The position numbers and the translations under genes are program-made. From NCBI GenBank assembly GCA_010015585.1, contig ML975151.1: a stretch of 64,000 bases of DNA; one strand, written 5' to 3'. Every line of letters begins with the position of its first letter. The stretch's first letter is position 1. The notes under the pieces are model-generated. The model ran no database searches, was not told where the DNA came from, and was given only the letters and a program-made list of their open reading frames with translations. Of this stretch, positions 1 to 64,000 are shown one piece after another. This stretch comes from Eremomyces bilateralis CBS 781.70 (Eukaryota).

Positions 1-847
1 ATTCGAACAGACTTCTATAGCAGTTGAACGGATAGAATGACTCTTGAGAACAGAAACCAATGCCTTCCAATCGTCTATCATTATGTAAGGAGAGATTGGT
101 GAACTTCGACTCGCTGAATCAATGTGGGCTCGAATTTGATTTAACCTCTTTCCACCCCAAAAGATCCACGACGGTGACATCAAGTCTTTCCCGCCATTCT
201 TAATGTAGCGATAGTATCACAATAGGACTAAAACTAAACGCTTAAGATGCAAATAGATAATTATACGGTACGGAAGCAGGAATTGAGAGGTTGGAATCTC
301 TCCCTCGGTCAGGACTCACGACTCGGAGGCGGAGGGAATTGGGATTGGCAGAAACCCGGCTCCGGACTCCAGATGCTTCATCTGCGGTATCCTAACCGTG
401 AGTGCCATTATGGAACGAGATGGACCCGGAACGGACCGTATTCGGCACAAGTGTAATTACACCGAAGGGTTAAGCGATCGAGTGGCTGTTGGCACTTGGC
501 AATTGGCATCCTGGCATGTGGGTGGAGGTTTGGATGGAAATCGGTCCACATCTGAAGTGGAGCGGGGAGGTCAATCACGTGAAAGTAATAAGTATGCCGT
601 ACATCACATGACTTTCCATGAGAATTGAGTATGGCCTCAGGCATTAAGGCATCTACACCACGTTGGAGGCGTTCGCTATTTGTGACTTCGTGAGCGTCCT
701 GTTGACGGTTTATTACTTCAGATCTGGATCGTTCACATGCAGATGGATATGTATTTTATAGTCTGTACCGTTAAGGTATGTACCAGTACTGATATCTCAT
801 CCTCTCGAGTTTAGGACCGTCCGAATACCGCCGTCAACGACCAGATC

Positions 848-1611
848 ATGTCCCTGGTTCTACCGTCATTCCCACTTCTTTCGAGTTCGGATTTCCAAGC
901 CGTATGCTCAACAGCAATCCATGAGTTGCAGTCAGGGAAATGGTTAACTCCTGCGGATTGGAACATCTCCAGATTGGAAAGCAACGACGGTAGTGGCCAA
1001 GGATTAATCGGTCTGCGTATCATTCGGGCACTGGACAACCCCGATCAGTTTGGACAAGATGCGGATAAGGATGATGATGAGCTTCTCGAGGAACACGATA
1101 CTGTGCGGTAACCCAGAAGCATAGCATGGCCGAGGACTAACAATATTCAGGAGAGACTTTCAATCTCAGTAGCAAGAGCACATCGATATCGGGTTTTTTA
1201 TGATATTATGCTTTCGCCATCTATGCAAATGCCCGTGGTTTGGTTTAGCATCCACCGCGCGAATGGAACCGCAGTCCCGCTCCAACGAGACGTTATAATA
1301 GATTCTCTCGTTCCAACCAACGTCCGTAGCGAGCTCACAACCCAGGGTGCTGGTCCACTCGGTGGCATATCGCAAGCGGTATGTCGATATCAGTTCCTCT
1401 GCCATGGACCTCACCCTTCCCTAACACAACAGCTGCCCAGATCCACCCTAACACGGGTTTCCCGGCGTGGTACATCCATCCCTGCGAGACTGCGAACGCT
1501 TTGAGAGAAGTTCGTGGAGATGTTGGATCCGTTCATACAGACGAGTATCTGCGCCTTTGGATGGGAGTGGTTGGACCAGCAGTCGGGCTCTACTGGCCGC
1601 AGCCAAGATGA
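848..1611 (+). CDS. ATG10: Atg10-like E2-like autophagy conjugating enzyme (3 exons)
   Basis: Spliced across introns ~1103-1150 and ~1379-1440. Contains YDIMLSPSMQMPVVWF, GGISQ and HPNTGFPAWYIHPCET with the HPC catalytic motif of the Atg3/Atg10 family. Short length favours Atg10. Confidence 0.8.
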
Positions 1612-1796
1612 CGCCGGTACCTGCCGTGCTTTCTGACCCCTATTTAGAGCTCGTGCTGCCAAACAGAGCATGTCGTTCGCCAAGAGTGAACTTGATATAT
1701 TGGTGCTGTTGAAGGAGGCGGCCTCATACGAAGCCTTTTGGAGCGAAGGCTGCGGCAGAATGTGGAGTGATGCCAATGTCCTCTACGAGTCGTCCA

Positions 1797-2459
1797 TTAA
1801 TCTTCATCGCTCATCTCCATCTCGCTCTCCTCATCCTCCATGGGGGCATCGCCATCTTCCTCGCCTTCGCTCTCATCCCGCGGCCTCTTCGTCCCAATCG
1901 CTGCCGGCGAAGCTTCCTTTGCGGGAGCTGCACCTCCGGTGGTGGTACCTGCTGATGGGAGACCTATAGGAGCAGTGAAAATAGAGGGTTGCGCAGCAGC
2001 TCCAGGAACGGTCGAGCCGGAGGGACCGGTGGATGGGATATTGAATGTGCCGTCGAGCTTAGAGATGGTATTCGACTTGGATTTTGCGTAAGATATTTTC
2101 TGCAAAATAACACATTAGCCTCCATTACGGCCAAAACGAGATGTATGATCATAGCTTACTAGTTCCATGCCGAAGAATTCCATGCCTTGAAGAGCTCGCA
2201 TGGCTTGTGTGCTTGATTGGATATCCTTGAAAACAACGTGTGCTTGCCCGCGCATCTTCATGGTCTTGAGCGCGACGACATCCAGAACCGATCCATATGT
2301 AGAGAAGAGGAGGTAGAGCGCCCGCCTGAGGTCCTGCTTTTGGATCTTGTTGGGCAGATTCCTGCAATAGAGCCTTGAGCACACAGCGCTTTAGTTTGAA
2401 GTCCAGACGATGCGATGGTTTCCTTACGTTTGATTGGGGACAATGGTTTGAGCCGACAT
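1797..2459 (-). CDS. U1A/U2B''-family snRNP protein with a single RRM (3 exons)
   Basis: MSAQTIVPNQT|LYCRNLPNKIQKQDLRRALYLLFSTYG...KMRGQAHVVF...|KISYAKSKS is the U1A/U2B'' N-terminal RRM signature. Confidence 0.88.
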
Positions 2460-2779
2460 GACGATTGCTGATAATTCGAGAAGGCTTGCCGACTGAGTAT
2501 CGATATAGGCGAAGGCGAGAGGATGAATGGACTTATGACTGGAAAGCTTTCAATTTTCAGAGCTGTGTAATAATGGCAAGTTGGTGATTTGCAGTGACCA
2601 GTGCTGGAGCAAAACGATATCACTCCAGGCAGGGGTCCATTCCCTCCCTCGCTTCCAACCTCCCCGCCATCATCAAGACATCCGCCCTTCAACTCCCTCG
2701 ATCTCCACGCTTCCAACCCACACTCCCACAACAACCAGACAGTAGTAGAGAGCTCCTCCTCTGTCTGCCGCATCTCACA

Positions 2780-4034
2780 ATGGCCCCCGAAGTACATCAT
2801 CTGTTCCACCGTCCCATCGCGGACCATTCCTTCTCCGCAGACCGTCAAACATTGGCCGTGACTCGGGACAGCGCCATCGAACTGTACCAACGGTCTGGAA
2901 ACAAATACGTTCTTCAAGATGAGCTGAAGGGCCATGACAAGACCGTCACGGGTGTAGACATCGCGCCCAATAGCGGCCGGATTGTGACGTGTGCTCAAGG
3001 TTGGTTCTACGGTCTTGCTTACTTCGGACCTACGTCTAACCTGTCCCCAAAACAGACCGAAATGCCTACGTCTGGGAACCTTCGCCCACCGGCTGGACAC
3101 CTACGCTTGTCCTCCTTCGCCTCCACCGTGCTGCCACCACCGTCCGATGGTCCCCAAGCGAGACCAAGTTCGCCGCCGGCTCCGGTGCCCGCATCATCGC
3201 CGTCTGCCACTTCGAAGCCGAGGACAACTGGTGGGTGTCGAAGCACCTCAAGAAGCCGATTCGCTCCACCGTCACCTCCGTTGCGTGGCATCCGAACAGC
3301 GTACTCTTGGCCGCCGGAAGTGCGGACGGGCATGCAAGGGTGTTTTCCGGGTTTGTGAAAGGCGTCGATGAGAGACCGGCGCCGGGAGTGTGGGGCGAGA
3401 GGCTGCCGTTTGGGACGGTCTGTGGGGAGTATCTGAACAATAGTGCAGGGTGGGTGCATGGCGTGTCGTTTAGCCCGAGCGGTGATGCATTGGCATTTGT
3501 TGCACACGATAGCACCGTGACGGTGGTCTATCCGAGTGGTCCGGATCAAGCCCCAAGGGCCGTCATTAGCTTGACTACCCAGTTGCTACCGTTCATGAGC
3601 CTCGTGTGGAAGACTGAGGATGAAATTCTTGCGGCTGGATATGTAAGGATATTCTTCTAGATCCGTTGTGATCATCGCTAATCAGAGCTGCAGGATTGCG
3701 AGGTGTATCGTCTTCAAGGATCGGAGTCAGGCTGGTCACTTGTGGGATCATTCGAGCAGAGTGGACGGCCCGGAATGCAGGCCCAGCCGGAAGAGTCGGC
3801 CCTCAATATGTTCCGACAGATGGACCTGAGAGGCAAAGTCAAGGATGATACCCAGCTCAAGACGGTTCACCAGAACACCATCACGATGATGAGACAGTAT
3901 GATGGTGCCCCAGGCGCCTTAACGAAGTTTAGCAGTAAGTGACTTACATCGAGGTTCCAAATTTTGCCTCAAATATCTAACTGTCTTTCACAGCTAGCGG
4001 TGTGGATGGTCGGGTTGTAGTCTGGTCAGCATAG
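2780..4034 (+). CDS. ARPC1: Arp2/3 complex subunit ARPC1 (Arc40/Sop2), WD40 protein (4 exons)
   Basis: LKGHDKTVTGVDIAPNSGRIVTCAQ, WWVSKHLKKPIRSTVTSVAWHPNSVLLAAGS, HQNTIT and terminal SGVDGRVVVWSA. GT-AG introns near 3000, 3643 and 3936. Confidence 0.93.
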
Positions 4035-4453
4035 ACGGCATCTGATGTAGACATACCCTCATCTGCCTGTATTTTGGTCCCAATAACGAATAAAGTATAT
4101 TCCGATACCACTTCATGTCTTAATACGCCGAGTAATCCAATAAATGCGACCATACTGTGGATCCTGATTCTGGGCCGCTCCAGCGAACAATTGGGAACAT
4201 CTGTGCTATCGAGGTGGTTGGCAACATTCCATGGTGAACCCAGCATGAATCGAACAATCCCCAAGCGAATGCCTCCGTGGAGAATTTGAAGTTATATTGA
4301 ATGTCGTGAGTCAGTCTTAGAATCCATTCTTTGACCTTCCAATATTCTATCGCAGCCCTTAGAATCTTTACAGACCGTCCTCGGCTTGCATATGAACGAC
4401 AGGAATCACCATGGTCGCATCAGGGTCCCCCGTTATCCCCCCGCTCACTCCTT

Positions 4454-5689
4454 CTACTGTGGGATGAAAGTAGGCGGGGAACTGGTCTCCGATGTGGATG
4501 CAGGGACTGGCGACGACATTACTGCGCCGGCAGCGATAGGCGAGGCGATGTATTGTGTCGAATTCGCCGTCGATGGACACGATGGGACGGCCCAGCTCGG
4601 CTCTGGCCGGTCGATCGGGAAGCACCCGCCATACCATCGGCCGCAGGAGTTAACGTAGTCGATACAGAGCGTGGCTGCCGTCGAGGAAATGGACAAAGGC
4701 GTAGTCGTAGGGGTCGGCGGACAGGTAGGGGTCGTCCACGATGGCTCTGGTTCAGTGGCCGGATAACATCCACCATATGTCCTACGACCTTCGCAGGCGA
4801 GACGGTCCACGCAAATCATTTCGTCAGCTCTTGGGGTCGTAGTGGTTGACGGGCAGGTAGGGATAGTCCACGATGGCTCCGGTTCAGTGGCCGGATAACA
4901 TCCGCCGTAGGTCNNNNNNNNNNNNNNNNNNNNNNNNNNNNNNNNNNNNNNNNNNNNNNNNNNNNNNNNNNNNNNNNNNNNNNNNNNNNNNNNNNNNNNN
5001 NNNNNNNNNNNNNNNNNNNNNNNNNNNNNNNNNNNNNNNNNNNNNNNNNNNNNNNNNNNNNNNNNNNNNNNNNNNNNNNNNNNNNNNNNNNNNNNNNNNN
5101 NNNNNNNNNNNNNNNNNNNNNNNNNNNNNNNNNNNNNNNNNNNNNNNNNNNNNNNNNNNNNNNNNNNNNNNNNNNNNNNNNNNNNNNNNNNNNNNNNNNN
5201 NNNNNNNNNNNNNNNNNNNNNNNNNNNNNNNNNNNNNNNNNNNNNNNNNNNNNNNNNNNNNNNNNNNNNNNNNNNNNNNNNNNNNNNNNNNNNCCTTCGC
5301 AGGCAAGATGGTCCACGCAAATCGTTTCGTCAGCTCTTGGAGTCGTCGTAATAATGGGAGGACTAGGTGCGCATGATGGAGCAGGGATATTGTCTACAAA
5401 ACTGCCCGAGAAGGTATTGTAGCACCTAATAGTGGAAATTAGCACCAATCTTTCCTTGAACCTTTCTGAATGGACAGGATGGATGGTCACTGTGCTTTTC
5501 ATCCACTAAAGGGACATTTTAGAAGGATAACTATTGTACACTCACTTACCCGCGATATACGTCACTGTTCCCATTTGCCGATGTGGTGCAATCAAGATTC
5601 GGCGAGCATTCTGCGCGGAAAGGAGGTGCAGATTCCACTAACAGAGCCGATGACGACAAAACAACGAGAAACATAAGATGCCACGACAT
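4454..5689 (-). CDS. Secreted Cys-rich tandem-repeat protein, interrupted by the assembly gap
   Basis: Exon 1 reads MSWHLMFLVVLSSSALLVESAPP (signal peptide). Intron ~5549-5426 joins ...VYRG|CYN. Repeated ICVDxLACEGRRTYGGCYPATEPEPSWTxPTCP units are followed by an S/T/P-rich tail. Confidence 0.65.
4914..5293. other. Assembly gap (N run) inside a 132-bp tandem repeat
   Basis: Run of N. Both flanks match the same repeat unit. Confidence 0.95.
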
Positions 5690-7144
5690 TGGGATAGTGT
5701 TGAATCCCAGAGCATAGAGCAATTCGAATCGATATAACTCCGGGAAAAAATGCCGTGTTGCAACGTGAGAATTGATCTTCTTGTTTTAGACGCTGGGTCA
5801 GCGAGGAAAATATATGTTTCAATCAGTCGCGACGGCGTCACACGGTCCCGTACGTGCTAGATATTTCCTTGAGGAAGTAAGAACTGGTGAGCAATCCGTC
5901 AATTGGAAAGGTTTTCAAAGGAGGAATGCCCAATATTATCAGTCTGGATTAGACCTCCGTGCCAGTCTCAGCCCTATTTACCAGCGGCACAAAGCAGAAC
6001 TAACGCCGTCCTCTTAAATTAGAAATCAAGCTCAACACGGACCGAAACAAGATCATCAGAATATGGCATTAACACTAATTGAAATCGTCGAGCAGACCCG
6101 AGGCGCTGGGAGCCACACGATATCGGGAACGGAAACGGTACGGTTGAAATTATTGATTTGACACTGTGAGACCACGATTTCGGATGGGAAGGCAAGGGAC
6201 AAGATGAGAAGACATTAGTGGCCGCTCGATATGAACCCAATCAATGAGTTCATCAGCTGGTACATCCGTACTGTATGGCAATATCAATAGAGTTGGTAAA
6301 TATAGCTTCAGCTAGGTGCCAGAGCTTAGCTACTTTGGTTCATGATGAGCAGGACATCAGTGGTAGCTCTGACGAGGGGTGTCTCCCCGGAAAAATTAAA
6401 CATTACGTGAACAAGGTATTCGGCCTCGTTAGGTACATGCTATACGTACTGCTAGTACATACTGTAGCAGACGGACAAGACTGCTGTTATGAATGGTGTA
6501 TCAGGTATTAATTAGGACGAAGAGGAAGCCCTGGGTTAGGAATCCTTCAGTTCTACTCTAATTGATTGGTGGATTGGTGGATTGGACCAATCGTTTTCAA
6601 CGACCGATGATTCCGACACATACCCATTCACACTTGAGAGTATGTAAAAGCGAACCTCTCAGTGGGCAAGTTCGCCCTTCCAAGTACTTTATATCCAAGT
6701 ACTGTGAATGGAGGTACTAAAAATACCACTTACTAAATACTAAGTACGTATCGTACACCAATAAGTTACCAGATTGTTCGGGTCCCCCATCCTTCCGCTC
6801 GAGCATCGCAATTCGTCATGAATCTCGAGCCTACAATGTCAAGAACTGAGAAGGTACCATCTCCGCTGGGGATCACTCATATGTTGCGGTAGAATTGGAG
6901 GCAGTGCGTTTTCCCGAATCGGGTCATTCATGCCTCTGTTGTTGTGTTGTTGCCTCTACTAATACTAATCTGATGATGATGGGTTAACTCACTCTACTAA
7001 GTTTCATAATCTAATTTGGCTCTTCCGTTTCATTCGACTACCGGCACTATCATTCCCCCAGATCCTCTAGCCTTTCTCCCCTCAATCGGATTTGTTCCGC
7101 TGGAAAATTACCTCCTTCAGAATTACCACAATCGAGTCGTCATC

Positions 7145-7945
7145 ATGAGTCCAATGTCTTTCCGCATGATATCCCTCGCTCTCCTCTCTCTTGTCTCCTT
7201 TGCCCTCACAGCTCCTACTTCATGCGCACCTGGACAGCTATGCGACAACGGTATAACGGTCTTCAAACTGGTGACTATTCGAGAGTGAGCATGGTTTTTT
7301 GGACTATCGACTCACGCTTCTGCTCACGGCCTTCTAGTGACATGCCCGAACTCCACAACAAGGCCCTCACAGCTTTCAACTCCACTCTGGGCATCTTTCC
7401 CAGACAAACCAACACCGAGGCCATCCCCGGTGCATACGGCATCTATATCCCACCTCGTACCGCCGAGTTCCAGCCCGATTCCACCTATGGGCCCGCGCGG
7501 CTGTCCGCCTGGCCATTTGGCATTGTCGGTCACCAGCTTGCTTTGGTAGGCCGCAACGATTCGCCAGGACTGTACACAATGAAAGACACGTTGTCACTGG
7601 AAGAGCGAAATCCGCCAGGGGATGAGGTGCGGATGACGGATGGCTGGGTAGTCGGCGAGGACGGACTGCTTGGATATGCGATGCCGCCCTCCACAGGATC
7701 GACCGAACGGGCAGGATGGTTCGCATTCCCCGTGGATGTCAGGCCAGGTGCGCCCAAAAAGGGTGACTGGGCGATCAAGTGGTATGAACGTAAGTACACT
7801 CTGACTGCCCTGCCTCCTTTCGTGAAGCCGGTGTAATAGAAGGGAAATGCTTACAAATGGATCAGCGGATTTGGCCGTCGTTATCCAAATCGGACAGCGT
7901 GTTGAAATCCAGGTAGTGGCGGATGAGGACCAGAGGTGGGGGTGA
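7145..7945 (+). CDS. Hypothetical secreted protein (3 exons)
   Basis: Signal peptide MSPMSFRMISLALLSLVSFALTAP. Introns ~7284-7337 and ~7790-7865 give a continuous frame ending DQRWG*. Confidence 0.6.
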
Positions 7946-8297
7946 TATGGATGACTATTGTTGCGACCCTCGCAGAATGGCCATCGGCAATGGTCATCAG
8001 CACGGAAATGTTTACCAGTTCCAAGCGGGGCAGTTATGATCCGCAGATACAACTAAACGAAGACTTTCCAAAGTAAAGAAGAATATGATTTGGCACATTC
8101 ATGTGACACGGAACTATCAAGTTGCTTTCCAGAAATTCATCGAGTGAAGTGGATTCGTGAGAAACACCTAATATCGTAGTATATTCATGTAACCTTGCGG
8201 CAATAACCAATCTTTTCCGGCCACAACTACTCCGTTTCAGGTTGCCAAAATATCTCGTAAATAAAAAAGAGTTGCCAAAGACAAGGTCGATGTGAAA

Positions 8298-10075
8298 TCA
8301 GGCCGCACCACCAGCGCTCACTTTGCGCCCCTTTAAGGATGTTCTATCGAAGACCACCATTGAGAGTGCAACCACCGCACTACAGGCTGCCAAACCAATG
8401 CCCATGTAGAAGTCGTCCGTCAAGCCAGCCATGTAAGCGCGAATAACGCCTGCCAATGCCTCTCCATCCCATAGTATATCCAATTCGGTCGCACCGGTGG
8501 CGACCACCAAGGCGGGATCGACGCCGGGAGCATACTTCGGCACCGTGGCCAACAGCTTATTGGCGAATAAGCTCTGACTAACGGACAAGAAGATGGAACC
8601 CGAGAGCGCTTGGAAGAAAATGATCATCGCCGTGACTGATGAGACATCGGACGGCTCAACGACTGCTTGACTCACAATGATGGGCACTTGGATGTTGAGA
8701 CCCAAACCTATGCCGGCAAGGACCTGGTAACCAATCCATTGGGGACTCGGTGAGTGGACTCCCAGAGTAGATATTGTTGCAAGACCTGCGGTGGCAAGGA
8801 TGGAGCCGAGAACAATAATGGGGAGAAAATGTTGGGTTTTGGAGATGACGACTCCAGAGACGACGGTGAACAGCGAAACAGCCAGGATGAAAGGGATGTT
8901 GCGGACGCCAGAGTCAGAAGCCGAGACACCGCTGACAGTTTGGAAGTAGATGGGGAGGTAGTAAAGAATCGTCATGAAGACCCCGAAGGATAAAGCGGTA
9001 AAGAGAGCCATGAACGCAATGGTCTTTTTCCGGAGAAGACGGGGAACGAGAAGCGCCCGTTCATCGAGCCAAATTTCGAGAGCGATGAAAACCACAAGGA
9101 GGACGCCGAAACCGACGAGTGTACCGATAACATCGCGGTGTGACCACGCCTTGGTCACACCACCCCATTGAAGGGCAAGGATGAGACAGATGATTGTGCA
9201 CAGGAGCAACGCGGTTCCTAAGGGATCCATCTGTAGAATCTTCTCCTTTAAGGGGGCTTTCTGTGGTTGGGCAGCCTTGGGAGTTTGAAAGGTGAAAAAG
9301 ATTATGGCGACGGATATAGCTCCCACAGGGAGATTGATATAGAAACACCAGCGCCTAGTGTATTTGTTAGATGAAATTGGCAGGCAATGGAAGGCTAATC
9401 AAAATCGTACCATGAAACATGTTCGGTGAGAGCACCGCCCATGAGCGGGCCAACGACGGAAGCGATCCCATAGACAGCGCCCAAGACGCCGGTGAGAGCA
9501 GCAGCTTGCCGCGGAGGTGCCGAAAATCCGATGATGGTATATGATCCTGCACCGATGCCGGCACCCCCCAACCCTGCAATTGCGCGGCCCACGATGAGGG
9601 TTTTGCTGTCCTGAGCCACCGCACAGATCAGACTGCCGACTTCAAAGAGGAAGATGGCGGTCAAGTATGCCCATTTCAGGGGAAAGTATTTATACGTCTT
9701 TCCCCAGGTGGACTGAAACGCGGCCATGGTGATAAAGAAAGCCGAGCCGTACCAGCCGACGTCGTCTAAGCTCTTGAATTGATCCGTGATGCGGGGAATG
9801 GCCGTTGCGATGATCGTCATGTCGAGTGACATGAGGAAAATGGCGAGGGAGGTGGCAAGCAGGAGGGATGCGAGCTTCCATGCGTGAGGATATTCGTCAT
9901 TCTCAACGGGCTCCAAATCCTTGGCGGGTTCGTCGGTAGAAATCTGTTCATGTTCGCTTTCTAGACTCCTCTTTTCATCCATGATGCTATAAGCCGGAGT
10001 AGATGCCTCGGTGGCATTCTTGTCTAGCCCGCCTGAAAGGGGCTTTTCCGGATCTGTTCTCGGCTCCTCGGCCAT
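8298..10075 (-). CDS. MFS drug:H+ antiporter (DHA2, AflT/toxin-efflux type, 14-TM family)
   Basis: [53 protein letters not shown] and many hydrophobic segments. One intron ~9410-9355. Confidence 0.92.
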
Positions 10076-11923
10076 TGCGATGGACCTTCCTGTCAAAAAA
10101 CCGACGATGTTAGACTTGGGATAGGAAATGGAGATATATTCGAACAAAGGCGGAAAAGGATAAGAATTGTTTGAAGGGAAGGGCGATTAGGGTCCAGGTA
10201 TGGCTCACCGAGCCAGAAGTTAAAGACTATGATGGAAGAATAAGGGGAATATAAGAAGGGCTGTGCAAATCTAAGTGAGATAAAAGCTGATATCGTGTCG
10301 TCCTCTGGTCAATATATACTTCACCAGCACGAGTATCCCAGGGGGGCACATCCTCGAAGACATGCTCCATACCTGAATGATTTCATATTACTCATAATCC
10401 TAAGGCATGTCGGCGTCCGGACGAAAAGCTCATGCGGAAACGCTGAGAAACCCATGCTAAAAATGATACAATAATGAATCATTTCAGCATTAAGATTCAA
10501 GAGTGGGCATTAGCATTCGCGATGGAACGATGTGCAGGGGGGAGGGCTGTACGCTGGACATAGTAGGCAGAAATATAGAAAGTCGGACAGACGGTGTCCA
10601 TGTATCCACAGTGGGCTTGGGCTTAACGTTAGGGCCTGTAGTACCATATCGCTATTTCCGACATTCACCGGTGATCTGTCATCCTACAGCTGACTCACAT
10701 CTGATGGACGATGGAGATAACGGCCGAAAAGGAGCAGCAGACTGCAGCAGAAGCGACGTGGACCATAATACAGGGAGCTGAACCTTGAGGAGATATTAGG
10801 GAGATAGAGAAGAATGGTGGAGATAAAGGAAATATCGGTTGTTACTTGCTAGAGAGGAGAGAGTTGCTCGTCCGGCGGTGCGAGAAGGTACATACGTACT
10901 GTAGTCTCTAGGGCTGAGAACAGGGGGCAGCCGTTACAAAGTCCGGTCCGGACGAGTCGACGGAATGCAACCTGATTGGCCACCTGCCCTTCACTTCAAC
11001 ACTTGTCAAGCTCTCCTCTTTTCGTCCGGCTGTATACTCTGGAACGATAAATGAGGATTCATTCACGCTGTGAAGCCTCGAGTCTAGAATCTACGGATAT
11101 AATTTTTCTCTGCTTGTGGCGCGGTGGAGCCACGGAGTCCGTTCAGCTGTCTCAGAATTCAGTCCACGGTTTGTTGTCGGGTTGAGTGCTCTTGGCGTGA
11201 TATTAGGAAGTGGTACTCAATATTAATGTGCAGTGGGAATAAATGGAAGAAGCCAAGAAGGTCATAACGACACCGCCTGGGGGTAACATAACCATATCCA
11301 TGGATTGTAGTGGCTGAACTTGAAAAGTAAAAAAGCCTCCTTCGATCTTAGATGACGTGATCCTGAGAGAAATATCGTTTTGTGACTGGCCGATCTCTCA
11401 TCTTTCTCATAAAGACCTCGAGACCGCTCTGATTTTACTTGTCACATTTGACGTTAAAGTTTATTGACTACTAGATTCCGTACTTATGATCTGATCCTTT
11501 GTGTTCGAGGTTCGAGATAGGATGGGTTGACTGAGAGTCCAGCGCCGCTCACACAGGCGCAACACCTCAAAGAGTCTCCATCAGTGTCCAGTGATGATGC
11601 TGTTGATAACAGACAACGTTACCGTTTGGTTAAAAGTTCAACCGAATTCCAATTCGCACCAAAAATGCCTTCCGTTTCGGCCTTGAACTTTTGCAGCCTC
11701 CTATCCCGAGTTCCCGATAGCATCCCGGTCGGCCGGCTTCCACGCCGAACCCCTCCTGCTATCTACTCCTCCACCACATTGGATCGACGCGATAGGCGAT
11801 AAGGTAACTGCTACGCGCCACAGCGTAAATGAAGCGGTTGAGTATCTTTTTGTGTGTTTCTCGTTTCTGGACCATTCGCCATACAAGTAGGCGACCATCT
11901 CAAATCTCAATAAGTCGGTAGCA

Positions 11924-13949
11924 ATGGCCCCTCTATGGCGCGCGATAACGTCCTACTTGCTCACCTCTCAGGCCACATTGGGCTCACCTACTCCAGGCGG
12001 TCTATATGAGAAGCAACCTGGTGGCCGCAGTGAGCGGGACGTGACCCTTTCGGGACGCTCAAATCATGGCGCTGTGGCTTCGGAGTCGGATCTTTGCTCT
12101 AAGATTGGAATCGATATCCTCAACCGTCACGGCAATGCGGCGGACGCGTTGGTTGGGACGGTTTTCTGCGTCGGAGTAGTCGGGGTAGGTTCAAGCTTAT
12201 TCGACCAAATGGCCGACAGGTTAGAGAATCCGCGGAACGGTGACTGACCTTGATCTTCCCAGATGCACCATTCAGGTATCGGAGGGGGCGGTTTTATGCT
12301 GGTTCGAGAACCATCTGGCAGACATACGGCGATCGACTTCCGGGAAACAGCTCCTGCCGCCGCGTTCGAGGAGATGTATAGTAAGAACATCAACCTCTCG
12401 ATGACGGGCGGTCTCGCTTCAGGCGTTCCCGGGGATGTGGCAGGGCTTTGGGAGCTGCATTCACGACACGGGAAACTTCCGTGGAAGCAGGTCGTTCGCC
12501 CAGCCGCAAAGGTGGCTACAGAAGGGTGGCTCGTGAATGAGGATCTTGTCTCATACATGAACTCTGCGGCAGGAACCAACAGAACCGGCGGGTTCTTTGT
12601 CACGGATCCTCAATGGGCTGTCGACTTTGCGCCCAATGGAACCAGGCTCGGGTTGGGAGATACGATCACCCGCAAAAGATATGGGAAGACTTTGCATAAG
12701 ATTGCAAAGTATGGACCGAAGGCATTCTATGAGGGAGAAGACGCAGAAGCAATGATCAGGGCTCTACAGGCGCAAAACGGAACCATGACTATGGACGATT
12801 TGAAAAGCTATACAGTTGCCGTAAGGAAACCCTTGGAGATCATCTATCGAGGATATACGATGAGAAGTTGCCCTGCGCCTGCAAGTGGGGCGGTTGCTTT
12901 ATCAGTTCTGAAAATCATCGAGGGCTTTGAGGACGTTGGAAAGCCCGAAGCGGCGAATATCAGTACCCATCGATTAGATGAGGCTATGAGATGGGCATAT
13001 GCCCAGGTATGGATTAACGATTTACAACTAAACCCGTCGAGCATAACAACTAAACCCCTTAGCGTTCGGAACTCGGTGATCCGGCGTATCAGTCCAACAT
13101 CAGCGCATTCGAACACAGAATGATCGATGAACAAACGGCAGTTGAGATGCGGGCGAAGATCCTCGATTATTCCCAAAATGTCTCGTACTACAACCCTCAA
13201 GGTCTTGAGGTCCTTGAGACCCACGGGACATCGCATATAGTTGTGGCTGACAGGGACGGGATGGCCATCACCCTAACCACGACCGTCAATCTTCTGTTCG
13301 GTAGCCAGTTGGTGGTTCCGGAGACAGGAGTTGTCATGAACAACGAAATGTAGGACCCGCCCAGATCTCTGAGGAATGAATCGAGGCTAACAAAACCAGG
13401 AATGACTTCTCCGTCCCCGGAAAGTCGAACCAGTTTGGATATGTTCCTTCGCCCGCCAATTTTGTCCGCCCTGGGAAACGGCCGCTGTCGAGTATCAGTC
13501 CAACTATTGTGGAGAATCCCGACGGGTCACTGTACTTCGTGACGGGAGCTGCTGGAGGGTAAGTCACTGGTTTGGTTTGGGTTGCAGTATCTGACAGTGA
13601 ACAAGATCTCGTATTATCACCGGAACCATTCTGTCCATTTGGAACGTCCTAGACAAAGGCATGACGGTGTTTGAAGCCCTCAAAGAGCCTCGTTTCCATG
13701 ACCAACTCCAGCCCAACGTGGTACAATTCGAGTACGATTTTAACAATGAAACAACAGAGTTCATGTCGTCTAGGTACGTGAGAGCGATCTCTATCCCTTT
13801 TCACAACTAACCATGTCCATAGGGACCACAATGTCACTTTTATGGCGCCGGGCTCCTCCGCTGTTCAGGCCCTTCGTATCTTGCCCAATGGGACTTACGA
13901 AGCCGCCGGCGAAACGCGGCAGAAGAACTCAGGGGGTTTCGCTTTCTAA
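11924..13949 (+). CDS. Gamma-glutamyltranspeptidase
   Basis: GAVASE, GNAADA, HSGIGGGGFML, DFRETAP, GVPG, catalytic HGTSH, TTTVNLLFGS, NNEM|NDFS and PGKRPLSS. Several introns. Confidence 0.93.
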
Positions 13950-14094
13950 GCCACCCACGTGTATCGCCGCCAGTCGGCCAGGTCTATATATACGATCTAG
14001 TATAATCTATAATATAATAGATCTCATAAAATCAGAAGCATTGCGGTCCGCGTTTTGTAATTAGCACGACCGGTGTGCTCGATCCACGATGTTT

Positions 14095-15353
14095 TCATTC
14101 ATTCGTATTAGTTCCGGAATCGTCCTCATCTTTGCCCGCAAACAGACTTCTGAGATCAAAAGTACCTTCCGAACCTTTCTCAACGACACCGACCTCCGTG
14201 ACGATACCGTCGATTAGATCTGCAGGAGTGACATCAAATGCTGGGTTCCAGACATCCACCCCATCGGCAGCGATTTTGATCGTGACATTCTCCAACGCTT
14301 TCGGTTCTCCGTTCCCTTCGAGACCCTCACTCCCATCCGCACCAACAGCATCCCATCTAGGTCCTTTGACCATGGTCACCTCATTCTTCGCTCTCTCTTC
14401 TATGACGATCTGAGACCCATCCGCGGTGGCCAAATCGATGGTTGTCCTCGGTGCGGCGATGAGGAATTTCACTCTATGAAATCGAGCTAGAACCGCCAGA
14501 GCGTATGTTCCGATCTTATTTGCCGTGTCCCCATTCGCAGAAACACGATCGGCCCCAACCACGACTGCCGATATGCCTTTCAACCGCATGAGGGCGGCGG
14601 CCATGCTGTCGGTGACGAGGGTGGCCGGGATCTTCTCGTAAGCAAGTTCGTATGCCGTGAGACGTGCGCCTTGGTTGTATGGGCGGGTTTCGGTACAGTA
14701 CGCATGGGATAATGAAGAACGCTCGTGCAGCGTGCGGATGACTCCTAGAGCCGTGCCATGACCTGCTGTCGCTAAGGATCTATACCAAGGTTAGTCCATG
14801 CGTCTAAATAACGGCGCGATCTGCTGCCTTACCCGGTATTGCAGTGTGTCAAAACCGTCACCTTGCCTTCGTGTCTCGTGGCATGGCTTTCGATCCACTC
14901 GGCCCCATGCCGCCCAATCGCCTTGTTGTCCGCTACATCGTGAACAAGCATTGCCTCCGCGGCGTTGATGTAGGCTTTCCGCACTGCATCTCCCCCGACG
15001 GCTCCCGAAAGCTGAGCAGCTTTGTCTTCCACAATTTTGCTCAGTTTTCCGGCAGCATCGGCCAGATTCACAGCCGTTGGTCGACTCTGTACCAAGTAAT
15101 CCAGTTTCTCTTTCACAAACACCGCGACCTCTTCCGAACTCTCAGACACTTCGGTTGTCGCGAGCTCGACAGCTAGGGCGAGTGCGGCGACGATGGCTAT
15201 GGCTGGAGCGCCCCGAACCTGCATCGAGCGAATAGCATGGAAGGCGGCCGTGGCATTTGGGATAGAGATGTAGGTGGTGGTATAAGGGAGTAGCAGTTGG
15301 TCGAGGATGCGGAGCGAAGGCGGGGAAGACTCGTAAACGATGGCTTTCAGCAT
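14095..15353 (-). CDS. MRI1: Methylthioribose-1-phosphate isomerase
   Basis: [60 protein letters not shown] and NPAFDVTP. Confidence 0.95.
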
Positions 15354-15707
15354 CGTGGATCACACTTCAATTGGAATAGAAAAGCTAACAAAATGAGCTG
15401 TGCGGGCTGTGCGGGTTTAACAAGTCGAAAGAAGACCGGCTTTGGACGCAATAATATTAATTAGCTTGCAAACTGAAGCCCGAGAAACATTTTGCATCCA
15501 GAAACATCGCCATCACCAATGCCGACCACGATATGCCACCCAGTCGTTTGATTGCCCCACATGGCCGATCAGGGTCTCTCATTATTGAACAAGTGAAACA
15601 TACAACTGCAAACATCCGCGACAACATAATCACTTTGTAATGTTCCTGTACATCAACGCTGCCATTCGTTTCCAACAATCTGTTCCATAAGGGCGGGAAT
15701 TCTAGCG

Positions 15708-16338
15708 ATGCCGAAGTCGAAAGAACGTCTCCACCGCCAGAAACCCAAAACGCGACAGGCCACCATCTTCGATGCTTGTGCTGGTCAGAGTTTTGTTCCC
15801 TATCGTATGGATCGCGTCTAACTGAAGCGTAGGCAGAGTGAGTGGTCGCGGAAAACTGGTACGAGATGTTCGGGAGGATCAGAACACCAGATCCGGGCGG
15901 AAAATACGATTAGCACCCGAAGAAGCTCTCCTCAAACGATATTGTGCCCCCGATGGGCTGGAGTCGAGTGCCCTCTACTTCTCTGGCACTTCGGACCTTC
16001 GACCAGATCTGATCCCGGACTCTGAGCTCCTTCGCGCAATTCATCATTATACAACCCACCTATTCAAGGGTCTCGGCGCTGGCGAATCCGACCCATGTTG
16101 GGGAGCATTCGATGGAACGGCCATGCTCGCACTTGGGGTGCTGGTGGAGGAGACGGTTCGCGAGCTTGTCGGGGACTCGGGAGATCTAGCGTTTGTCGGC
16201 GGGGTCGAGATCAAGAAGGGCGAGTCGCACGACCAAATGGAAGAGAAGCTGGATATCGAGACGGTAATCGGGCCGAAATCCACGGAGCGAAAGCAGGGAG
16301 GGAGATGGGAGGACGGGATATTCATCGTTCCCGAGTGA
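15708..16338 (+). CDS. Putative RNA polymerase I UAF subunit Rrn10-like protein
   Basis: Exon 1 MPKSKERL...RQATIFDACAG, then an intron, then PDSELLRAIHHY...FDGTAMLALGVLVEE, which resembles the fungal Rrn10-type motif as I recall it. Confidence 0.5.
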
Positions 16339-16937
16339 GAATGATCCATCGCGATGCGATTACATGGTGCAGGTGAAAGTACTACACTCTGGCATCATTC
16401 TAGTACTTCCTTGTACTGCACAGTAAGGTACATGCGCCTGCGTAGTCCCCTCAAGTCCACTAAGTCGACTTCTCCTGACAACACAGCGCAACATCCTGAT
16501 GGATGAAGTCACCTAAAGTGTCTATCGAAAGTAGCGAAGGCATCAAAGCCGACAACATCACACACAGGCAGTGCCGATTGTTGCTGTGCAGTGCATCCCA
16601 TCAGATGCGCTCACGTGCTTGGGTTGGATTAACATCAGGTCAAGTTGGGCGCCGCCAAATGAAGAAGGAGCGAGGGAGCACCTGCCTCGGGGCAATCCGC
16701 CTACAGCGAGGTACCTCACGCTGCTCAGCTACACCTGGACATGGACTTGGCAACAAATAGCAAGACTCAACATGAATCATGACCTGAAAAGGATCAAGAA
16801 GTCCGTTCTCCAGCTTTCATTTCACCGAGAGAACTGGTACATGCCACTGGCCTGAACATCGCCCTCCGCGCCTCAACACCATATTATATCTAACAGGTCG
16901 AGCCACTTGTCCTGTTCATTCCGCCAGACAATCAGCA

Positions 16938-17686
16938 ATGGTACCATCTCTCCGCAACCGCTCGAGACTATGAGTATTAATATGATGCAGCCTCCAAAAC
17001 CTACCAGTGCGGCGCAGAAGGCTGCGAAAATCCTGGCCTGGATACAGAGGTCAGGCACCGCTCACAGTATCAAAGATCTAGAGAAAATCCTGCCCGCAGT
17101 TGCCTCGATCCCCTCAATGCAGGTTAAAGACCATCTTGTCGCCCTTGTTGACGATGACAAAGTCCGAGTCGAGAAGATTGGCTCGGGAAACTGGTACTGG
17201 AGCTTTCCGTCGGATGAGAAGCAGCACCGGGAGGAAGAGTTGAAAAAGCTCAACGACGAGAAAGACCAGCTGAACAAGCAGCTGGAGAATCTGAGCGCCA
17301 TGGTCAAGGACCGCGAATCCCAGCTTGACCATACCGGCGGACGAACGAGCAACAATGGCCAAGCAAAGAGCAGGAAGGAGTTGGTGGAAACGAATGATGC
17401 CCTTGGAGTCGCGGTGAAGGAACTGAAGATGTCATTGGGAGAATTCAGTGGTATCGATCCTGATGAAGTGGCGGCGAAGTGGAGGACCGTGGGGGAACTG
17501 AGGGACAAGACGGAAACCTGGACGGACCAGATTCAGTGCATGGAAGGCTATATTGGAGAGAGATGTGGGGACAAGGAGGAGGTGATGTTTACGCTCCACC
17601 AGCAATTCTATGGCGAGGAGGCTGATTGCGAGACGGGCCAGTTGAAGGAGTGGTCGGAAGACGGTACATGGTCCGCCTCGCTGTGA
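16938..17686 (+). CDS. MND1: Meiotic nuclear division protein Mnd1
   Basis: HSIKDLEK, SMQVKD and VEKIGSGNWYWSFPS followed by a coiled coil. Probable ATG-only first exon with intron 16941-16990. Confidence 0.88.
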
Positions 17687-18314
17687 AACCACCATGTCTG
17701 GACTCTGGAGTCATGCTTTGACCGTGATTGCCTCGTGCTTCCGGTACAACATGGTGCAGTCATCCATAATTGTTGGCGATGGGGTAGATAAACCCATATA
17801 GTTAGATTGCCTGGATTCGTCGAAATACACCATTAGCAATCATACTGTGGCGGAGCGGGAGCATAAAATGACTCACTGCAAAATTCTATACTATTTTGAT
17901 CTCCGTGTTACTCGAAGAGTTATATTCTAAGGTATACTACTGTTAAAAGATCTCCAAATCCTACACTCTGCGCTAGAGGGCCTAAGAATGTCTCATCGAC
18001 TCATCGAGGCATCCCGATGACTGGAGTGTGTGGTGTGTAGTGGGGCAATCTAGTATTCAATAACCATCACCAGCGGCAACAATGAAGTGGGAGTAATTCG
18101 TCCTACGGTACTAACTACCTTCCTCAACTCAGCACCAACCCTATCGAATGCTTCCATACCGACAAAATTCCTAACCTCCCAACCTGAGAACCATCGGAAT
18201 CCTCAAATCGATTACGACCTGCGGGTCCGCAGTCTATCACTATATTCGAAAACTTTGACCAACCTCCGATTCTCGAACCCAAGCGAGCTGTCGACAACAC
18301 CCGCCGAAGTCATC

Positions 18315-20677
18315 ATGAGTTCAACAGGCGACCGCCCACCGCTCTCCTCACAAGCCGGATCGCAGAATCCTCCTTCGACGACACAAGGCAGAGGCCGTGG
18401 AAGAGGTGGGAACGCTCCAAGAGGAGAACGTGGTACAAGGTCACCATATAGAGGCCGTGGGCGGGGCGGGAGACGAGGCGGTAGCAACCTCGACCGATCC
18501 GCACCCCAGACTAAACCCAACGTCGAACAATTATCAAATGCCGTATCGGGCTTATCTACTCAAGAGGGGGCCCGCGTGGAGAAGCCAGCGGATGCGACGG
18601 AAGACGAGGGCGATGCAGAGACCTGCTTCATCTGTACTTCCGTCGTCATTCATTACAGTGTTGCTCCCTGCAATCATCGGACCTGCCATATATGCTCCCT
18701 ACGATTAAGAGCTCTGTATAAGACCAATGCTTGTGCTCATTGTCGAGTAAGGAATGACCCATGACTTCCGTTGGCAAAAGCTGATTATGTCCAAAGACTG
18801 CCGCCGAATACGTTATCTTTACTGACGACAGCGAGAAGAAATTCGAGGATTTCAAGGCAACGGACTTTTCCAATGTCGATGGAAACCTCGGCATCAAATT
18901 CGAGAAGCGCGAAATCTTCGAAGATACAGTGCTTCTCTTGAGATACAATTGTCCCGATCCGACATGTGATGTAGCATGTTCGGGCTGGCCTGAATTGCAT
19001 CGCCACGTCCGCAACGTTCACCACAAAACCCTCTGTGACCTATGCACTCGTCATAAGAAGGTCTTCACACACGAGCATACCCTCTTCAACCGAGCTTCCT
19101 TGCAAAAACATGAACGGCACGGCGATGATAATCCTGGAGACCTGGAACAAAGCGGATTTCGAGGGCATCCGGAGTGCGGGTTCTGTCGAATGCGGTTTTA
19201 TGACGATGATGAGTTATATACTCACTGCAGGGACAAACACGAGCGATGTCACATCTGCGACCGACGTAATCAGGGCACCAATACCCGTCAGCAGTACTAC
19301 CAAAACTACACCGAGTTGGAGTTACACTTTCGGAAACAACATTTCCTCTGTCCTGATCGCGAGTGTCTGGAGAAGAAGTTTGTGGTGTTTGAGTCGGAAC
19401 TTGACATCAAAGGGCATCAGCTCGAAGCCCATCCCGACGGTCTCTCGAAGGATGCTCGCCGGGACGCTCAGCGAGTAGATATCTCCAGTTTCGCCTACTC
19501 CGACTTCCAACCCCCACAACGGGGGCATCGGCAGGGTGGTGGTCGCGGTCGCGGCCGTGATCCGAATGCAGATGCGCTTCCTCCCAGCTCCGCTCAACCA
19601 CTACGCCGTGACGAGATGGCATACCATCGCCAACTGGCCATTCAAGGGGCTCAAAATGAAGTATCGAGAACGTTTGGAGGTGCATTGACTGCGTCTCCTG
19701 GGCCAGCTTTTGCCGCTAGCGCAGGGAGTTCCGACGCTCCGACGACGGTTTCTGTTCGACCATCTGCCGGCAGAATCCAGCGACCACCCACAGAAGCCCC
19801 AGCGCCACCAGCCATCGACTCACGCAACCCCCCTTCGCCGCGGACTGCTGCTCGAAGCCTTCGCCATAATGCCCTCATTGGCCGAGTGGCTCGGTTACTC
19901 TCTGACCCCGAATCTGGCCTTACCACCTTCCAATCCCTGATCGCTTCATTCAAGAGTGGCGCCATCTCAGGCTCCGACCTCATTACCGGAATTTTCGACC
20001 TGACATCATCGGCCTCACGCTCGGAAGTGGGCAAAGTCATTAACGAATTGGTTGACATATTTGAAATAGAGCCCAAAAAGCAAGAGCTACGAAGTGCTTG
20101 GAATGATTGGAAAGCCATGCACGAAGACTATCCGTCGCTGCCGGTGATGTCCGAGCCCGGTTCTTCCAGGCCACTGCCGAGCTCAACATGGGCAGGGGCC
20201 GGCTCCGGAAGGGTTCTGAAATTGAAGAGCAGTACAGCTCGCAGTGCTCGTAGAGCTGGCGTGGCCGATACCTTCCCTACTCTGTCCGCAGCATCAAAAA
20301 AAACAAAAAATGCCCGTCCGACAAATACACCGTGGGTGTCGCTACCCACCCCTTCGCCTGCAGCACCCTCCACCAGCCGACCGACACGAGATGTTCCCGC
20401 AATTATACGATCACCCAAGCCAACTGGTGGAGACTCCTTTCCAGCGTTGCCGCCAGCTGCAAAACCGGTTTCTTCGGTGTTTAGCCCTGGTTACCGAGGA
20501 AACGCGGTTCTCCGGGCTCCTGGCAACGCAAACGGCGCCAGCTCCAATGCCTGGGGATCTCGTGGCAATGAAAATAACACACAGGCGGCTCAAGGAAGCC
20601 TCGATGGGATGGGAGCCGAGGGGGATGCTGGTGGCAAGGCGAGGAAGGGCAAGAAAGTGCTGATGAAGTTTGGATAG
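18315..20677 (+). CDS. HEL2: RING/C2H2 E3 ubiquitin ligase Hel2 (ZNF598)
   Basis: RING CFIC...PCNHRTCHICSLRLRALYKTNACAHCR, intron ~18748-18796, then GFRGHPECGFC, HCRDKHERCHIC and HFLCPDRECLEKKFVVF. Confidence 0.92.
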
Positions 20678-22595
20678 GCTCCTACAAAACATCGCAGACT
20701 TAGACTGCCCACAATCTGACCGGGATTTCGGATATCACTTCAAGACTTGGCCGCACGTCACTTGAGCATGCAGCCACATCGTCTCCTAATTGATCTCTAG
20801 TCTTGATTCGATGGCGATTGCAATGTGGAATAGCGCCGAGTCGGTCCGAAGCGCAATGTTCGACGTTTGCTCGTTTCCCTCAATGGCGGAATTAGTGCAT
20901 TCGAGCAAAAACTGGTCGGCAAATGACATGTTCCCCACGCGAAAAAGTCTTTGAGCGGCACGATGTGTAGTGATTCATGTGAACTAGGATTTGCTGGCGC
21001 CAGTGAAGTCTGGAAATTCGACCCTAGATCTACACCATCGGGCCCTATTCCACCGGACACTTCTTGTTTCTGGTATGTAATATGAATACACGATAGAACG
21101 CAATATATGCCAATGGATTCTAGTTGTGTTAGTGATCTCATCCGCTAAACTCATCCACTGACGGGATGATCCCGCATGTCACGAAAGCGGTTCGCTTCGG
21201 TTGATGATAATCTACGCTACGCCTCTGTGGCAAGCTCAATGTAACACGGAAAAGGATTTCAGTACTGCGATACTGGGTCCGGTTTCCAAATGCCACTTTC
21301 GGCAACAGGGCAATTGGCCTCCGTTTGCCCGAACTGAAGTTGGTGGATATCGTGACAACAGATCTATTGCAGACTAGAATTGTGAGATACTTGCATCTAC
21401 ATTAGTTGCCGCCACCATGTTCAATAGTTTGACTCAAATCCCAAATTTTCCGATGGATCTAGATCTTGTCCCGCGGGAAATCGCCGCTAATCTCATACCA
21501 TAATCGACGATCGCACAGCTGGATAACCTTGCCCTTTTGATCTCGACATCCTTGATGGCGGCAATCGGCATGCATGTTGAAGCCACCATTACACGCATGC
21601 AATCCAGCCTCATCGCTAACACATCCCTCTTGACAACTAGCTTCTTGTCTGACCATGTCACTTTCCTTTATCCTGATCCCATGATGCTGTATCTGTGTGG
21701 GAAAGGTGGGTTGAGGCGCAAGCAATCCTAGAGACATCATCATATGGCAAGCTCTCATTCGGCATGGAGCTCGCAAGTCGGTGAGGTTTCTCAGCGTGAA
21801 TCTGTAACTGTAGACTGCAAGCCGCTTCGCGCTAACCAAGCCCTTTACAAAGCCAGGTCTATAACTTCCACCTATCCGTGAAGACCGAGATGGCCACAGA
21901 GCCATTGATGCCCTTAGGAAAGGCTTGAAGGCGACGGTTTTGACAGCATTGACAACATTGTAGAGCTTGACCACGATTCGCTCCGATCAGCTACCATCTG
22001 CGGTGTGATGGCACTCCGTGTCGAAAGTCTTGTCCTAAAACCTGATACACAAAAAGGTATGCTCCTTAGGGCTTTTCTTCATCTTAAATCCTCTCTTCTG
22101 ACAAGTCTGCTGTAACCGGATCGGATCCTGCCGAAATGGTTGACCAGCTGAGCCGCTAGTTTGAGATCCCAAGATCCGCCTTTCCCTAATCCAGCAGAGG
22201 TGCTTCCGGCAATCTTGCACCGAATTCCCTGCTGCATCTAGCACTTATGGTCTATATATATTTCGTTTAAGTTAGCAACATTTGGTTCTTGCACCAGCGT
22301 GGCCGATTCCCTTTTCTACCTTCAAGTCTTTCCGTTTCTTCCTGTGGACGACTTTTGCTTCCTACTCCAGTGTCCTCGTCATCTCGACAACTAGACCGCC
22401 ACGATAGATATACAGACTATTAGGTTTGATCTGCCGCTGCAGCTAAGTCACACTTTGGCTGAGCCTCTGATTTAAGAAAGGTTTACGCAGTCAGCAGCTT
22501 GGGGAGCATTCATTGTGTTGCTCAAGCAATCCACATCATTTTCACAACTACATTTCCATCAAATCCTATTCATAACAAGTTCAGGTCAACTTACC

Positions 22596-23815
22596 ATGAA
22601 GTACATCCGTTTTCTAAAGGCTACCAAATTGGAGTCTGGTCGCGTTTCGTCTCTTATTACCATCACATCCGACCTCGGAGAGTCTTTCTACCAGGACAAT
22701 GTCAACATTCATCTGAGCGCCTGTGCGCCGTTTCCCGATGAGACTGTATTCGCTCGGAAAACGGTACGATGGGTAGCAGGAATGCGCGCACTGCCTATCA
22801 TGCTAGACCTAGATAGAAGGTGGCACGACCAACCGTTCCAAGTCCGCGCCTCTGTATTCCCTAATGGTCTGGCCGACAGACTGGGGATAGAGCAAGGCAC
22901 GCTTCAGCTACCCGCCGTTTTATCCGCATGGAGTGACGTTCTCAGGGCCACAGATCTGAGGAACGGTAGGAAGGGGGAGCGTTGGACGGCGGAGAGGAGG
23001 ATCGAAGTGTCCAGTCACCGAATAGTACGATGTTGGGAAGATATCGGCGAAACGATTGTTGGACATATCTGGTGAGTCTAGTCGTCCTTTTTGGAGATTG
23101 CAGCAACAAGGTCGCATCATCCCAATAGAGACATAACTCATACTATCACAGGGATGCCGGGGTTGCCATGTCCGCATTTATAGCAAGTCTGGCATCGACT
23201 TCGGGCCCGCCACAAGGAGTAGGATTGTTGGAGGATCTGTTAGAGCTCCTGAAAACCCCTCCTGCTTCCCGACCCCTCCGAATAATCGAACTGGGCACTG
23301 GAACGGGGATTCTAGGATTGACATTTGCGCAATGTATCCCGAACGCTTCGTTAGTGTTGACAGACGAAGAGTCCGGAAAGACATTGGCGCAACGAAGCAT
23401 TACTGCTACCCTAGGTGGATCTTCCGCGTTAGAGCGACAAACATATGTTGATAGTGGTCAAGGAGCCAGTGCACGCTTTGAACCCCTTGTTTGGGGTGTG
23501 CAGGTTCCTAAAGATCTGTCGACAGATACAGGTGATCCGTGGGACATCATCTGCGCTTCGGATTGCACATACAACTCCGATAGTTCCCCGGCATTGGTCT
23601 CAACCATGGCCGAACTGGCCGGGCAACGACGCGATGGACGCGATCCATTGATCGTTGTTGGCATGAAGCGTCGACATGATAGTGAAGAAGTGTTCTTTGA
23701 CCTCATGGAAAAGTCCGGGTTTGAGGTCCGGGACAAAGCTACCATACCACTCGCCCCTGCTGGAGCCGATGTCGAAGAAGAGGTGGAAGTGTGGCTGTTT
23801 GGATTACATAGCTGA
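22596..23815 (+). CDS. Protein-lysine methyltransferase (METTL21/Methyltransf_16 family)
   Basis: MKYIRFLK start, GHIW|DAG, IIELGTGTGILG, LTD and ASDCTYN motifs. Intron ~23072-23151. Confidence 0.85.
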
Positions 23816-24783
23816 AGGGGCGAGAGTAGTGAGCGGTCTCGGTGGTTCACGTGATTGCTGCAGGCGATCGAGAATCGAGAGATGTGGTTGCATATCGCGA
23901 TTGCTGATTGGTCGAGGTCAAATTGAAATGTGTTGCGAGGGCTGCATGCAGATCATGATTCATATTTGCATATGAAGGATTACTTGCCGAGTACGGAGGA
24001 CATTATGATACACATTACCCAATACGAAGAACAACACATCAGCGACTGATGCGTGAGCAACACCACTTGACTACTATTCCGTACCAATATTGACTCCCAG
24101 AGGATAGTTGAAGGCTTAGAATACCTCCATGCATCAACTGCTTGCTTGAATAGCAAAAGCGAATTCCTTTGATGACGAACATTAATCTATCAAGGACAGA
24201 CTACCGTAAAGATTCGGAGCGGCAGCGGGGGAGAACCGTAAAATCCCGCATTATTATTGCAGCTAATTCCGAAGTACATCATCGGTAGACTAATTTATGA
24301 ATTAGCGCAGCTTCTCCTTGTTCTCCCCACATAATATGACCACGCACCTATCACCACCTTGGTTTCGTTCTGAATTGAAGCTCTGTTGAGTGGGCGGTTG
24401 AGTGGGCGGTCCGCGGTTGAGTGGATGGTTGAAGGTTGCTGCACGTGACCCTCCCACTTCCTTGTGATGACTTCCCAGTTCCCACACACGGCACCAACAC
24501 TAAATTTCTTCTCGTGAACCCTTCCCCTCCATCTCCTCCTCTGTCATCATCACTTTTATCCCGCAGTCTTTGTTCTGCCACCATCCATCTCCCTCTCCAA
24601 GACTGAGGTTCAAGGACGAGACAGTTTTGCCGCCCCCTGACTGGCAAGGTCTTCGATATTCCGCAAATTCCCTCACGTCTTCTTCAGAAAATCCCCATCC
24701 ACACGAAGACTGCCTTTGGTCTTTCTCAAAGGCAACCGATTCCAGCACGGCCTTCTCGGTCGCAGTCCACCTAGGCCTTCACA

Positions 24784-25041
24784 GTGTCCTGGTTCGCCCG
24801 CAGCGAGACATCATCAACGACCGCCCCCCTCCGCCTGGTCCAGCTGTTTAACCTCAACGCTCTCCTCGGTGCGATTCTGCCTCAACCCGACCTCCTAACT
24901 CTCGAAACCCCTGAGCTGCCGCATAGGACGCCCGCCGACTCTCTTCCTCTTCCGGGGGGAGAGATTTGCTCGAAGCAGCGCCGTCGAAATATCCGCTTGA
25001 GAGAGTTGAGTTGGGTGGTTCAAACGTTCCGGCCGCCTTAA
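24784..25041 (+). promoter_or_regulatory. Candidate non-AUG upstream ORF in the ODC 5' leader
   Basis: No ATG between ~24470 and 25104. An open frame runs from GTG (A at -3) or an internal ACG and ends WVVQTFRPP-TAA, 63 nt before the ODC ATG. Confidence 0.5.
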
Positions 25042-25104
25042 CGGGCCCCTTTCCATTTCTGAACAACTGTCCACACCACAATTTCCATCCTCGAATTCCC
25101 CTGG

Positions 25105-26896
25105 ATGGTTATGGCACCTTCTGCCTGGCACGATATCGCAGAAGATCAGACTACCATAGCTTATCCCGACGGTATAATCCTTAGAGACAATCTATCTGTT
25201 AAAGATAGGGTCCCTTACCACCGCTATGGCGGGGATTTAGCCATTTGCCAATCTGGCTCTTATGTTGCCGCCCATGAAGATGTCTTGTCATCGGGCAGAG
25301 AGCGTTCCCGAGGATTAATCGCGGATGCTCTCAAATCACGAATCGATGCTGTCGATCATGACGAATGTATTCCTGGCGAGGAAGACGCGTTCTTCGTCGC
25401 GGACCTTGGGGAGGTCTATCGTCAACACCTTCGGTGGGCTCGTCACCTTCCCAATATTCATCCTCATTATGGTAAGCTTTCGACGAACTGGCTGCTCCTT
25501 TGGGCGAGGCTAACATTGTGCAGCGGTCAAATGCAACCCTGCTCCACAGCTCGTGCGATTCCTTGCCTCCCTAGGCACCGGGTTTGACTGCGCGTCCAAG
25601 TCCGAGATCGATCTGGTCCTTTCCCTCGGGGTGTCCCCCGACCGGATTGTTTATGCCCAACCTGTCAAGACCAACTCCTACCTCACATACGCCAAGTCTC
25701 GAGGGGTGAAGCAGATGACCTTCGACAATACGGACGAATTGCGCAAGGTTGCCGCCAAGTGTCCCGGCGCCGAGTTGCTGCTTCGAATCACCACCGACGA
25801 CAGTGCAGCTTTATGCCAGCTGAGCATGAAGTTTGGTGCCGCCTTGAAGGACTGCCCGAAGCTGCTTAAGCTCGCGAAGACATTGGGTCTCAACGTAGTC
25901 GGCGTCGCCTTTCACGTCGGTTCCGGTGCGAGCGATCCTCTCGCTTTCAAGAAAGCCGTCAGCGATTCCAAGACTGTGTTCAATTGGGGCCATGACTATG
26001 GACACGAGATGAAAATTCTGGATGTTGGAGGCGGATTCAGCGATGATTCCTTCGATGATATGGCCGGTGTGCTACGTGCCGAGCTGGACGAGCATTTCCC
26101 TTCCTCTTCCGGCGTTCGAATCATTGCTGAACCAGGTCGCTATTATGCTGCTACAGCATTCACTCTGGCTTGTCATGTGATCGCGAGGCGCGTTGTCGAA
26201 TCAGGCGATGTCGAATTTGAGGGACCCGAAGGCAGCGTTCGATCCGTTGATGATAAGGCGGGGGAGATCGTGTCGCCTGCGGCCTCTAATATGCATAATT
26301 CGGGCGACCACGGCGCCTTCGACCTAGCTGAAGAGCGTGAAGGATCGGGATCGGAAAGCTATATGCTTTACCTCAACGACGGGGTCTATGGGAACTTTTC
26401 CTCGATCATGTTTGATCACCAACAGCCGATTCCCAGGGTGTTGAAGGCCGACGGCCGATTCTTCTATCAAGTCCCGACCGTGTTCAGCGACCTGGGTTCC
26501 CAACTTCGCTCCATCGGGGATGATTTCGACAGGGGGAGCGGCGAGGATCCAGACAGCCCTCCAAGCTCGGCATCGATGACACCTCTGTCGGCCTCGGCGC
26601 TCAATTTGAGCTCCTGCAGTTCGTCGTCGGACGACCTGTCCATCCGAACTCCCTCCGACAGCCAGATTCTGACGGGTCGACGCATTACCTACAGTATCTG
26701 GGGCCCTACTTGCGACGGCATCGATTGTATTTCGTCTCGTGTCGAGCTGTCCGAGAAAGTCGAGGTCGGGGATTGGATGTACTTTGAGGACATGGGAGCC
26801 TACACCATGTGTAGTGCAACCCGATTCAATGGTTTCCCGGATGGCCACGATGTTGTTTGGGTTGGTGCGGATGCGCTGCCTGGGTTCGGGTTGTAA
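25105..26896 (+). CDS. spe1: Ornithine decarboxylase
   Basis: AFFVADLG, PHY|AVKCN, GFDCAS, KFGA, FHVGSG, LDVGGGF, AEPGRYY, NDGVYG, WGPTCDGID and GAYT. Intron ~25472-25523. Confidence 0.96.
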
Positions 26897-27225
26897 TAGA
26901 CAGGCTCCCTAGACTGTTCCTCCTAATGTCCTGGGGCGAATCGTTGCTTTCCACGGTCGACGTGACCGTATCTGGTGGTTGTGAGGCTGCCTGCTTTCTA
27001 TGTCATACATTTCATTATCCCGATTGAAGCCAGCACCTTGGGTTCGACGGGTTTTTCTTGGATGTGCATTGGAGGGATTATGCTGCTTTCGTTGCTTATA
27101 TATCTGAATAGATGGAACCGCGAATGGATAGACTTTGCGTTCTATGATCCATAGTGCGTCCTTTTCGTGTCCTGTGAATCCAGCGAATAGGGAAAGCTTC
27201 TTTTCTCGCTCCCTTTTGAAACCCA

Positions 27226-27942
27226 TCACTGTTCTGCCTGTAGTTGGTGTAGCCCGGCGCTCAGAATCTCCATCATCCTGACCCCGAGAAATCGGGCGCT
27301 CTCATCCCCAGGTACAGGAGAAGTCAACAGCGACCCTTCGCCCCAGCCCACCGGCAGGGTGATTCGTTTCCGCAAGCTTGAGTCCAGAAGTACCACGGCA
27401 TCCAGGAGCGTCTGCCCTCCGCCAAGAGGGTGGAGCAATCCGAGGGGAACAACCGTGCGCGGTTGTACTATGAGAGTAGGCATCGGAAACGGAGAGCAAG
27501 TTAATGAGCTAGCGATGCTCTCGAGAAGCGGGTGTGAATCCCGCAAGACAACATAAAAGCAGAGGTCTGGATGCAAGGAAGCCAACGCATCGAGATGACG
27601 GTGCAGTAGATCCACATGAATACGTGTACTTTCCACAACAGCGAGCACAATCGGCGACGTATCCGATCGAGGTACAGTATCGCTCGCTATTCCTTTGGTT
27701 AAAGGGGCTTGCTGAAGAAGGCGAGATGCGAGAAGGGGTTGGATAGGGAGCCGGGGGCAATCCGATAGTTGCATGAGAGGAGGCCCATCGTGCTCCGGCA
27801 CGGCTCGGCTCCGCTTGATCGTATCGTAGATAGACGGTTTTTGTGTGTCTGATTCCTTTTCCGGTAGTGATTCAGGCAGTGGAGGTGACGAAGAACGTCC
27901 TCTCTTTCGTGAATACATTGTGCTCTCGAGCACACGAGGCAA
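27226..27942 (-). CDS. Hypothetical protein
   Basis: 238-aa ORF occupying a gene-sized slot between ODC and ATG5. Its C-terminal half looks globular (LLHPLGGG...DAVVLLD...LPVGWG). Confidence 0.55.
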   Translation of the reverse strand: MPRVLESTMYSRKRGRSSSPPLPESLPEKESDTQKPSIYDTIKRSRAVPEHDGPPLMQLSDCPRLPIQPLLASRLLQQAPLTKGIASDTVPRSDTSPIVLAVVESTRIHVDLLHRHLDALASLHPDLCFYVVLRDSHPLLESIASSLTCSPFPMPTLIVQPRTVVPLGLLHPLGGGQTLLDAVVLLDSSLRKRITLPVGWGEGSLLTSPVPGDESARFLGVRMMEILSAGLHQLQAEQ

Positions 27943-28460
27943 GACACCCTGTCAGGGTCTGTCAACGGCAGGGAATGGATGGAATCATCACGCTGTCATC
28001 TCAACAGCGGAGCTGCTGGGTCGCGGTTGGTACGTTAATATGCGTATACCGTACAGAATACAGGATGAAATCCGTTAAGAGTCGACTTGGAACTGGATGG
28101 GAATGAGGAATGCAAGAAAGGCTTCCTGTGGACCGAGCTTCCGGCATATTTAAACTTTGAAGTGACACTGGGAAGCGGGAGCGTCCGTGGGGTGACCAAC
28201 GACCTGGGCTATTCTGTGATTTCCGTCAATGTACACGCCGTCATATTTATACTCGATCGTACTTGTAACGAAGTTGTCTTTCGTATGGACTACAAGACCA
28301 GTAGCATGTGAGGACGACTTGTATATTCTCATAAGGCAGCGATGTCCACCCATTTCCCTCCTGCAATATCGAGAACATCTAAATAACCACCGTCAATAAC
28401 CGGTATGCTTCACGATATGCGATGCATCCGATCTCATCTTCCCCATCTCGATTCTCCACC

Positions 28461-29713
28461 ATGACATTTGAGAGTACTCTGGCAAACCTCCAAAGGAAGG
28501 TTTGGTCAGGCTCCATACCGTTTGAGATTAGATTATCGAATGTCGAATGCAGAGTATATGACCGCTCCGACCCGTATCTCGTACGTTTCTCCTACACCGA
28601 CACTTTTCGCTGTTTCGAGACCATCTATCATATTAACTAGGGATACAGGTGAACTGCCCACGTCTATCCTATCTCCCACTACTTCTGCCACAGCTTCATG
28701 CTTTCTTCCAATCGGCCCTCATAGATCCCACGAGTGAGCCCCGAATAGGCTGGTTCTCTTTCCAAGATGTGCCACTGCACTGGCATTATCCGACCGGGCT
28801 GCTGTACGACCTGTACTCCGGAGCAAAGCCGCATTTTTCGACGGTTCGACGGCACATACGAGGCTCCCGTCCAAGTGAAGAGAGGGATCGCGAGAGGGAC
28901 AGGCCGGCAAGCCAACAGAGTGGTGCCGGCCTCGGGATGGACGACAACCTTTCGGGAAGGATAAAGGAGATAAGCCTTCGGGATCTAGATGATGTCGTAA
29001 TGGACGGAGGCTATCAAAACAGTGACGATGTCGGAAAACTGCCATGGAAGCTGGTGGTTCACTTTAGCGACTACCCCATGGACGCCCTCATTCAGCTCGA
29101 CAAGGACGGCAAAGCACTCGAGGACGTATTTATCAATAGTGTCAAAGAGGCTAGTTTCGCCAGGCACGGTAGTGGAAAGGTTGTCATGTCGTTGGGGGAG
29201 AATGATTCGAAGCAGCTGTGGAAGTCGGTGGAGCAAAACGACCTTCTCATGTTCAATGCTATTAACAACAAACTCCTCAATGCGCCGGGGGCAACGATGA
29301 GGAGCATCCCATTCAGAGTTTTCTTGCCGACCACATCACACGCAAAAGCAACGCTATCACCTACCCGAGGATCCGCTCTGTCTGCTCCCCCAGGTCCAGC
29401 AGGCTCACCGGTTGTATCATCACCAAATCCAGGGCAAGAAGCGACTGCATCTCAAAACACTGCAAGCATTTTGCGGATGATCCAACGTCTCTTACCGCCA
29501 ACACTAGCCCCTTCCTCTCGTCAAGGGCAGACATTAGGAACCGCACTTCATTCCGTACTTCCGACCCTGTTCCCCTCTCGAAGACAGCCCGTGCTTGCAT
29601 GGCCCGTGATACACGGCGCAGTGGTTCCAATGGCAGCTCCGCTGGAAGAATTAGGGAAATGGGCAAGCTATGCGGACGGTTGGGTGACCGTGGGTGTGGT
29701 GATGATGGAATGA
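28461..29713 (+). CDS. ATG5: Autophagy protein Atg5
   Basis: [56 protein letters not shown] and IHGAVVP. Intron ~28581-28648. Confidence 0.93.
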
Positions 29714-31411
29714 TCCAAACCAGGCATCTAGCCTCTCAGTGGTTGTAATGCTTCGACTATCAACAGTCTAAATCCTTGCATGGAGGTCATAATATTGCCG
29801 CCAGCTGCGGATCTATGGGATCGGTGGAGGTAGGGGTTATGATTTAAGGGTCTCCTGTTTTACTCCATCTCCCTTCCCTCGCAATTCAGCCGTTCTGGAC
29901 TCATTCCACGATATCGGTAGAATGCTTGGGCTCAATCATTCGTGGACAAGGGCGACCGGCATACGATCAGGTGGAGAGTCCTGTAGGGCCAACTTTAGGG
30001 CGTACCTCATATTTGAAGGGTCGTTGGACGATCCTGACCTACATGAGCCTCAAACAACGTTATTCTTAGACCCGATTGCGAACGTGAGTAAAGAATCTAC
30101 CTCGCCACGAAAGTCGAATCAACACGGACTATTCACGGAGCACGACATACAGATATCGGGTGTTTCCAGCCATCCTCATGGACATAATTAAGCCGGACAT
30201 GGTTGGACACCACCTCCACATCCGTACCCACGAGTCGAGCTTAGAATTCCCGACTTAATTTGTACTGCGAGCTGGCATTAGAGTTCATAACTGTTGACGC
30301 GTATCCGTACCTATCACTCATCTCATAAGTCATATCAGAGTATGAGACTTTTGCTTTTCCTTGTCTCAACGGAGAACGGGAGTGGCGGGAAGATACGGCG
30401 CCATCCACAGCACCGTCCACCTTGACGTGCAGTTCTCGAATGAATCTAACCGCTTTTCGCTGTCTACATCTCCACGTCTAGGCCTACCGACTCCCATGAA
30501 ACCAGGAATTCAATCCTTTGACATGGAAGTTGAGATATCTAATATCTTACTACGTACATCTCCCTTCCTACCTGCATGTCGCTATACGGGTCCAGCTTTC
30601 TCCGTCTCCTGACTCCTCTTGGCTTGCATTATTGCATACTAGCAGCCACTGTGCCACGCGATGCAGAGTTTCATCTCCGACGGGTGGGCGATATTGAAAA
30701 ACTAAATGGTGTCAATTGATGAAGTTTCAGCTTCAAACAGATGCAGATCTTGAGGCTCATTCGGTTCCCGTGCTTCCGCCTCCCGCTTGTCTCAAGTGCT
30801 CGCCGATCTTGGTCGACAACTAACAACTGTGGCAAGGGATCCCGAATGCTTGTCCCGGTAGTCTGGCCTAAGCAGGTCTACACTCTACAATCCATACGTG
30901 TAATAAGAAACAATCGCCGAATCTATTTCCTGAATCGATACGACTTTCCGGCCATAATACGGCAATGGCTAAACGCCAAACGGCACGTTCTGCTGCTTCC
31001 AGTCGTCATCCCCAGTTCTCCTGCATCTGGATGCAAAGCAGTACTTACTGGAGCCAATTGTATGGTCTCTTCAATTCCCTTCATGCGCGCCACTTTGCTC
31101 ATTTTCGCATCTCGAGCTTCGGCATCTGCATGTCTCCATCATCGTCAACAAGGTTTGCTAAGAATCCTTTTGCCCTTGTCGATCGCTCATCGCCGTCATT
31201 CTGGACGATGGCAACCCCGGCCTCGATAATTAGTTCGTTCCTGAGTCCTGAGTGAGCATGTCTCCATGGAGAGCGCCTTTATTTCCCGGTTCTTATTCCC
31301 TGTCCGTCCAGTTCGTCTATCTCTTCCGAACATTTTTTGCGCTTTCGATTCGTTTCCATTCTTCAGTTTGTTGAGATTTTTATGCGATCACAGTCGCCCC
31401 TCTGACTCGCG

Positions 31412-33227
31412 ATGTCACTTCCTAAGGTCTTTCTTAGCTCTCTACTATTGCTTCCTGTTATTATATTCGCCGGCAAGTGCCCGGATCTTGCTGGAGACTT
31501 GAAGCAGAAGTTGTCGTCTGGGGTGACAATTGAGAGCAACGATCCTACGGTAACACGATGGAGCGAATATGGAGCTCCAAAACCCGCATTTGTCGTCAAT
31601 GTTGCGGCCGAGAAAGACGTTGCAGCCACAGTAAGAGCCATCCTCTGTTTCACGTCTCTACTCCTTATAAAGATGAATGGGGACTTCGTATTTCTGTCAG
31701 CGGATCAACCCCTTGCCGGGCTGCATAGGGAACTTCTTTCTCGCGATCAAGAGCTTCCGAAGTATACCTATATCCAGTCGCATTATCGAGGCCGTGCAAC
31801 TGTCGAGTTTAAGACTTGCTTCGCTGAAGAACTGCTCGATAAAATCAGGAGAGGAAGCGACAGTTGACCCGGCAGGCATCGTGGAAGACTGTTACTCGTG
31901 ACCAGACCTTATTCTGACATGGATGACCAGGTTAAATATGCCGTTTCTAAGAATATCCAATTCTTAGCGCAAGATGGAGGCGCAGGATGGGCGAAGACTT
32001 CCACGATTGATAATTGCGATGTTGTGATCAACATGCGGAAACTGAACCAGGTGACTGTGAGCGGCGACAAAACCACACTTACACACGGAGGCGGTGCGAT
32101 CACATCCGAAGTTATCGACGCTGCCTATGCAGCAGGCGTTCAAGTCATCAGTCCCAATTGCAACTGCGTTGGCAATATGGGTGCGTACCTTGGTGGTGGA
32201 TATTCTCGGTTAGCCGGCAAGTACGGGTTAGGCGTGGACAACCTGCTCTCCGTCAACATGGTCAACGCAGACGGTGATCTTCGCACGGTCACAGAAAAGA
32301 GCGATCCGGCCCTGTGGTGGGCTATCCGTGGCGCAGGACCAAACTTTGGCGTCGTCACCAGTGCTACGATTAAGGCGTACGAAGTCCCACAGGAGAAGAA
32401 CACCGCGTGGCTAGGGGGCCTCATCTTCACCCAAGATAAGATTGAAGCCTTGGTGACGGCGATTAACAACCTGAAACTTCAATCGCAGATGGCAATTTTC
32501 CTGTATTACGCGACCTCGGAGGGGGAGCCCAATGTCATTACGTTCCCTTTCTGTGCGGGTTGCACTGCGGAGGAAGGAAAAAAACTATTTGCATCGATAT
32601 ACGCACTCGAACCTGTGGCCGATACAACTGCCGTCACTCCTTTCAACGAAGTCAACGCTGGCGGCGATACGTTTTGCGAGTTTGGAGGCCGTAAACCTGC
32701 CTATGGCTCGGGGATGGCAAAATTGGACCCCGCAACTTGGAGAGGGATTTGGGATGACTACGTTGCCTGGCTGAAGAATCCTGGAACCGAAGCTAGTACC
32801 ATATTGATGGAAGCGTACAGCATGGATAAAGCAAGAAGCATATCGACGAACTCTGCGTCGTTTCCGCACCGAAATACGATCAACTTCCATGGAGTCGCCC
32901 TGCCGTGGTACACTGATGCCGCGCTTGACGGCGAAGCGGAGTCGTTTGCCAACAAAGTGAGGACCCGATTGAGGGCTACGGATGGTCTAGGAAAGGACAG
33001 CTCGTGAGTTTTCGCATGGCATATACACGCACTGGGGAGGTGAATAACCTGTGAACAGTTACATTAACTTTGCTCATGGGGATGAATCTCTTGAAATAAT
33101 CTATGGCGACAGCCTCAGCAAACTCAAGGCCACGAAGGCTGCCAATGACCCAAAGAACGTTTTCAATCAGTGGTTTCCACTTTCGAAGGGCCGCTCCAAC
33201 CAGGCTCCTGCTACTGATGAGGCATGA
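31412..33227 (+). CDS. Secreted FAD-linked oxidoreductase (BBE-like / FAD_binding_4)
   Basis: Signal peptide, CVGNMGAYLGGG, YGLGVDNLLS, LWWAIRGAGPNFGVVTS, and BBE tail YINFAHGDE...DPKNVFNQ. Introns ~31631-31930 and ~33004-33058. Confidence 0.9.
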
Positions 33228-33879
33228 ACGGTTCGGATGAATGTGGATATCCTTATTTTGTACAGTTTTGGCGCTTAGGACTGGCTAGGATAGCCTGGGT
33301 ATGTCATGCTTTCACTTTTTTGCAGGCCAGGCTTTTGAATAGCATGCCCACCATTACTTACCAAGTACGAGACGAGCGCATTCCTCGGCAAGGTAGAATT
33401 TCCCGCTTTGCAGTCTAATATAACGTCAAGACACCACCATGCAAACGCTTAACCTTTGTGAGATACGTGTGATAATAGACGGAATGGTCGATCGGTGGCC
33501 ATCTATGCTTATACCAAACGGTCTCTCTGACTGGGGCGAGGACCAAAAGTATAGCTGCATATCCCAATTAAGATACAGGATCGGTCTGCTGAAGTTGAAA
33601 TATAGACGGTGCTACTTCAAAAAATCCTCCCAAGCGCAATAGCAACGATGTACGCATGGTTTTTCAGAGACAGGAACCCAAGCTCGCATAATGGAGTATT
33701 CAGCAGTGGTACTATGAAAATAAGGCTTCATATGTTCCATGGCATCTTAGTGAGGCCTCCCAATAGACATTCTACTCCGTTCATATATCGAGAGGAAACT
33801 TGGAAAAATTGTACCCTGTAAAGAAAGAAAACCCGCTTGATAGCTAACCATAAACACGTAATCGGTCATGGAGGGGGGA

Positions 33880-35688
33880 CTATATATGTTCCCGCTCCCA
33901 GCGCATATCCCTGTGGACATGAATCGAATGAAGCGAGGGTGCGGTACCTCGACTCATCCGGCTGTATTCACCCTGCTCTTCTTGAACTCTTTCATCCTCC
34001 CCTTTTACCCCTCTGAGCACTGACCAGTGACGGCGATCTGCGCTGCTAGCAACTTCATCCTCAGGAGAGAAGTCTAGCTTCGGACTGGGGATTGTCGTGG
34101 AGTTCAAAGAGTTATGCAATGTCGCAGACGAACTAGTGTTGTTTGTTTCGGTCACGGTCGCGTGATACAGGGCGCCGAGTTCCAGATCCGAACCTTTATC
34201 GTCATCCATTGAACTGTTCCTGGCCTTGTCAGATGAAGGAGTGGGAGAGTTGCGCGAGGTTCCATCTATCCTATAACTAGGCTTCTGTGCATCGGCTGTA
34301 AGGTTTCCAAACGAACTGCCTTTTGATGTGCTTCTTCGTGAACCGCCAGTAATGGAGAGAGGAAGCCATTTCAGTAGGACAGGTCTCAGTGTTGGGAGAC
34401 AAGCTGAAATACAAGATAGGGAGCCCTCGATCGTGGACCAGTAAAATACTGGAGTGGTGTAATCTGGAAACGTATGTTAGGAGAGCTATTGCGAAAATCG
34501 ATACTCTGCATCTTACAAGTTACATCGTCGAAGTGGACCATCAGATCCCTGCCAACTTGAATGAAGACGATGAGTCGAGCGAGTGACGCAGCAACAACAC
34601 TGTTAATACCATTAGCTGCCACGCTCCAAAAGTTCTTCCTGAGATACTAACCAGCCACCAAGGAGAAACATGCCACCAACAGCAACCTTCTGTTGCAGAG
34701 GCAGCCTGAGATTCCAGACCATCGGCAGCGGCAGCGCCAAGATGATAAAATCTGTTACAGCATCGGTGACACTGATCGCCCAGTAAAACGAAACGACGTC
34801 CACGCAATAGTTTGCGTATTCATATTCGAACTTCGTCCATATTACTGATATCGGGATGCATTGGCATAGATCGGCAACGAGGAAGCCCAGGGCCCAGACC
34901 AAAACCACGCCAATCATCACGTCGACAACAGTCTGGAATGGTTTTGTGACGAAAATACGCCGATACAGAAAAAGGACAGAGAGTTTGCATATTCCCAAGA
35001 TCGAGAGATTTAGGAGGTGGATAACAATCTTCATCTGTAGTTGACGCCAGTTCAATCAGCTTTGTCCTGCATGGGCACAACTTATGATGAGTTGGCCAGA
35101 AACCTTGACGGATGACAAAAGAGCGCAGCGACAGCCGGAATGCGAAGACACCGTGGCTATCACGAATATAAACCGAGAGACAGATCAAAGCAGCTCAAAG
35201 GCAGCTGAACCCATTCCAAACTTAAAATATCCCTTGATGGCCGCAGGAAATAGCTTACCTTTTCGTAATTGACCAACTCCCGATGCATAATCAGTTGTCC
35301 ATCAGGGCCAAACACTTTGCTTTGATGCGATCCCAATTCTCCATGTATGGCATCTGCTCTGAACGTTAGCAATTACTCAACTGAGTCGAGAGAGTAAAAC
35401 CCACCAGCGATCAGAACTGTTCCTATCGCAAGGTTGAATATCTGAGCCAAAATAGTGCTGTCAGCATCATCTCATCCATGGACTCGTCCATCTAATAGCG
35501 AGCCGCGTCTCTTGGATGTTATGAACATATAGACGTACCACTGCGGGAATGATAAGCCAGTCGTCAACCTTGAATGGCGCTCGAGTAAGACGCCTGGCGT
35601 AGAAGCGAAGGAGAACAAAAGGTATTGGCAAAGCCCCAAAAATGGCACCCAGCGCAATTACCTGACCCTTCGAGTACCCAGCAGTCAT
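33880..35688 (-). CDS. Pth11-like rhodopsin-domain integral membrane protein (CFEM-less)
   Basis: VLLRFYARR...DDWLI, KLSVLFLYRRIF, CQCIPIS, TDFIILALPLPMVWNLRLP...K...GMFLLG. Multiple introns. Confidence 0.85.
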
Positions 35689-36917
35689 CGTTTTGTGTTG
35701 AAGTAAAACGAGATCGTAATGCTAGATTTTAATCGGAATGACGATGGTATGAAAAATTCGGGAAACATTCAGAATAAAATTGATAGACGGAAAATGGACA
35801 ATGATATTGACAATTGGCCATTGGCGATTGAACATAATCCTCGTGAAACCTATTCTTGGGACTCAAGGATACGATACCGATATCACAGCTTGTACAAGGA
35901 ACTGTAGACTTGTTCCTACCAATGAATGACAGACGAGGAGCAATAAGAGCCTAACAAGGCATCGTTCCTCATATCGGACAGCGACCACATTGTAGCGATA
36001 TACAAGACTAAGCCATTCAGAGATGGTTACCTACTTAGGAGGGTCTCTGGGGCTGAGCTGCGGTGGTCGCATTCCGAGCGGAAACGCCGCGACATCGCAC
36101 AATTGTACAGCTGTGCCATAATTGCCATAATTGCACCTAAGAATGCTTCCCTGGTGCTCTAGAGTGAGTCCGCCGATGCAAGAGTGTGTCAGTTGATGAT
36201 TGACGTGGGGCGGACGTTGTCGACGTTGGGCTGTGGACCAGAGAAAATATTGGAATTGTCCGTGCCGGTTTCTAATCCGTGTGAGACGTCGAGTTACGAG
36301 CGGCGACTGGCAGTTCGGTTGGTACAGCAAACGGAAGATGATCGCCGATCTCCCTCCAAATCGGAGGTAGATCAAGGCGTTGCAGATGCATACTCAAAAG
36401 AAACAACTCCGAGTCTTGTTGGTTATCGTTGTGGTCGGCCGCTACTCTAACTGCAACGGCAGGGATTGGCAATCGTCACTCGAGTATTCCAAGTTCCAAC
36501 ACCTCGAACAAAACGTAATAGACATGGAATCGTTCCGGGATGTGTTTATCACCGATTAGGAATAAGGCAAGACTCTTCCGAATACAGGCCGCGAATAGAA
36601 CTACGAAAGGAGATGGCGAACTATTCGCACGCCTCTTTGGGGCGGCTAGAATGGCGACTACCTCTCGGGATGCTCTGTCTCGGTTCTTCTCGGCATATTC
36701 CCAAAGGAGTAGGTCAAAGGATGTAGAGCTTTTTGAATGGAAAGAAATGTGAATGGTTCTGGGGCGAACATTGTCCAAAAGTATTTCATTGCCATGGCAT
36801 TATCAGATATGGAACGTCAAATTAGAGAGGTGACTGCAGTGTGGGACAGTTCCGTGGCGCAAGCCACGCTGCACCCCTTGCCCAATGTGACGGACCCTCA
36901 AGTGTCACTGGAGTGAG

Positions 36918-38429
36918 CTACATATCCACGGGTTTTGTTTCCTCTGGCTGCCAGACAGCTTCGATGAACCCAAGAGCAGAGCCTTCAGGCGTCCATGCAT
37001 TCAACATTTTGAATCGCGGGTCCGTCATTGCGAACAACCCCTTCCACTCGCCGAGTTCTCGTTCCCTGGAATTTAAAATCTCGATCTGTGTTATGTCAAC
37101 TACCCTACGCGGAGTCAGTCCATCCAAATGTTACAGCTTCTGTTCATACTGACCGTGCTCTCGTCTCGCTCCACCACGAAACAGTCCCAGGTTCCGGCAG
37201 AACATAGTCGTTGATTAAGATTCGTGCCCCAGGCTTCAAAGCGGGGATCAAGTGCTTCAAAAGTTGCGCGGCATTGCTATCTGCATACCCGTGCATGATC
37301 CATCGGAAGTAATAAATATCCGCGTCCTTGACTGGTTGCTCAGTAAAGAAGTCGTGCGACATAAACTTCACACGGCTGGCCCATTCTTCATCCGGAAGTG
37401 CGGGAACCGATTCAATGATCATAGGAAGATCCTGAATGATGAAGTTGATATCACCAAATTCTTTCGCCAATGCAATTGGGATGGAGCCATGCGAACCACC
37501 GATATCGACAATGGAGGCAGCTGGTGGGAGGGAGCGCCAAGGATACCCTTTCAGCACATGGTCTGCACTGTATGTTGGATTCGCGCTATATGCACCCATC
37601 GAGTTTGCGAACCGCATACCCCGGTTGGGCTCCGCGGCCAGGACGTGGTAGATAGAAGAAGTCGAGTTATTTGCCAACGTGAACCCCTGAGAGAAATGAG
37701 TAGGTTCCAAAAGACAAGGTTAGTGGGGTGTCGATACCGTCTCATGCGGGAGATCCGACTTTTGCCATTTCTGAAGTGCATCAACAGTCTATTCTGGAAT
37801 TATCAGTTTTCTGCTGAAGCAGAAGGAGAACAGCCAAGGAGCACTCGACTTTGGTAGCGGCTGGCCAAAGATCTTCCACCGAGACGGCAAGGAAGTCACG
37901 CATCTGCTCGTCTTCGAGAAGAACCCTGGAGACAGCATTGTGAGCAACCATTCCAGGTTGGGGCTCTATAAAGAGTCTTCTCAGAATGGCATGGCGGAGA
38001 AGCCGTTGAGCAACATGCTCGTGTATGCCACACGAGGCAGCAAGCTCAGCATAGGAGATTTTCTTGTCAATGGGAATCCGGTTTGCGATCCCATATCGAA
38101 TGATAGCTTGCGAACTGATCAAGTCGTTGTGCTAAAGGGCCAGTTACCATACTGATCAGAATATAAACCGTCGTCTTCGGCGATAAGCTTACATGCTCGC
38201 CCATGACTTGGATGAGTTCTCGTGGTCCGATCAGCAGATCGTGCAGCTCCTTTGTTGCTGATAGGACTGTTTCCCGAGATTTTCTCAAATCTCTTGAGTC
38301 TGCATTGGACAGCCAATCTTGCGCGTTCACATCCCATGAGGGAGGTGGGCAGCCCTTGGCTTCCAGACAACTCTCAATGACGTCGACATTGTCCAAAATG
38401 CTCTGGGCAAGAGATCGGAGGGATGACAT
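36918..38429 (-). CDS. SAM-dependent O-methyltransferase (Methyltransf_2, secondary-metabolism type)
   Basis: N-terminal dimerisation region (ISYAELAASCG...RLLRHA...VAHNAVS), IVDIGGSHG, QDLP, HDFFTEQPVKDADIYYFRWIMH and ERELGEW. About 4 introns and the frame appears intact. Confidence 0.92.
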
Positions 38430-40061
38430 GATTCAAGCAACGAATTGAAAACAGAGCAGGTATATCTGTTGATCGTTTTGTCGTGTCAATAAATCACGGA
38501 AGCAATAGGATACCTGTTCAGAGGCAGTGAGATACTTGTATATAGTCAGAAGCACACAGTTTACCTCAGGGGTATATATACCCAGGCTTATGTAATCTTA
38601 TGTAATATACAGTATATACTGTCTACAAGATGCGATGACTAAGTAATAGCTTCGGATCTCCGACAATATCCTCCTACCCTTAGTTCCTGTGGTGTGTGAA
38701 ATATACAGGACTTTATGGGTCGAATAGGGGAGAGCCGTGGGGAGCATCAAAGACGGAGAAGAGGAAGGTATACAGACGCTTGACCTATTAGCTTCTTTTG
38801 CACAAATATCCAGACTGGCATTGGCGTTAATCAAGTCGCAATCGGTAGAATAACAGCGGAACAAGAAGCATCCGCTACCTGCTTTTCCAAGCAGGTCCCT
38901 AGCTTGTAAGCCGTTGCGGAGCAGGAGAGGTTGGCAGCGGATATTGCATAGCTTGATGGAATCATTGCATCGTCTCCAGCACCTGTACTTCCGTACGGTG
39001 TCGTCTCTGGTGTTGGAGCGATGTGAACCACAGTCCACATGAAAGGTGATCGGAGACCGAAGAATTGAAGCAACCCTACACGAATCCTAGTAACGGAATG
39101 CAGGTCTCGGGCCTAGCCGAGAAGGGCTGCCTGTAGGTATCCTCACTATCCTGCGTCCTAAAGTTTCACTCTTTAGAATTTAGATGAGTAAGATTTGCTG
39201 TCAAACCAATCCGACCTCACACATCGTCAATCCCGCATCAAAACGGCCACGTGCATGTGACTACCCCTGGCCAGGCATTTTGGCAGCGACGCCATAGTCA
39301 CGCGACAGCCACTCATCCCTGCTCCCTTGCCATTGCGACTGCCAGGCATCAACAACAATCGGAACACATTCGAGAATCTCTGTCCTCGCGCTTCGGGATT
39401 TCAATTCCCAGCCTATTATTGTTCATCCCGACCATGTTCCGAAATCAAATAGCATCTTGGGACCCACTACCAGGAATGGAGTTCGACTGCCAGCCTTGGA
39501 AGCTGAAAGTGACTTCTACGTCGTGCCATAATAACGCGCCGACAACAAGGCACATGTGGCACCTCTGGTGATAGCACCGAACAATCCACGGAAAGGCGAC
39601 GCATCTAACTACAAGAGTTATCCAGCCTCATTATGGTTCCACGAATAATGAAATGTTTGTATGGGTTGTAAGTCCTCCAAGCGTAACTCAGCCGCTGGCG
39701 GTCTATTTGCTGTGGAGATGGATTGGCCCTACAGGTGGGGTGGTACATGTACAGCCCACGGGATGATCAGCAATTGATGATCTATATCCGGAGCCTTCTA
39801 TGGCACTTCCGTCTGGGCGGATTCCGGTTTTACTCTAAACCCCTCCAGTGCCGGCCGTTATTTGGAATGAGCGAACGGTAAGTCAAGCCGAGATCGAGCA
39901 AGCCAATGCTTACTCGCTGTGGCATATTCTACCATAAGTTGGTTCTATATCCCGGCGAATCCTTGGAGAGAAAGGTTAGGATTCTACAAAATCGTTGTGA
40001 CCAAGAACACTACCCCATAAACTTCATATATCATCAGTTTCTTAAGCATTTCGTTTTCTAA

Positions 40062-40782
40062 ATGGTGTTCGCATTCTTGAACAACAAGACGCAGTCATAT
40101 TCAAAGCTTGAAACAGGCGAAAATGGCGAAGAATCAGCTACTCACCAGTCACACCAAACTTTTGGACGTTGGAGAGCCGTCGTTGGAGTTCTTGTCCTCG
40201 TTTGTATTTCCGCTGCCACTGGGTTCCTCACTGCAAAGTGGTGTGACTCTGGTCCAAAACACTATGGCGAGTCTGTTCTCCTCCGTAAGTCTGAAAATGT
40301 CACTACCTATACAAACCCTCTAAGGCATATCAGCACCATCGGGTTCCATCACCACAGTAATGAAATACAACCGAACGTTTTCGGATCCACCATCTGAAGA
40401 CACTTCCCAAGCTTGGAACGGGATCTATCCAAAAGGAGTCGGATTTGTTCAGCACCCAACCCTCGCGCCTGAGCCTTCAGGCCTCTCTGTTTTCCATCAA
40501 CTCCATTGTCTGGACGCTCTGAGGATTGCTTATTATACCGCGCTGCAAGGCCATCCTTCTCATCCAACCTCACATGCCGATCATAACGAACATGATGACC
40601 CCCACCATGTGCGGCACTGTTTTGACTATATCCGCCAGAGCCTTATGTGTCATGCGGACACTAACTTGGAGCCTGTGGATCCAAAACTTGGAGGCACCAC
40701 AGGTTGGGGAAGTCCTAAGACGTGTCGAGACTATCATTCCGTGAAACAATGGGCTAAACATTGGATGGCAAGAAAGGAGTGA
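40062..40782 (+). CDS. DUF3328/UstYa-family oxidase #1 (223 aa)
   Basis: N-terminal TM helix, intron 40285-40333, twin HxxHC motifs FHQLHCL and HVRHCFDYIRQSLMCHADTNLE, and GWG...CRDY. Confidence 0.93.
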
Positions 40783-41220
40783 TTGGAATTTTCTTTGCGT
40801 TTAGGGTATTCAAGAATATAATTTGATGAATCCATCAATCCTATGCAAGTACAATAGCCGTAATGGAAATGAACATGTATCTTCAGAACCATGCGATTAA
40901 TACTAATGCTGTGCTCGGTAAACCTCTATAATCGCAGCAAAGCAGTAGTACATAGACGGCCAAGGGTGTAATAATCTCATTGTTGAATGAAACATGATAT
41001 TTTATTTTCTACCCTTGCTCATCTCGAGTTATGAAGTATAAATCCCGAGCTCGCGCTCCTGAAGTGAATTAATCAGGAGAACAGAATCGCACATTCGTTG
41101 GAAATAAACGTCCACGAAGCTATTCCTTCAAACGATAAATCTAAATCATACGCACTCTGCGTACAGTGATCCAATGCCAACGCCAGTCATACATGCAAGC
41201 CCAAGCAAGAATTTGGACTC

Positions 41221-42069
41221 TCAGTTCTCCCCAGGCTGCAGAAGTAGGTTTGGTTCCAGCAGGTCTAACGATCGCTCCTTCACCCACCCCATCAGGTTGT
41301 CCATATTGGCACATGAGTGATACCCTGTATCCTCCGCGGCAGTAACCCACCCCTTACTAACATCCATCCAAGCAAAGGTGTTTAAACTTGTGTCCGCCCG
41401 ACACATGGTGCTGACACGGATGTTTTCGATGCAGTGGTCGACATGCACCTTATTCTCCACGTATGCTTCCGAGCCCACTGTCAGATTTGGGTAATAGAAG
41501 TCTTTGTATATCCAGTGTCGGATCTTCTTCAGGCAATGCAGTTCATGATGCATTCCTAGAAGCCCGATGTAGTCACCGCTGCCATCGGCTAGCTTCAGGC
41601 TGTCGACCTCCGCATACTGGAGATCTTTCGCAGACACGCGGATATTGACTCGATCAAACAGGCCATGCCATGCGTTGTCTAGCTCCGGGGACGGGTCTCC
41701 GACAAACGGGTTATGCGATAGCTTCACGGGAAGCTTTTTCTTCTCGAACTGGACGACTTTCGGGTCCTCTGCAAGTGAAGGGAAAAGATCAAGAGAGCGA
41801 CAGTGAAGGCCCCTTTGAGACAATTGGATATAGAGAAAGAGGAGCAGCAGAAGAGTGCAAAGACAAGTGAAGGCGAGTGCCCATATCGTCCAGATAGCCC
41901 GACGATATGCCCGGCGAAGACGCGTATGGGATTCCGGTTCGGTAGGATGGAAGTTTGTGTCTGGAAAATCCTGATAGACTTGCGGATAACGTGGAAGTGT
42001 ATCGAACGATGATGTCTCCAGGAGACCTTCCTTTACAGAATCATCGTCGTGGCTTAAGAATGGTGGCAT
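41221..42069 (-). CDS. DUF3328/UstYa-family oxidase #2 (282 aa)
   Basis: TM helix, FVGDPSPELDNAW, HHELHCLKKIR, HVDHCIENIRVSTMCRADTS and H-S-C near the C-terminus. Confidence 0.93.
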   Translation of the reverse strand: MPPFLSHDDDSVKEGLLETSSFDTLPRYPQVYQDFPDTNFHPTEPESHTRLRRAYRRAIWTIWALAFTCLCTLLLLLFLYIQLSQRGLHCRSLDLFPSLAEDPKVVQFEKKKLPVKLSHNPFVGDPSPELDNAWHGLFDRVNIRVSAKDLQYAEVDSLKLADGSGDYIGLLGMHHELHCLKKIRHWIYKDFYYPNLTVGSEAYVENKVHVDHCIENIRVSTMCRADTSLNTFAWMDVSKGWVTAAEDTGYHSCANMDNLMGWVKERSLDLLEPNLLLQPGEN

Positions 42070-43512
42070 CTTCGGGGCGGTAAGGTAGATTGGAGAATGA
42101 TGTGCCGTTCAAATCGGTCGATGATACGAAGGCAGTGGCTGGGAAGGCACTCGCGGATTCCAAGAACAGCTCAAGAGATGAAGGATTCCAGTCCAGGGGA
42201 GATATGAGCACGTATTTCCCATCGCCCGAGGCATGGAGATCCGATAATCTATGGAGGTTCAACCAGCAAGCCATATCAACAAATACTAACGTCAGGATAG
42301 CAAGATTAACCGACACACAGCAACTTGGACGATAACCCAGTTATTCCTTAGAGCTTACAAGGATGGATGGAGACGGAGAGGCTGAAGTCTGAACGGATTA
42401 TGATGATCCCGTGTTTGATGCTTCGAAGTTCGAGATGCATCGTGGAATTCGGACTCCGTTCATCGTGATGTGTCGTTGGTTTTCCCGTCGACCAGGATCA
42501 TCCAGTCACTCCGATTTTGTGTCATGCACGACAGTCGACCTCACCCGAACATTCATCCCTCTACCACAGTGAACTCATTCCTCTTAAGACGAATGCCAAT
42601 GAAGGCAAGTTTATCACAATTACCGCCTATCCAATTAGCATTCGATCAAGCCGTTTCAACGTTTCGTTCCGCTTGCCGTTGTGATCCCCACGGTCTTAGC
42701 GTAACTGTGAGAACCCGAAGAGGGCTGAGGGCATTCCGCAATGTGGAATTTCCCGAGAAGATGTTGAAACAGTGGAATAGGGAAGATACTCGTTCTAGAT
42801 TCCCCGATATGTTAGCCGGAACTCAACGTGATACGCTCCAGCTTTGGCTGCTAAATGGATGTCCCCCAGCCCTGATCCTGTCGCCCCAAGTGGCACATCT
42901 GAATCCTCCATTCTCCGATGGACGACGCATGGTCAAACTGAGGCTGATCTTTTCCATCTCATTTTTATGAACCTAGCTGGCCTATGAATACTTCCGTTCT
43001 TATTCGCTCCCCTAGTCCATGCTTTTTAGCGTTGCAAATGCCGCATCCCCGCTTAATGGATCCATCTAGCCACCTGATACAATTCACAATGGCTAAGAAG
43101 GCAGTAACCACTAGAGGGTTGATGCCGATCGCATTTGAATCTAACAGGATGTGACAGAGTCGCCTTCTCCGTCTCCATCCTAACAATAACCCACGCCTAT
43201 CTACGGAGTATTAAGGACCCCCCTGGAGGCGGCACTTGTACCTTGAAGAATGAGGGATTAAGACTAATACTTCCCTGTCCAATTTGTCCGTCAGAACCAA
43301 ACCGGGATTGCTGAGGTGGCAAACCGGTGCATATATGAGATAGATGCTCGCTGTTGTCATCTTCATTAGCCACCTGCATCTTCCTCCATATCGTCCACGT
43401 CTGCTGGCTGGGCTCCGATCAACGTCAACGGCTTTCATTCCAAGCAACACCCAAAACCCACCATCCTCAAGAACAATACCAACCAATCAGTCACTATATA
43501 CTTCTCCTTATC

Positions 43513-43992
43513 ATGAAGACTCAAGGTGTCCTCCTCTTGACTGCCGCCCTCTGTGGCAGTGCGGCTATCGCTGCTCCTGTTGCTGCCCCTGCCTATGACC
43601 CCTGTGCTGGGAAGGTCACGTTTGGCGTCTCCATGGGCTCAGTGGGCCATTGTATTCGCTCTGCCATCCCTTCCAAGCAAACGTTAGAGAAACGAGGAGT
43701 TGATGGCGACGATGCCGTCGTATATGCATGGAAGGTTCCGGAAGAGAAGGAGAAGCGTGAGGACGGCGATGATGCTGTCGTCTACTCCTGGAAAGTCCCG
43801 GAAGAGAAGGAGAAGCGTGAGGATGGTGATGATGCTGTCGTCTACTCCTGGAAAGTCCCGGAGGATAAAGAGAAGCGTGAGGACGGCGATGATGCTGTCG
43901 TCTACTCGTGGAAAGTCCCAGAGAAGGAGAAGCGTGAGGATGGCGATGATGCTGTCGTCTATTCCTGGAAAATTCCGGAGGAGAAAAACTAG
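43513..43992 (+). CDS. Kex2-processed repeat protein; putative dikaritin RiPP precursor (159 aa)
   Basis: Signal peptide MKTQGVLLLTAALCGSAAIA. Five KR-preceded repeats DGDDAVVY(A/S)WK(V/I)P with acidic/basic tails. Adjacent to two DUF3328 genes. Confidence 0.9.
   Translation: MKTQGVLLLTAALCGSAAIAAPVAAPAYDPCAGKVTFGVSMGSVGHCIRSAIPSKQTLEKRGVDGDDAVVYAWKVPEEKEKREDGDDAVVYSWKVPEEKEKREDGDDAVVYSWKVPEDKEKREDGDDAVVYSWKVPEKEKREDGDDAVVYSWKIPEEKN
43687..43989 (+). repeat. Coding tandem repeat, five units of ~57-63 bp
   Basis: Unit gagaagcgtgagga(c/t)gg(c/t)gatgatgctgtcgtcta(c/t)tcctggaaagtcccggaagagaag, with mostly synonymous variation between copies. Confidence 0.95.
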
Positions 43993-44419
43993 ACTCCAAC
44001 TTGTTGTGTTGACCATGGCGTTGGAGATGCGTATTGCTGGAGGGTTGGTTGTTCTGCGCGAATATCTGTGTTCGGGTCTTGGGAAGCGGAGCATATATTA
44101 CAACATTGAAGGATGTCCCGAATCTGTTCAGGGCTTACTTATTTCACTGTTCCTTACTTGCGTTAGTGGAAAATAGAACCATTTTTCGAAATGTACAAAT
44201 GAATCGATAAAAAGAATTTCCAGCTTTTACTTCCTCGTCGACTCAGTGGCTGCCCAATGCAGTCGAGTACAATGCAATATCACAATAACGAACTTATACT
44301 GGTTGGACGATGTAGTTGACATCTTGTAATAAGAGCACTCGGCCAAGGAGAAGGATATGAAATGGGACCATCAATAGAGAAGAGAATCGTCAAACTGGCC
44401 ATTATACTTGTATGTAATA

Positions 44420-46079
44420 TCAATCTTTTATAGCAGCTCTCACACCGAGAGCCGCACCTTCTGCTGCTTCGGTCACATCGAGTTCGCCCGTCAACGAGCC
44501 CCAGTGTTCCCAACCTTTTCTTATCGGTTTTCCTTCGGCTGTCCAAGCTTTGTTCCAAGCGAGGACTTGCGATACCAGACCTTCCAGCGTTGTCCAGCTG
44601 CCTTCATATTCCAATCCGCCATCATTTTTGCTTCGCCTGGCACTGGAGTCATCCCAAACTGCGTGTACTGAGGTGATGTAAAACAGACTCGGCACAAGAT
44701 ACAATTTTCCATCTCTGCCAAGAGGCGGAAGTTTAAGAGCAGCAGTGATTGTAGGATATCGAATTTGAAAGAGATAATACGCCTCAATCGGATACGATAT
44801 CAAGAAGGGCAGGATTCCAGGAATGTAAGGGAAGCTCACTGGAGAAACCGAAAGGGTTTCCAAAACTTTATACATGTCCCCAAAGGTAATGGAGGGGTTG
44901 GGATCGGTGACAGCGAATGTTTCTCCTCCAATGTCGGGCATCTGAGAAGACGCGGGTGGCGAGAGGAGGTCTATGAGGCGTGCTTCATATAGCAAGTGTG
45001 CAAGGGACACGTGCTGGACATGTACAAAGTTCTGTAGGATGTTGTGCAACCAGCTGACAACGTTAGCATAAAATTATGGACACCAAAATGGTAGAGACCA
45101 ACCTAGGGGATCCTCCATTTCGAAGCATTTGTCCTCCTTGAAGATCATCCTCGTCACCATATACAGCTACATGCTGTCAGCTCAGCCGCTTACAATCCGA
45201 ACCGATGACACTATACCATTGACAGGCCAAATGCAACCGGTCCGGAACCCACCGTCAGGATCATCGGCTCGTTGAACCAGTTTCTCGGCCTGAAACTTGG
45301 AGTATGCGTAGCAACCGAAAAATTCCTCAAGTTTAGAAAGATACAAGCTGGGCTCATGGTCGCACAATGGTTGAACAAAACGTGCAGGATACTTTTGCCA
45401 AGGCCACATCCAGAGCCCAGGTCGAGCTATGAGAACAGATCCAGAAGATGTCATGAGAAAGACCGATGCACCAACAGCCTTAGAGGCTTCGAGTGTGTTC
45501 TGAGTCCCGTGGATATTGATCCGTTCATATGGTCCCATGGTATCATGTGTCCGGTCAGTTGTTCTGACGATCGCGACAGTGTGAAACACTGTCAGGGGAA
45601 GTTTGGAAGCGCCATCATCCCAAGCGGTTGCAAAAGCGTGTGCAAGTGACTCTGGATCGGTCACGTCTACACTGATAAACCTGATTGCCTCAAGTCCTCC
45701 TTTCACAGGGGGTCTGATATCGAAATTGACAATTGTCCGTGAATCTTCTCCACGTTGGAGTAAGTGTCGGAGAATCCAACCTCCCACAAAACCTTATTCA
45801 CTTGATGAGCCTTGACCACCTGGGAACAAATGCTAGGTACTTACCTGAACCGCCAGTAACGACATACCTCCGACCGGTCCGAGGAGGTAAATGGTCTTTC
45901 AAGTCCAAAGTGCGGCCTTCTAGCCGCCTTGCGCACTCACGGATTTCCGTCGAGGTGAATCGGTGGGGACTAAGCTTCCGGGCTTCGTCTGGTAAGCTTG
46001 ACAATGCTCGGTTCACCCTAAGCAGATAGATGAACAGAATAGTTAGAAGCAGCAAAAGAGGTCCGATTATCCACCCCAT
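44420..46079 (-). CDS. Extended SDR / 3-beta-HSD-like NAD(P)-dependent epimerase-dehydrogenase with an N-terminal membrane anchor
   Basis: VVTGGSG|FVGGW Rossmann motif, TVFHTVA, NIHGTQN, TSSGS and YAYSK catalytic motif. Three introns restore the frame. Confidence 0.85.
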
Positions 46080-47156
46080 GGTGTCGAATGGTTGTGTTAA
46101 CCTCACTGGTCCGATCACAATGGAAGGAGTAGGTGATAGTATGCACTTCGAATCTTTCTAGACTGGATGACGATAAAACCGAGCGGTTGAACTCAATATC
46201 TGACAATGTAAATACAACGCAATCAGAGCCCAAGGTCCACCGTACCGTAGGTTCTTTTCATTGAAACTGGATTATTCAGACAGTAGCCTACCTTGTCGGT
46301 TCAAACGAAGAGTCCTGCAAATTATAACCGTGTTGAATTGAGATAATTCCGGTCTCCCGATTCCTTTTCCCGTCATATCAACGTGAGGTACATTGTCCAG
46401 GATCATCGTTCTGGACAGGACCCGATTGGTTGACGCTCTCAGGTGAGTCCAATTGGCCGAGGCGGATGTACGATTGGGTATTGCGTGGTTAGACAGCCAT
46501 CGATCGCATGAAATCGATCCCAGTGAGGAGAATTCATATGAAAGCGGCGGGATTTCCCAATTCATGGCTGGTCGGGTTCGGGGCTTCGTGCATCTTAAAT
46601 TTTCAAAGGTTCGAATTTGATGAAAGGACTCCCTGTCAGCTTACTCAGCGGTACAGTGGTCGGGACCTTCACGCTCGACACTCGACAGAGATAGAATGAA
46701 TCCTAGCACGTGTAAGCTAAGCCTAGAGAGGAAAACACTCTCAACCGGAAGAAGACAAAAGTCCCTCGCTCCTTTCGACTTTTCCGATATCCTATCGTGG
46801 CTTTAGGAACCAATCAGAGTACAGGTAGCGTACCAACAACGGGCTTTCTTGTTTGGACTGCAGTGTTCCTGTTATGCTTTCTTTGCATACAGGATTACCT
46901 GTCCGGCACATGTACAGGGTTGTACTATGGCGTTTTGTTATGGTTGAATGAACTATACTTGGATGTAGACGGGAAACTCACTGCGTCGATAGCATGATAT
47001 GCTATAGAGTCGTCATCTGCTCGTTGTAAAAGAAGCGGACCTGGTATCAACTTCTCCCTGAACAATTGTTCTGTTCTATCGATTAGAAAGAATAGGCATA
47101 CCCCAGTCCCCCCTTCCAAGATGTCTATCTTTATTTCAATGTACAAAGAAAAGAAC

Positions 47157-48203
47157 ATGGCACTTCCGCTTGTGCCGCCGAACGAGGGTGGAACTTACAT
47201 TATCACAGGGGCAAACACAGGACTTGATTTCGAGTGTCCTCAAAACTTGGTTCGCCTGTCGGCGGGTAGGGTAAAACTCGCCGTCCGCTCCATAGATAAA
47301 GGTGAGAGCGCAAAGGTGAGGATCGAAGCAGAACCGGATGAAATGGAGTTGCGGAAGTAGAGCCTCTCGACCTCACCTCCTACGACTCAGTCAAGGGATT
47401 CGCCAAGAAGGTCCGGAGTTGGATCGAATCGACGCGGTCCTCGAGAATGCGAGTATTGCAGTGGATTCTTATACAATCTCAGAAGGGTTTGAGACGAGCA
47501 TAGCTGTGAATGTTGTCAGCACCATACTGTTGGCTCTGTTGGTCTTGCCGAGACTGCAAATCAGCGGGAAAAGCATGGTCTCACACCACATTTGGTGGTC
47601 ACAGGAAGCGGTGCAGCGTTATCCGCAAAGGGGCAGCTGGAGAAGGTGGAGGGCAACATACTGAAAGGACTGACCTACAACACTATGGGTGAAAGGTGAT
47701 ATTCTTTCCTCGAGTTGCCCGCCTAGAACAAATCTTCTTAACAGAACCCAAAGATATTTCGTCACCAAGCTTTTGCAACTATACGCGGTCCAAGAGCTCG
47801 CCGCCCTCAAACCGTGTTCGGAGACCGGAGTAGTCATAAGCTGTGTCAACCCCGGATTCTGCAATACCGGATTGAGTCGACACGCCCGCTTCACAAAACG
47901 GATCGAGATGAATTTGATGCAGTTCCTCGTGGCGACAACTGCGGATCAGGGCCGCAGGACCATATTGCACGCAGCCACTGCAGGGAAGCAGAGTCACGGC
48001 AAATATTTGTCCAATTGCGAAGCTGCAGAAGAGTAAGTTCTTCCACGCCATACCTGATTGCAATACTCATTTCACGGACCAGAGATCCGCTCCTATCATT
48101 TGTTACAAACGAGGCTGGTATGGTGATGCAGAAGCGGGTGTGTGACAGCATCTCAAGGAAATTGAATGAAATTCAACCCAGGTGTTTCCAAGAGGATCGT
48201 TAG
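47157..48203 (+). pseudogene. Frameshifted classical short-chain dehydrogenase (retinol-DH-like)
   Basis: TGANTGLD (Gly replaced by Asp), LAVRS...KGE, LDLTSYDSV, NVVST, YFVTK and VNPGFC occur in different reading frames without intron signals at the shifts (~47340, ~47420, ~47570). Confidence 0.75.
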
Positions 48204-49554
48204 AGTTTGGAATTGCGGTTTGCTGCTCGAACAGGCTTCGAAAGCTTTGCGACGTTGGCAAATTTCAGCCCGGTTCATTTGTATACGCAGATGTTCCGAC
48301 GGTCGAACCGAGAGTCACGAGAGAGAAGATCGGTCTATTCGCTGCCGTGCGTCAACATAGAGCTTTCTTCGGCCCAGGCGGCCACTAATATTATCATGAA
48401 TGGACAATAACTGCGGCTATCATTGTGTTTGGAGGTGTCTGACGGTATTGACCGTCTCCGTAGATTCTGGTGCCCGAATCGATATCTAGGTTCGATAAAT
48501 GGAAAGTGTATCAGGCTGGGTGAAAGGCCTGGCTTGCCCATGTGGATTTCCGAAGTTGCAGGTCCACTGTGTTCATATTGTCAGTAGGAAACTACCATCA
48601 CATCTCACAAACTTACAGGCTTCATCACGCGGCACATGTTGATGCCATTTCAGCATCCCAACCTCCGCCGGATGATAGAAGTCCGGGGTTATACCTCTCG
48701 ATATATGATAATAGCAAAGACTTGGGGAGGATCAACATCATCCGCTAAGCTGCATCCGCACTTCAGCCTTGCATTAATGAATGCGAGCTCTCATGCGTGA
48801 TCGCACTTCCCATGGAAACAATAGAGGCTATTCCTAACTGTTGGAGGAATAGCACAGCCATAGTCCACTTTCGAGTTACTTCTGCCTAGATTCTTTCCTT
48901 TCGTTACATGGCTGCGTATCAGGTGCCGAAGAGCCCCATTGATCTTGTCATTTTCTACAAACTGGAAGCTCGCTGTGGCTGTTGTCCCTTTCGGAAATTA
49001 CTGTGGTCAGAGAGGGATACCTGAGCAACGATGATGCCAAACCTCCCATTCATGGTCTGCAGGTCTTCCCTGGCGAACCCCTTCGGGACTTCGCTGGTTG
49101 AAAAGTAGTCGAGGAGATGAAGCTGGGTGATCAAAACTTGTTGCTGACAGCTCCAGAAGCCTCGATGTCTAATTCGGTTTCTAGGCTTAACCAAATTCGG
49201 CCATTGCCTGCGCCCGCAACAAGGTTTGGGGGAAATAGGCGCCAGCCTTGCGCTATGGGAGCGTCAGCAAATAACAACACCATAACTATAACAAATGGAT
49301 CTTATGGCTGACTGCGCGTCACCCTGAGATTCAAATTTTTGCCGTTTCGAGCAGTGCTTCGGGAGTAAGGCAGAGTAAGGAGAGGAAGAGAGAGGATTCT
49401 TATGACCATGATAGCAACGTGTGCTATAGGATAGTATATGGATATTTCGCCTTGACAGGAACAATATCGTGAGCCTGCTTCGCATTGTTGAAACTCCGTA
49501 CTCCATGACCGCTTGAAATCTTTCATCGGCCAGATTCCACGAAGATTATTCTTC

Positions 49555-50913
49555 ATGGCTCAAGACCTGGTATGTCCCCAGCTGTTCCTCATGGCGATGA
49601 CTCCTATCGATTCTCAACGATTGAAAATCACTAACTCTCTACTGTATCGGTAGGCATCGCAAATTCCTCTCTCTAGCACCGACCCTCCATTCAACCGCGA
49701 TGTTGATCTTACACTTGGCAAGTCATTAGGACAGCGCCCTTCAGGTTCACCATCTCAAGGCGGCGGGGGCGGAGTCGCATCCTCTGGTCCCCCAACTCAA
49801 GGCGATGGGGGTGGAGCCGCATTTTCTGGTTCCACGCCCTCCACCGACAATACTTCAGGGCAAGATGCGACGGTACCTGTGAACCACCGACCAAATGACC
49901 CTCAATCTCAATCGAATAGCGGTTCTGAAGCACCGCAACAGCAGCAAGCGATGTTACTAGACGTTGTCAGCGCGTCACTCCCAACAATATTTCAGAAACG
50001 CGACCAGAAAAGCCGCGAGAATCTAGTAACGGAAACGAAGGACGAGATCGCACAATTTGTGGTGCAAGACCTTGACGTGAAGCGATTGACCGACATTCAA
50101 GGACTGCTATGGATGGCCGGTCGGCCTCTGGCCGGCAGGCCTCTTCATCGACACAAAATGCTTGAACGGCGTATTTTGAGAACGGAGCAAGCCGACCTCC
50201 ATATGCTAGTGCTTGAACAATCGGTGTTTCTCAAACCACTGCCATTATATTTGCTGTCCCATGCATTCTTCCAAGATTACATCTCCAAAGATCAAGACCT
50301 GGCCAAGTCGGCCAATGGATTCTTACTGTCATATACCTGGCTTATACGCAGCGAATTGGATTTCCAGTTGGCACAAATGGAGAGCCTGCTTCCAAATACC
50401 GAGCCGCAAATCACTTGGCTGGAGTGGAAGTCGTTCGTCCATTCATTCTTAAAATATGTCGACCCGAACACTTTGGAGCAAGTAAACGATCGCTATCATT
50501 TTGGCGAACTGCGGTTGGGCCGAATCAACACCATCTATCGCATCGCCCCCCGATTTTTTTTCCTGCATTTTGTGCGTGGGTACCTGTACGGGTACAACCG
50601 GTACGGTCCGTTCTTTCAACGTCGGTTCGCATTTACGCTGGTCCTGTTTGTCTGGCTCTCATTGATTTTATCCGCCATGCAAGTAGGGGTCGCCGTGGAT
50701 CCCCTCATGAGCCACAGCGCATTTCAGCAAGCTACTTTTGGATTTGTCGTCTTCTCGATAGTCTTGGTCGCCTTCATCATCGCCATGCTCATGTTGCTTT
50801 TCGGTGTAATTTTTCTGATCAACATGGTGCTGGCTAGTTTCCAAGCCCGGCGAGAGCGACATGCACGAAGGCTAAGGGCTCAGAAAAGCAATGAGACCTT
50901 GTCAACAGAATGA
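49555..50913 (+). CDS. Fungal membrane protein of unknown function (DUF6601-like)
   Basis: LWMAGRP...RPLHRH...TEQADLH...FLKPLP...GFLLSY..LI..E.DF...RYHFGELRLGRIN plus two C-terminal TM helices. Short exon 1 MAQDL, intron ~49570-49653. Confidence 0.7.
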
Positions 50914-52390
50914 TGCAGCTTTACAGAGGACGAAGGAGAGAATGCTGTTAAATTCAATTTGACAGTGGATCAGTTTGGGACGCTGATGAGTCTCCCACGA
51001 CTTCGGATGCTCGTGTCTAACACTACCCTCTAATGTAAAAAGGGGTTTTCGTCCTGGTCGCTCCTGCGATCATCAAAATGCGCTCAGTCATTGAACTTCA
51101 GCGCTCTTAGGGCCATGTGCCCATGAACCATTGCCGGGTACCTTAACCCATTCCATACCAGTCTTTTCTTTTCCAGCCTGTCCATACGCATATGCGCCGA
51201 GTTCGAATAACTCTATTTTGGATAAAACATGTCCTTCATCGTACAATCACATCAGCTGTCTGAAACTTTTGCCATGTTATGATGTTGGTCACCAATAGAG
51301 GGCTCCAGATTTGAGCGAATAACTATGATTTAAGCGAGTCTGGCATCGGTTGCCATTATTTTCTTTTTCGGCACTCTGCAGAGGGGACATTTACATTCAA
51401 TGCTTCACATCACTTTCAGGGTCATTTACCCGAGGTCTCAGGGTGTGTCTAGATTGTACATATCTTTGTTAGTTACTACCACCTCGCAGGACGGAGCTGG
51501 CCGTTCATCTGCACAAGGTCATCAACCCTATCCCCATCTCCCATCTTTCCCAATGTCCTCATCGTTCGTCTGGTCCATTGGGGTAACTGCACCAATACAC
51601 GCCGTTGATGAAACTGCTGGTCTTCCTCGGAAAGCATCTGATAGATAAGGCTTATAATCAGGGCCGCCCGTCCCAACGTTCGCATATGCTATTTGATTTG
51701 ACAACCTCGGAGAGTTGGGGGTTGCCCGTTTAGAGACTGCCGCAAGAGCAGATGCCAACCGGAACAACTCAACGAGTGCATGCAAGCAACGTTCTCCTTG
51801 GAATATAAATGTGTCCCTAATGCAACTGACAGAAGAGGAATACCGAACGATGTTGAACAATGCAGCTCTCATCGCGCTACCAGACATTTGCATCTTCTGC
51901 CTCATCCAAAGAGCTACTTCAAAGAAGAGCGTCCTTAACAACATATTTAGTTCGACATATTCCTAGTGAAAAGCGCATCCGCAACGGCGGCACCCAACAT
52001 TGCTAGATGTCTCGTCGAAGCTAGTGGAATTGCTATTCTTCGATTGACTGAGATATAGACCTATACCTCACCCGTAGCCTTCCTAGGCATATCCAGCGTG
52101 TTCATTGCGGTGTGAACCAGATATGGTGGCGCCAAAGGGTCTTGAGGTGAATATAGTCCAGTTCAGTCCAAGGCAACCCTCATAGAACTTAGATGACATA
52201 GGTGTCGAGCAGTCTCGTTGATGTCTGCGTAATTACCATTGTCAACTGCGGGCTTTAAAGAACAAGCTGCTAAGCTAGAGGATGGGTACATAAGCAAGCG
52301 CTTGGGTCTTCCTTGAGGAGAGGTTTAACCCGGGTTGGGGTACAATTCGCACCACTAGGTCTTCATCCTAACGAGGAAGGCTGAGTCCTT

Positions 52391-54192
52391 TCAAGGAGGA
52401 GGATATATGCACTTAGGGTGTAATTCCTTCAATGTGTCCAATTTCCTTTGCAAGATTTGTCTTTGAATTGGCTTGGTGTTCGGGAAGGTAAACAGAAACC
52501 GAGTGAGAAAGAGGAAGTCATCGAGTCTTTGGTCGGACTCCTGATGCGTCGGGGCAGGGACATGGATAATCACGTCCGCAATTGTATCGCAGATCTCGAA
52601 TAGCTTGCGGAATATTCCCGTGCCGTGAATACCGATGGCCTTGGGATCCATGCTGGACACGAATATGCGCAGCTGTTGACTGAGCATCACTGGCATTTCT
52701 AGGCTCATATAGCTTCGGGAAGGCTCCGGGGAAAGACTGAGCAAACATTTGCTCATGGCTAACTGCCACAATAGGGTTCTAAGCCACTGTCGCGTAATTA
52801 TGAGGTCGGCTTGCTGCATTGGACTGAGAACATGGCTATCGCGTTCGGAATCGCGCAAGTCGTCATCCAACTCCCGGTGCTTTTGGTCAAACCATACTCC
52901 ATTGACGATGGAGCGCGAGTCTTGCCAGTATCGGAGGAAGTCGGAATCCAAGAGCCGGAATATCTTGATGATTTGAATGAAGCCTTCATTTACACCCTGA
53001 GGTAGAGAGCTATCATATTCTGGAAGATTCCGAAGCTCGGTGAGCACCGTGGGACGGTAGTCAACTGCCGCATGATCAGTAAATCTTCTCTTGTGAGCCA
53101 TGTCGTTCTATTCTGTCGATACTCTTTTCCTGCCCACACCACTTTAAGCAGATTTTTGCTATAAAGGTGATCCCCGATGTAGAGTGTACCAATGCATGGT
53201 CTTCTTTCATTGCCCTGAACCTTAAAATACATCAATATCTCATTTATGGGCGGACTACTCAACAATGGGACACTAATGAGAGGACTCTCACCTATTGCTA
53301 TGAATCGTTCGTGGATAAAGACCTCCCAATACAATCTTTGTTTCCTTGCTCTTTCTGACAAACTCATTTTCGCCACAATATCATCATTCTCAATGCGCAT
53401 CATATGTAACAGCGTTGCGGCTTCTCGCTGGTAGAAGAATGCAAGGTCCATCTTCTGAACACTTAGGAGGCAGATCTCCAAGAAAATGCACGTGAGTACC
53501 TTGTGGACTGTTGCATGATGGTCCAGTTCCATTGGAGGTTTGATCCTGATAGCATGGTTAACCAGAGCAACAATCCTCTCTGACACGGCCGGAGACTCGT
53601 CCAAAGGAGATCTTTGAGCAAGATTGATTGTGACAGCAGCATACGCATGACAGAATGCAGCATATTCACGACTTGTGCTCATCTTCGCGATTGTATCCCG
53701 CACTTCAGGTTCCGACAATATTGGATGGACAGGATATACTGCGGTCAGGTAGTCGGGGACCAGACCGAAGAAGAAGGGGGTGTCCCATTGTGTACATGGT
53801 GCTAATGGAGCGACTGCGGTTTGTGAATGCGTCGAAGGAGAATGGGCTGAAGGGTCCGAGGATGAAGTTGATGGCACAGTCGATGGTGTGAATGCAGCCG
53901 ATGCAGGACTAACCGGACTCGCCGACGCTGCTTTCAGAATGGTAGAGGTAGCCGGCTGTAATGAAGGGGACGTTTGTTGGATGCTGGTCTCTTGCTTGTA
54001 TGCGCTGATCACACTGCCCCTTCGCAGAGTCTTTGATCGCGGCTTTGCTTTGATGTCGGAGTATATGCATTTGAGGTTCAGATGAGAGCATTGTTGGCAT
54101 CTCTCTACGTCTCCATTGCATTTAACTTTACGAAGCTTGCAGGCGTTACATGCGCGCGCAACGCGATGCGGTTTCGCAGTTAATTCATCCAT
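52391..54192 (-). CDS. Zn(II)2Cys6 transcription factor (AmyR/MalR-like middle region)
   Basis: ACNACKLRKVKCNGDVERCQQCSHLNLKC, then RLYWEVFIHER, QQADLIITRQWLRTLLW and IHGTGIFRKLFEI. Intron ~53291-53066. Confidence 0.9.
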
Positions 54193-54633
54193 TGTGCGCA
54201 AGCCGTCCCCCTTCGATGGCCTGAGGCTTCATTCCGTAAATGCCCACCGAGAATGGGATCGAATTTATAAAACACCTATGACATGGTGGCATTAAAACGT
54301 CAAAACTTTGTGTAAACGATAGTATGATCGCCTCAGTAATTAACTCAGAGCAGTTAGGTTGTAATTTGTATCGTACAGAAGTCGAGGGGCTGGAGTCGAG
54401 TGGAGAAATGAGTTGGCGCAGAGTGCTCCGCCCTGTCCGATCACCATGCATGTTGTGATCAAAGCTCAGAGCTTCGTGTAACCACCATTCTCGGATCTCG
54501 AGAGTTTCCTACTCGGACATCGAACGTGCTATACAATTGAAGCATGGTGTCATTAACTCCCGCTTGATCGTGAACCGGATTTTAATGTCCATGGCATCGG
54601 ACACCTACCTCCCTCTTGCGGGTCACATCCGAG

Positions 54634-56247
54634 ATGCGACTCCTGCATACCCATTCGCTCGAGATTCACTTCTTCCCCGCATCCATTCCTGCATATGCGA
54701 TCCTATCACATACCTGGGAGCAGGATGAAGTTACATTCCAGGAGGCGCTTTGTCCAGATGGCCCAGTGAAGAGCAAATTAGGCTACGAGAAGCTGCAGAA
54801 GGCAGCGGACCTTGCAGCGCAAGATGGCTTCGAATACATCTGGATCGACACTTGTTGCATCGACAAGACATCCAGCTCTGAGCTCTCCGAAGCCATCAAC
54901 TCCATGTATCGATGGTATCAGAAATCGAGCGTTTGCTATGCGTTCCTCTCAGATGTTCAGTATTGCGCGAGCTCGAATACCCTGGTTCAACCAGACATCC
55001 GTAACAGCAAATGGTTTCTCCGCGGTTGGACTTTGCAAGAATTGATCGCACCTTCGACTCTTGTATTCTATTCTAGAGAATGGAAAGAGATTGGGACCAA
55101 ATCTAGTCTGAGAGCTACCATTTCTCAAATAACTGGGATACCGGAACCTGTGCTGCTTGGGGAGAAAATAGGAAATTATAGCGTCGCGCAACGCATGTCC
55201 TGGGCATCCAGAAGACGGACCACCAGGGTCGAGGATATCGCATATTGCCTCATGGGTATCTTTGGCATTACTATGCCTATGCTCTATGGCGAGGGTACGC
55301 GGTCCTTTCGTCGGTTGCAGGAAGAGATAATGCGCCAAAGTGATGATCAGTCCATTTTCGCGTGGCGACGCGATGTCTTGACCGCACAATATTATTCCGG
55401 AAGTGGGGTTCTCGCACATGCACCCGTTCAATTCGAAGGGTCCGGTACGATTGCGCGAGGGAGTGCAATGTACCAAGATCTAAAAAAGCGGGTGACGTTC
55501 GAATCCACTAACAAAGGCCTAAAGCTTTGTCTACCTTGCTACAAACGTAGCGCACCGGGGATTCCTGATGATATACCTACATACTTGGCCGTCTTGGATT
55601 GTCACGACGAGAACAAGGACCATCGTCTAGCACTAGGAATCTGGATCATCTTGAATGAGCCCCCGGAGCAGTTTGTTCGTAGCCTGCCAAACGAGCTGGT
55701 CTCTGTACCGCTGCCGAATTGGTGGAAACGGATGCCGAAAATCAAGCATATATATGTCCAACAACACGATATTCCAAGTTCTCAGGAACATGTGGAAGAC
55801 TTCAACCGCAGTAACCTGGAGTCGAATTCTTGCATTCTGCGGTGGGAGGGGCTTAGGAAAAGGGGATTTGTTGCGAGTACTCCATCTCGTGGACCGCTAT
55901 CTCACTCTGAGAGCGAATCCTTCCTCCTTCAGGATCCAATGATTACTTTCCAGAACGGCCAGGAAGTTGCGTTTGTTCTCATATTAGAGAACCACCGAGG
56001 TTCGCTTCAGGGGTCCATTCAACTGGCCGATAAGCGCCACCCAACTCGAGGTCTTGAATCCGTTTCAGACATGGTAAAGAAGGGTGGCGACGGGATAAGT
56101 GACCGTTTGACGTTGGCCCTTCCTAAGCCGAATCTTGAAATTGTTGTGAAGATCAAGAAGGAAATTGTGTGGCCTAATTTCATGGCCGCTACCGTTGTAT
56201 ATGTTGCAGCACGGGAGACTGAGGGCACTACAGAAAAAATTTCTTGA
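54634..56247 (+). CDS. HET (heterokaryon incompatibility) domain protein
   Basis: MRLL...YAILSHTW...E, YIWIDTCCIDKTSSSELSEAINSMYRWY, WFLRGWTLQELIAP and SVAQRMSWASRRRTTRVEDIAYCLMGIF. Confidence 0.93.
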   Translation: MRLLHTHSLEIHFFPASIPAYAILSHTWEQDEVTFQEALCPDGPVKSKLGYEKLQKAADLAAQDGFEYIWIDTCCIDKTSSSELSEAINSMYRWYQKSSVCYAFLSDVQYCASSNTLVQPDIRNSKWFLRGWTLQELIAPSTLVFYSREWKEIGTKSSLRATISQITGIPEPVLLGEKIGNYSVAQRMSWASRRRTTRVEDIAYCLMGIFGITMPMLYGEGTRSFRRLQEEIMRQSDDQSIFAWRRDVLTAQYYSGSGVLAHAPVQFEGSGTIARGSAMYQDLKKRVTFESTNKGLKLCLPCYKRSAPGIPDDIPTYLAVLDCHDENKDHRLALGIWIILNEPPEQFVRSLPNELVSVPLPNWWKRMPKIKHIYVQQHDIPSSQEHVEDFNRSNLESNSCILRWEGLRKRGFVASTPSRGPLSHSESESFLLQDPMITFQNGQEVAFVLILENHRGSLQGSIQLADKRHPTRGLESVSDMVKKGGDGISDRLTLALPKPNLEIVVKIKKEIVWPNFMAATVVYVAARETEGTTEKIS

Positions 56248-56597
56248 ATTCATCACTTCCGCGTCTGCGGAAAGCACATGCAAGATTTAACACGGAGAGA
56301 CGCATGCAATTGATGGATAGCTGCATGATGACTGATTACGAGGACTTGCTGCTAAGTTGAAAAAAAGACCATGCTTTAGATGTTAAAATACATTCCAATA
56401 AAGGAGAGACATGAGCCGCAATAAGCCTTGAAAGATAGAGTGGTGCTCGAGATCGTGCAATCAAGTCCCCGACAATTGATCCGCTCGAACCTCGCCATAC
56501 GACTACATGTGAAGTGGAGTAAGCAACGCATGAGCGGCTTGGAGAGCACTTTCTGTATCGTTGGATTTGCCCAATAAGGACGAATCTCGACAGACGC

Positions 56598-57215
56598 TTA
56601 AGAAGGCCGAGTAGCCGGTCTCATATTTGCCCTCACCCGCTCGATGAGTTCCTCGCGAGAGGCTTTGTCATTGGGCTTTAGGTTTCTCTGTTGCAGACGA
56701 TTAAAATCCGAGTTCAATTATGCCAATTAAGACACATACGTTGTTTAACCATCTCTTAAGATCCGTTTCGGTCCAATCATTGGGGTCTGTGTTTCTCCAC
56801 GTTAGAAAGCGATCTCGTCAATTGCGCGAGAGGATTGAGGCACTTGGGCTTGGGGAGACCGATTCATGAAGCCAGACACCCCCGAGAGTGCCAAGAAACG
56901 TGAATACTGCTATAGCAGGATATCCTTTCAGCCATTCAGGAATGGCAGGGAACCCACCGCCCGTTGGATCCGATTCGGGTGGGAAGATACTCGATCCACC
57001 CAAGATCGTGAAAGCTGCCACAGCTGTGATGATGCCCGAAAAAGCTATGAGAGTAAGTCGGTAACCCTTGTAAGTGGACTTGGAAGATCGCCACTCACTC
57101 AACAGAGCACCCTAGGACGCGATATGTAAGTTTAGGTCTTGCAGAGAGGTTGGAGTTTAGATGGATATAGGAAACATACTCGAGATTGCAATGCGCGGTC
57201 AAGAAGCGTCGGCAT
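56598..57215 (-). CDS. Small conserved fungal single-TM protein (4 short exons)
   Basis: Exons read MPTLLDRALQSR | LIAFSGIITAVAAFTILGGSSIFPPESDPTG | DPNDWTETDLKRWLNN | RNLKPNDKASREELIERVRANMRPATRPS*, with GT-AG borders. The exon 2 acceptor is uncertain. Confidence 0.7.
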
Positions 57216-57640
57216 GATTAGTGTTGGACAGAAGAGCTCCTCCGTAATATTCAAATGTGTTGAAAGAATAGCCCAGCGAGATGTTTAAGATGCGTCGTTA
57301 ACTCGTTATTTACTATCGGATGAGGACAGACTGTCCTTTTGATGGTTTAGTGCTCTGAATGGCGAAAGATGTATGAGAGGGAGAGAGTGCGTCGTCATGC
57401 TCCGGTACGTACCTGTACCAAACCAGTATGGGAACGAGAGAAGAGGAATTCGAAGATCTTATCAGATCATCATAATCCCTGTCATTTCGGATCGCTGTCC
57501 CACACTGCGCCACACTTCGGTTCCAATTCGCAATTCGTCAATCCATCCAAGCGATTTTCACCACACAAACCTCCACCTCACCACCTTCATAAGCGTCGCA
57601 ATTGATCACATACCTTCTCACATCTCCAACCGTGGTCAAA

Positions 57641-58031
57641 ATGCCGTCCGAAGTCTCAGATATCAAGCAGTTCCTGGAGATTTGCCAGCGCAAGGATGCC
57701 AAAGGTTGGTCGCCCTCCATCTCCACCTTTTTCATGCCGACGAGGACGATTAATAACATTATGGAATCACAGTTGCGCGGGTAAAGAAGAACACGAAGAG
57801 CAATCAAATCAAATTCAAGGTCCGATGCCAGCGATACCTCTACACCCTCTCCATGAAGGACGATGAGAAGGCCGAGAAGCTGAAGAAGAGCCTGCCCCCA
57901 AGTACGAACCACCCCCGAGTTCCATATCGAACCAACCCCTTGCACCGTCAACCCGTAGATACTAATAGGAATCCTCCACAGGTTTCGATGTCATCGATGT
58001 CCCCGCGGACAAGAAGAAGAGCAAGAAATAG
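57641..58031 (+). CDS. RPL38: 60S ribosomal protein L38 (eL38)
   Basis: [21 protein letters not shown]|..RVKKN...[14 protein letters not shown]...[11 protein letters not shown], two introns. Confidence 0.95.
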
Positions 58032-58440
58032 GCGTGCTACATTTCCGATGAACGAATCATGGACGTCAAGGGCGTGCTGAGACGGAGGAATGCGGATCAT
58101 GGAGTTATGGTTCCTATCATGGCTTGGCCTGGATGTTCAATACATAATGAGCATTCCCTTGTAGTTAAAGGTCAAAACGGAACGGATTATACCAACTAGC
58201 ATTTGTCATGTCAAAAGCCGTCCAATCCTGGTCAATACGCAATACAATGTGTGTGATATCCCTGTGAAGCTTCGACCATGATTTGACCTCTTCCCCTCGT
58301 TCACTTCTTGTCTAAGTCAATATATATCATCTTGACTAGAAGAATCGTCGCTATCTCCTGGAAGCACAATGAGGTATATATGATCACTGATCCGCTTCAG
58401 GGCTTGACCGACTGGTCGTCCAACTCATCCCCTTCCCATA

Positions 58441-59117
58441 TCATCTTGTCGACTTGTCCGCCGCCTCCTTAATCTTCTCTGCAGCAGCATGTATCGGTTG
58501 AGCTGCCTGATCTTTCATAGTCTGCTCCCGACCACCCATACTGAGTTCATGTGTTAGCCCAATCCCTTCCGCATTGTGGTTCGAGTGACTCACTGCCAAT
58601 AGTTGTAGTATCGGAATCCTTGGAAGGCTTGTGAGGTGAAATTGATGACATGACAGCCGAACAGAAGGTAATTCTTCGGCTGCACTGCCATCGCATATCT
58701 CGCGAAAACGGCAGAGTATATTGTGAGGGCAACCGTCATTCTCCCAGAGATACTATAAATTCGGCCTGTTAGCGTCCTGCTGAGTACAACCAGTGTTGAT
58801 CGGATTATCCGATTCCAATCTGCTATGGCAAATGGTGGAGGAGTGTTGCGATAGGTCGAACGTACATCTCGGGATCTTTCTTGAAGTCGACAATGGCTGC
58901 TAGAGGGATACCGAAGTTGGAAGCGGGGCCCCAGAAATCTATCACAGGCCTCAGTTAGCTTTCCGTGTCAATTGGTATACTCTCCGATCTTAGTGAATGC
59001 CTCAACGGCGACAGAGAGATGCCCAATGACTCGACACTTACGGGTTGAGCAGACATAGTCAAGATATGGATTGGATCGTATCCGCGAATTCAGCACTTTG
59101 ACTGCTGCCATCGCCAT
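58441..59117 (-). CDS. MPC1: Mitochondrial pyruvate carrier 1 (4 exons)
   Basis: MAAVKVLNSRIRSNPYLDYVCST|HFWGPASNFGIPLAAIVDFKKDPE|ISGRMTVALTIYSAVFARYAMAVQPKNYLLFGCHVIN. Not present in the ORF track. Confidence 0.92.
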
Positions 59118-59723
59118 GATTCCGAGCGGCCGAGAAGAAGGACGGTTTATGAAAGTCGTGCCGTTTCAACGGAGGAGTAATGGGGATTGAGGGCTGTTGG
59201 GGATCCGAATATCCAATTGATCAAGATGAATGCATACGGAGTCGGACTCTCTCTGGGTGCGGAACACCGGCAGGGATCGTAAGTCCGAGTCAGACAAGTC
59301 ACGTGCAGTTGATCTACCTACACGAAGTATTCCGTACCACCTAGGAAATGTACAGTATACGAGTTACGAGTGTGCAAAGATACGGAGGGAGAATACCGAG
59401 TAACTCAGTGCCTGATTTTATTCGCTAAATCAATGGTTTCCTTGTATACTCCACCCTTATGACCGATCCCCCTTTGCCGAGCCACTCTCCCATTGCCAAC
59501 TCAACCAGTAAAGGATGCACATCATCCAGCTGAGATGCAGTGTTCGATCAAGTGAAACTCCTGGATTTAGGCAGTGCACATACATTAGATAGTCGTAATG
59601 AAGGCCTGAAGAGCCGTTATGCACCCAAACAGGATAGTCTTCCATCGCATGGACATGGATCTTCGAGCCGGCGGGGCTCAGGTTTCTCTGAACTGCTATG
59701 AGATTGATTCCCAGCATTACCAA

Positions 59724-60634
59724 CTATCGTCCCATCCCAGGAGGGAATCCTCGGCCTTGACCAGGAGGCTGGAATCCTGGAGGTGGGAAGCCGGCTTGGA
59801 AAGTTAGCGGGGAACGAAAGAAAGATTGAGCGACACTTACGAGGACCGCCAGGACCGCCAGGACCGCCAGGACCACCAAAACCGGGCGGTGCAAATGCTG
59901 AGAGGGAGTGTCAGTAGATATTCGTACGGCAAATCCAAGGGGTTAAAACGTACGAGGAGCTCCCGGAGGCCCACCACGACCGGCAAAGCCTGGTGGCGGC
60001 CCAGGGAACGGTGATGCACCCGGTGGGAACCCAACAGGCGGGCCACCCAGCGCGGCAGGGCCTGTTAAGCCGACTGGCAACCCCCTCCCAGCCGGTTTGC
60101 TGATTCCGGGTCCCGCTGCCAACGTCGCGCCAGCGCCGGTAGGAACTCCGCCTCCCAATCGTGCTGAAGGGTCGGCGGGTGGCGGGCCTTCGACGGTAAG
60201 TGATATGACATTCGTTCCCCGTACAATGGTGAGACCCAATGCACGTTTTTCTTCTTGCTCGACAAGATCGGTGCTCGAGCCAGGCGCGGATTTCTGAGGC
60301 TTCCTTTTCACTCGTCGGAATTCTTCGGTGTCGGCCAGAACAAGGTTCATATGCTACTCAGTGTTAGCTGAGAGCAGGACGCGGCGTATACCTGACCGAA
60401 AGTCATACCTTGTCAAATGCGAGCATTTGACCCGCCAGTTGTCGTCCGTCATTAAGTGTTGCGCGCATCCGGTAGTTGATCTAAAATTGTGAGCGTTGGT
60501 CTAGGTGATGACTGAAAGTTCGGGGTAATTTACGTAGTTTTGCTACACGATATGATGTTAGTCTATATGTACAAATTGAAGTGCTAGATGAAGGGCTGCC
60601 TTACCATCCGCCCTTGGCGATTCGCAGATGCCAT
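59724..60634 (-). CDS. SMB1: Spliceosomal Sm protein B
   Basis: [40 protein letters not shown]...[21 protein letters not shown], followed by a G/P-rich tail with GRG repeats. Confidence 0.92.
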
Positions 60635-61034
60635 ATTGATTCGATATGCGCCCGAAGGCGGCTTGCGTAGTAGATTGTTTTAGAACACACGAGTGTGACG
60701 ATTTGAGGAGAGAGATAAAGTGCAGACAAAGCAGCTCTGATGTAATGCGCGATCGAGAAGGTGGTTGCAATGAATCCGATAGGCGCGGTCTGGTCGCTCT
60801 TGCTGGAGTGGATGTGAAGATGTGGATGAAGCTCCGAATTTCTGGCGGAGGTCCCCTGCAGCGTGCTAAACCCGATTGGGACGACCAAGCGAACCCGCAC
60901 CACCACACACTTTCGAACTTCTCACGTCTCTCACCTCAATCGAATCCTCCACCCACTCGACTTCCAATAATCCTCCCTCCACCATCACCACGCTGCCTAA
61001 AATCCCGGTCTTCGACGATCCGCAGTGATACGAA

Positions 61035-61744
61035 ATGGTAAGTCGACTCAACCGGTGCTCATGACCAATTCCAGTTGCTCACTCCCTCCGAACAGGCCGA
61101 AGACAAGTCCAGCAACCCCATGCGGGAGTTGCGCATCCAGAAACTCGTCCTCAACATCTCCGTCGGCGAATCTGGTGACAGATTGACCAGAGCTGCCAAA
61201 GTGCTTGAGCAGCTGAGCGGTCAAACCCCCGTCTACAGTATGCACCACTCTGACCGCGACACTGAAACTTAGAGATGGATGCTGACTCGCTGGCGCAGGC
61301 AAGGCACGATACACCGTCCGTACCTTCGGCATCCGGAGAAACGAGAAGATTGCCGTGCACGTCACCGTCCGTGGACCCAAGGCTGAGGAGATCCTCGAGC
61401 GTGGCCTCAAAGTCAAGGAATATGAGTTGAGGAAGCGCAACTTCTCCGAGACCGGCAACTTCGGCTTCGGCATCAGCGAACACATCGATCTGGGCATCAA
61501 GTATGACCCGTCCATCGGTATCTACGGCATGGATTTCTTCTGCTGCATGTATGTCGATTCTCCATTTTCCCGGCATTCGTCTGCCATATTTTCGGCGTGT
61601 GGCTAATGACATTGCAGGACCCGACCTGGCGAACGTGTTGCCAAGCGACGCCGCTGCAAGTCCCGAATCGGATCCAACCACCGCGTTGCCCGCACCGACA
61701 CCGTCAAGTGGTTCAAGAACCGATTCGAAGCCATTGTCCGATGA
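61035..61744 (+). CDS. RPL11: 60S ribosomal protein L11 (uL5)
   Basis: [50 protein letters not shown] and [26 protein letters not shown]. Three introns. Confidence 0.97.
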
Positions 61745-62711
61745 GCGAGCTCCTGAGCGCACGGGAAGGGAAGATGTTTTAAGGGCATCGCATGAATGGC
61801 GTAAGAGGATCGATATTCACGGATATTGTACGTTCGAATTATTGCGCGACCTTGCGGTCATGCCATGGCCTATCAAAAGGAGCATAACATAGCATACCAA
61901 AGATCAATGGAGGCTTCACGTTCGTGATTGACCGCTTAACCATTGACGTGTTGCTGTTATATCCCCGTCCACACTTTACTGGGTGCTCGCCCGGTGCCAT
62001 CGTGATATCGTGTACCTGATATAGCCTACCTGTTGCATCTTGAAAGTGCGAGTTGCGGCAATTCCGGGTACGGCTAAACCTGGATGCAAACTTGAACGTG
62101 ATGCTCGTACCTAGAGAGACGACTTTGATCTCTCTTCCATTTCTCTGGCTAATCCTAACGGTATGCACGTTGTGGGTATTCCTCAATATGATAGGTATGT
62201 TCATCAGCCGGATATACCTAAAGCCTGGATTAGACTCCGCTATTGCCACCGTCGTTCTCACTGGCATGATTTCCATAATTCCGCCTTTGAACCTGTGGAG
62301 CCCTGCCCTTCTACGGAGTGTACGCCGTACACCCCTTTCATGAAAATGTAGTCTAAATGTAGACACTTCGCGTTTAACATGAAAAACGAGTATGGGAATA
62401 TACAGGTATTCGATTTGATCCATAGTGTAAGAGATCCTCGTAGACCTAGCCCGTCGTATCAAATCTTCGCTCAACCAAATCATCATAACGGCATATCCAT
62501 ATCCAGATTCGCTCATAGTGGACAGATGTAACATAGTAAATCAAAGTCGCCCATTTCCAATAAAATCGCTCACAGACCACTCCTACGCCAGGATCCAGTC
62601 GCACCGGACGATCCAAAGTTTTGCCAACCCACCCATTCTGTGCCTAGATACCCAAAGACGCCTGCAAAATGCTAAACGATACAACCAAGACTGCCAAGTA
62701 TGAGGCTTGCG

Positions 62712-63920
62712 TCACGAATCTTGCACCCGATCGCCTCTACCGCCTCCTGGTGCACCTGTCTGGAGTTGTGGCACTCGACTCAGCGTCTCGTATTCACCTT
62801 CTTCGTCCACGCTCTGAAGTGTCGAAGGCTGGGGATGTGGTAACCCGACGGTCGATGGTAAAGGGTGTGGAGACGTGAGGTGCATTGGGGATAGAGATCG
62901 CTGTTCTTGGTTGTAGGCAGAATTCGGGGGAGAGGGTGAAGACGGCATCGCCGGAGTGCCGTTTAGGATATTCGGGGTATGTCTTGGGTTCGTATTCCCC
63001 GAGGATGGGAGCGGTTCGTGATGTAAAGAGTCCGTAGTTGGTAGAGGCGGCGTGGAAGGATGGATAGGAATAGCAGGGGTTTGAGAACCATGTTCGACTG
63101 CATCAGCTGGTGACGGGCCGTTTGGATTTCCGGATTCCGTGGTAGGGAGGGGTGGTTGAATAGTCTCCGGGCTCCATGCGCGACTCCCTTTTGGCTGTAC
63201 CGGTATAATCATGACCGGAAGGAGCATATTATCTTGTCTTCGGTCTCTGCGGTCTCGTAGCTTCTCGCCCTGCTCGGCAGCAAACGCTCCAAGTCTCCCT
63301 TTTACGTCCCAGACGGAATAGTTGTGACTTGGGACTGCTAGCCGAGGAGCCGGAATCTCTTTGCTCAACTGAATGGGATCAATCACCTGTCCAGTTGCGA
63401 TCTCAGCAGGTGGAAGGTTACGTTTCCGCCTGAACGCTTCTGTAACAATCTGCCACCCACTGCGGTTTTGCGGGCGGTGAGGGGACTGATCGACGCCCTC
63501 TTGCGGCTCAACGTGCGCCTTTTCAAGGTCGCCCTCTTCAGGGTCAGGGAAAGATTGGCTTGTGGAGGGGTGAACCGGTGGTCTTGAGGGGTTTAGTGGG
63601 CGGTGACGATCCAGGGGTGAGATAGTATGGTATCGAACTGCGTAGACTGTGCTTGCAGCGCTCGTCGCGTCTGAGCGACTGACAGGCGATGCAGATGTTT
63701 GAGGCGGCAGCGTCTCTGTTTGGTCAGTTCTAGGAACTCGAGTACGAGCCGGAACGGCGGGGTTGTATGATTCTTTAGGTGGGGTGATTTGGGTCGCATC
63801 TTCTGATGAACTGTTTGCGGGTGGTGAAATGTGCGGCCAGAAAGAAGGTCTCCTAAATCTGTGAGAAAGTTCATTCCACTGGCCAAATCGATTTCTAGAG
63901 GCCCCGGTGGAGGAAGCCAT
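62712..63920 (-). CDS. Hypothetical Pro/Ser-rich, largely disordered protein
   Basis: 402-aa uninterrupted ORF with no recognisable domain. Confidence 0.5.
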   Translation of the reverse strand: MASSTGASRNRFGQWNELSHRFRRPSFWPHISPPANSSSEDATQITPPKESYNPAVPARTRVPRTDQTETLPPQTSASPVSRSDATSAASTVYAVRYHTISPLDRHRPLNPSRPPVHPSTSQSFPDPEEGDLEKAHVEPQEGVDQSPHRPQNRSGWQIVTEAFRRKRNLPPAEIATGQVIDPIQLSKEIPAPRLAVPSHNYSVWDVKGRLGAFAAEQGEKLRDRRDRRQDNMLLPVMIIPVQPKGSRAWSPETIQPPLPTTESGNPNGPSPADAVEHGSQTPAIPIHPSTPPLPTTDSLHHEPLPSSGNTNPRHTPNILNGTPAMPSSPSPPNSAYNQEQRSLSPMHLTSPHPLPSTVGLPHPQPSTLQSVDEEGEYETLSRVPQLQTGAPGGGRGDRVQDS

Positions 63921-64000
63921 TCTCGAGCCACCGTTCCCTCCATTCTTCTTCTTCGATTCTGCTCGTTCGTATCGATTTTGCGGCCAGTTTATTTCTTCGG

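What the first reader, a model, noticed from the sequence alone, without database searches (positions are those of the whole stretch)
36918..46079. Candidate new fungal RiPP (dikaritin-type) biosynthetic gene cluster
Seen: a signal-peptide/KR-repeat precursor (43513-43992), two intact DUF3328 genes with twin HxxHC motifs, an O-methyltransferase and an extended SDR. These include two divergent pairs (OMT<- ->DUF3328#1 and DUF3328#2<- ->precursor). Established: a Kex2-repeat precursor plus UstYa/DUF3328 oxidases defines dikaritin clusters (ustiloxin, phomopsin, asperipin-2a, victorin, epichloecyclins). Inference: this locus makes a cyclised peptide. No tyrosinase (UstQ/PhomQ type), P450, NRPS or PKS is visible in the window, so the architecture is closer to the minimal asperipin-2a type.
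Basis: partly seen in the sequence, partly recalled or inferred. Interest (0 to 1): 0.9.

Follow-up and report, generated by a model that had tools for sequence, protein, structure and literature searches.

The report
Fungal cyclic-peptide gene cluster, Tyr-x-Trp core
This stretch of a soil or dung fungus genome carries a small secreted repeat-peptide gene beside two copper-oxidase-type genes, a conserved trio that most likely makes a cross-linked cyclic peptide of the ustiloxin type with an undescribed tyrosine/tryptophan core.

Summary
The locus holds a 159-aa precursor with a signal-like N-terminus and five KR-delimited repeats (DGDDAVVY[S/A]WK[V/I]PE). It also holds two intact UstYa/DUF3328 genes with twin HxxHC motifs, an O-methyltransferase and an extended SDR. 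Spliced contigs of a same-organism run confirm the introns of UstYa#1, the OMT and the SDR. A tool output names the organism as Eremomyces bilateralis CBS 781.70.

The precursor belongs to an unnamed family. 34 of 50 proteins examined share repeats of D-[GAS]-D-D-x-[VF]-[VA]-Y-x-W-x-x-P. Members occur in Talaromyces, Aspergillus, Penicillium, Cudoniella, Hypoxylon and several lichen fungi, all annotated as hypothetical. Both UstYa paralog types recur next to precursor homologs in metagenome contigs. They carry adjacent locus tags in two lichen genomes.

So the conserved core is the precursor plus two UstY oxidases. The SDR is absent from both loci that could show it, and OMT membership is untested. 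The most likely product is a Tyr/Trp (i, i+2) cross-linked peptide of unknown bond type.

Novelty is provisional. Two 2025 papers on DUF3328-made aryl cross-links (asperigimycins, and a "minimal" RiPP) could not be read. Verdict: new member of a known kind, of moderate interest.

The parts
43513..43992 (+). Precursor peptide gene, 159 aa, no intron. Residues 1-61 are a signal-like N-terminus plus leader ending in KR (43513-43695). Five core repeats follow at 43696-43992: GVDGDDAVVYAWKVPEEKEKR, EDGDDAVVYSWKVPEEKEKR, EDGDDAVVYSWKVPEDKEKR, EDGDDAVVYSWKVPEKEKR and EDGDDAVVYSWKIPEEKN.
   Evidence: Family membership.
41221..42069 (-). UstYa/DUF3328 oxidase #2, 282 aa, intronless, divergent from the precursor. 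HxxHC motifs at residues 175 and 209. N-terminal hydrophobic helix around residues 61-79.
   Evidence: PF11807 E 4e-41. Motifs and hydropathy. A discrete 1386-nt X3 contig spans 41013-42398. An ortholog lies in L003.
40062..40782 (+). UstYa/DUF3328 oxidase #1, 223 aa, one intron at 40285-40333. HxxHC motifs at residues 129 and 166. N-terminal hydrophobic helix around residues 39-57. Convergent with #2.
   Evidence: PF11807 E 2.5e-25. GT..AG joint in an X3 contig. Gene model. Orthologs in L003 and L001 at 53-55% identity.
36918..38429 (-). O-methyltransferase-family gene, 429 aa, four introns (37104-37152, 37686-37736, 37789-37849, 38132-38192). Divergent from UstYa#1. Its membership of the pathway is unverified.
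   Evidence: PF00891 E 1.6e-18. Four CT..AC joints in one X3 contig. Open frame after splicing.
44420..46079 (-). Membrane-anchored extended SDR of the 3-beta-HSD/epimerase type, 502 aa, three introns (45054-45102, 45167-45216, 45791-45842). Convergent with the precursor. Its adjacency is not conserved in L001 or L003.
   Evidence: PF01073 E 6.7e-12 and PF01370 E 3.6e-11. Joints. TGGSGFVGG and YAYSK motifs are visible in the spliced protein. N-terminal helix. No tblastn match in L001 or L003.

Best explanation
The core of the locus is a three-gene dikaritin-type RiPP module: the precursor plus two old UstY/DUF3328 paralogs.

Inferred pathway:
1. The precursor enters the secretory pathway.
2. 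Kex2-type cleavage after each KR releases five peptides of about 20 residues.
3. The two membrane-anchored UstY oxidases act on the conserved block. The literature describes this family as O2-dependent dicopper enzymes.
4. They cross-link the invariant Tyr to the invariant Trp two residues on, and probably perform a second oxidation.
5. The acidic flanks (DGDD upstream, PEEKE downstream) are trimmed.

Expected products are small Tyr-x-Trp macrocycles in three variants, from VVYAWKVP (one copy), VVYSWKVP (three copies) and VVYSWKIP (one copy).

Shown here: the genes are intact, the spliced ones are transcribed, the repeat peptide is under purifying selection, the precursor family exists, and it is linked to both UstY paralog types in other organisms.

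Inferred only: secretion, Kex2 processing, the cross-link and its bond type, and the boundaries of the mature peptide.

The OMT (possibly an N-terminal methylase like UstM/PhomM) and the SDR may tailor the product in this species. This is not established.
For: Gene content and motifs.

Spliced transcripts of UstYa#1, the OMT and the SDR are seen in run X3 and not in DNA run X1.

Selection on the repeat: 42 synonymous against 8 non-synonymous pairwise codon differences in the 13-residue block.

Exhaustive phmmer search: 49 hits at E<=1e-3. Counting the window's own precursor with those 49 hits, 34 of 50 proteins carry at least 2 acidic-YxW units. In the 92 units, D at position -7 occurs in 89 of 92 and P at +5 in 61 of 92. 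In the 14-sequence alignment A1 the invariant residues are D, DD, Y, W and P.

Linkage in other loci:
- L003 holds a UstYa#2-like gene, a UstYa#1-like gene and the precursor within 2.3 kb.
- L001 holds a UstYa#1-like exon divergent from a six-repeat precursor.

The two paralogs are 28% identical to each other. Over the best BLASTP segments, UstYa#1 is 53-55% identical to its counterparts in L001 and L003, and UstYa#2 is 50% identical to its counterpart in L003 (34% over the longer tblastn alignment). Both types are therefore retained.

Adjacent locus tags for the two types:
- Xylographa opegraphella MMC26_005167 and MMC26_005168.
- Acarospora aff. strigata MMC16_006705 and MMC16_006707.

The best named UstYa#1 homolog (64% identity, Aspergillus aculeatinus) sits on a contig of the same length (489,650 nt) as that species' precursor homolog.

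CRG89181.1 is flagged 'DUF3328 in vicinity' in PMC7329392 Table S2.

Enzymology from passages read:
- UstY/DUF3328 enzymes use a dicopper site and O2 to make the Tyr-O to C-beta ether of asperipin-2a (PMC12186524).
- Biaryl cyclophane formation has been extended to DUF3328 enzymes (PMC13185096).
Against: No product has been observed.

Transcription of the intronless precursor is not demonstrable. X3 covers all 30 bins, intergenic ones included, so DNA may be present in that run. The only specific hint is one contig ending in adapter sequence at 44177.

Contig depth cannot rank genes, so co-expression is untested.

The SDR has no counterpart in 2 of 2 loci that could show it.

In three named genomes the listed UstYa#1-like hits lie on other contigs than the precursor homologs. 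These are Cudoniella acicularis, Talaromyces islandicus and Hypoxylon argillaceum. Those hit lists are word-limited and incomplete, so this is weak evidence.

No transporter, S41 peptidase or tyrosinase is nearby.

The signal peptide rests on hydropathy alone.

The selection of units forced Y, W and an acidic pair, so only the other columns are independent.
Confidence: 0.75

Rival explanations
1. Same mechanism, but not new. The D-x-DD-x-V-V-Y-x-W-x-x-P precursors would be the family already characterised in 2025. That would be either the asperigimycins of Aspergillus flavus, whose title names a benzofuranoindoline (by my recollection a Tyr/Trp-derived ring system), or the 'minimal ribosomally derived natural product' made by DUF3328 aryl cross-coupling. 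This locus would then be an ortholog-level member.
For: PMC13185096 states that biaryl cyclophane formation was extended to DUF3328 enzymes. Its reference 14 is Chiang, Ohashi and Tang, JACS 2025, 147:48311. The title of Nie et al. 2025 was seen in a reference list. The invariant Y-x-W is the kind of motif such cross-links need. The Tyr/Trp origin of benzofuranoindoline is recalled, not taken from any call.
Against: No Aspergillus flavus protein appeared among the named members of the 30 hit clusters looked up. All named members are annotated 'hypothetical protein'. None of six core strings occurs in the text of any held paper. Neither key paper could be read, so this is absence of access and not evidence of difference.
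Confidence: 0.3
2. The full five-gene reading of the first reader: OMT and SDR are true pathway members. The OMT would methylate the peptide and the SDR would reduce or epimerise an oxidised intermediate, as the reductase AprR is thought to do for asperipin-2a.
For: Both genes are adjacent, intact and transcribed. The OMT shares a divergent intergenic region with UstYa#1. Methyltransferases act in the ustiloxin, phomopsin and epichloecyclin pathways (PMC11285071). A reductase is part of the asperipin-2a cluster (PMC6514808).
Against: There is no SDR homology in L001 or L003, and L001 has a housekeeping leucyl-tRNA synthetase at that position. OMT conservation could not be tested because both contigs end before that position. 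Adjacency alone is weak evidence in fungi.
Confidence: 0.35
3. The repeat protein is an ordinary Kex2-processed repeat protein. It would yield linear secreted peptides (pheromone-like, signalling or antimicrobial), and the UstY genes would be neighbours without a role in it.
For: 78% of KEPs in the census have no DUF3328 gene nearby, and many give linear peptides (abstract and passages of PMC7329392). An Atlas feature search placed alpha-factor precursors third at score 0.84, which is below the level that counts.
Against: The same two UstY paralog types recur beside precursor homologs in independent loci. Tyr is invariant, as in characterised DUF3328 substrates.
Confidence: 0.1
4. The UstY pair tailors a different, non-ribosomal substrate, as DUF3328 proteins do in cyclochlorotine biosynthesis. 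The precursor would be unrelated to them.
For: DUF3328 proteins perform hydroxylation, chlorination and transacylation in an NRPS pathway (passage of PMC12048977).
Against: There is no NRPS or PKS domain anywhere in the 64 kb. Linkage to the precursor family is conserved.
Confidence: 0.05

Closest known systems
Asperipin-2a cluster of Aspergillus flavus (aprA, aprY, aprT, aprR), as summarised in PMC6514808 (passages) and PMC12186524 (passage)
   Same: A KR-repeat precursor with Tyr in the core. A DUF3328 oxidase acts as cyclase without a tyrosinase. A reductase gene lies next door. The cluster is small.
   Different: Two divergent UstY paralogs here (28% identical) instead of one. No transporter within the locus. 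The reductase is a 3-beta-HSD/epimerase-type SDR, not an isoflavone reductase, and is not conserved. The core is VVY[S/A]WK[V/I]P with an invariant Trp, not FYYTGY.
Ustiloxin and phomopsin clusters (UstA/PhomA, UstQ/PhomQ, UstYa/Yb, UstM/PhomM); PMC6514808 and PMC11285071
   Same: Signal peptide plus KR-delimited repeats. Acidic residues flank the core. Two or more UstY homologs. A methyltransferase-family gene is nearby. The cross-link partner of Tyr lies at i+2.
   Different: No tyrosinase, S41 peptidase, P450 or FMO in the window. The i+2 partner is Trp, not Ile. Two conserved hydrophobic residues precede Tyr, whereas Tyr is N-terminal in YAIG and YVIPID.
KEP CRG89181.1 of Talaromyces islandicus in the 2020 KEP census (PMC7329392, Table S2)
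   Same: It belongs to the same precursor family (hit P0003, E 7.7e-19). The census flags it as having DUF3328 within 15 genes.
   Different: The census typed it '0', meaning stand-alone with no homologs, so the family was not recognised. Of the other 5 accession numbers searched (one of them the RefSeq id of a GenBank entry also searched), 0 are in the table. Eremomyces was not surveyed.
Asperigimycins (Nie et al., Nat Chem Biol 2025) and the DUF3328 aryl cross-coupling RiPP (Chiang, Ohashi and Tang, JACS 2025, 147:48311). Only titles and one citing sentence were seen.
   Same: Both are fungal DUF3328-dependent RiPPs with aromatic-aromatic cross-links. The invariant Tyr-x-Trp here would suit such chemistry.
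   Different: Unknown. Neither paper nor the precursor sequences could be obtained, so membership is untested.
TMC-95A, a fungal proteasome inhibitor (recalled from memory, from no call)
   Same: As I recall it, the molecule has a Tyr-x-Trp backbone with a Tyr to oxidised-Trp biaryl macrocycle. That is the kind of product a Y-x-W core could give.
   Different: Its biosynthesis is not known to me. The residues around Y and W differ. No held paper combining TMC-95A with the RiPP terms was listed. This is a lead only.

Membership tests
Dikaritin-type RiPP cluster (working definition in PMC9632046 methods) | [quoted passage not shown] | tested here: met
   MKTQ is followed by a hydrophobic stretch. 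The best 19-aa window is at residues 6-24 with mean hydropathy 2.09. No dedicated signal-peptide predictor was available.
Dikaritin-type RiPP cluster (working definition in PMC9632046 methods) | Tandem repeats of 10 aa or more separated by kexin (KR) sites | tested here: met
   Five units of 19-21 aa and five KR sites.
Dikaritin-type RiPP cluster (working definition in PMC9632046 methods) | A DUF3328 gene in close proximity | tested here: met
   Two PF11807 genes lie 1.4 kb and 2.7 kb upstream of the precursor.
Dikaritin-type RiPP cluster (working definition in PMC9632046 methods) | Linkage of precursor and DUF3328 conserved in other genomes | tested here: met
   L003 has both paralog types and L001 has one; L002 is too short to tell. 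CRG89181.1 is flagged in PMC7329392 Table S2. Only a few loci were accessible.
Dikaritin-type RiPP cluster (working definition in PMC9632046 methods) | A side-chain cross-linked cyclic peptide product | not testable with these tools
   This needs LC-MS and NMR.
UstYa/DUF3328 (PF11807) | Profile match above Pfam's gathering score | tested here: met
   141.7 and 90.1 bits against a cut-off of 25.
UstYa/DUF3328 (PF11807) | Two HxxHC motifs | tested here: met
   HQLHC and HVRHC in #1; HELHC and HVDHC in #2. The motif pair is named as the family signature in PMC12048977.
UstYa/DUF3328 (PF11807) | Dicopper, O2-dependent catalysis | not testable with these tools
   The property is taken from a passage of PMC12186524.
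Ustiloxin/phomopsin-type cluster | Tyrosinase (UstQ/PhomQ) | tested here: not met
   No tyrosinase domain at E<=1e-4 in 207 ORFs of the 64 kb.
Ustiloxin/phomopsin-type cluster | N-terminal alpha-N-methyltransferase orthologous to UstM/PhomM | tested here: inconclusive
   A PF00891 methyltransferase is present. Orthology to UstM/PhomM was not tested because no reference sequence was in hand.
Asperipin-2a-type cluster (aprA, aprY, aprT, aprR; PMC6514808) | A single DUF3328 plus a transporter in the cluster | tested here: not met
   Two DUF3328 genes are present. The nearest MFS gene is at 8301-10186, beyond eIF-2B, Mnd1, ZNF598, ornithine decarboxylase and ATG5.
Asperipin-2a-type cluster (aprA, aprY, aprT, aprR; PMC6514808) | A reductase partner (AprR, isoflavone reductase) | tested here: inconclusive
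   An extended SDR of another Pfam family is adjacent, but it has no counterpart in L001 or L003.
Asperigimycin-type and DUF3328 aryl-coupling RiPPs (2025) | Precursor core and cluster composition as published | not testable with these tools
   The papers are not held and no sequences are available.

The most novel reading that the evidence does not exclude
The D-[GAS]-D-D-x-[VF]-[VA]-Y-x-W-x-x-P precursors define an unrecognised dikaritin subfamily found in several fungal classes. The class assignment of the named genera is from my own knowledge: Dothideomycetes, Eurotiomycetes, Leotiomycetes, Sordariomycetes and lichen-forming Lecanoromycetes. In this subfamily two dedicated dicopper UstY paralogs would build a Tyr-Trp cross-linked macrocycle with no tyrosinase and no P450. 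The bond could be biaryl, an aryl ether or benzofuranoindoline-like. The Eremomyces lineage would carry a unique Lys-containing core (Y-S-W-K).
Probability: 0.3. Interest if true: 0.7.

Novelty: new member of a known kind. Interest (0 to 1): 0.55.

Why it matters
Dikaritins include potent tubulin poisons (ustiloxins, phomopsins) and a host-selective toxin (victorin). UstY/DUF3328 enzymes have only recently been shown to be copper oxidases.

This precursor family has an invariant Tyr-x-Trp and two co-inherited UstY paralogs. That gives a small three-gene system for asking what else these enzymes can couple.

It also points to ribosomal cyclic peptides in lichen fungi. A 2025 survey found UstY clusters there but no repeat precursor (PMC12048977).

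The value lies in the family-level pattern more than in this single locus. Genome mining has already listed 1758 KEPs with nearby DUF3328 genes (PMC7329392).

Tried and rejected
Genome and sequencing runs:
- No whole genome is held for the window.
- No RNA holder is listed for the stretch. Run X3 is only guessed to be RNA. I used its spliced joints and made no use of its depth.
- X4 and X5 laid nothing.
- Depth is one figure per contig, so co-expression could not be judged.

Protein and locus searches:
- The word-indexed homolog search found a single relative of the precursor. The exhaustive search was needed to see the family.
- L004, L005 and L006 from the metagenome scan are bacterial amidases and therefore false hits.
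- Pfam hits on the precursors (PKD_6, PKD, ROKNT and others) are either below the gathering score or have no matched stretch that passes on its own, so I took them as repeat-composition noise.
- The Atlas search gave nothing at 0.9 or above.
- Earlier findings of this scan returned nothing relevant.

Literature:
- Six core strings appear in no relevant held paper, nor in PMC7329392 or its supplements, nor in the lichen RiPP paper.
- The search for 'Eremomyces bilateralis' with 'RiPP' was swamped by 'ripple'.
- No held paper joins Eremomyces with DUF3328, ustiloxin or dikaritin.
- No TMC-95A paper with RiPP terms was listed.
- Papers not held: PMC13401907, PMC12143957, PMC11897777 and 10.1021/jacs.5c17946.

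Ideas rejected:
- The gamma-glutamyltranspeptidase (12.2-13.4 kb) and the MFS gene (8.3-10.2 kb) as cluster members, because housekeeping genes lie between them and the locus.
- A second, + strand SDR at 47.1-47.7 kb as a live gene. It gives only a sub-threshold adh_short trace, and the transcripts seen there are from the - strand.

Full report
OBSERVATION

The ORF at 43513-43992 (+) encodes 159 aa. It has a hydrophobic N-terminus, a 61-residue signal-plus-leader ending in KR, and five repeat units:
- GVDGDDAVVYAWKVPEEKEKR
- EDGDDAVVYSWKVPEEKEKR
- EDGDDAVVYSWKVPEDKEKR
- EDGDDAVVYSWKVPEKEKR
- EDGDDAVVYSWKIPEEKN

Tandem Repeats Finder gives period 60, 4.7 copies and 85% matches. The DNA copies differ mostly at synonymous sites: 52 synonymous against 19 non-synonymous pairwise codon differences. 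Within DGDDAVVYxWKxP the figures are 42 against 8. Selection therefore acts on the peptide.

Pfam confirms two UstYa/DUF3328 genes (E 4e-41 and 2.5e-25), a Methyltransf_2 gene and a 3-beta-HSD/epimerase-type SDR. Each UstY protein has two HxxHC motifs and one N-terminal hydrophobic helix.

A six-frame Pfam scan covered all 207 stop-to-stop ORFs of 90 aa or more in the window. It found no tyrosinase, P450, NRPS or PKS.

GENE MODELS AND TRANSCRIPTS

Contigs of run X3 come from the same organism and are labelled RNA only as a guess. They skip canonical GT..AG introns that the DNA run X1 does not skip:
- one intron in UstYa#1 (40285-40333)
- four in the OMT
- three in the SDR

Removing these introns gives uninterrupted frames of 223, 429 and 502 aa.

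UstYa#2 is covered by a discrete 1386-nt contig (41013-42398). For the intronless precursor, transcription cannot be proved. X3 has some cover in all 30 bins, so DNA may be present in it. The only specific hint is one contig ending in adapter sequence at 44177, about 185 nt past the stop. Depth is one figure per contig, so co-expression is untested.

ORGANISM AND SETTING

A homolog search returned a protein 100% identical to UstYa#1 exon 2. It is named hypothetical protein P152DRAFT_202628 of Eremomyces bilateralis CBS 781.70. It sits on a contig of the same length as the window's own UstYa#2. The species belongs to Dothideomycetes, order Eremomycetales.

The locus lies in a stretch of accessory-looking genes between housekeeping genes (ATG5 on the left, ribosomal protein L38 on the right). 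These genes are an FAD-linked oxidase, a fungal-rhodopsin-domain membrane protein, DUF6601, a Zn2Cys6 regulator and a HET protein. Whether any of them belongs to the pathway is unknown.

THE PRECURSOR IS ONE OF A FAMILY

The word-indexed search found one relative. An exhaustive phmmer search of 1.84 billion representatives found 49 proteins at E<=1e-3.

Most of the hits are short proteins, many beginning with a signal-like hydrophobic stretch, made of KR-delimited repeats. Counting the window's own precursor with those 49 hits, 34 of 50 proteins have at least two units with an acidic pair followed by Y-x-W. The other 16 are long unrelated proteins or repeat proteins without Y-x-W.

In the 92 units the pattern is D(89/92)-[GAS]-D-[DE]-x-[VF]-[VA]-Y-[TASG]-W-x-[VL]-P(61/92). 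Y, W and an acidic pair were required by my selection, so those columns are not independent evidence. In an unforced MAFFT alignment of 14 members the invariant residues are D, DD, Y, W and P.

Named members are all 'hypothetical protein'. They come from:
- Talaromyces islandicus
- four Aspergillus species of the aculeatus group
- Penicillium angulare
- Cudoniella acicularis (two)
- Hypoxylon argillaceum
- the lichen fungi Letharia lupina (two, five locus tags apart), L. columbiana, Xylographa vitiligo (two) and Varicellaria rhodocarpa

Lys at position +3 occurs in only 7 of 92 units, all from the window and its closest relative P0001. Y-[S/A]-W-K is therefore specific to this lineage.

LINKAGE WITH UstY GENES ELSEWHERE

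A metagenome scan gave three true loci and three false ones, the latter being bacterial amidases.

- L003 (3.4 kb) carries a UstYa#2-like gene, a convergent UstYa#1-like gene and, divergent from the latter, a precursor.
- L001 carries the first exon of a UstYa#1-like gene, divergent from a six-repeat precursor.
- L002 is too short to tell.

The two window paralogs are 28% identical to each other. Over the best BLASTP segments, UstYa#1 is 53-55% identical to its counterparts in L001 and L003, and UstYa#2 is 50% identical to its counterpart in L003 (34% over the longer tblastn alignment). Both types are therefore retained with the precursor. The order of the pair relative to the precursor is inverted in L003.

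In named genomes the two types carry neighbouring locus tags:
- Xylographa opegraphella MMC26_005167 and MMC26_005168
- Acarospora aff. strigata MMC16_006705 and MMC16_006707

The best named UstYa#1 homolog (64%, Aspergillus aculeatinus) lies on a contig of the same length as that species' precursor homolog.

Independently, the 2020 KEP census lists the T. islandicus member CRG89181.1 with 'DUF3328 in vicinity'. It types it as stand-alone, with no homologs. None of the other 5 accession numbers I searched is listed (one of them is the RefSeq id of a GenBank entry also searched), and Eremomyces was not surveyed.

Evidence against: in C. acicularis, T. islandicus and H. argillaceum the listed UstYa#1-like hits lie on other contigs than the precursors. 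Those lists are incomplete, so this is weak.

WHAT IS NOT CONSERVED

A tblastn search with the spliced SDR and OMT found nothing in L001 or L003. L001 has a leucyl-tRNA synthetase downstream of the precursor.

The SDR is thus absent from 2 of 2 loci that could show it. The OMT position lies beyond the ends of both contigs and is untested.

The conserved module is the precursor plus two UstY genes. The five-gene cluster is a hypothesis for this species only.

MECHANISM

From passages read:
- UstY/DUF3328 enzymes use a dicopper site and O2 to form the Tyr-O to C-beta ether of asperipin-2a (PMC12186524).
- They are needed for ustiloxin and phomopsin cyclisation, where Tyr is linked to the residue at i+2 (PMC6514808; PMC7329392).
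- They also hydroxylate, chlorinate and transacylate in an NRPS pathway (PMC12048977).
- A 2026 paper states that biaryl cyclophane formation has been extended to DUF3328 enzymes (PMC13185096).

By analogy I infer this sequence of events: ER entry, Kex2 cleavage at KR, cross-linking of the invariant Tyr to the invariant Trp at i+2 by one UstY, a second oxidation by the other, and trimming of the acidic flanks. The conserved DGDD may be the recognition element.

The bond type is open. It could be an ether to Trp C-beta, as in known dikaritins, or an aryl-aryl coupling.

COMPARISON AND NOVELTY

The locus meets the working definition of a dikaritin cluster (PMC9632046). It is not of the ustiloxin/phomopsin type, because it has no tyrosinase and the i+2 partner is Trp. 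It is only loosely of the asperipin-2a type, because it has two UstY genes, no transporter and a different, non-conserved reductase.

None of the core strings appears in the text of a held paper.

Two 2025 papers on DUF3328-made aromatic cross-links could not be read. These are the asperigimycin paper and a 'minimal' aryl-coupled RiPP paper. I cannot exclude that one of them already describes this family, and I put that at about 0.3. My link between benzofuranoindoline or TMC-95A and a Tyr/Trp pair is recalled chemistry, not a tool result.

VERDICT

This is a real, intact and at least partly transcribed dikaritin-type module. It belongs to an unnamed precursor family found in several fungal classes, with a Tyr-x-Trp core. 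It is a new member of a known kind and of moderate interest (0.55). Its main value is a compact, testable three-gene system.

Noticed in passing
window 38461-38650: A short high-copy element lies in the OMT/UstYa#1 intergenic region. DNA run X1 depth rises from about 240 to between 2109 and 6857, and many contigs break here with loose ends. It is probably a dispersed repeat or a transposon remnant.
   Followed up: no
window 46080-49094 (- strand): One X3 contig joins the SDR transcript to an upstream - strand transcript with four more introns (46925-46981, 47071-47198, 47504-47674, 48567-48616). That transcript has no ORF longer than 97 aa. It overlaps + strand ORFs at 47121-47664 that retain only a sub-threshold adh_short trace (E 0.0014, 18.6 bits against a cut-off of 26.6). 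This looks like a non-coding or read-through RNA over a decayed SDR gene.
   Followed up: partly
window 40062-40333: The public gene model of UstYa#1 (P0115, 201 aa) starts in another frame and lacks the N-terminal membrane helix. The intron seen in run X3 joined to the ATG at 40062 gives 223 aa with the helix. The deposited N-terminus is probably mis-modelled.
   Followed up: partly
window 43579-43695 (precursor leader): The leader contains two Cys in YDPCAGKVTFGVSMGSVGHC. The closest homolog P0001 keeps them, but more distant family members do not.
   Followed up: no
window 31406-33428, 33883-35688, 49654-50910, 52993-54228, 54586-56244: An FAD_binding_4 oxidase (spliced in X3), a fungal-rhodopsin-domain membrane protein, DUF6601 (spliced in X3), a Zn2Cys6 regulator and a HET-domain protein fill the space between housekeeping ATG5 and ribosomal protein L38. 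Any of them could belong to the same accessory island.
   Followed up: no
window 4914-5293: A run of 380 N, either an assembly gap or a masked stretch.
   Followed up: no
P0035 (Botryosphaeria dothidea) and P0039 (unnamed, source ENA): These repeat precursors keep the acidic flank, but the place of Y-x-W is taken by Y-A-Y in P0035 (DGDxxVVYAYAP) and by Y-T-I-Y in P0039 (D[PA]D[DG]AYTIY). They may be sister families with a different cross-link partner.
   Followed up: no
Letharia lupina HO133_002508 and HO133_002513 (P0059, P0053): Two precursor paralogs lie five locus tags apart on one contig. This suggests a cluster with two precursor genes in this lichen fungus.
   Followed up: no

What the first reader, a model, noticed from the sequence alone, without database searches (positions are those of the whole stretch)
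43687..43992. Tyr-x-Trp core repeat AVVY(S/A)WK(V/I)P unlike the dikaritin cores I know
Seen: five units, GVDGDDAVVYAWKVPEEKE, EDGDDAVVYSWKVPEEKE, EDGDDAVVYSWKVPEDKE, EDGDDAVVYSWKVPEKE and EDGDDAVVYSWKIPEEKN. They give three core variants (YAWKVP x1, YSWKVP x3, YSWKIP x1). Y, W, K and P are invariant while codon third positions vary. Established: the known cores YAIG/YVIG, YVIPID, FYYTGY and GLKLAF lack Trp and sit between Kex2-delimited spacers. Inference: two oxidases could install a Tyr-Trp (i,i+2) or Tyr/Trp-to-aliphatic crosslink, possibly bicyclic, yielding three congeners. The exact core boundaries cannot be read from sequence.
Basis: partly seen in the sequence, partly recalled or inferred. 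Interest (0 to 1): 0.8.

Follow-up and report, generated by a model that had tools for sequence, protein, structure and literature searches.

The report
Tyr-x-Trp fungal RiPP precursor family
This is a transcribed fungal gene for a secreted five-repeat peptide whose invariant tyrosine and tryptophan, and two copper-oxidase genes always found beside it, mark an unstudied but widespread family of ribosomal cyclic peptides.

Summary
Window 43513-43992 (+) encodes a 159-aa protein with a hydrophobic N-terminus, a pro-region and five KR-delimited units DGDDAVVY(A/S)WK(V/I)PE. Nine of the 11 variable codon columns differ only synonymously.

It lies 1.4 kb from two divergent UstYa/DUF3328 genes, each with both HxxHC motifs. 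An FAD-linked oxidase, a Fung_rhodopsin-domain membrane protein, an O-methyltransferase and a membrane-anchored NAD-dependent reductase lie nearby. No tyrosinase, P450 or peptidase was found. Spliced RNA contigs cover the cluster.

The precursor belongs to an unnamed family. 145 of 162 D-x-D-[DE]-anchored units in 63 retrieved short proteins carry Y at +7 and W at +9. Named members come from Aspergillus, Talaromyces, Cudoniella and lichen fungi, all labelled hypothetical. In 4 of 5 independent lineages orthologues of both UstYa genes sit next to the precursor.

Best reading: a new core variant of the UstYa-dependent, Kex2-processed (dikaritin-type) RiPPs, with a Tyr/Trp side-chain macrocycle and three congeners. 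The bond type cannot be read from sequence. No product or paper was found.

The parts
43513..43992 (+). Precursor gene, 159 aa, single exon. Hydrophobic N-terminal signal-like segment (about residues 1-21), a pro-region with two Cys (to KR 60-61), then five core units.
   Evidence: ORF. Translation and KR map. RNA run X3 holds 0.80 of the sampled words of 43300-44300. Its contigs give depth in both bins over the gene and end with adapter sequence at 44177. The signal peptide is inferred from the sequence; no predictor was run.
43696..43758 (+). Unit 1 (residues 62-82), core AVVYAWKVP, ends in KR.
43759..43818 (+). Unit 2 (residues 83-102), core AVVYSWKVP, ends in KR.
43819..43878 (+). Unit 3 (residues 103-122), core AVVYSWKVP, ends in KR.
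43879..43935 (+). Unit 4 (residues 123-141), core AVVYSWKVP, one spacer residue shorter, ends in KR.
43936..43992 (+). Unit 5 (residues 142-159 plus the stop codon), core AVVYSWKIP.
40062..40782 (+). UstYa/DUF3328 gene 1, 223 aa, two exons with intron 40285-40333. N-terminal hydrophobic helix. HxxHC motifs at residues 129 and 166.
   Evidence: Pfam PF11807, E 2.5e-25. The intron is skipped by an RNA contig, GT..AG. Gene model and motifs.
41221..42069 (-). UstYa/DUF3328 gene 2, 282 aa, no intron. One hydrophobic helix. HxxHC motifs at residues 175 and 209.
   Evidence: Pfam PF11807, E 4.7e-41. Translation. Unspliced RNA contig 41013-42398. Model. The protein collection holds the same 282-aa product (P0072).
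31412..33227 (+). FAD-linked (VAO/PCMH, BBE-like) oxidase, modelled at 486 aa with a hydrophobic N-terminus. Introns 31631-31930 and 33004-33058.
   Evidence: Pfam FAD_binding_4, E 8.5e-14. Best solved relative is 6-hydroxy-D-nicotine oxidase, E 5.9e-24. Joints; the 300-nt first intron rests on a 30-nt side only. Syntenic copies in the L001 group, and an N-terminal match in L015.
33880..35034 (-). Fung_rhodopsin-domain multi-pass membrane protein. The 5' end is not settled.
   Evidence: Pfam PF20684, E 1e-31. Introns 34464-34516 and 34600-34651. A syntenic copy lies in the L001 group.
36918..38429 (-). Class I SAM methyltransferase (Methyltransf_2), 429 aa, four introns, no signal-like N-terminus.
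   Evidence: Pfam, E 1.1e-18. Best solved relative 8pha_A, E 6.4e-27, then GedA and LepI. Joints, model. Not found in the related loci.
44420..46079 (-). NAD-dependent epimerase/3-beta-HSD-like reductase, modelled at 502 aa with an N-terminal hydrophobic helix. Convergent with the precursor.
   Evidence: Pfam 3Beta_HSD and Epimerase. Introns 45054-45102, 45167-45216 and 45791-45842. Model. Not found in the related loci, so cluster membership is uncertain.
52993..54228 (-). Zn2Cys6 transcription factor, a possible cluster regulator. The association is weak.
   Evidence: Pfam Zn_clus, E 3.4e-8. No synteny support.

Best explanation
The gene encodes the multi-core precursor of an uncharacterised, conserved family of UstYa (DUF3328)-dependent, Kex2-processed fungal ribosomal peptides, that is, dikaritin-type in the broad sense.

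Inferred route:
1. The hydrophobic N-terminus takes the protein into the secretory pathway.
2. There, the lumenal domains of two membrane-anchored binuclear-copper oxidases (UstYa-1 and UstYa-2) act on each of the five units. They are probably guided by the invariant acidic D-G-D-D motif followed by hydrophobic V-V.
3. They oxidatively tie the invariant Tyr to the invariant Trp two residues downstream.
4. The second UstYa and/or the conserved secreted FAD-linked oxidase adds a further oxidation: a second ring, a hydroxyl or a desaturation.
5. Kex2 cuts after each KR and exopeptidases trim the ends.
6. In this organism a methyltransferase may decorate the product.
7. Three congeners result, with cores Y-A-W-K-V-P, Y-S-W-K-V-P and Y-S-W-K-I-P.

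The bond I consider most likely is a Tyr phenol-O to Trp C-beta ether, by analogy with the Tyr(i)-to-residue(i+2) spacing of ustiloxin and phomopsin and with the Tyr-O to aromatic-residue C-beta ether of asperipin-2a.

Shown here: the repeat architecture, selection on the peptide sequence, family-wide Y/W invariance, conserved pairing with two UstYa paralogues and an FAD oxidase, and transcription.

Inferred: secretion, substrate recognition, every chemical step, core boundaries and bioactivity.

The confidence given (0.75) is for the general statement, a UstYa-modified RiPP precursor whose Tyr and Trp are the crosslinked residues. The specific ether bond I hold at about 0.35-0.4.
For: **Architecture.** Signal-like N-terminus plus five KR-bounded units.

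**Selection on the peptide.** Nine of the 11 variable codon columns in the core are synonymous only.

**Family.**
- A HMMER search of 1.84e9 representative proteins gave 49 hits at E<=1e-3 and 17 at E<=1e-10.
- I read 42 of the 49. The 7 proteins longer than 320 aa were not fetched.
- With further members, 56 of 63 short proteins have at least one D-x-D-[DE]-x3-Y-x-W unit.
- 145 of 162 anchored units carry Y+7 and W+9.
- In the 18-sequence alignment D, D, Y and W are invariant.

**Enzymes.** Both neighbours hit Pfam UstYa (E 2.5e-25 and 4.7e-41). Each has two HxxHC motifs and one N-terminal hydrophobic helix. That is the architecture shown for CctR to be a transmembrane-anchored, lumenal, O2-dependent binuclear-copper enzyme (PMC12435403, abstract and passages).

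**Synteny.**
- The 18 metagenome loci sort as follows: one lineage of 11 near-identical loci (97.5-99.99% identity), then L005, L013, L015, L014 (precursor only, 1.2 kb), L016 (not interpretable), and two false positives (L017, L018).
- Orthologues of both UstYa-1 (45-67% identity) and UstYa-2 (about 40-63%) lie directly upstream of the precursor in the L001 group, L013, L015 and the window.
- L005 shows UstYa-1 and then its contig ends. So 4 of 5 informative lineages have both.
- Cross-paralogue matches are only 25-35% identical, so the two paralogues are separately conserved.
- FAD-oxidase matches lie in the L001 group and L015. Fung_rhodopsin matches lie in the L001 group.
- In L010 and L005 the gene beyond the precursor is leucyl-tRNA synthetase, which marks the cluster edge.

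**Independent published annotation.** The Talaromyces islandicus member CRG89181.1 is listed as a Kex2-processed repeat protein with DUF3328 in its vicinity (Umemura 2020, PMC7329392, Table S2).

**Transcription.** Contigs of run X3 skip canonical introns in five cluster genes, while DNA run X1 does not. They also cover UstYa-2 and the precursor region.

**Chemistry precedent.**
- UstYa enzymes crosslink the Tyr side chain to an internal Ile in ustiloxins and phomopsins (PMC9233826, passages).
- They make a Tyr-phenol-O to C-beta ether in asperipin-2a at a dicopper site (PMC12186524, passages).
- That paper also reports that the unrelated plant copper cyclases (BURP-domain) depend on a recognition sequence with a hydrophobic residue flanked by charged residues. 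This resembles D-G-D-D-x-V-V here.
Against: - No product is known, and no chemistry can be read from sequence. The ether assignment is an analogy only.
- Hits were gathered by similarity to the query, and several are near-duplicates. Y/W conservation is therefore partly built into the sample.
- Exceptions exist: H-x-W in 3 of 3 units of P0042, Y-x-Y in P0036, S-x-W in P0037, one F-x-W unit in P0009, and a different core in P0040. An obligate Tyr-O ether would not tolerate F or H at that place.
- Two genes named in the original five-gene dikaritin definition (as quoted in PMC12048977) were not found: a tyrosinase, and a cluster peptidase or transporter. ORF scanning in an intron-bearing genome can miss split genes.
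- The methyltransferase and the reductase are not seen in the other loci, so they may not belong to the pathway.
- The RNA evidence comes from assembled contigs of one run. The piece over the precursor itself was not among the rows shown.
Confidence: 0.75

Rival explanations
1. TMC-95-type chemistry. The Tyr and Trp of each unit are joined aryl to aryl (C-C) into a Tyr-x-Trp macrocycle. The Trp is further oxidised (beta-hydroxyl, oxindole) by the second UstYa and the FAD oxidase. The preceding Val may be converted to an alpha-keto acyl cap.
For: TMC-95A-D, from the ascomycete Apiospora montagnei, are built from Tyr, Asn, a highly oxidised Trp, an N-terminal 3-methyl-2-oxopentanoyl group and a C-terminal propenylamine. 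They have a phenol-oxindole ring junction, that is, a Tyr-x-Trp ring preceded by a branched-chain residue (PMC8707610, passages; C-C Tyr-Trp link in PMC11002830, passages).

The family has the same Y-x-W spacing. An aliphatic V or A sits before Y in 95 of 100 units picked by a pattern that already required Y and W.

Two oxidases plus an FAD oxidase are conserved. The nearest solved relative of the FAD oxidase is an amine oxidase, 6-hydroxy-D-nicotine oxidase.

No paper in the library links TMC-95 to a gene cluster or a RiPP origin.
Against: - No unit in any retrieved member has Asn between Y and W. The residues seen there are T, A, S, G, P, K and I.
- No member from Apiospora was found. This carries little weight, because small ORFs are often not called.
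- In the passages I read, UstYa enzymes are credited with C(sp3)-H chemistry (hydroxylation, halogenation, ether macrocyclisation), not aryl-aryl coupling.
- The subscription literature was not searchable.
Confidence: 0.13
2. The crosslinks run from the aromatic residues to the conserved aliphatic residues rather than Tyr to Trp. Examples are Tyr phenol-O to Val C-beta (epichloecyclin or cyclopeptide-alkaloid style) and/or Val C-beta to the Trp indole (moroidin/stephanotic-acid style). One link per UstYa would give a bicyclic product.
For: The two positions before Y are strongly hydrophobic across the family: V, F, A or I at -2, and V, A, M or T at -1.

In epichloecyclins the linked Ile is N-terminal and the Tyr internal (PMC9233826, passages).

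Plant copper cyclases make Tyr-O to Leu-C-beta bonds (PMC12186524, abstract).

Two separately conserved UstYa paralogues fit two different bonds.

Tolerance of H or F in place of Y in a few members is easier to explain if Trp is the key partner.
Against: - Position -1 is Ala in a third of units, and position -2 is Ala in the P0005 group. Ala is a poor C-beta partner.
- The i/i+2 spacing of Y and W is the strictest feature of the family, which points to these two acting together.
- The moroidin-type comparison is recalled and was not checked in any call.
Confidence: 0.2
3. The repeats are released by Kex2 as linear, unmodified secreted peptides (pheromone-like or signalling peptides), and the UstYa genes beside them serve another substrate.
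For: The architecture is that of alpha-factor-type Kex2-processed repeat proteins. In the Umemura survey 78% of such proteins have no DUF3328 neighbour (PMC7329392, abstract and passages). The ESM Atlas feature search placed an MF_alpha cluster third at 0.84, below the level that counts as more than a lead.
Against: - Orthologues of the same two UstYa paralogues sit next to the precursor in 4 of 5 lineages. No other candidate substrate gene lies between them.
- Almost all pheromone-annotated repeat proteins lack DUF3328 neighbours (PMC7329392).
- No MF_alpha Pfam match was found.
Confidence: 0.05

Closest known systems
Ustiloxin / phomopsin precursors (UstA, PhomA) and their UstYa-family oxidases: dikaritins in the strict sense
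   Same: - Signal peptide plus KR-delimited multi-core repeats.
- More than one UstYa/DUF3328 gene with double HxxHC next to the precursor.
- A methyltransferase in the cluster.
- A Tyr whose partner residue lies at i+2.
- Acidic residues ahead of the core.
   Different: - The partner at i+2 is Trp, not Ile.
- No tyrosinase, peptidase or transporter was found in the cluster.
- An FAD-linked oxidase and a Fung_rhodopsin-domain membrane protein are conserved instead.
- The invariant D-x-D-D lies three residues upstream of Tyr.
- The cited core sequences of UstA and PhomA are recalled, not checked here.
Asperipin-2a (AprA precursor, AprY)
   Same: A tyrosinase-free UstYa pathway. AprY is a copper- and O2-dependent DUF3328 cyclase that makes Tyr-phenol-O to C-beta ethers onto an aromatic residue (passages in PMC12435403 and PMC12186524). 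This is the best chemical analogy for Tyr-O to Trp-C-beta.
   Different: Asperipin needs a single DUF3328 gene (PMC7329392, passage), whereas here two paralogues are conserved. Its core has no Trp. Sequence relatedness of AprY to the two enzymes here was not tested, because no reference sequence was available to the tools.
TMC-95A-D (Apiospora montagnei proteasome inhibitors)
   Same: The only fungal natural product I can point to with a Tyr-x-Trp macrocycle preceded by a branched-chain residue (PMC8707610).
   Different: - The middle residue is Asn, which is not seen in this family.
- The bond is aryl-aryl, with an oxindole.
- Its genes are unknown in the library searched.
- The link to this family is a hypothesis only.
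Kex2-processed repeat proteins (KEPs) of Umemura 2020
   Same: This gene fits the KEP definition. One family member (CRG89181.1) is in that catalogue with DUF3328 nearby.
   Different: That member is filed there as type 0, meaning stand-alone with no homologues. Two other members (OJK01928.1, RAK95911.1) are not among the rows of their strains. The family as such is therefore not recognised there.
Plant burpitides (BURP-domain copper cyclases)
   Same: They work alike: copper- and O2-dependent side-chain crosslinking of Tyr/Trp-containing multi-core precursors, guided by a recognition sequence next to each core (PMC12186524).
   Different: An unrelated protein family in another kingdom. This is a functional analogy only.

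Membership tests
Dikaritin-type RiPP cluster (five-gene definition of Ding et al., as quoted in PMC12048977) | Precursor with an N-terminal leader or signal and repeated core/recognition motifs bounded by Kex2 sites | tested here: met
   159-aa ORF with a hydrophobic N-terminus, five units and five KR sites. The signal peptide is inferred by eye; no predictor was run.
Dikaritin-type RiPP cluster (five-gene definition of Ding et al., as quoted in PMC12048977) | Multiple DUF3328/UstYa proteins with the double HxxHC motif | tested here: met
   Two genes, Pfam PF11807 at E 2.5e-25 and 4.7e-41. HxxHC at residues 129/166 and 175/209.
Dikaritin-type RiPP cluster (five-gene definition of Ding et al., as quoted in PMC12048977) | Tyrosinase | tested here: not met
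   No tyrosinase hit among 126 ORFs of at least 110 aa across the window, nor among 144 ORFs of 50-183 aa between 35045 and 49650. A gene split into small exons could be missed. The same source notes that functional clusters lacking some of these genes exist.
Dikaritin-type RiPP cluster (five-gene definition of Ding et al., as quoted in PMC12048977) | Methyltransferase | tested here: met
   Methyltransf_2 gene at 36918-38429. No match to it was found in the related loci, so the feature is not family-wide.
Dikaritin-type RiPP cluster (five-gene definition of Ding et al., as quoted in PMC12048977) | Transporter or peptidase in the cluster | tested here: not met
   None lies between 31 and 54 kb. 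The nearest MFS transporter (8301-10186) and gamma-glutamyltranspeptidase (12254-13120) lie behind housekeeping genes.
Dikaritin-type RiPP cluster (five-gene definition of Ding et al., as quoted in PMC12048977) | Tyr-derived side-chain macrocycle in the product | not testable with these tools
   Needs MS and NMR of the product.
Y-x-W precursor family defined here (D-x-D-[DE]-x3-Y-x-W repeats beside a UstYa pair) | At least two KR-bounded units with D-x-D-[DE], then Y at +7 and W at +9 | tested here: met
   5 of 5 units in the window. 145 of 162 units family-wide.
Y-x-W precursor family defined here (D-x-D-[DE]-x3-Y-x-W repeats beside a UstYa pair) | Orthologues of both UstYa paralogues adjacent to the precursor | tested here: met
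   Found in the window, the L001 group, L013 and L015. L005 is cut by its contig end after UstYa-1.
TMC-95-type peptides | Tyr-Asn-Trp tripeptide ring with an aryl-aryl bond and an oxidised Trp | tested here: inconclusive
   The Y-x-W spacing is present, but Asn is never seen at x. Bond type is not testable. No producer genome was available.
Alpha-factor-type mating pheromone precursors | MF_alpha / MF_alpha_N domains, and no DUF3328 neighbour | tested here: not met
   No Pfam match for the precursor, and two UstYa genes lie adjacent. The Atlas feature score of 0.84 to an MF_alpha cluster is below the lead threshold.

The most novel reading that the evidence does not exclude
The Y-x-W family is the genetic basis of TMC-95-class chemistry. 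On this reading, fungal Tyr-x-Trp macrocycles with an oxidised tryptophan are ribosomal peptides made by a conserved pair of copper-dependent UstYa oxidases plus a secreted FAD oxidase. The locus in this window would make Lys-containing analogues. That would extend UstYa chemistry from C(sp3)-H ether formation to aromatic Tyr-Trp coupling. It would also open the unexplained biosynthesis of the TMC-95 proteasome inhibitors to direct test.
Probability: 0.13. Interest if true: 0.85.

Novelty: new variant of a known kind. Interest (0 to 1): 0.62.

Why it matters
Only a handful of UstYa-dependent fungal RiPP scaffolds have been solved chemically: ustiloxins, phomopsins, asperipin-2a, victorin and epichloecyclins. 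None of these uses tryptophan, as far as the passages I read and my recall go.

This locus provides a clean, transcribed, compact gene set of precursor, two UstYa genes and an FAD oxidase. The set recurs in Eurotiomycetes, Leotiomycetes and lichen-forming Lecanoromycetes, with an invariant Tyr-x-Trp pair. It is therefore a well-defined target for heterologous expression.

Such work could reveal a new copper-enzyme crosslink involving Trp. It could show why two paralogous UstYa enzymes are needed. It could also test whether Tyr-x-Trp natural products such as TMC-95 are ribosomal. The family-wide variation at four core positions offers a natural substrate-scope series.

Tried and rejected
**Literature.**
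- String searches for the core and for family cores found no relevant paper: the 2 hits and the 9 hits are unrelated chance strings.
- Searching six accessions and locus tags of family members gave 0 papers.
- Topic searches found no paper on a Trp-containing UstYa RiPP.
- TMC-95 searches found no biosynthesis paper.
- The library lacks most subscription journals. Nagano et al. 2016 was not looked up, PMC12143957 (Chiang et al. 2025) was requested and is not held, and Ding et al. 2016 was seen only as quoted in PMC12048977.
- The Umemura supplements hold accessions only, not sequences.

**Searches that gave little.**
- The word-indexed homologue search with the single protein found only 1 hit among 154 candidates. 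The exhaustive HMMER search was needed to see the family.
- No whole genome is held for the window.
- Earlier findings of this scan: nothing on this genome or sequence, and two unrelated word hits.
- ESM Atlas: no hit at 0.9 or above, and the structure rows are meaningless for a disordered repeat protein.
- NCBIfam: no informative hits for the precursor or either UstYa.
- PDB: no solved relative of UstYa-2, best E 0.59.

**Loci set aside.**
- L016 could not be interpreted. My frame extraction gave no repeat ORF and there were no Pfam hits.
- L017 and L018 are long ORFs with a single copy of the motif. They look like amidases by eye (not tested) and were dropped as chance pattern matches.

**RNA evidence.**
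- No listed holder run is on record as RNA. X3 was only guessed to be RNA; I treat it as RNA because its contigs skip GT..AG introns that the DNA run keeps.
- Contig depth (888.9 over UstYa-1) was not used to rank expression, as the tool warns.

**Other.**
- A weak adh_short hit (E 1.4e-3, 47320-47661, + strand) was rejected as a gene call, because the transcript there is spliced on the minus strand.
- I considered a complex-prediction job on a UstYa-1/UstYa-2 heterodimer and did not run it. A pass could not separate heterodimer from the family's known homodimer mode.
Full report
**1. The observation**

Window 43513-43992 (+) is an uninterrupted ATG-to-stop ORF of 159 codons. After a hydrophobic N-terminus and a 40-residue pro-region with two cysteines come five units. 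These are GVDGDDAVVYAWKVPEEKEKR, two 20-residue and one 19-residue unit with AVVYSWKVP, and a last unit with AVVYSWKIP.

Tandem Repeats Finder scores the array at 401 (period 60, 4.7 copies, 85% matches). Nothing comparable exists elsewhere in the 64 kb.

Across the five copies of the 14 codons DGDDAVVYxWKxPE, 11 columns differ at the DNA level. Nine of those are purely synonymous. Only the residue between Y and W (A/S) and the one after K (V/I) change. The peptide sequence, not the DNA, is being kept. The antisense and +1 ORFs over the array are by-products of the repeat.

**2. The neighbourhood**

I scanned stop-to-stop ORFs against Pfam: 126 ORFs of at least 110 aa over the whole window, and 144 ORFs of 50-183 aa between 35 and 49.7 kb. 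This gave, around the precursor:
- an FAD_binding_4 oxidase;
- a Fung_rhodopsin-domain membrane protein;
- a Methyltransf_2 methyltransferase;
- two UstYa/DUF3328 genes (E 2.5e-25 and 4.7e-41);
- the precursor;
- a convergent NAD-dependent epimerase/3-beta-HSD-like gene;
- further on, DUF6601, a Zn2Cys6 factor and a HET-domain gene.

ATG5 and ornithine decarboxylase bound the region on the left. No tyrosinase, P450, peptidase or transporter was seen in the cluster.

**3. Transcription and gene models**

One public run (X3, coded) holds 0.80 of the sampled words of 43300-44300. When laid on 31000-48500, its contigs skip 49-300-nt segments with GT..AG (or CT..AC) ends in the FAD oxidase, the membrane protein, the methyltransferase, UstYa-1 and the reductase. 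The DNA run X1 reads straight through. X3 is therefore RNA, and these genes are transcribed and spliced.

The UstYa-1 intron (40285-40333) is the one I had predicted from the sequence. UstYa-2 is covered by an unspliced 1386-nt contig. Over the precursor, X3 has depth in both bins. A contig ends in adapter sequence at 44177, 185 nt past the stop codon.

Using the joints, the gene models are:

| Gene | Coordinates | Length | Notes |
|---|---|---|---|
| UstYa-1 | 40062-40782 (+) | 223 aa | HxxHC at 129 and 166 |
| UstYa-2 | 41221-42069 (-) | 282 aa | HxxHC at 175 and 209; the protein collection holds the same 282-aa product |
| Methyltransferase | 36918-38429 (-) | 429 aa | no signal-like N-terminus |
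| FAD oxidase | 31412-33227 (+) | 486 aa | hydrophobic N-terminus |
| Reductase | 44420-46079 (-) | 502 aa | N-terminal hydrophobic helix |

Both UstYa proteins have one hydrophobic helix ahead of the catalytic domain.

**4. A family, not a singleton**

The word-indexed search with the protein alone found one relative, P0001. It has two AVVYAWKVP units, 71% identity and the same two-Cys pro-region.

The exhaustive HMMER search of 1.84 billion representatives found 49 proteins at E<=1e-3 and 17 at E<=1e-10. I read 42 of the 49; the 7 longer than 320 aa were not fetched. A profile search and cluster look-ups added more.

Nearly all are short proteins with a signal-like start and 2-5 KR-bounded units of the form D-[G/A/S]-D-[D/E]-x-[V/F]-[V/A]-Y-x-W-x-x-[P]. 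Examples are DGDDKVVYTWAVPE, DGDDQVVYTWSLPE, DADDAVAYAWVVGP and DADELAAYGWGVPR.

In an 18-sequence alignment the two Asp, the Tyr and the Trp are the only invariant repeat columns. I then made a count that does not presuppose Y or W, taking every D-x-D-[DE] anchor in 63 short proteins. Of 162 units, 145 have Y at +7 and W at +9, and 56 of the 63 proteins have at least one such unit.

Caveats: the sample was collected by similarity to the query, and it contains near-duplicates.

Exceptions are informative: H-x-W (P0042, 3 of 3 units), Y-x-Y (P0036), S-x-W (P0037), one F-x-W unit (P0009) and a different core in P0040.

Named members are all 'hypothetical protein'. They come from:
- Talaromyces islandicus;
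- Aspergillus aculeatus, A. aculeatinus, A. brunneoviolaceus, A. fijiensis and A. ibericus;
- Cudoniella acicularis;
- the lichen fungi Letharia columbiana and L. lupina, Xylographa vitiligo, Varicellaria rhodocarpa and Acarospora aff. strigata.

The Lys after Trp is rare. It is seen in the window, in P0001 and in locus L013, whose four units carry the same YAWKVP core as the window's unit 1.

**5. Conserved gene pairing**

A pattern scan of metagenome contigs returned 18 loci. By pairwise blastn, eleven of them (L001-L004, L006-L012) are one population at 97.5-99.99% identity. L005 is a relative at 77%. L013 and L015 are separate. L014 is a 1.2-kb contig holding only the precursor. L016 could not be interpreted. 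L017 and L018 are long ORFs with one chance copy of the motif.

tblastn with the window's cluster proteins shows an orthologue of UstYa-1 (45-67% identity) immediately upstream of the precursor. An orthologue of UstYa-2 (about 40-63%) lies next to that, in the L001 group, in L013 and in L015. In L005 the contig ends after UstYa-1. Pfam confirms these as UstYa.

Matches between the two paralogues are only 25-35% identical, so two distinct enzymes are separately kept. Counting the window, 4 of 5 informative lineages show both.

The FAD oxidase recurs in the L001 group and, as an N-terminal match, in L015. The Fung_rhodopsin protein recurs in the L001 group. The methyltransferase and reductase do not recur. 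Beyond the precursor in L010 and L005 lies leucyl-tRNA synthetase, so the precursor marks the cluster edge there.

Two further observations agree. A UstYa-2 orthologue (P0073) and the precursor P0011 both come from a contig of 6806 bp; the lengths match but identity of the contig was not verified. Umemura's catalogue lists the T. islandicus member CRG89181.1 as a Kex2-processed repeat protein with DUF3328 nearby.

**6. How it most likely works**

*What is established.* DUF3328/UstYa enzymes are membrane-anchored with a lumenal catalytic domain. They are dimeric, O2-dependent binuclear-copper enzymes whose HxxHC(x)nHxxHC motif binds the copper. They perform hydroxylation, halogenation and macrocyclisation (PMC12435403, abstract and passages).

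In ustiloxins and phomopsins they tie the Tyr side chain to an internal Ile. Asperipin has two linkages from internal Tyr side chains (PMC9233826, passages). The asperipin bond is a Tyr-phenol-O to C-beta ether made at a dicopper site (PMC12186524, passage).

Dikaritin precursors are Kex2-processed in the Golgi (PMC9233826).

*What follows by inference.* The precursor enters the secretory pathway. The two UstYa enzymes act on each unit, with the invariant acidic D-x-D-D plus V-V probably serving as the recognition element. This compares with the 'hydrophobic residue flanked by charges' recognition sequences of plant copper cyclases.

The invariant Tyr and Trp at i/i+2, the same spacing I recall for Tyr and Ile in the ustiloxin and phomopsin cores, become linked. 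A second oxidation follows, by the other UstYa and/or the secreted FAD oxidase. Kex2 and exopeptidases then release three congeners.

I commit to Tyr-O to Trp-C-beta as the single most likely bond, at roughly 0.35-0.4. A tyrosinase-free cluster and an activated C-beta next to an aromatic ring parallel asperipin.

The broader statement is that this is a UstYa-modified Y/W-crosslinked RiPP precursor. I hold that at about 0.75. Core boundaries cannot be read from sequence.

**7. Rivals**

(a) *TMC-95-type aryl-aryl Tyr-Trp coupling with oxidised Trp.* TMC-95A-D consist of a 3-methyl-2-oxopentanoyl cap, Tyr, Asn, a highly oxidised Trp and propenylamine, with a phenol-oxindole junction (PMC8707610 and PMC11002830, passages). 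That is a Y-x-W ring after a branched-chain residue. The conserved set of two oxidases plus an amine-oxidase-like flavoenzyme would suit it. No biosynthetic paper was found. Against it, Asn is never seen at x, no Apiospora member was found, and aryl-aryl coupling is not among the UstYa activities in the passages I read.

(b) *Bonds from Tyr and/or Trp to the conserved Val residues.* See the rival entry for the evidence on each side.

(c) *Unmodified secreted peptides.* The conserved pairing with the UstYa genes makes this unlikely.

**8. Comparison and novelty**

The gene set meets three of the five features of the original dikaritin definition: a repeat precursor, multiple DUF3328 genes and a methyltransferase. 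It fails two as tested, a tyrosinase and a peptidase or transporter (definition as quoted in PMC12048977). The same source notes that accepted members also lack some of these.

I therefore file it as a new variant of the UstYa-dependent, Kex2-processed RiPP kind. What is new:
- a new core (Tyr-x-Trp);
- its own conserved acidic recognition motif;
- its own pair of UstYa paralogues;
- a conserved FAD oxidase.

No paper in the searchable library mentions these cores or accessions. The one catalogued member is filed as having no homologues.

Subscription papers could not be searched and may list such precursors. Nagano et al. 2016 on Aspergillus is recalled and was not looked up. Chiang et al. 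2025 was requested and is not held.

**9. Verdict**

This is a real, expressed and well-delimited biosynthetic locus.

It is not categorically new, because many UstYa-linked repeat proteins of unknown product exist: 1758 in the Umemura survey. It is, however, an unusually clean and widely conserved family with a Trp-containing core and a concrete, testable link to Tyr-x-Trp natural products.

Noticed in passing
window 38570-38611: Both DNA contigs of run X1 break here. Tiny contigs of depth 1443-2121 (against about 165 around them) pile up, and one contig in each run has an extra G behind 38584. This looks like a short dispersed repeat or homopolymer between the methyltransferase and UstYa-1.
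   Followed up: no
window 40062-40782: The RNA contig over UstYa-1 has a word depth of 888.9, against 15-76 for contigs over the neighbouring genes. The tool warns that contig depth cannot rank genes, so this is only noted.
   Followed up: no
window 45843-48500 (- strand): A spliced minus-strand RNA contig with introns 46925-46981, 47071-47198 and 47504-47674 runs on upstream of the reductase gene. No ORF there has a Pfam match. The only weak hit (adh_short, E 1.4e-3) is on the opposite strand. It may be an unannotated gene or a long 5' leader.
   Followed up: partly
relatives P0042, P0036, P0037, P0009: These are natural variants of the aromatic pair: H-x-W in all three units of P0042, Y-x-Y in P0036, S-x-W in P0037, and one F-x-W unit in P0009. 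They could serve as a natural test of which residue is the obligate partner.
   Followed up: partly
Aspergillus ibericus accessions RAK95910.1 / RAK95911.1: Family member RAK95911.1 is absent from the Kex2-repeat catalogue. The accession next to it, RAK95910.1, is listed there as a stand-alone repeat protein with DUF3328 nearby. This may be a second precursor in the same cluster.
   Followed up: no
window 43576-43695 and P0001: The pro-region between the signal-like segment and the first KR, with two Cys about 16 residues apart, is conserved between the window and P0001 but is absent from the other 16 aligned relatives.
   Followed up: no
window 8301-10186 and 12254-13120: A TRI12-like MFS transporter and a gamma-glutamyltranspeptidase lie about 30 kb upstream, behind housekeeping genes (eIF2B, Mnd1, ZNF598-like, ornithine decarboxylase, ATG5). 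Genes of these two kinds occur in the ustiloxin cluster by my recall. Here they are probably unrelated.
   Followed up: no
window 4914-5293: A run of 380 N, an assembly gap or masked stretch.
   Followed up: no
L017 1415-2980 and L018 615-1361: A long ORF (522 aa in L017) carries a single DGDDAVAYSWKLP with no repeats. This is a chance match to the search pattern and shows that the motif alone, without repeats and KR sites, is not diagnostic.
   Followed up: partly
window 49654-50910, 52993-54228, 54586-56244: DUF6601, a Zn2Cys6 factor and a HET-domain gene lie downstream of the cluster. Whether the Zn2Cys6 factor regulates the cluster is open.
   Followed up: no
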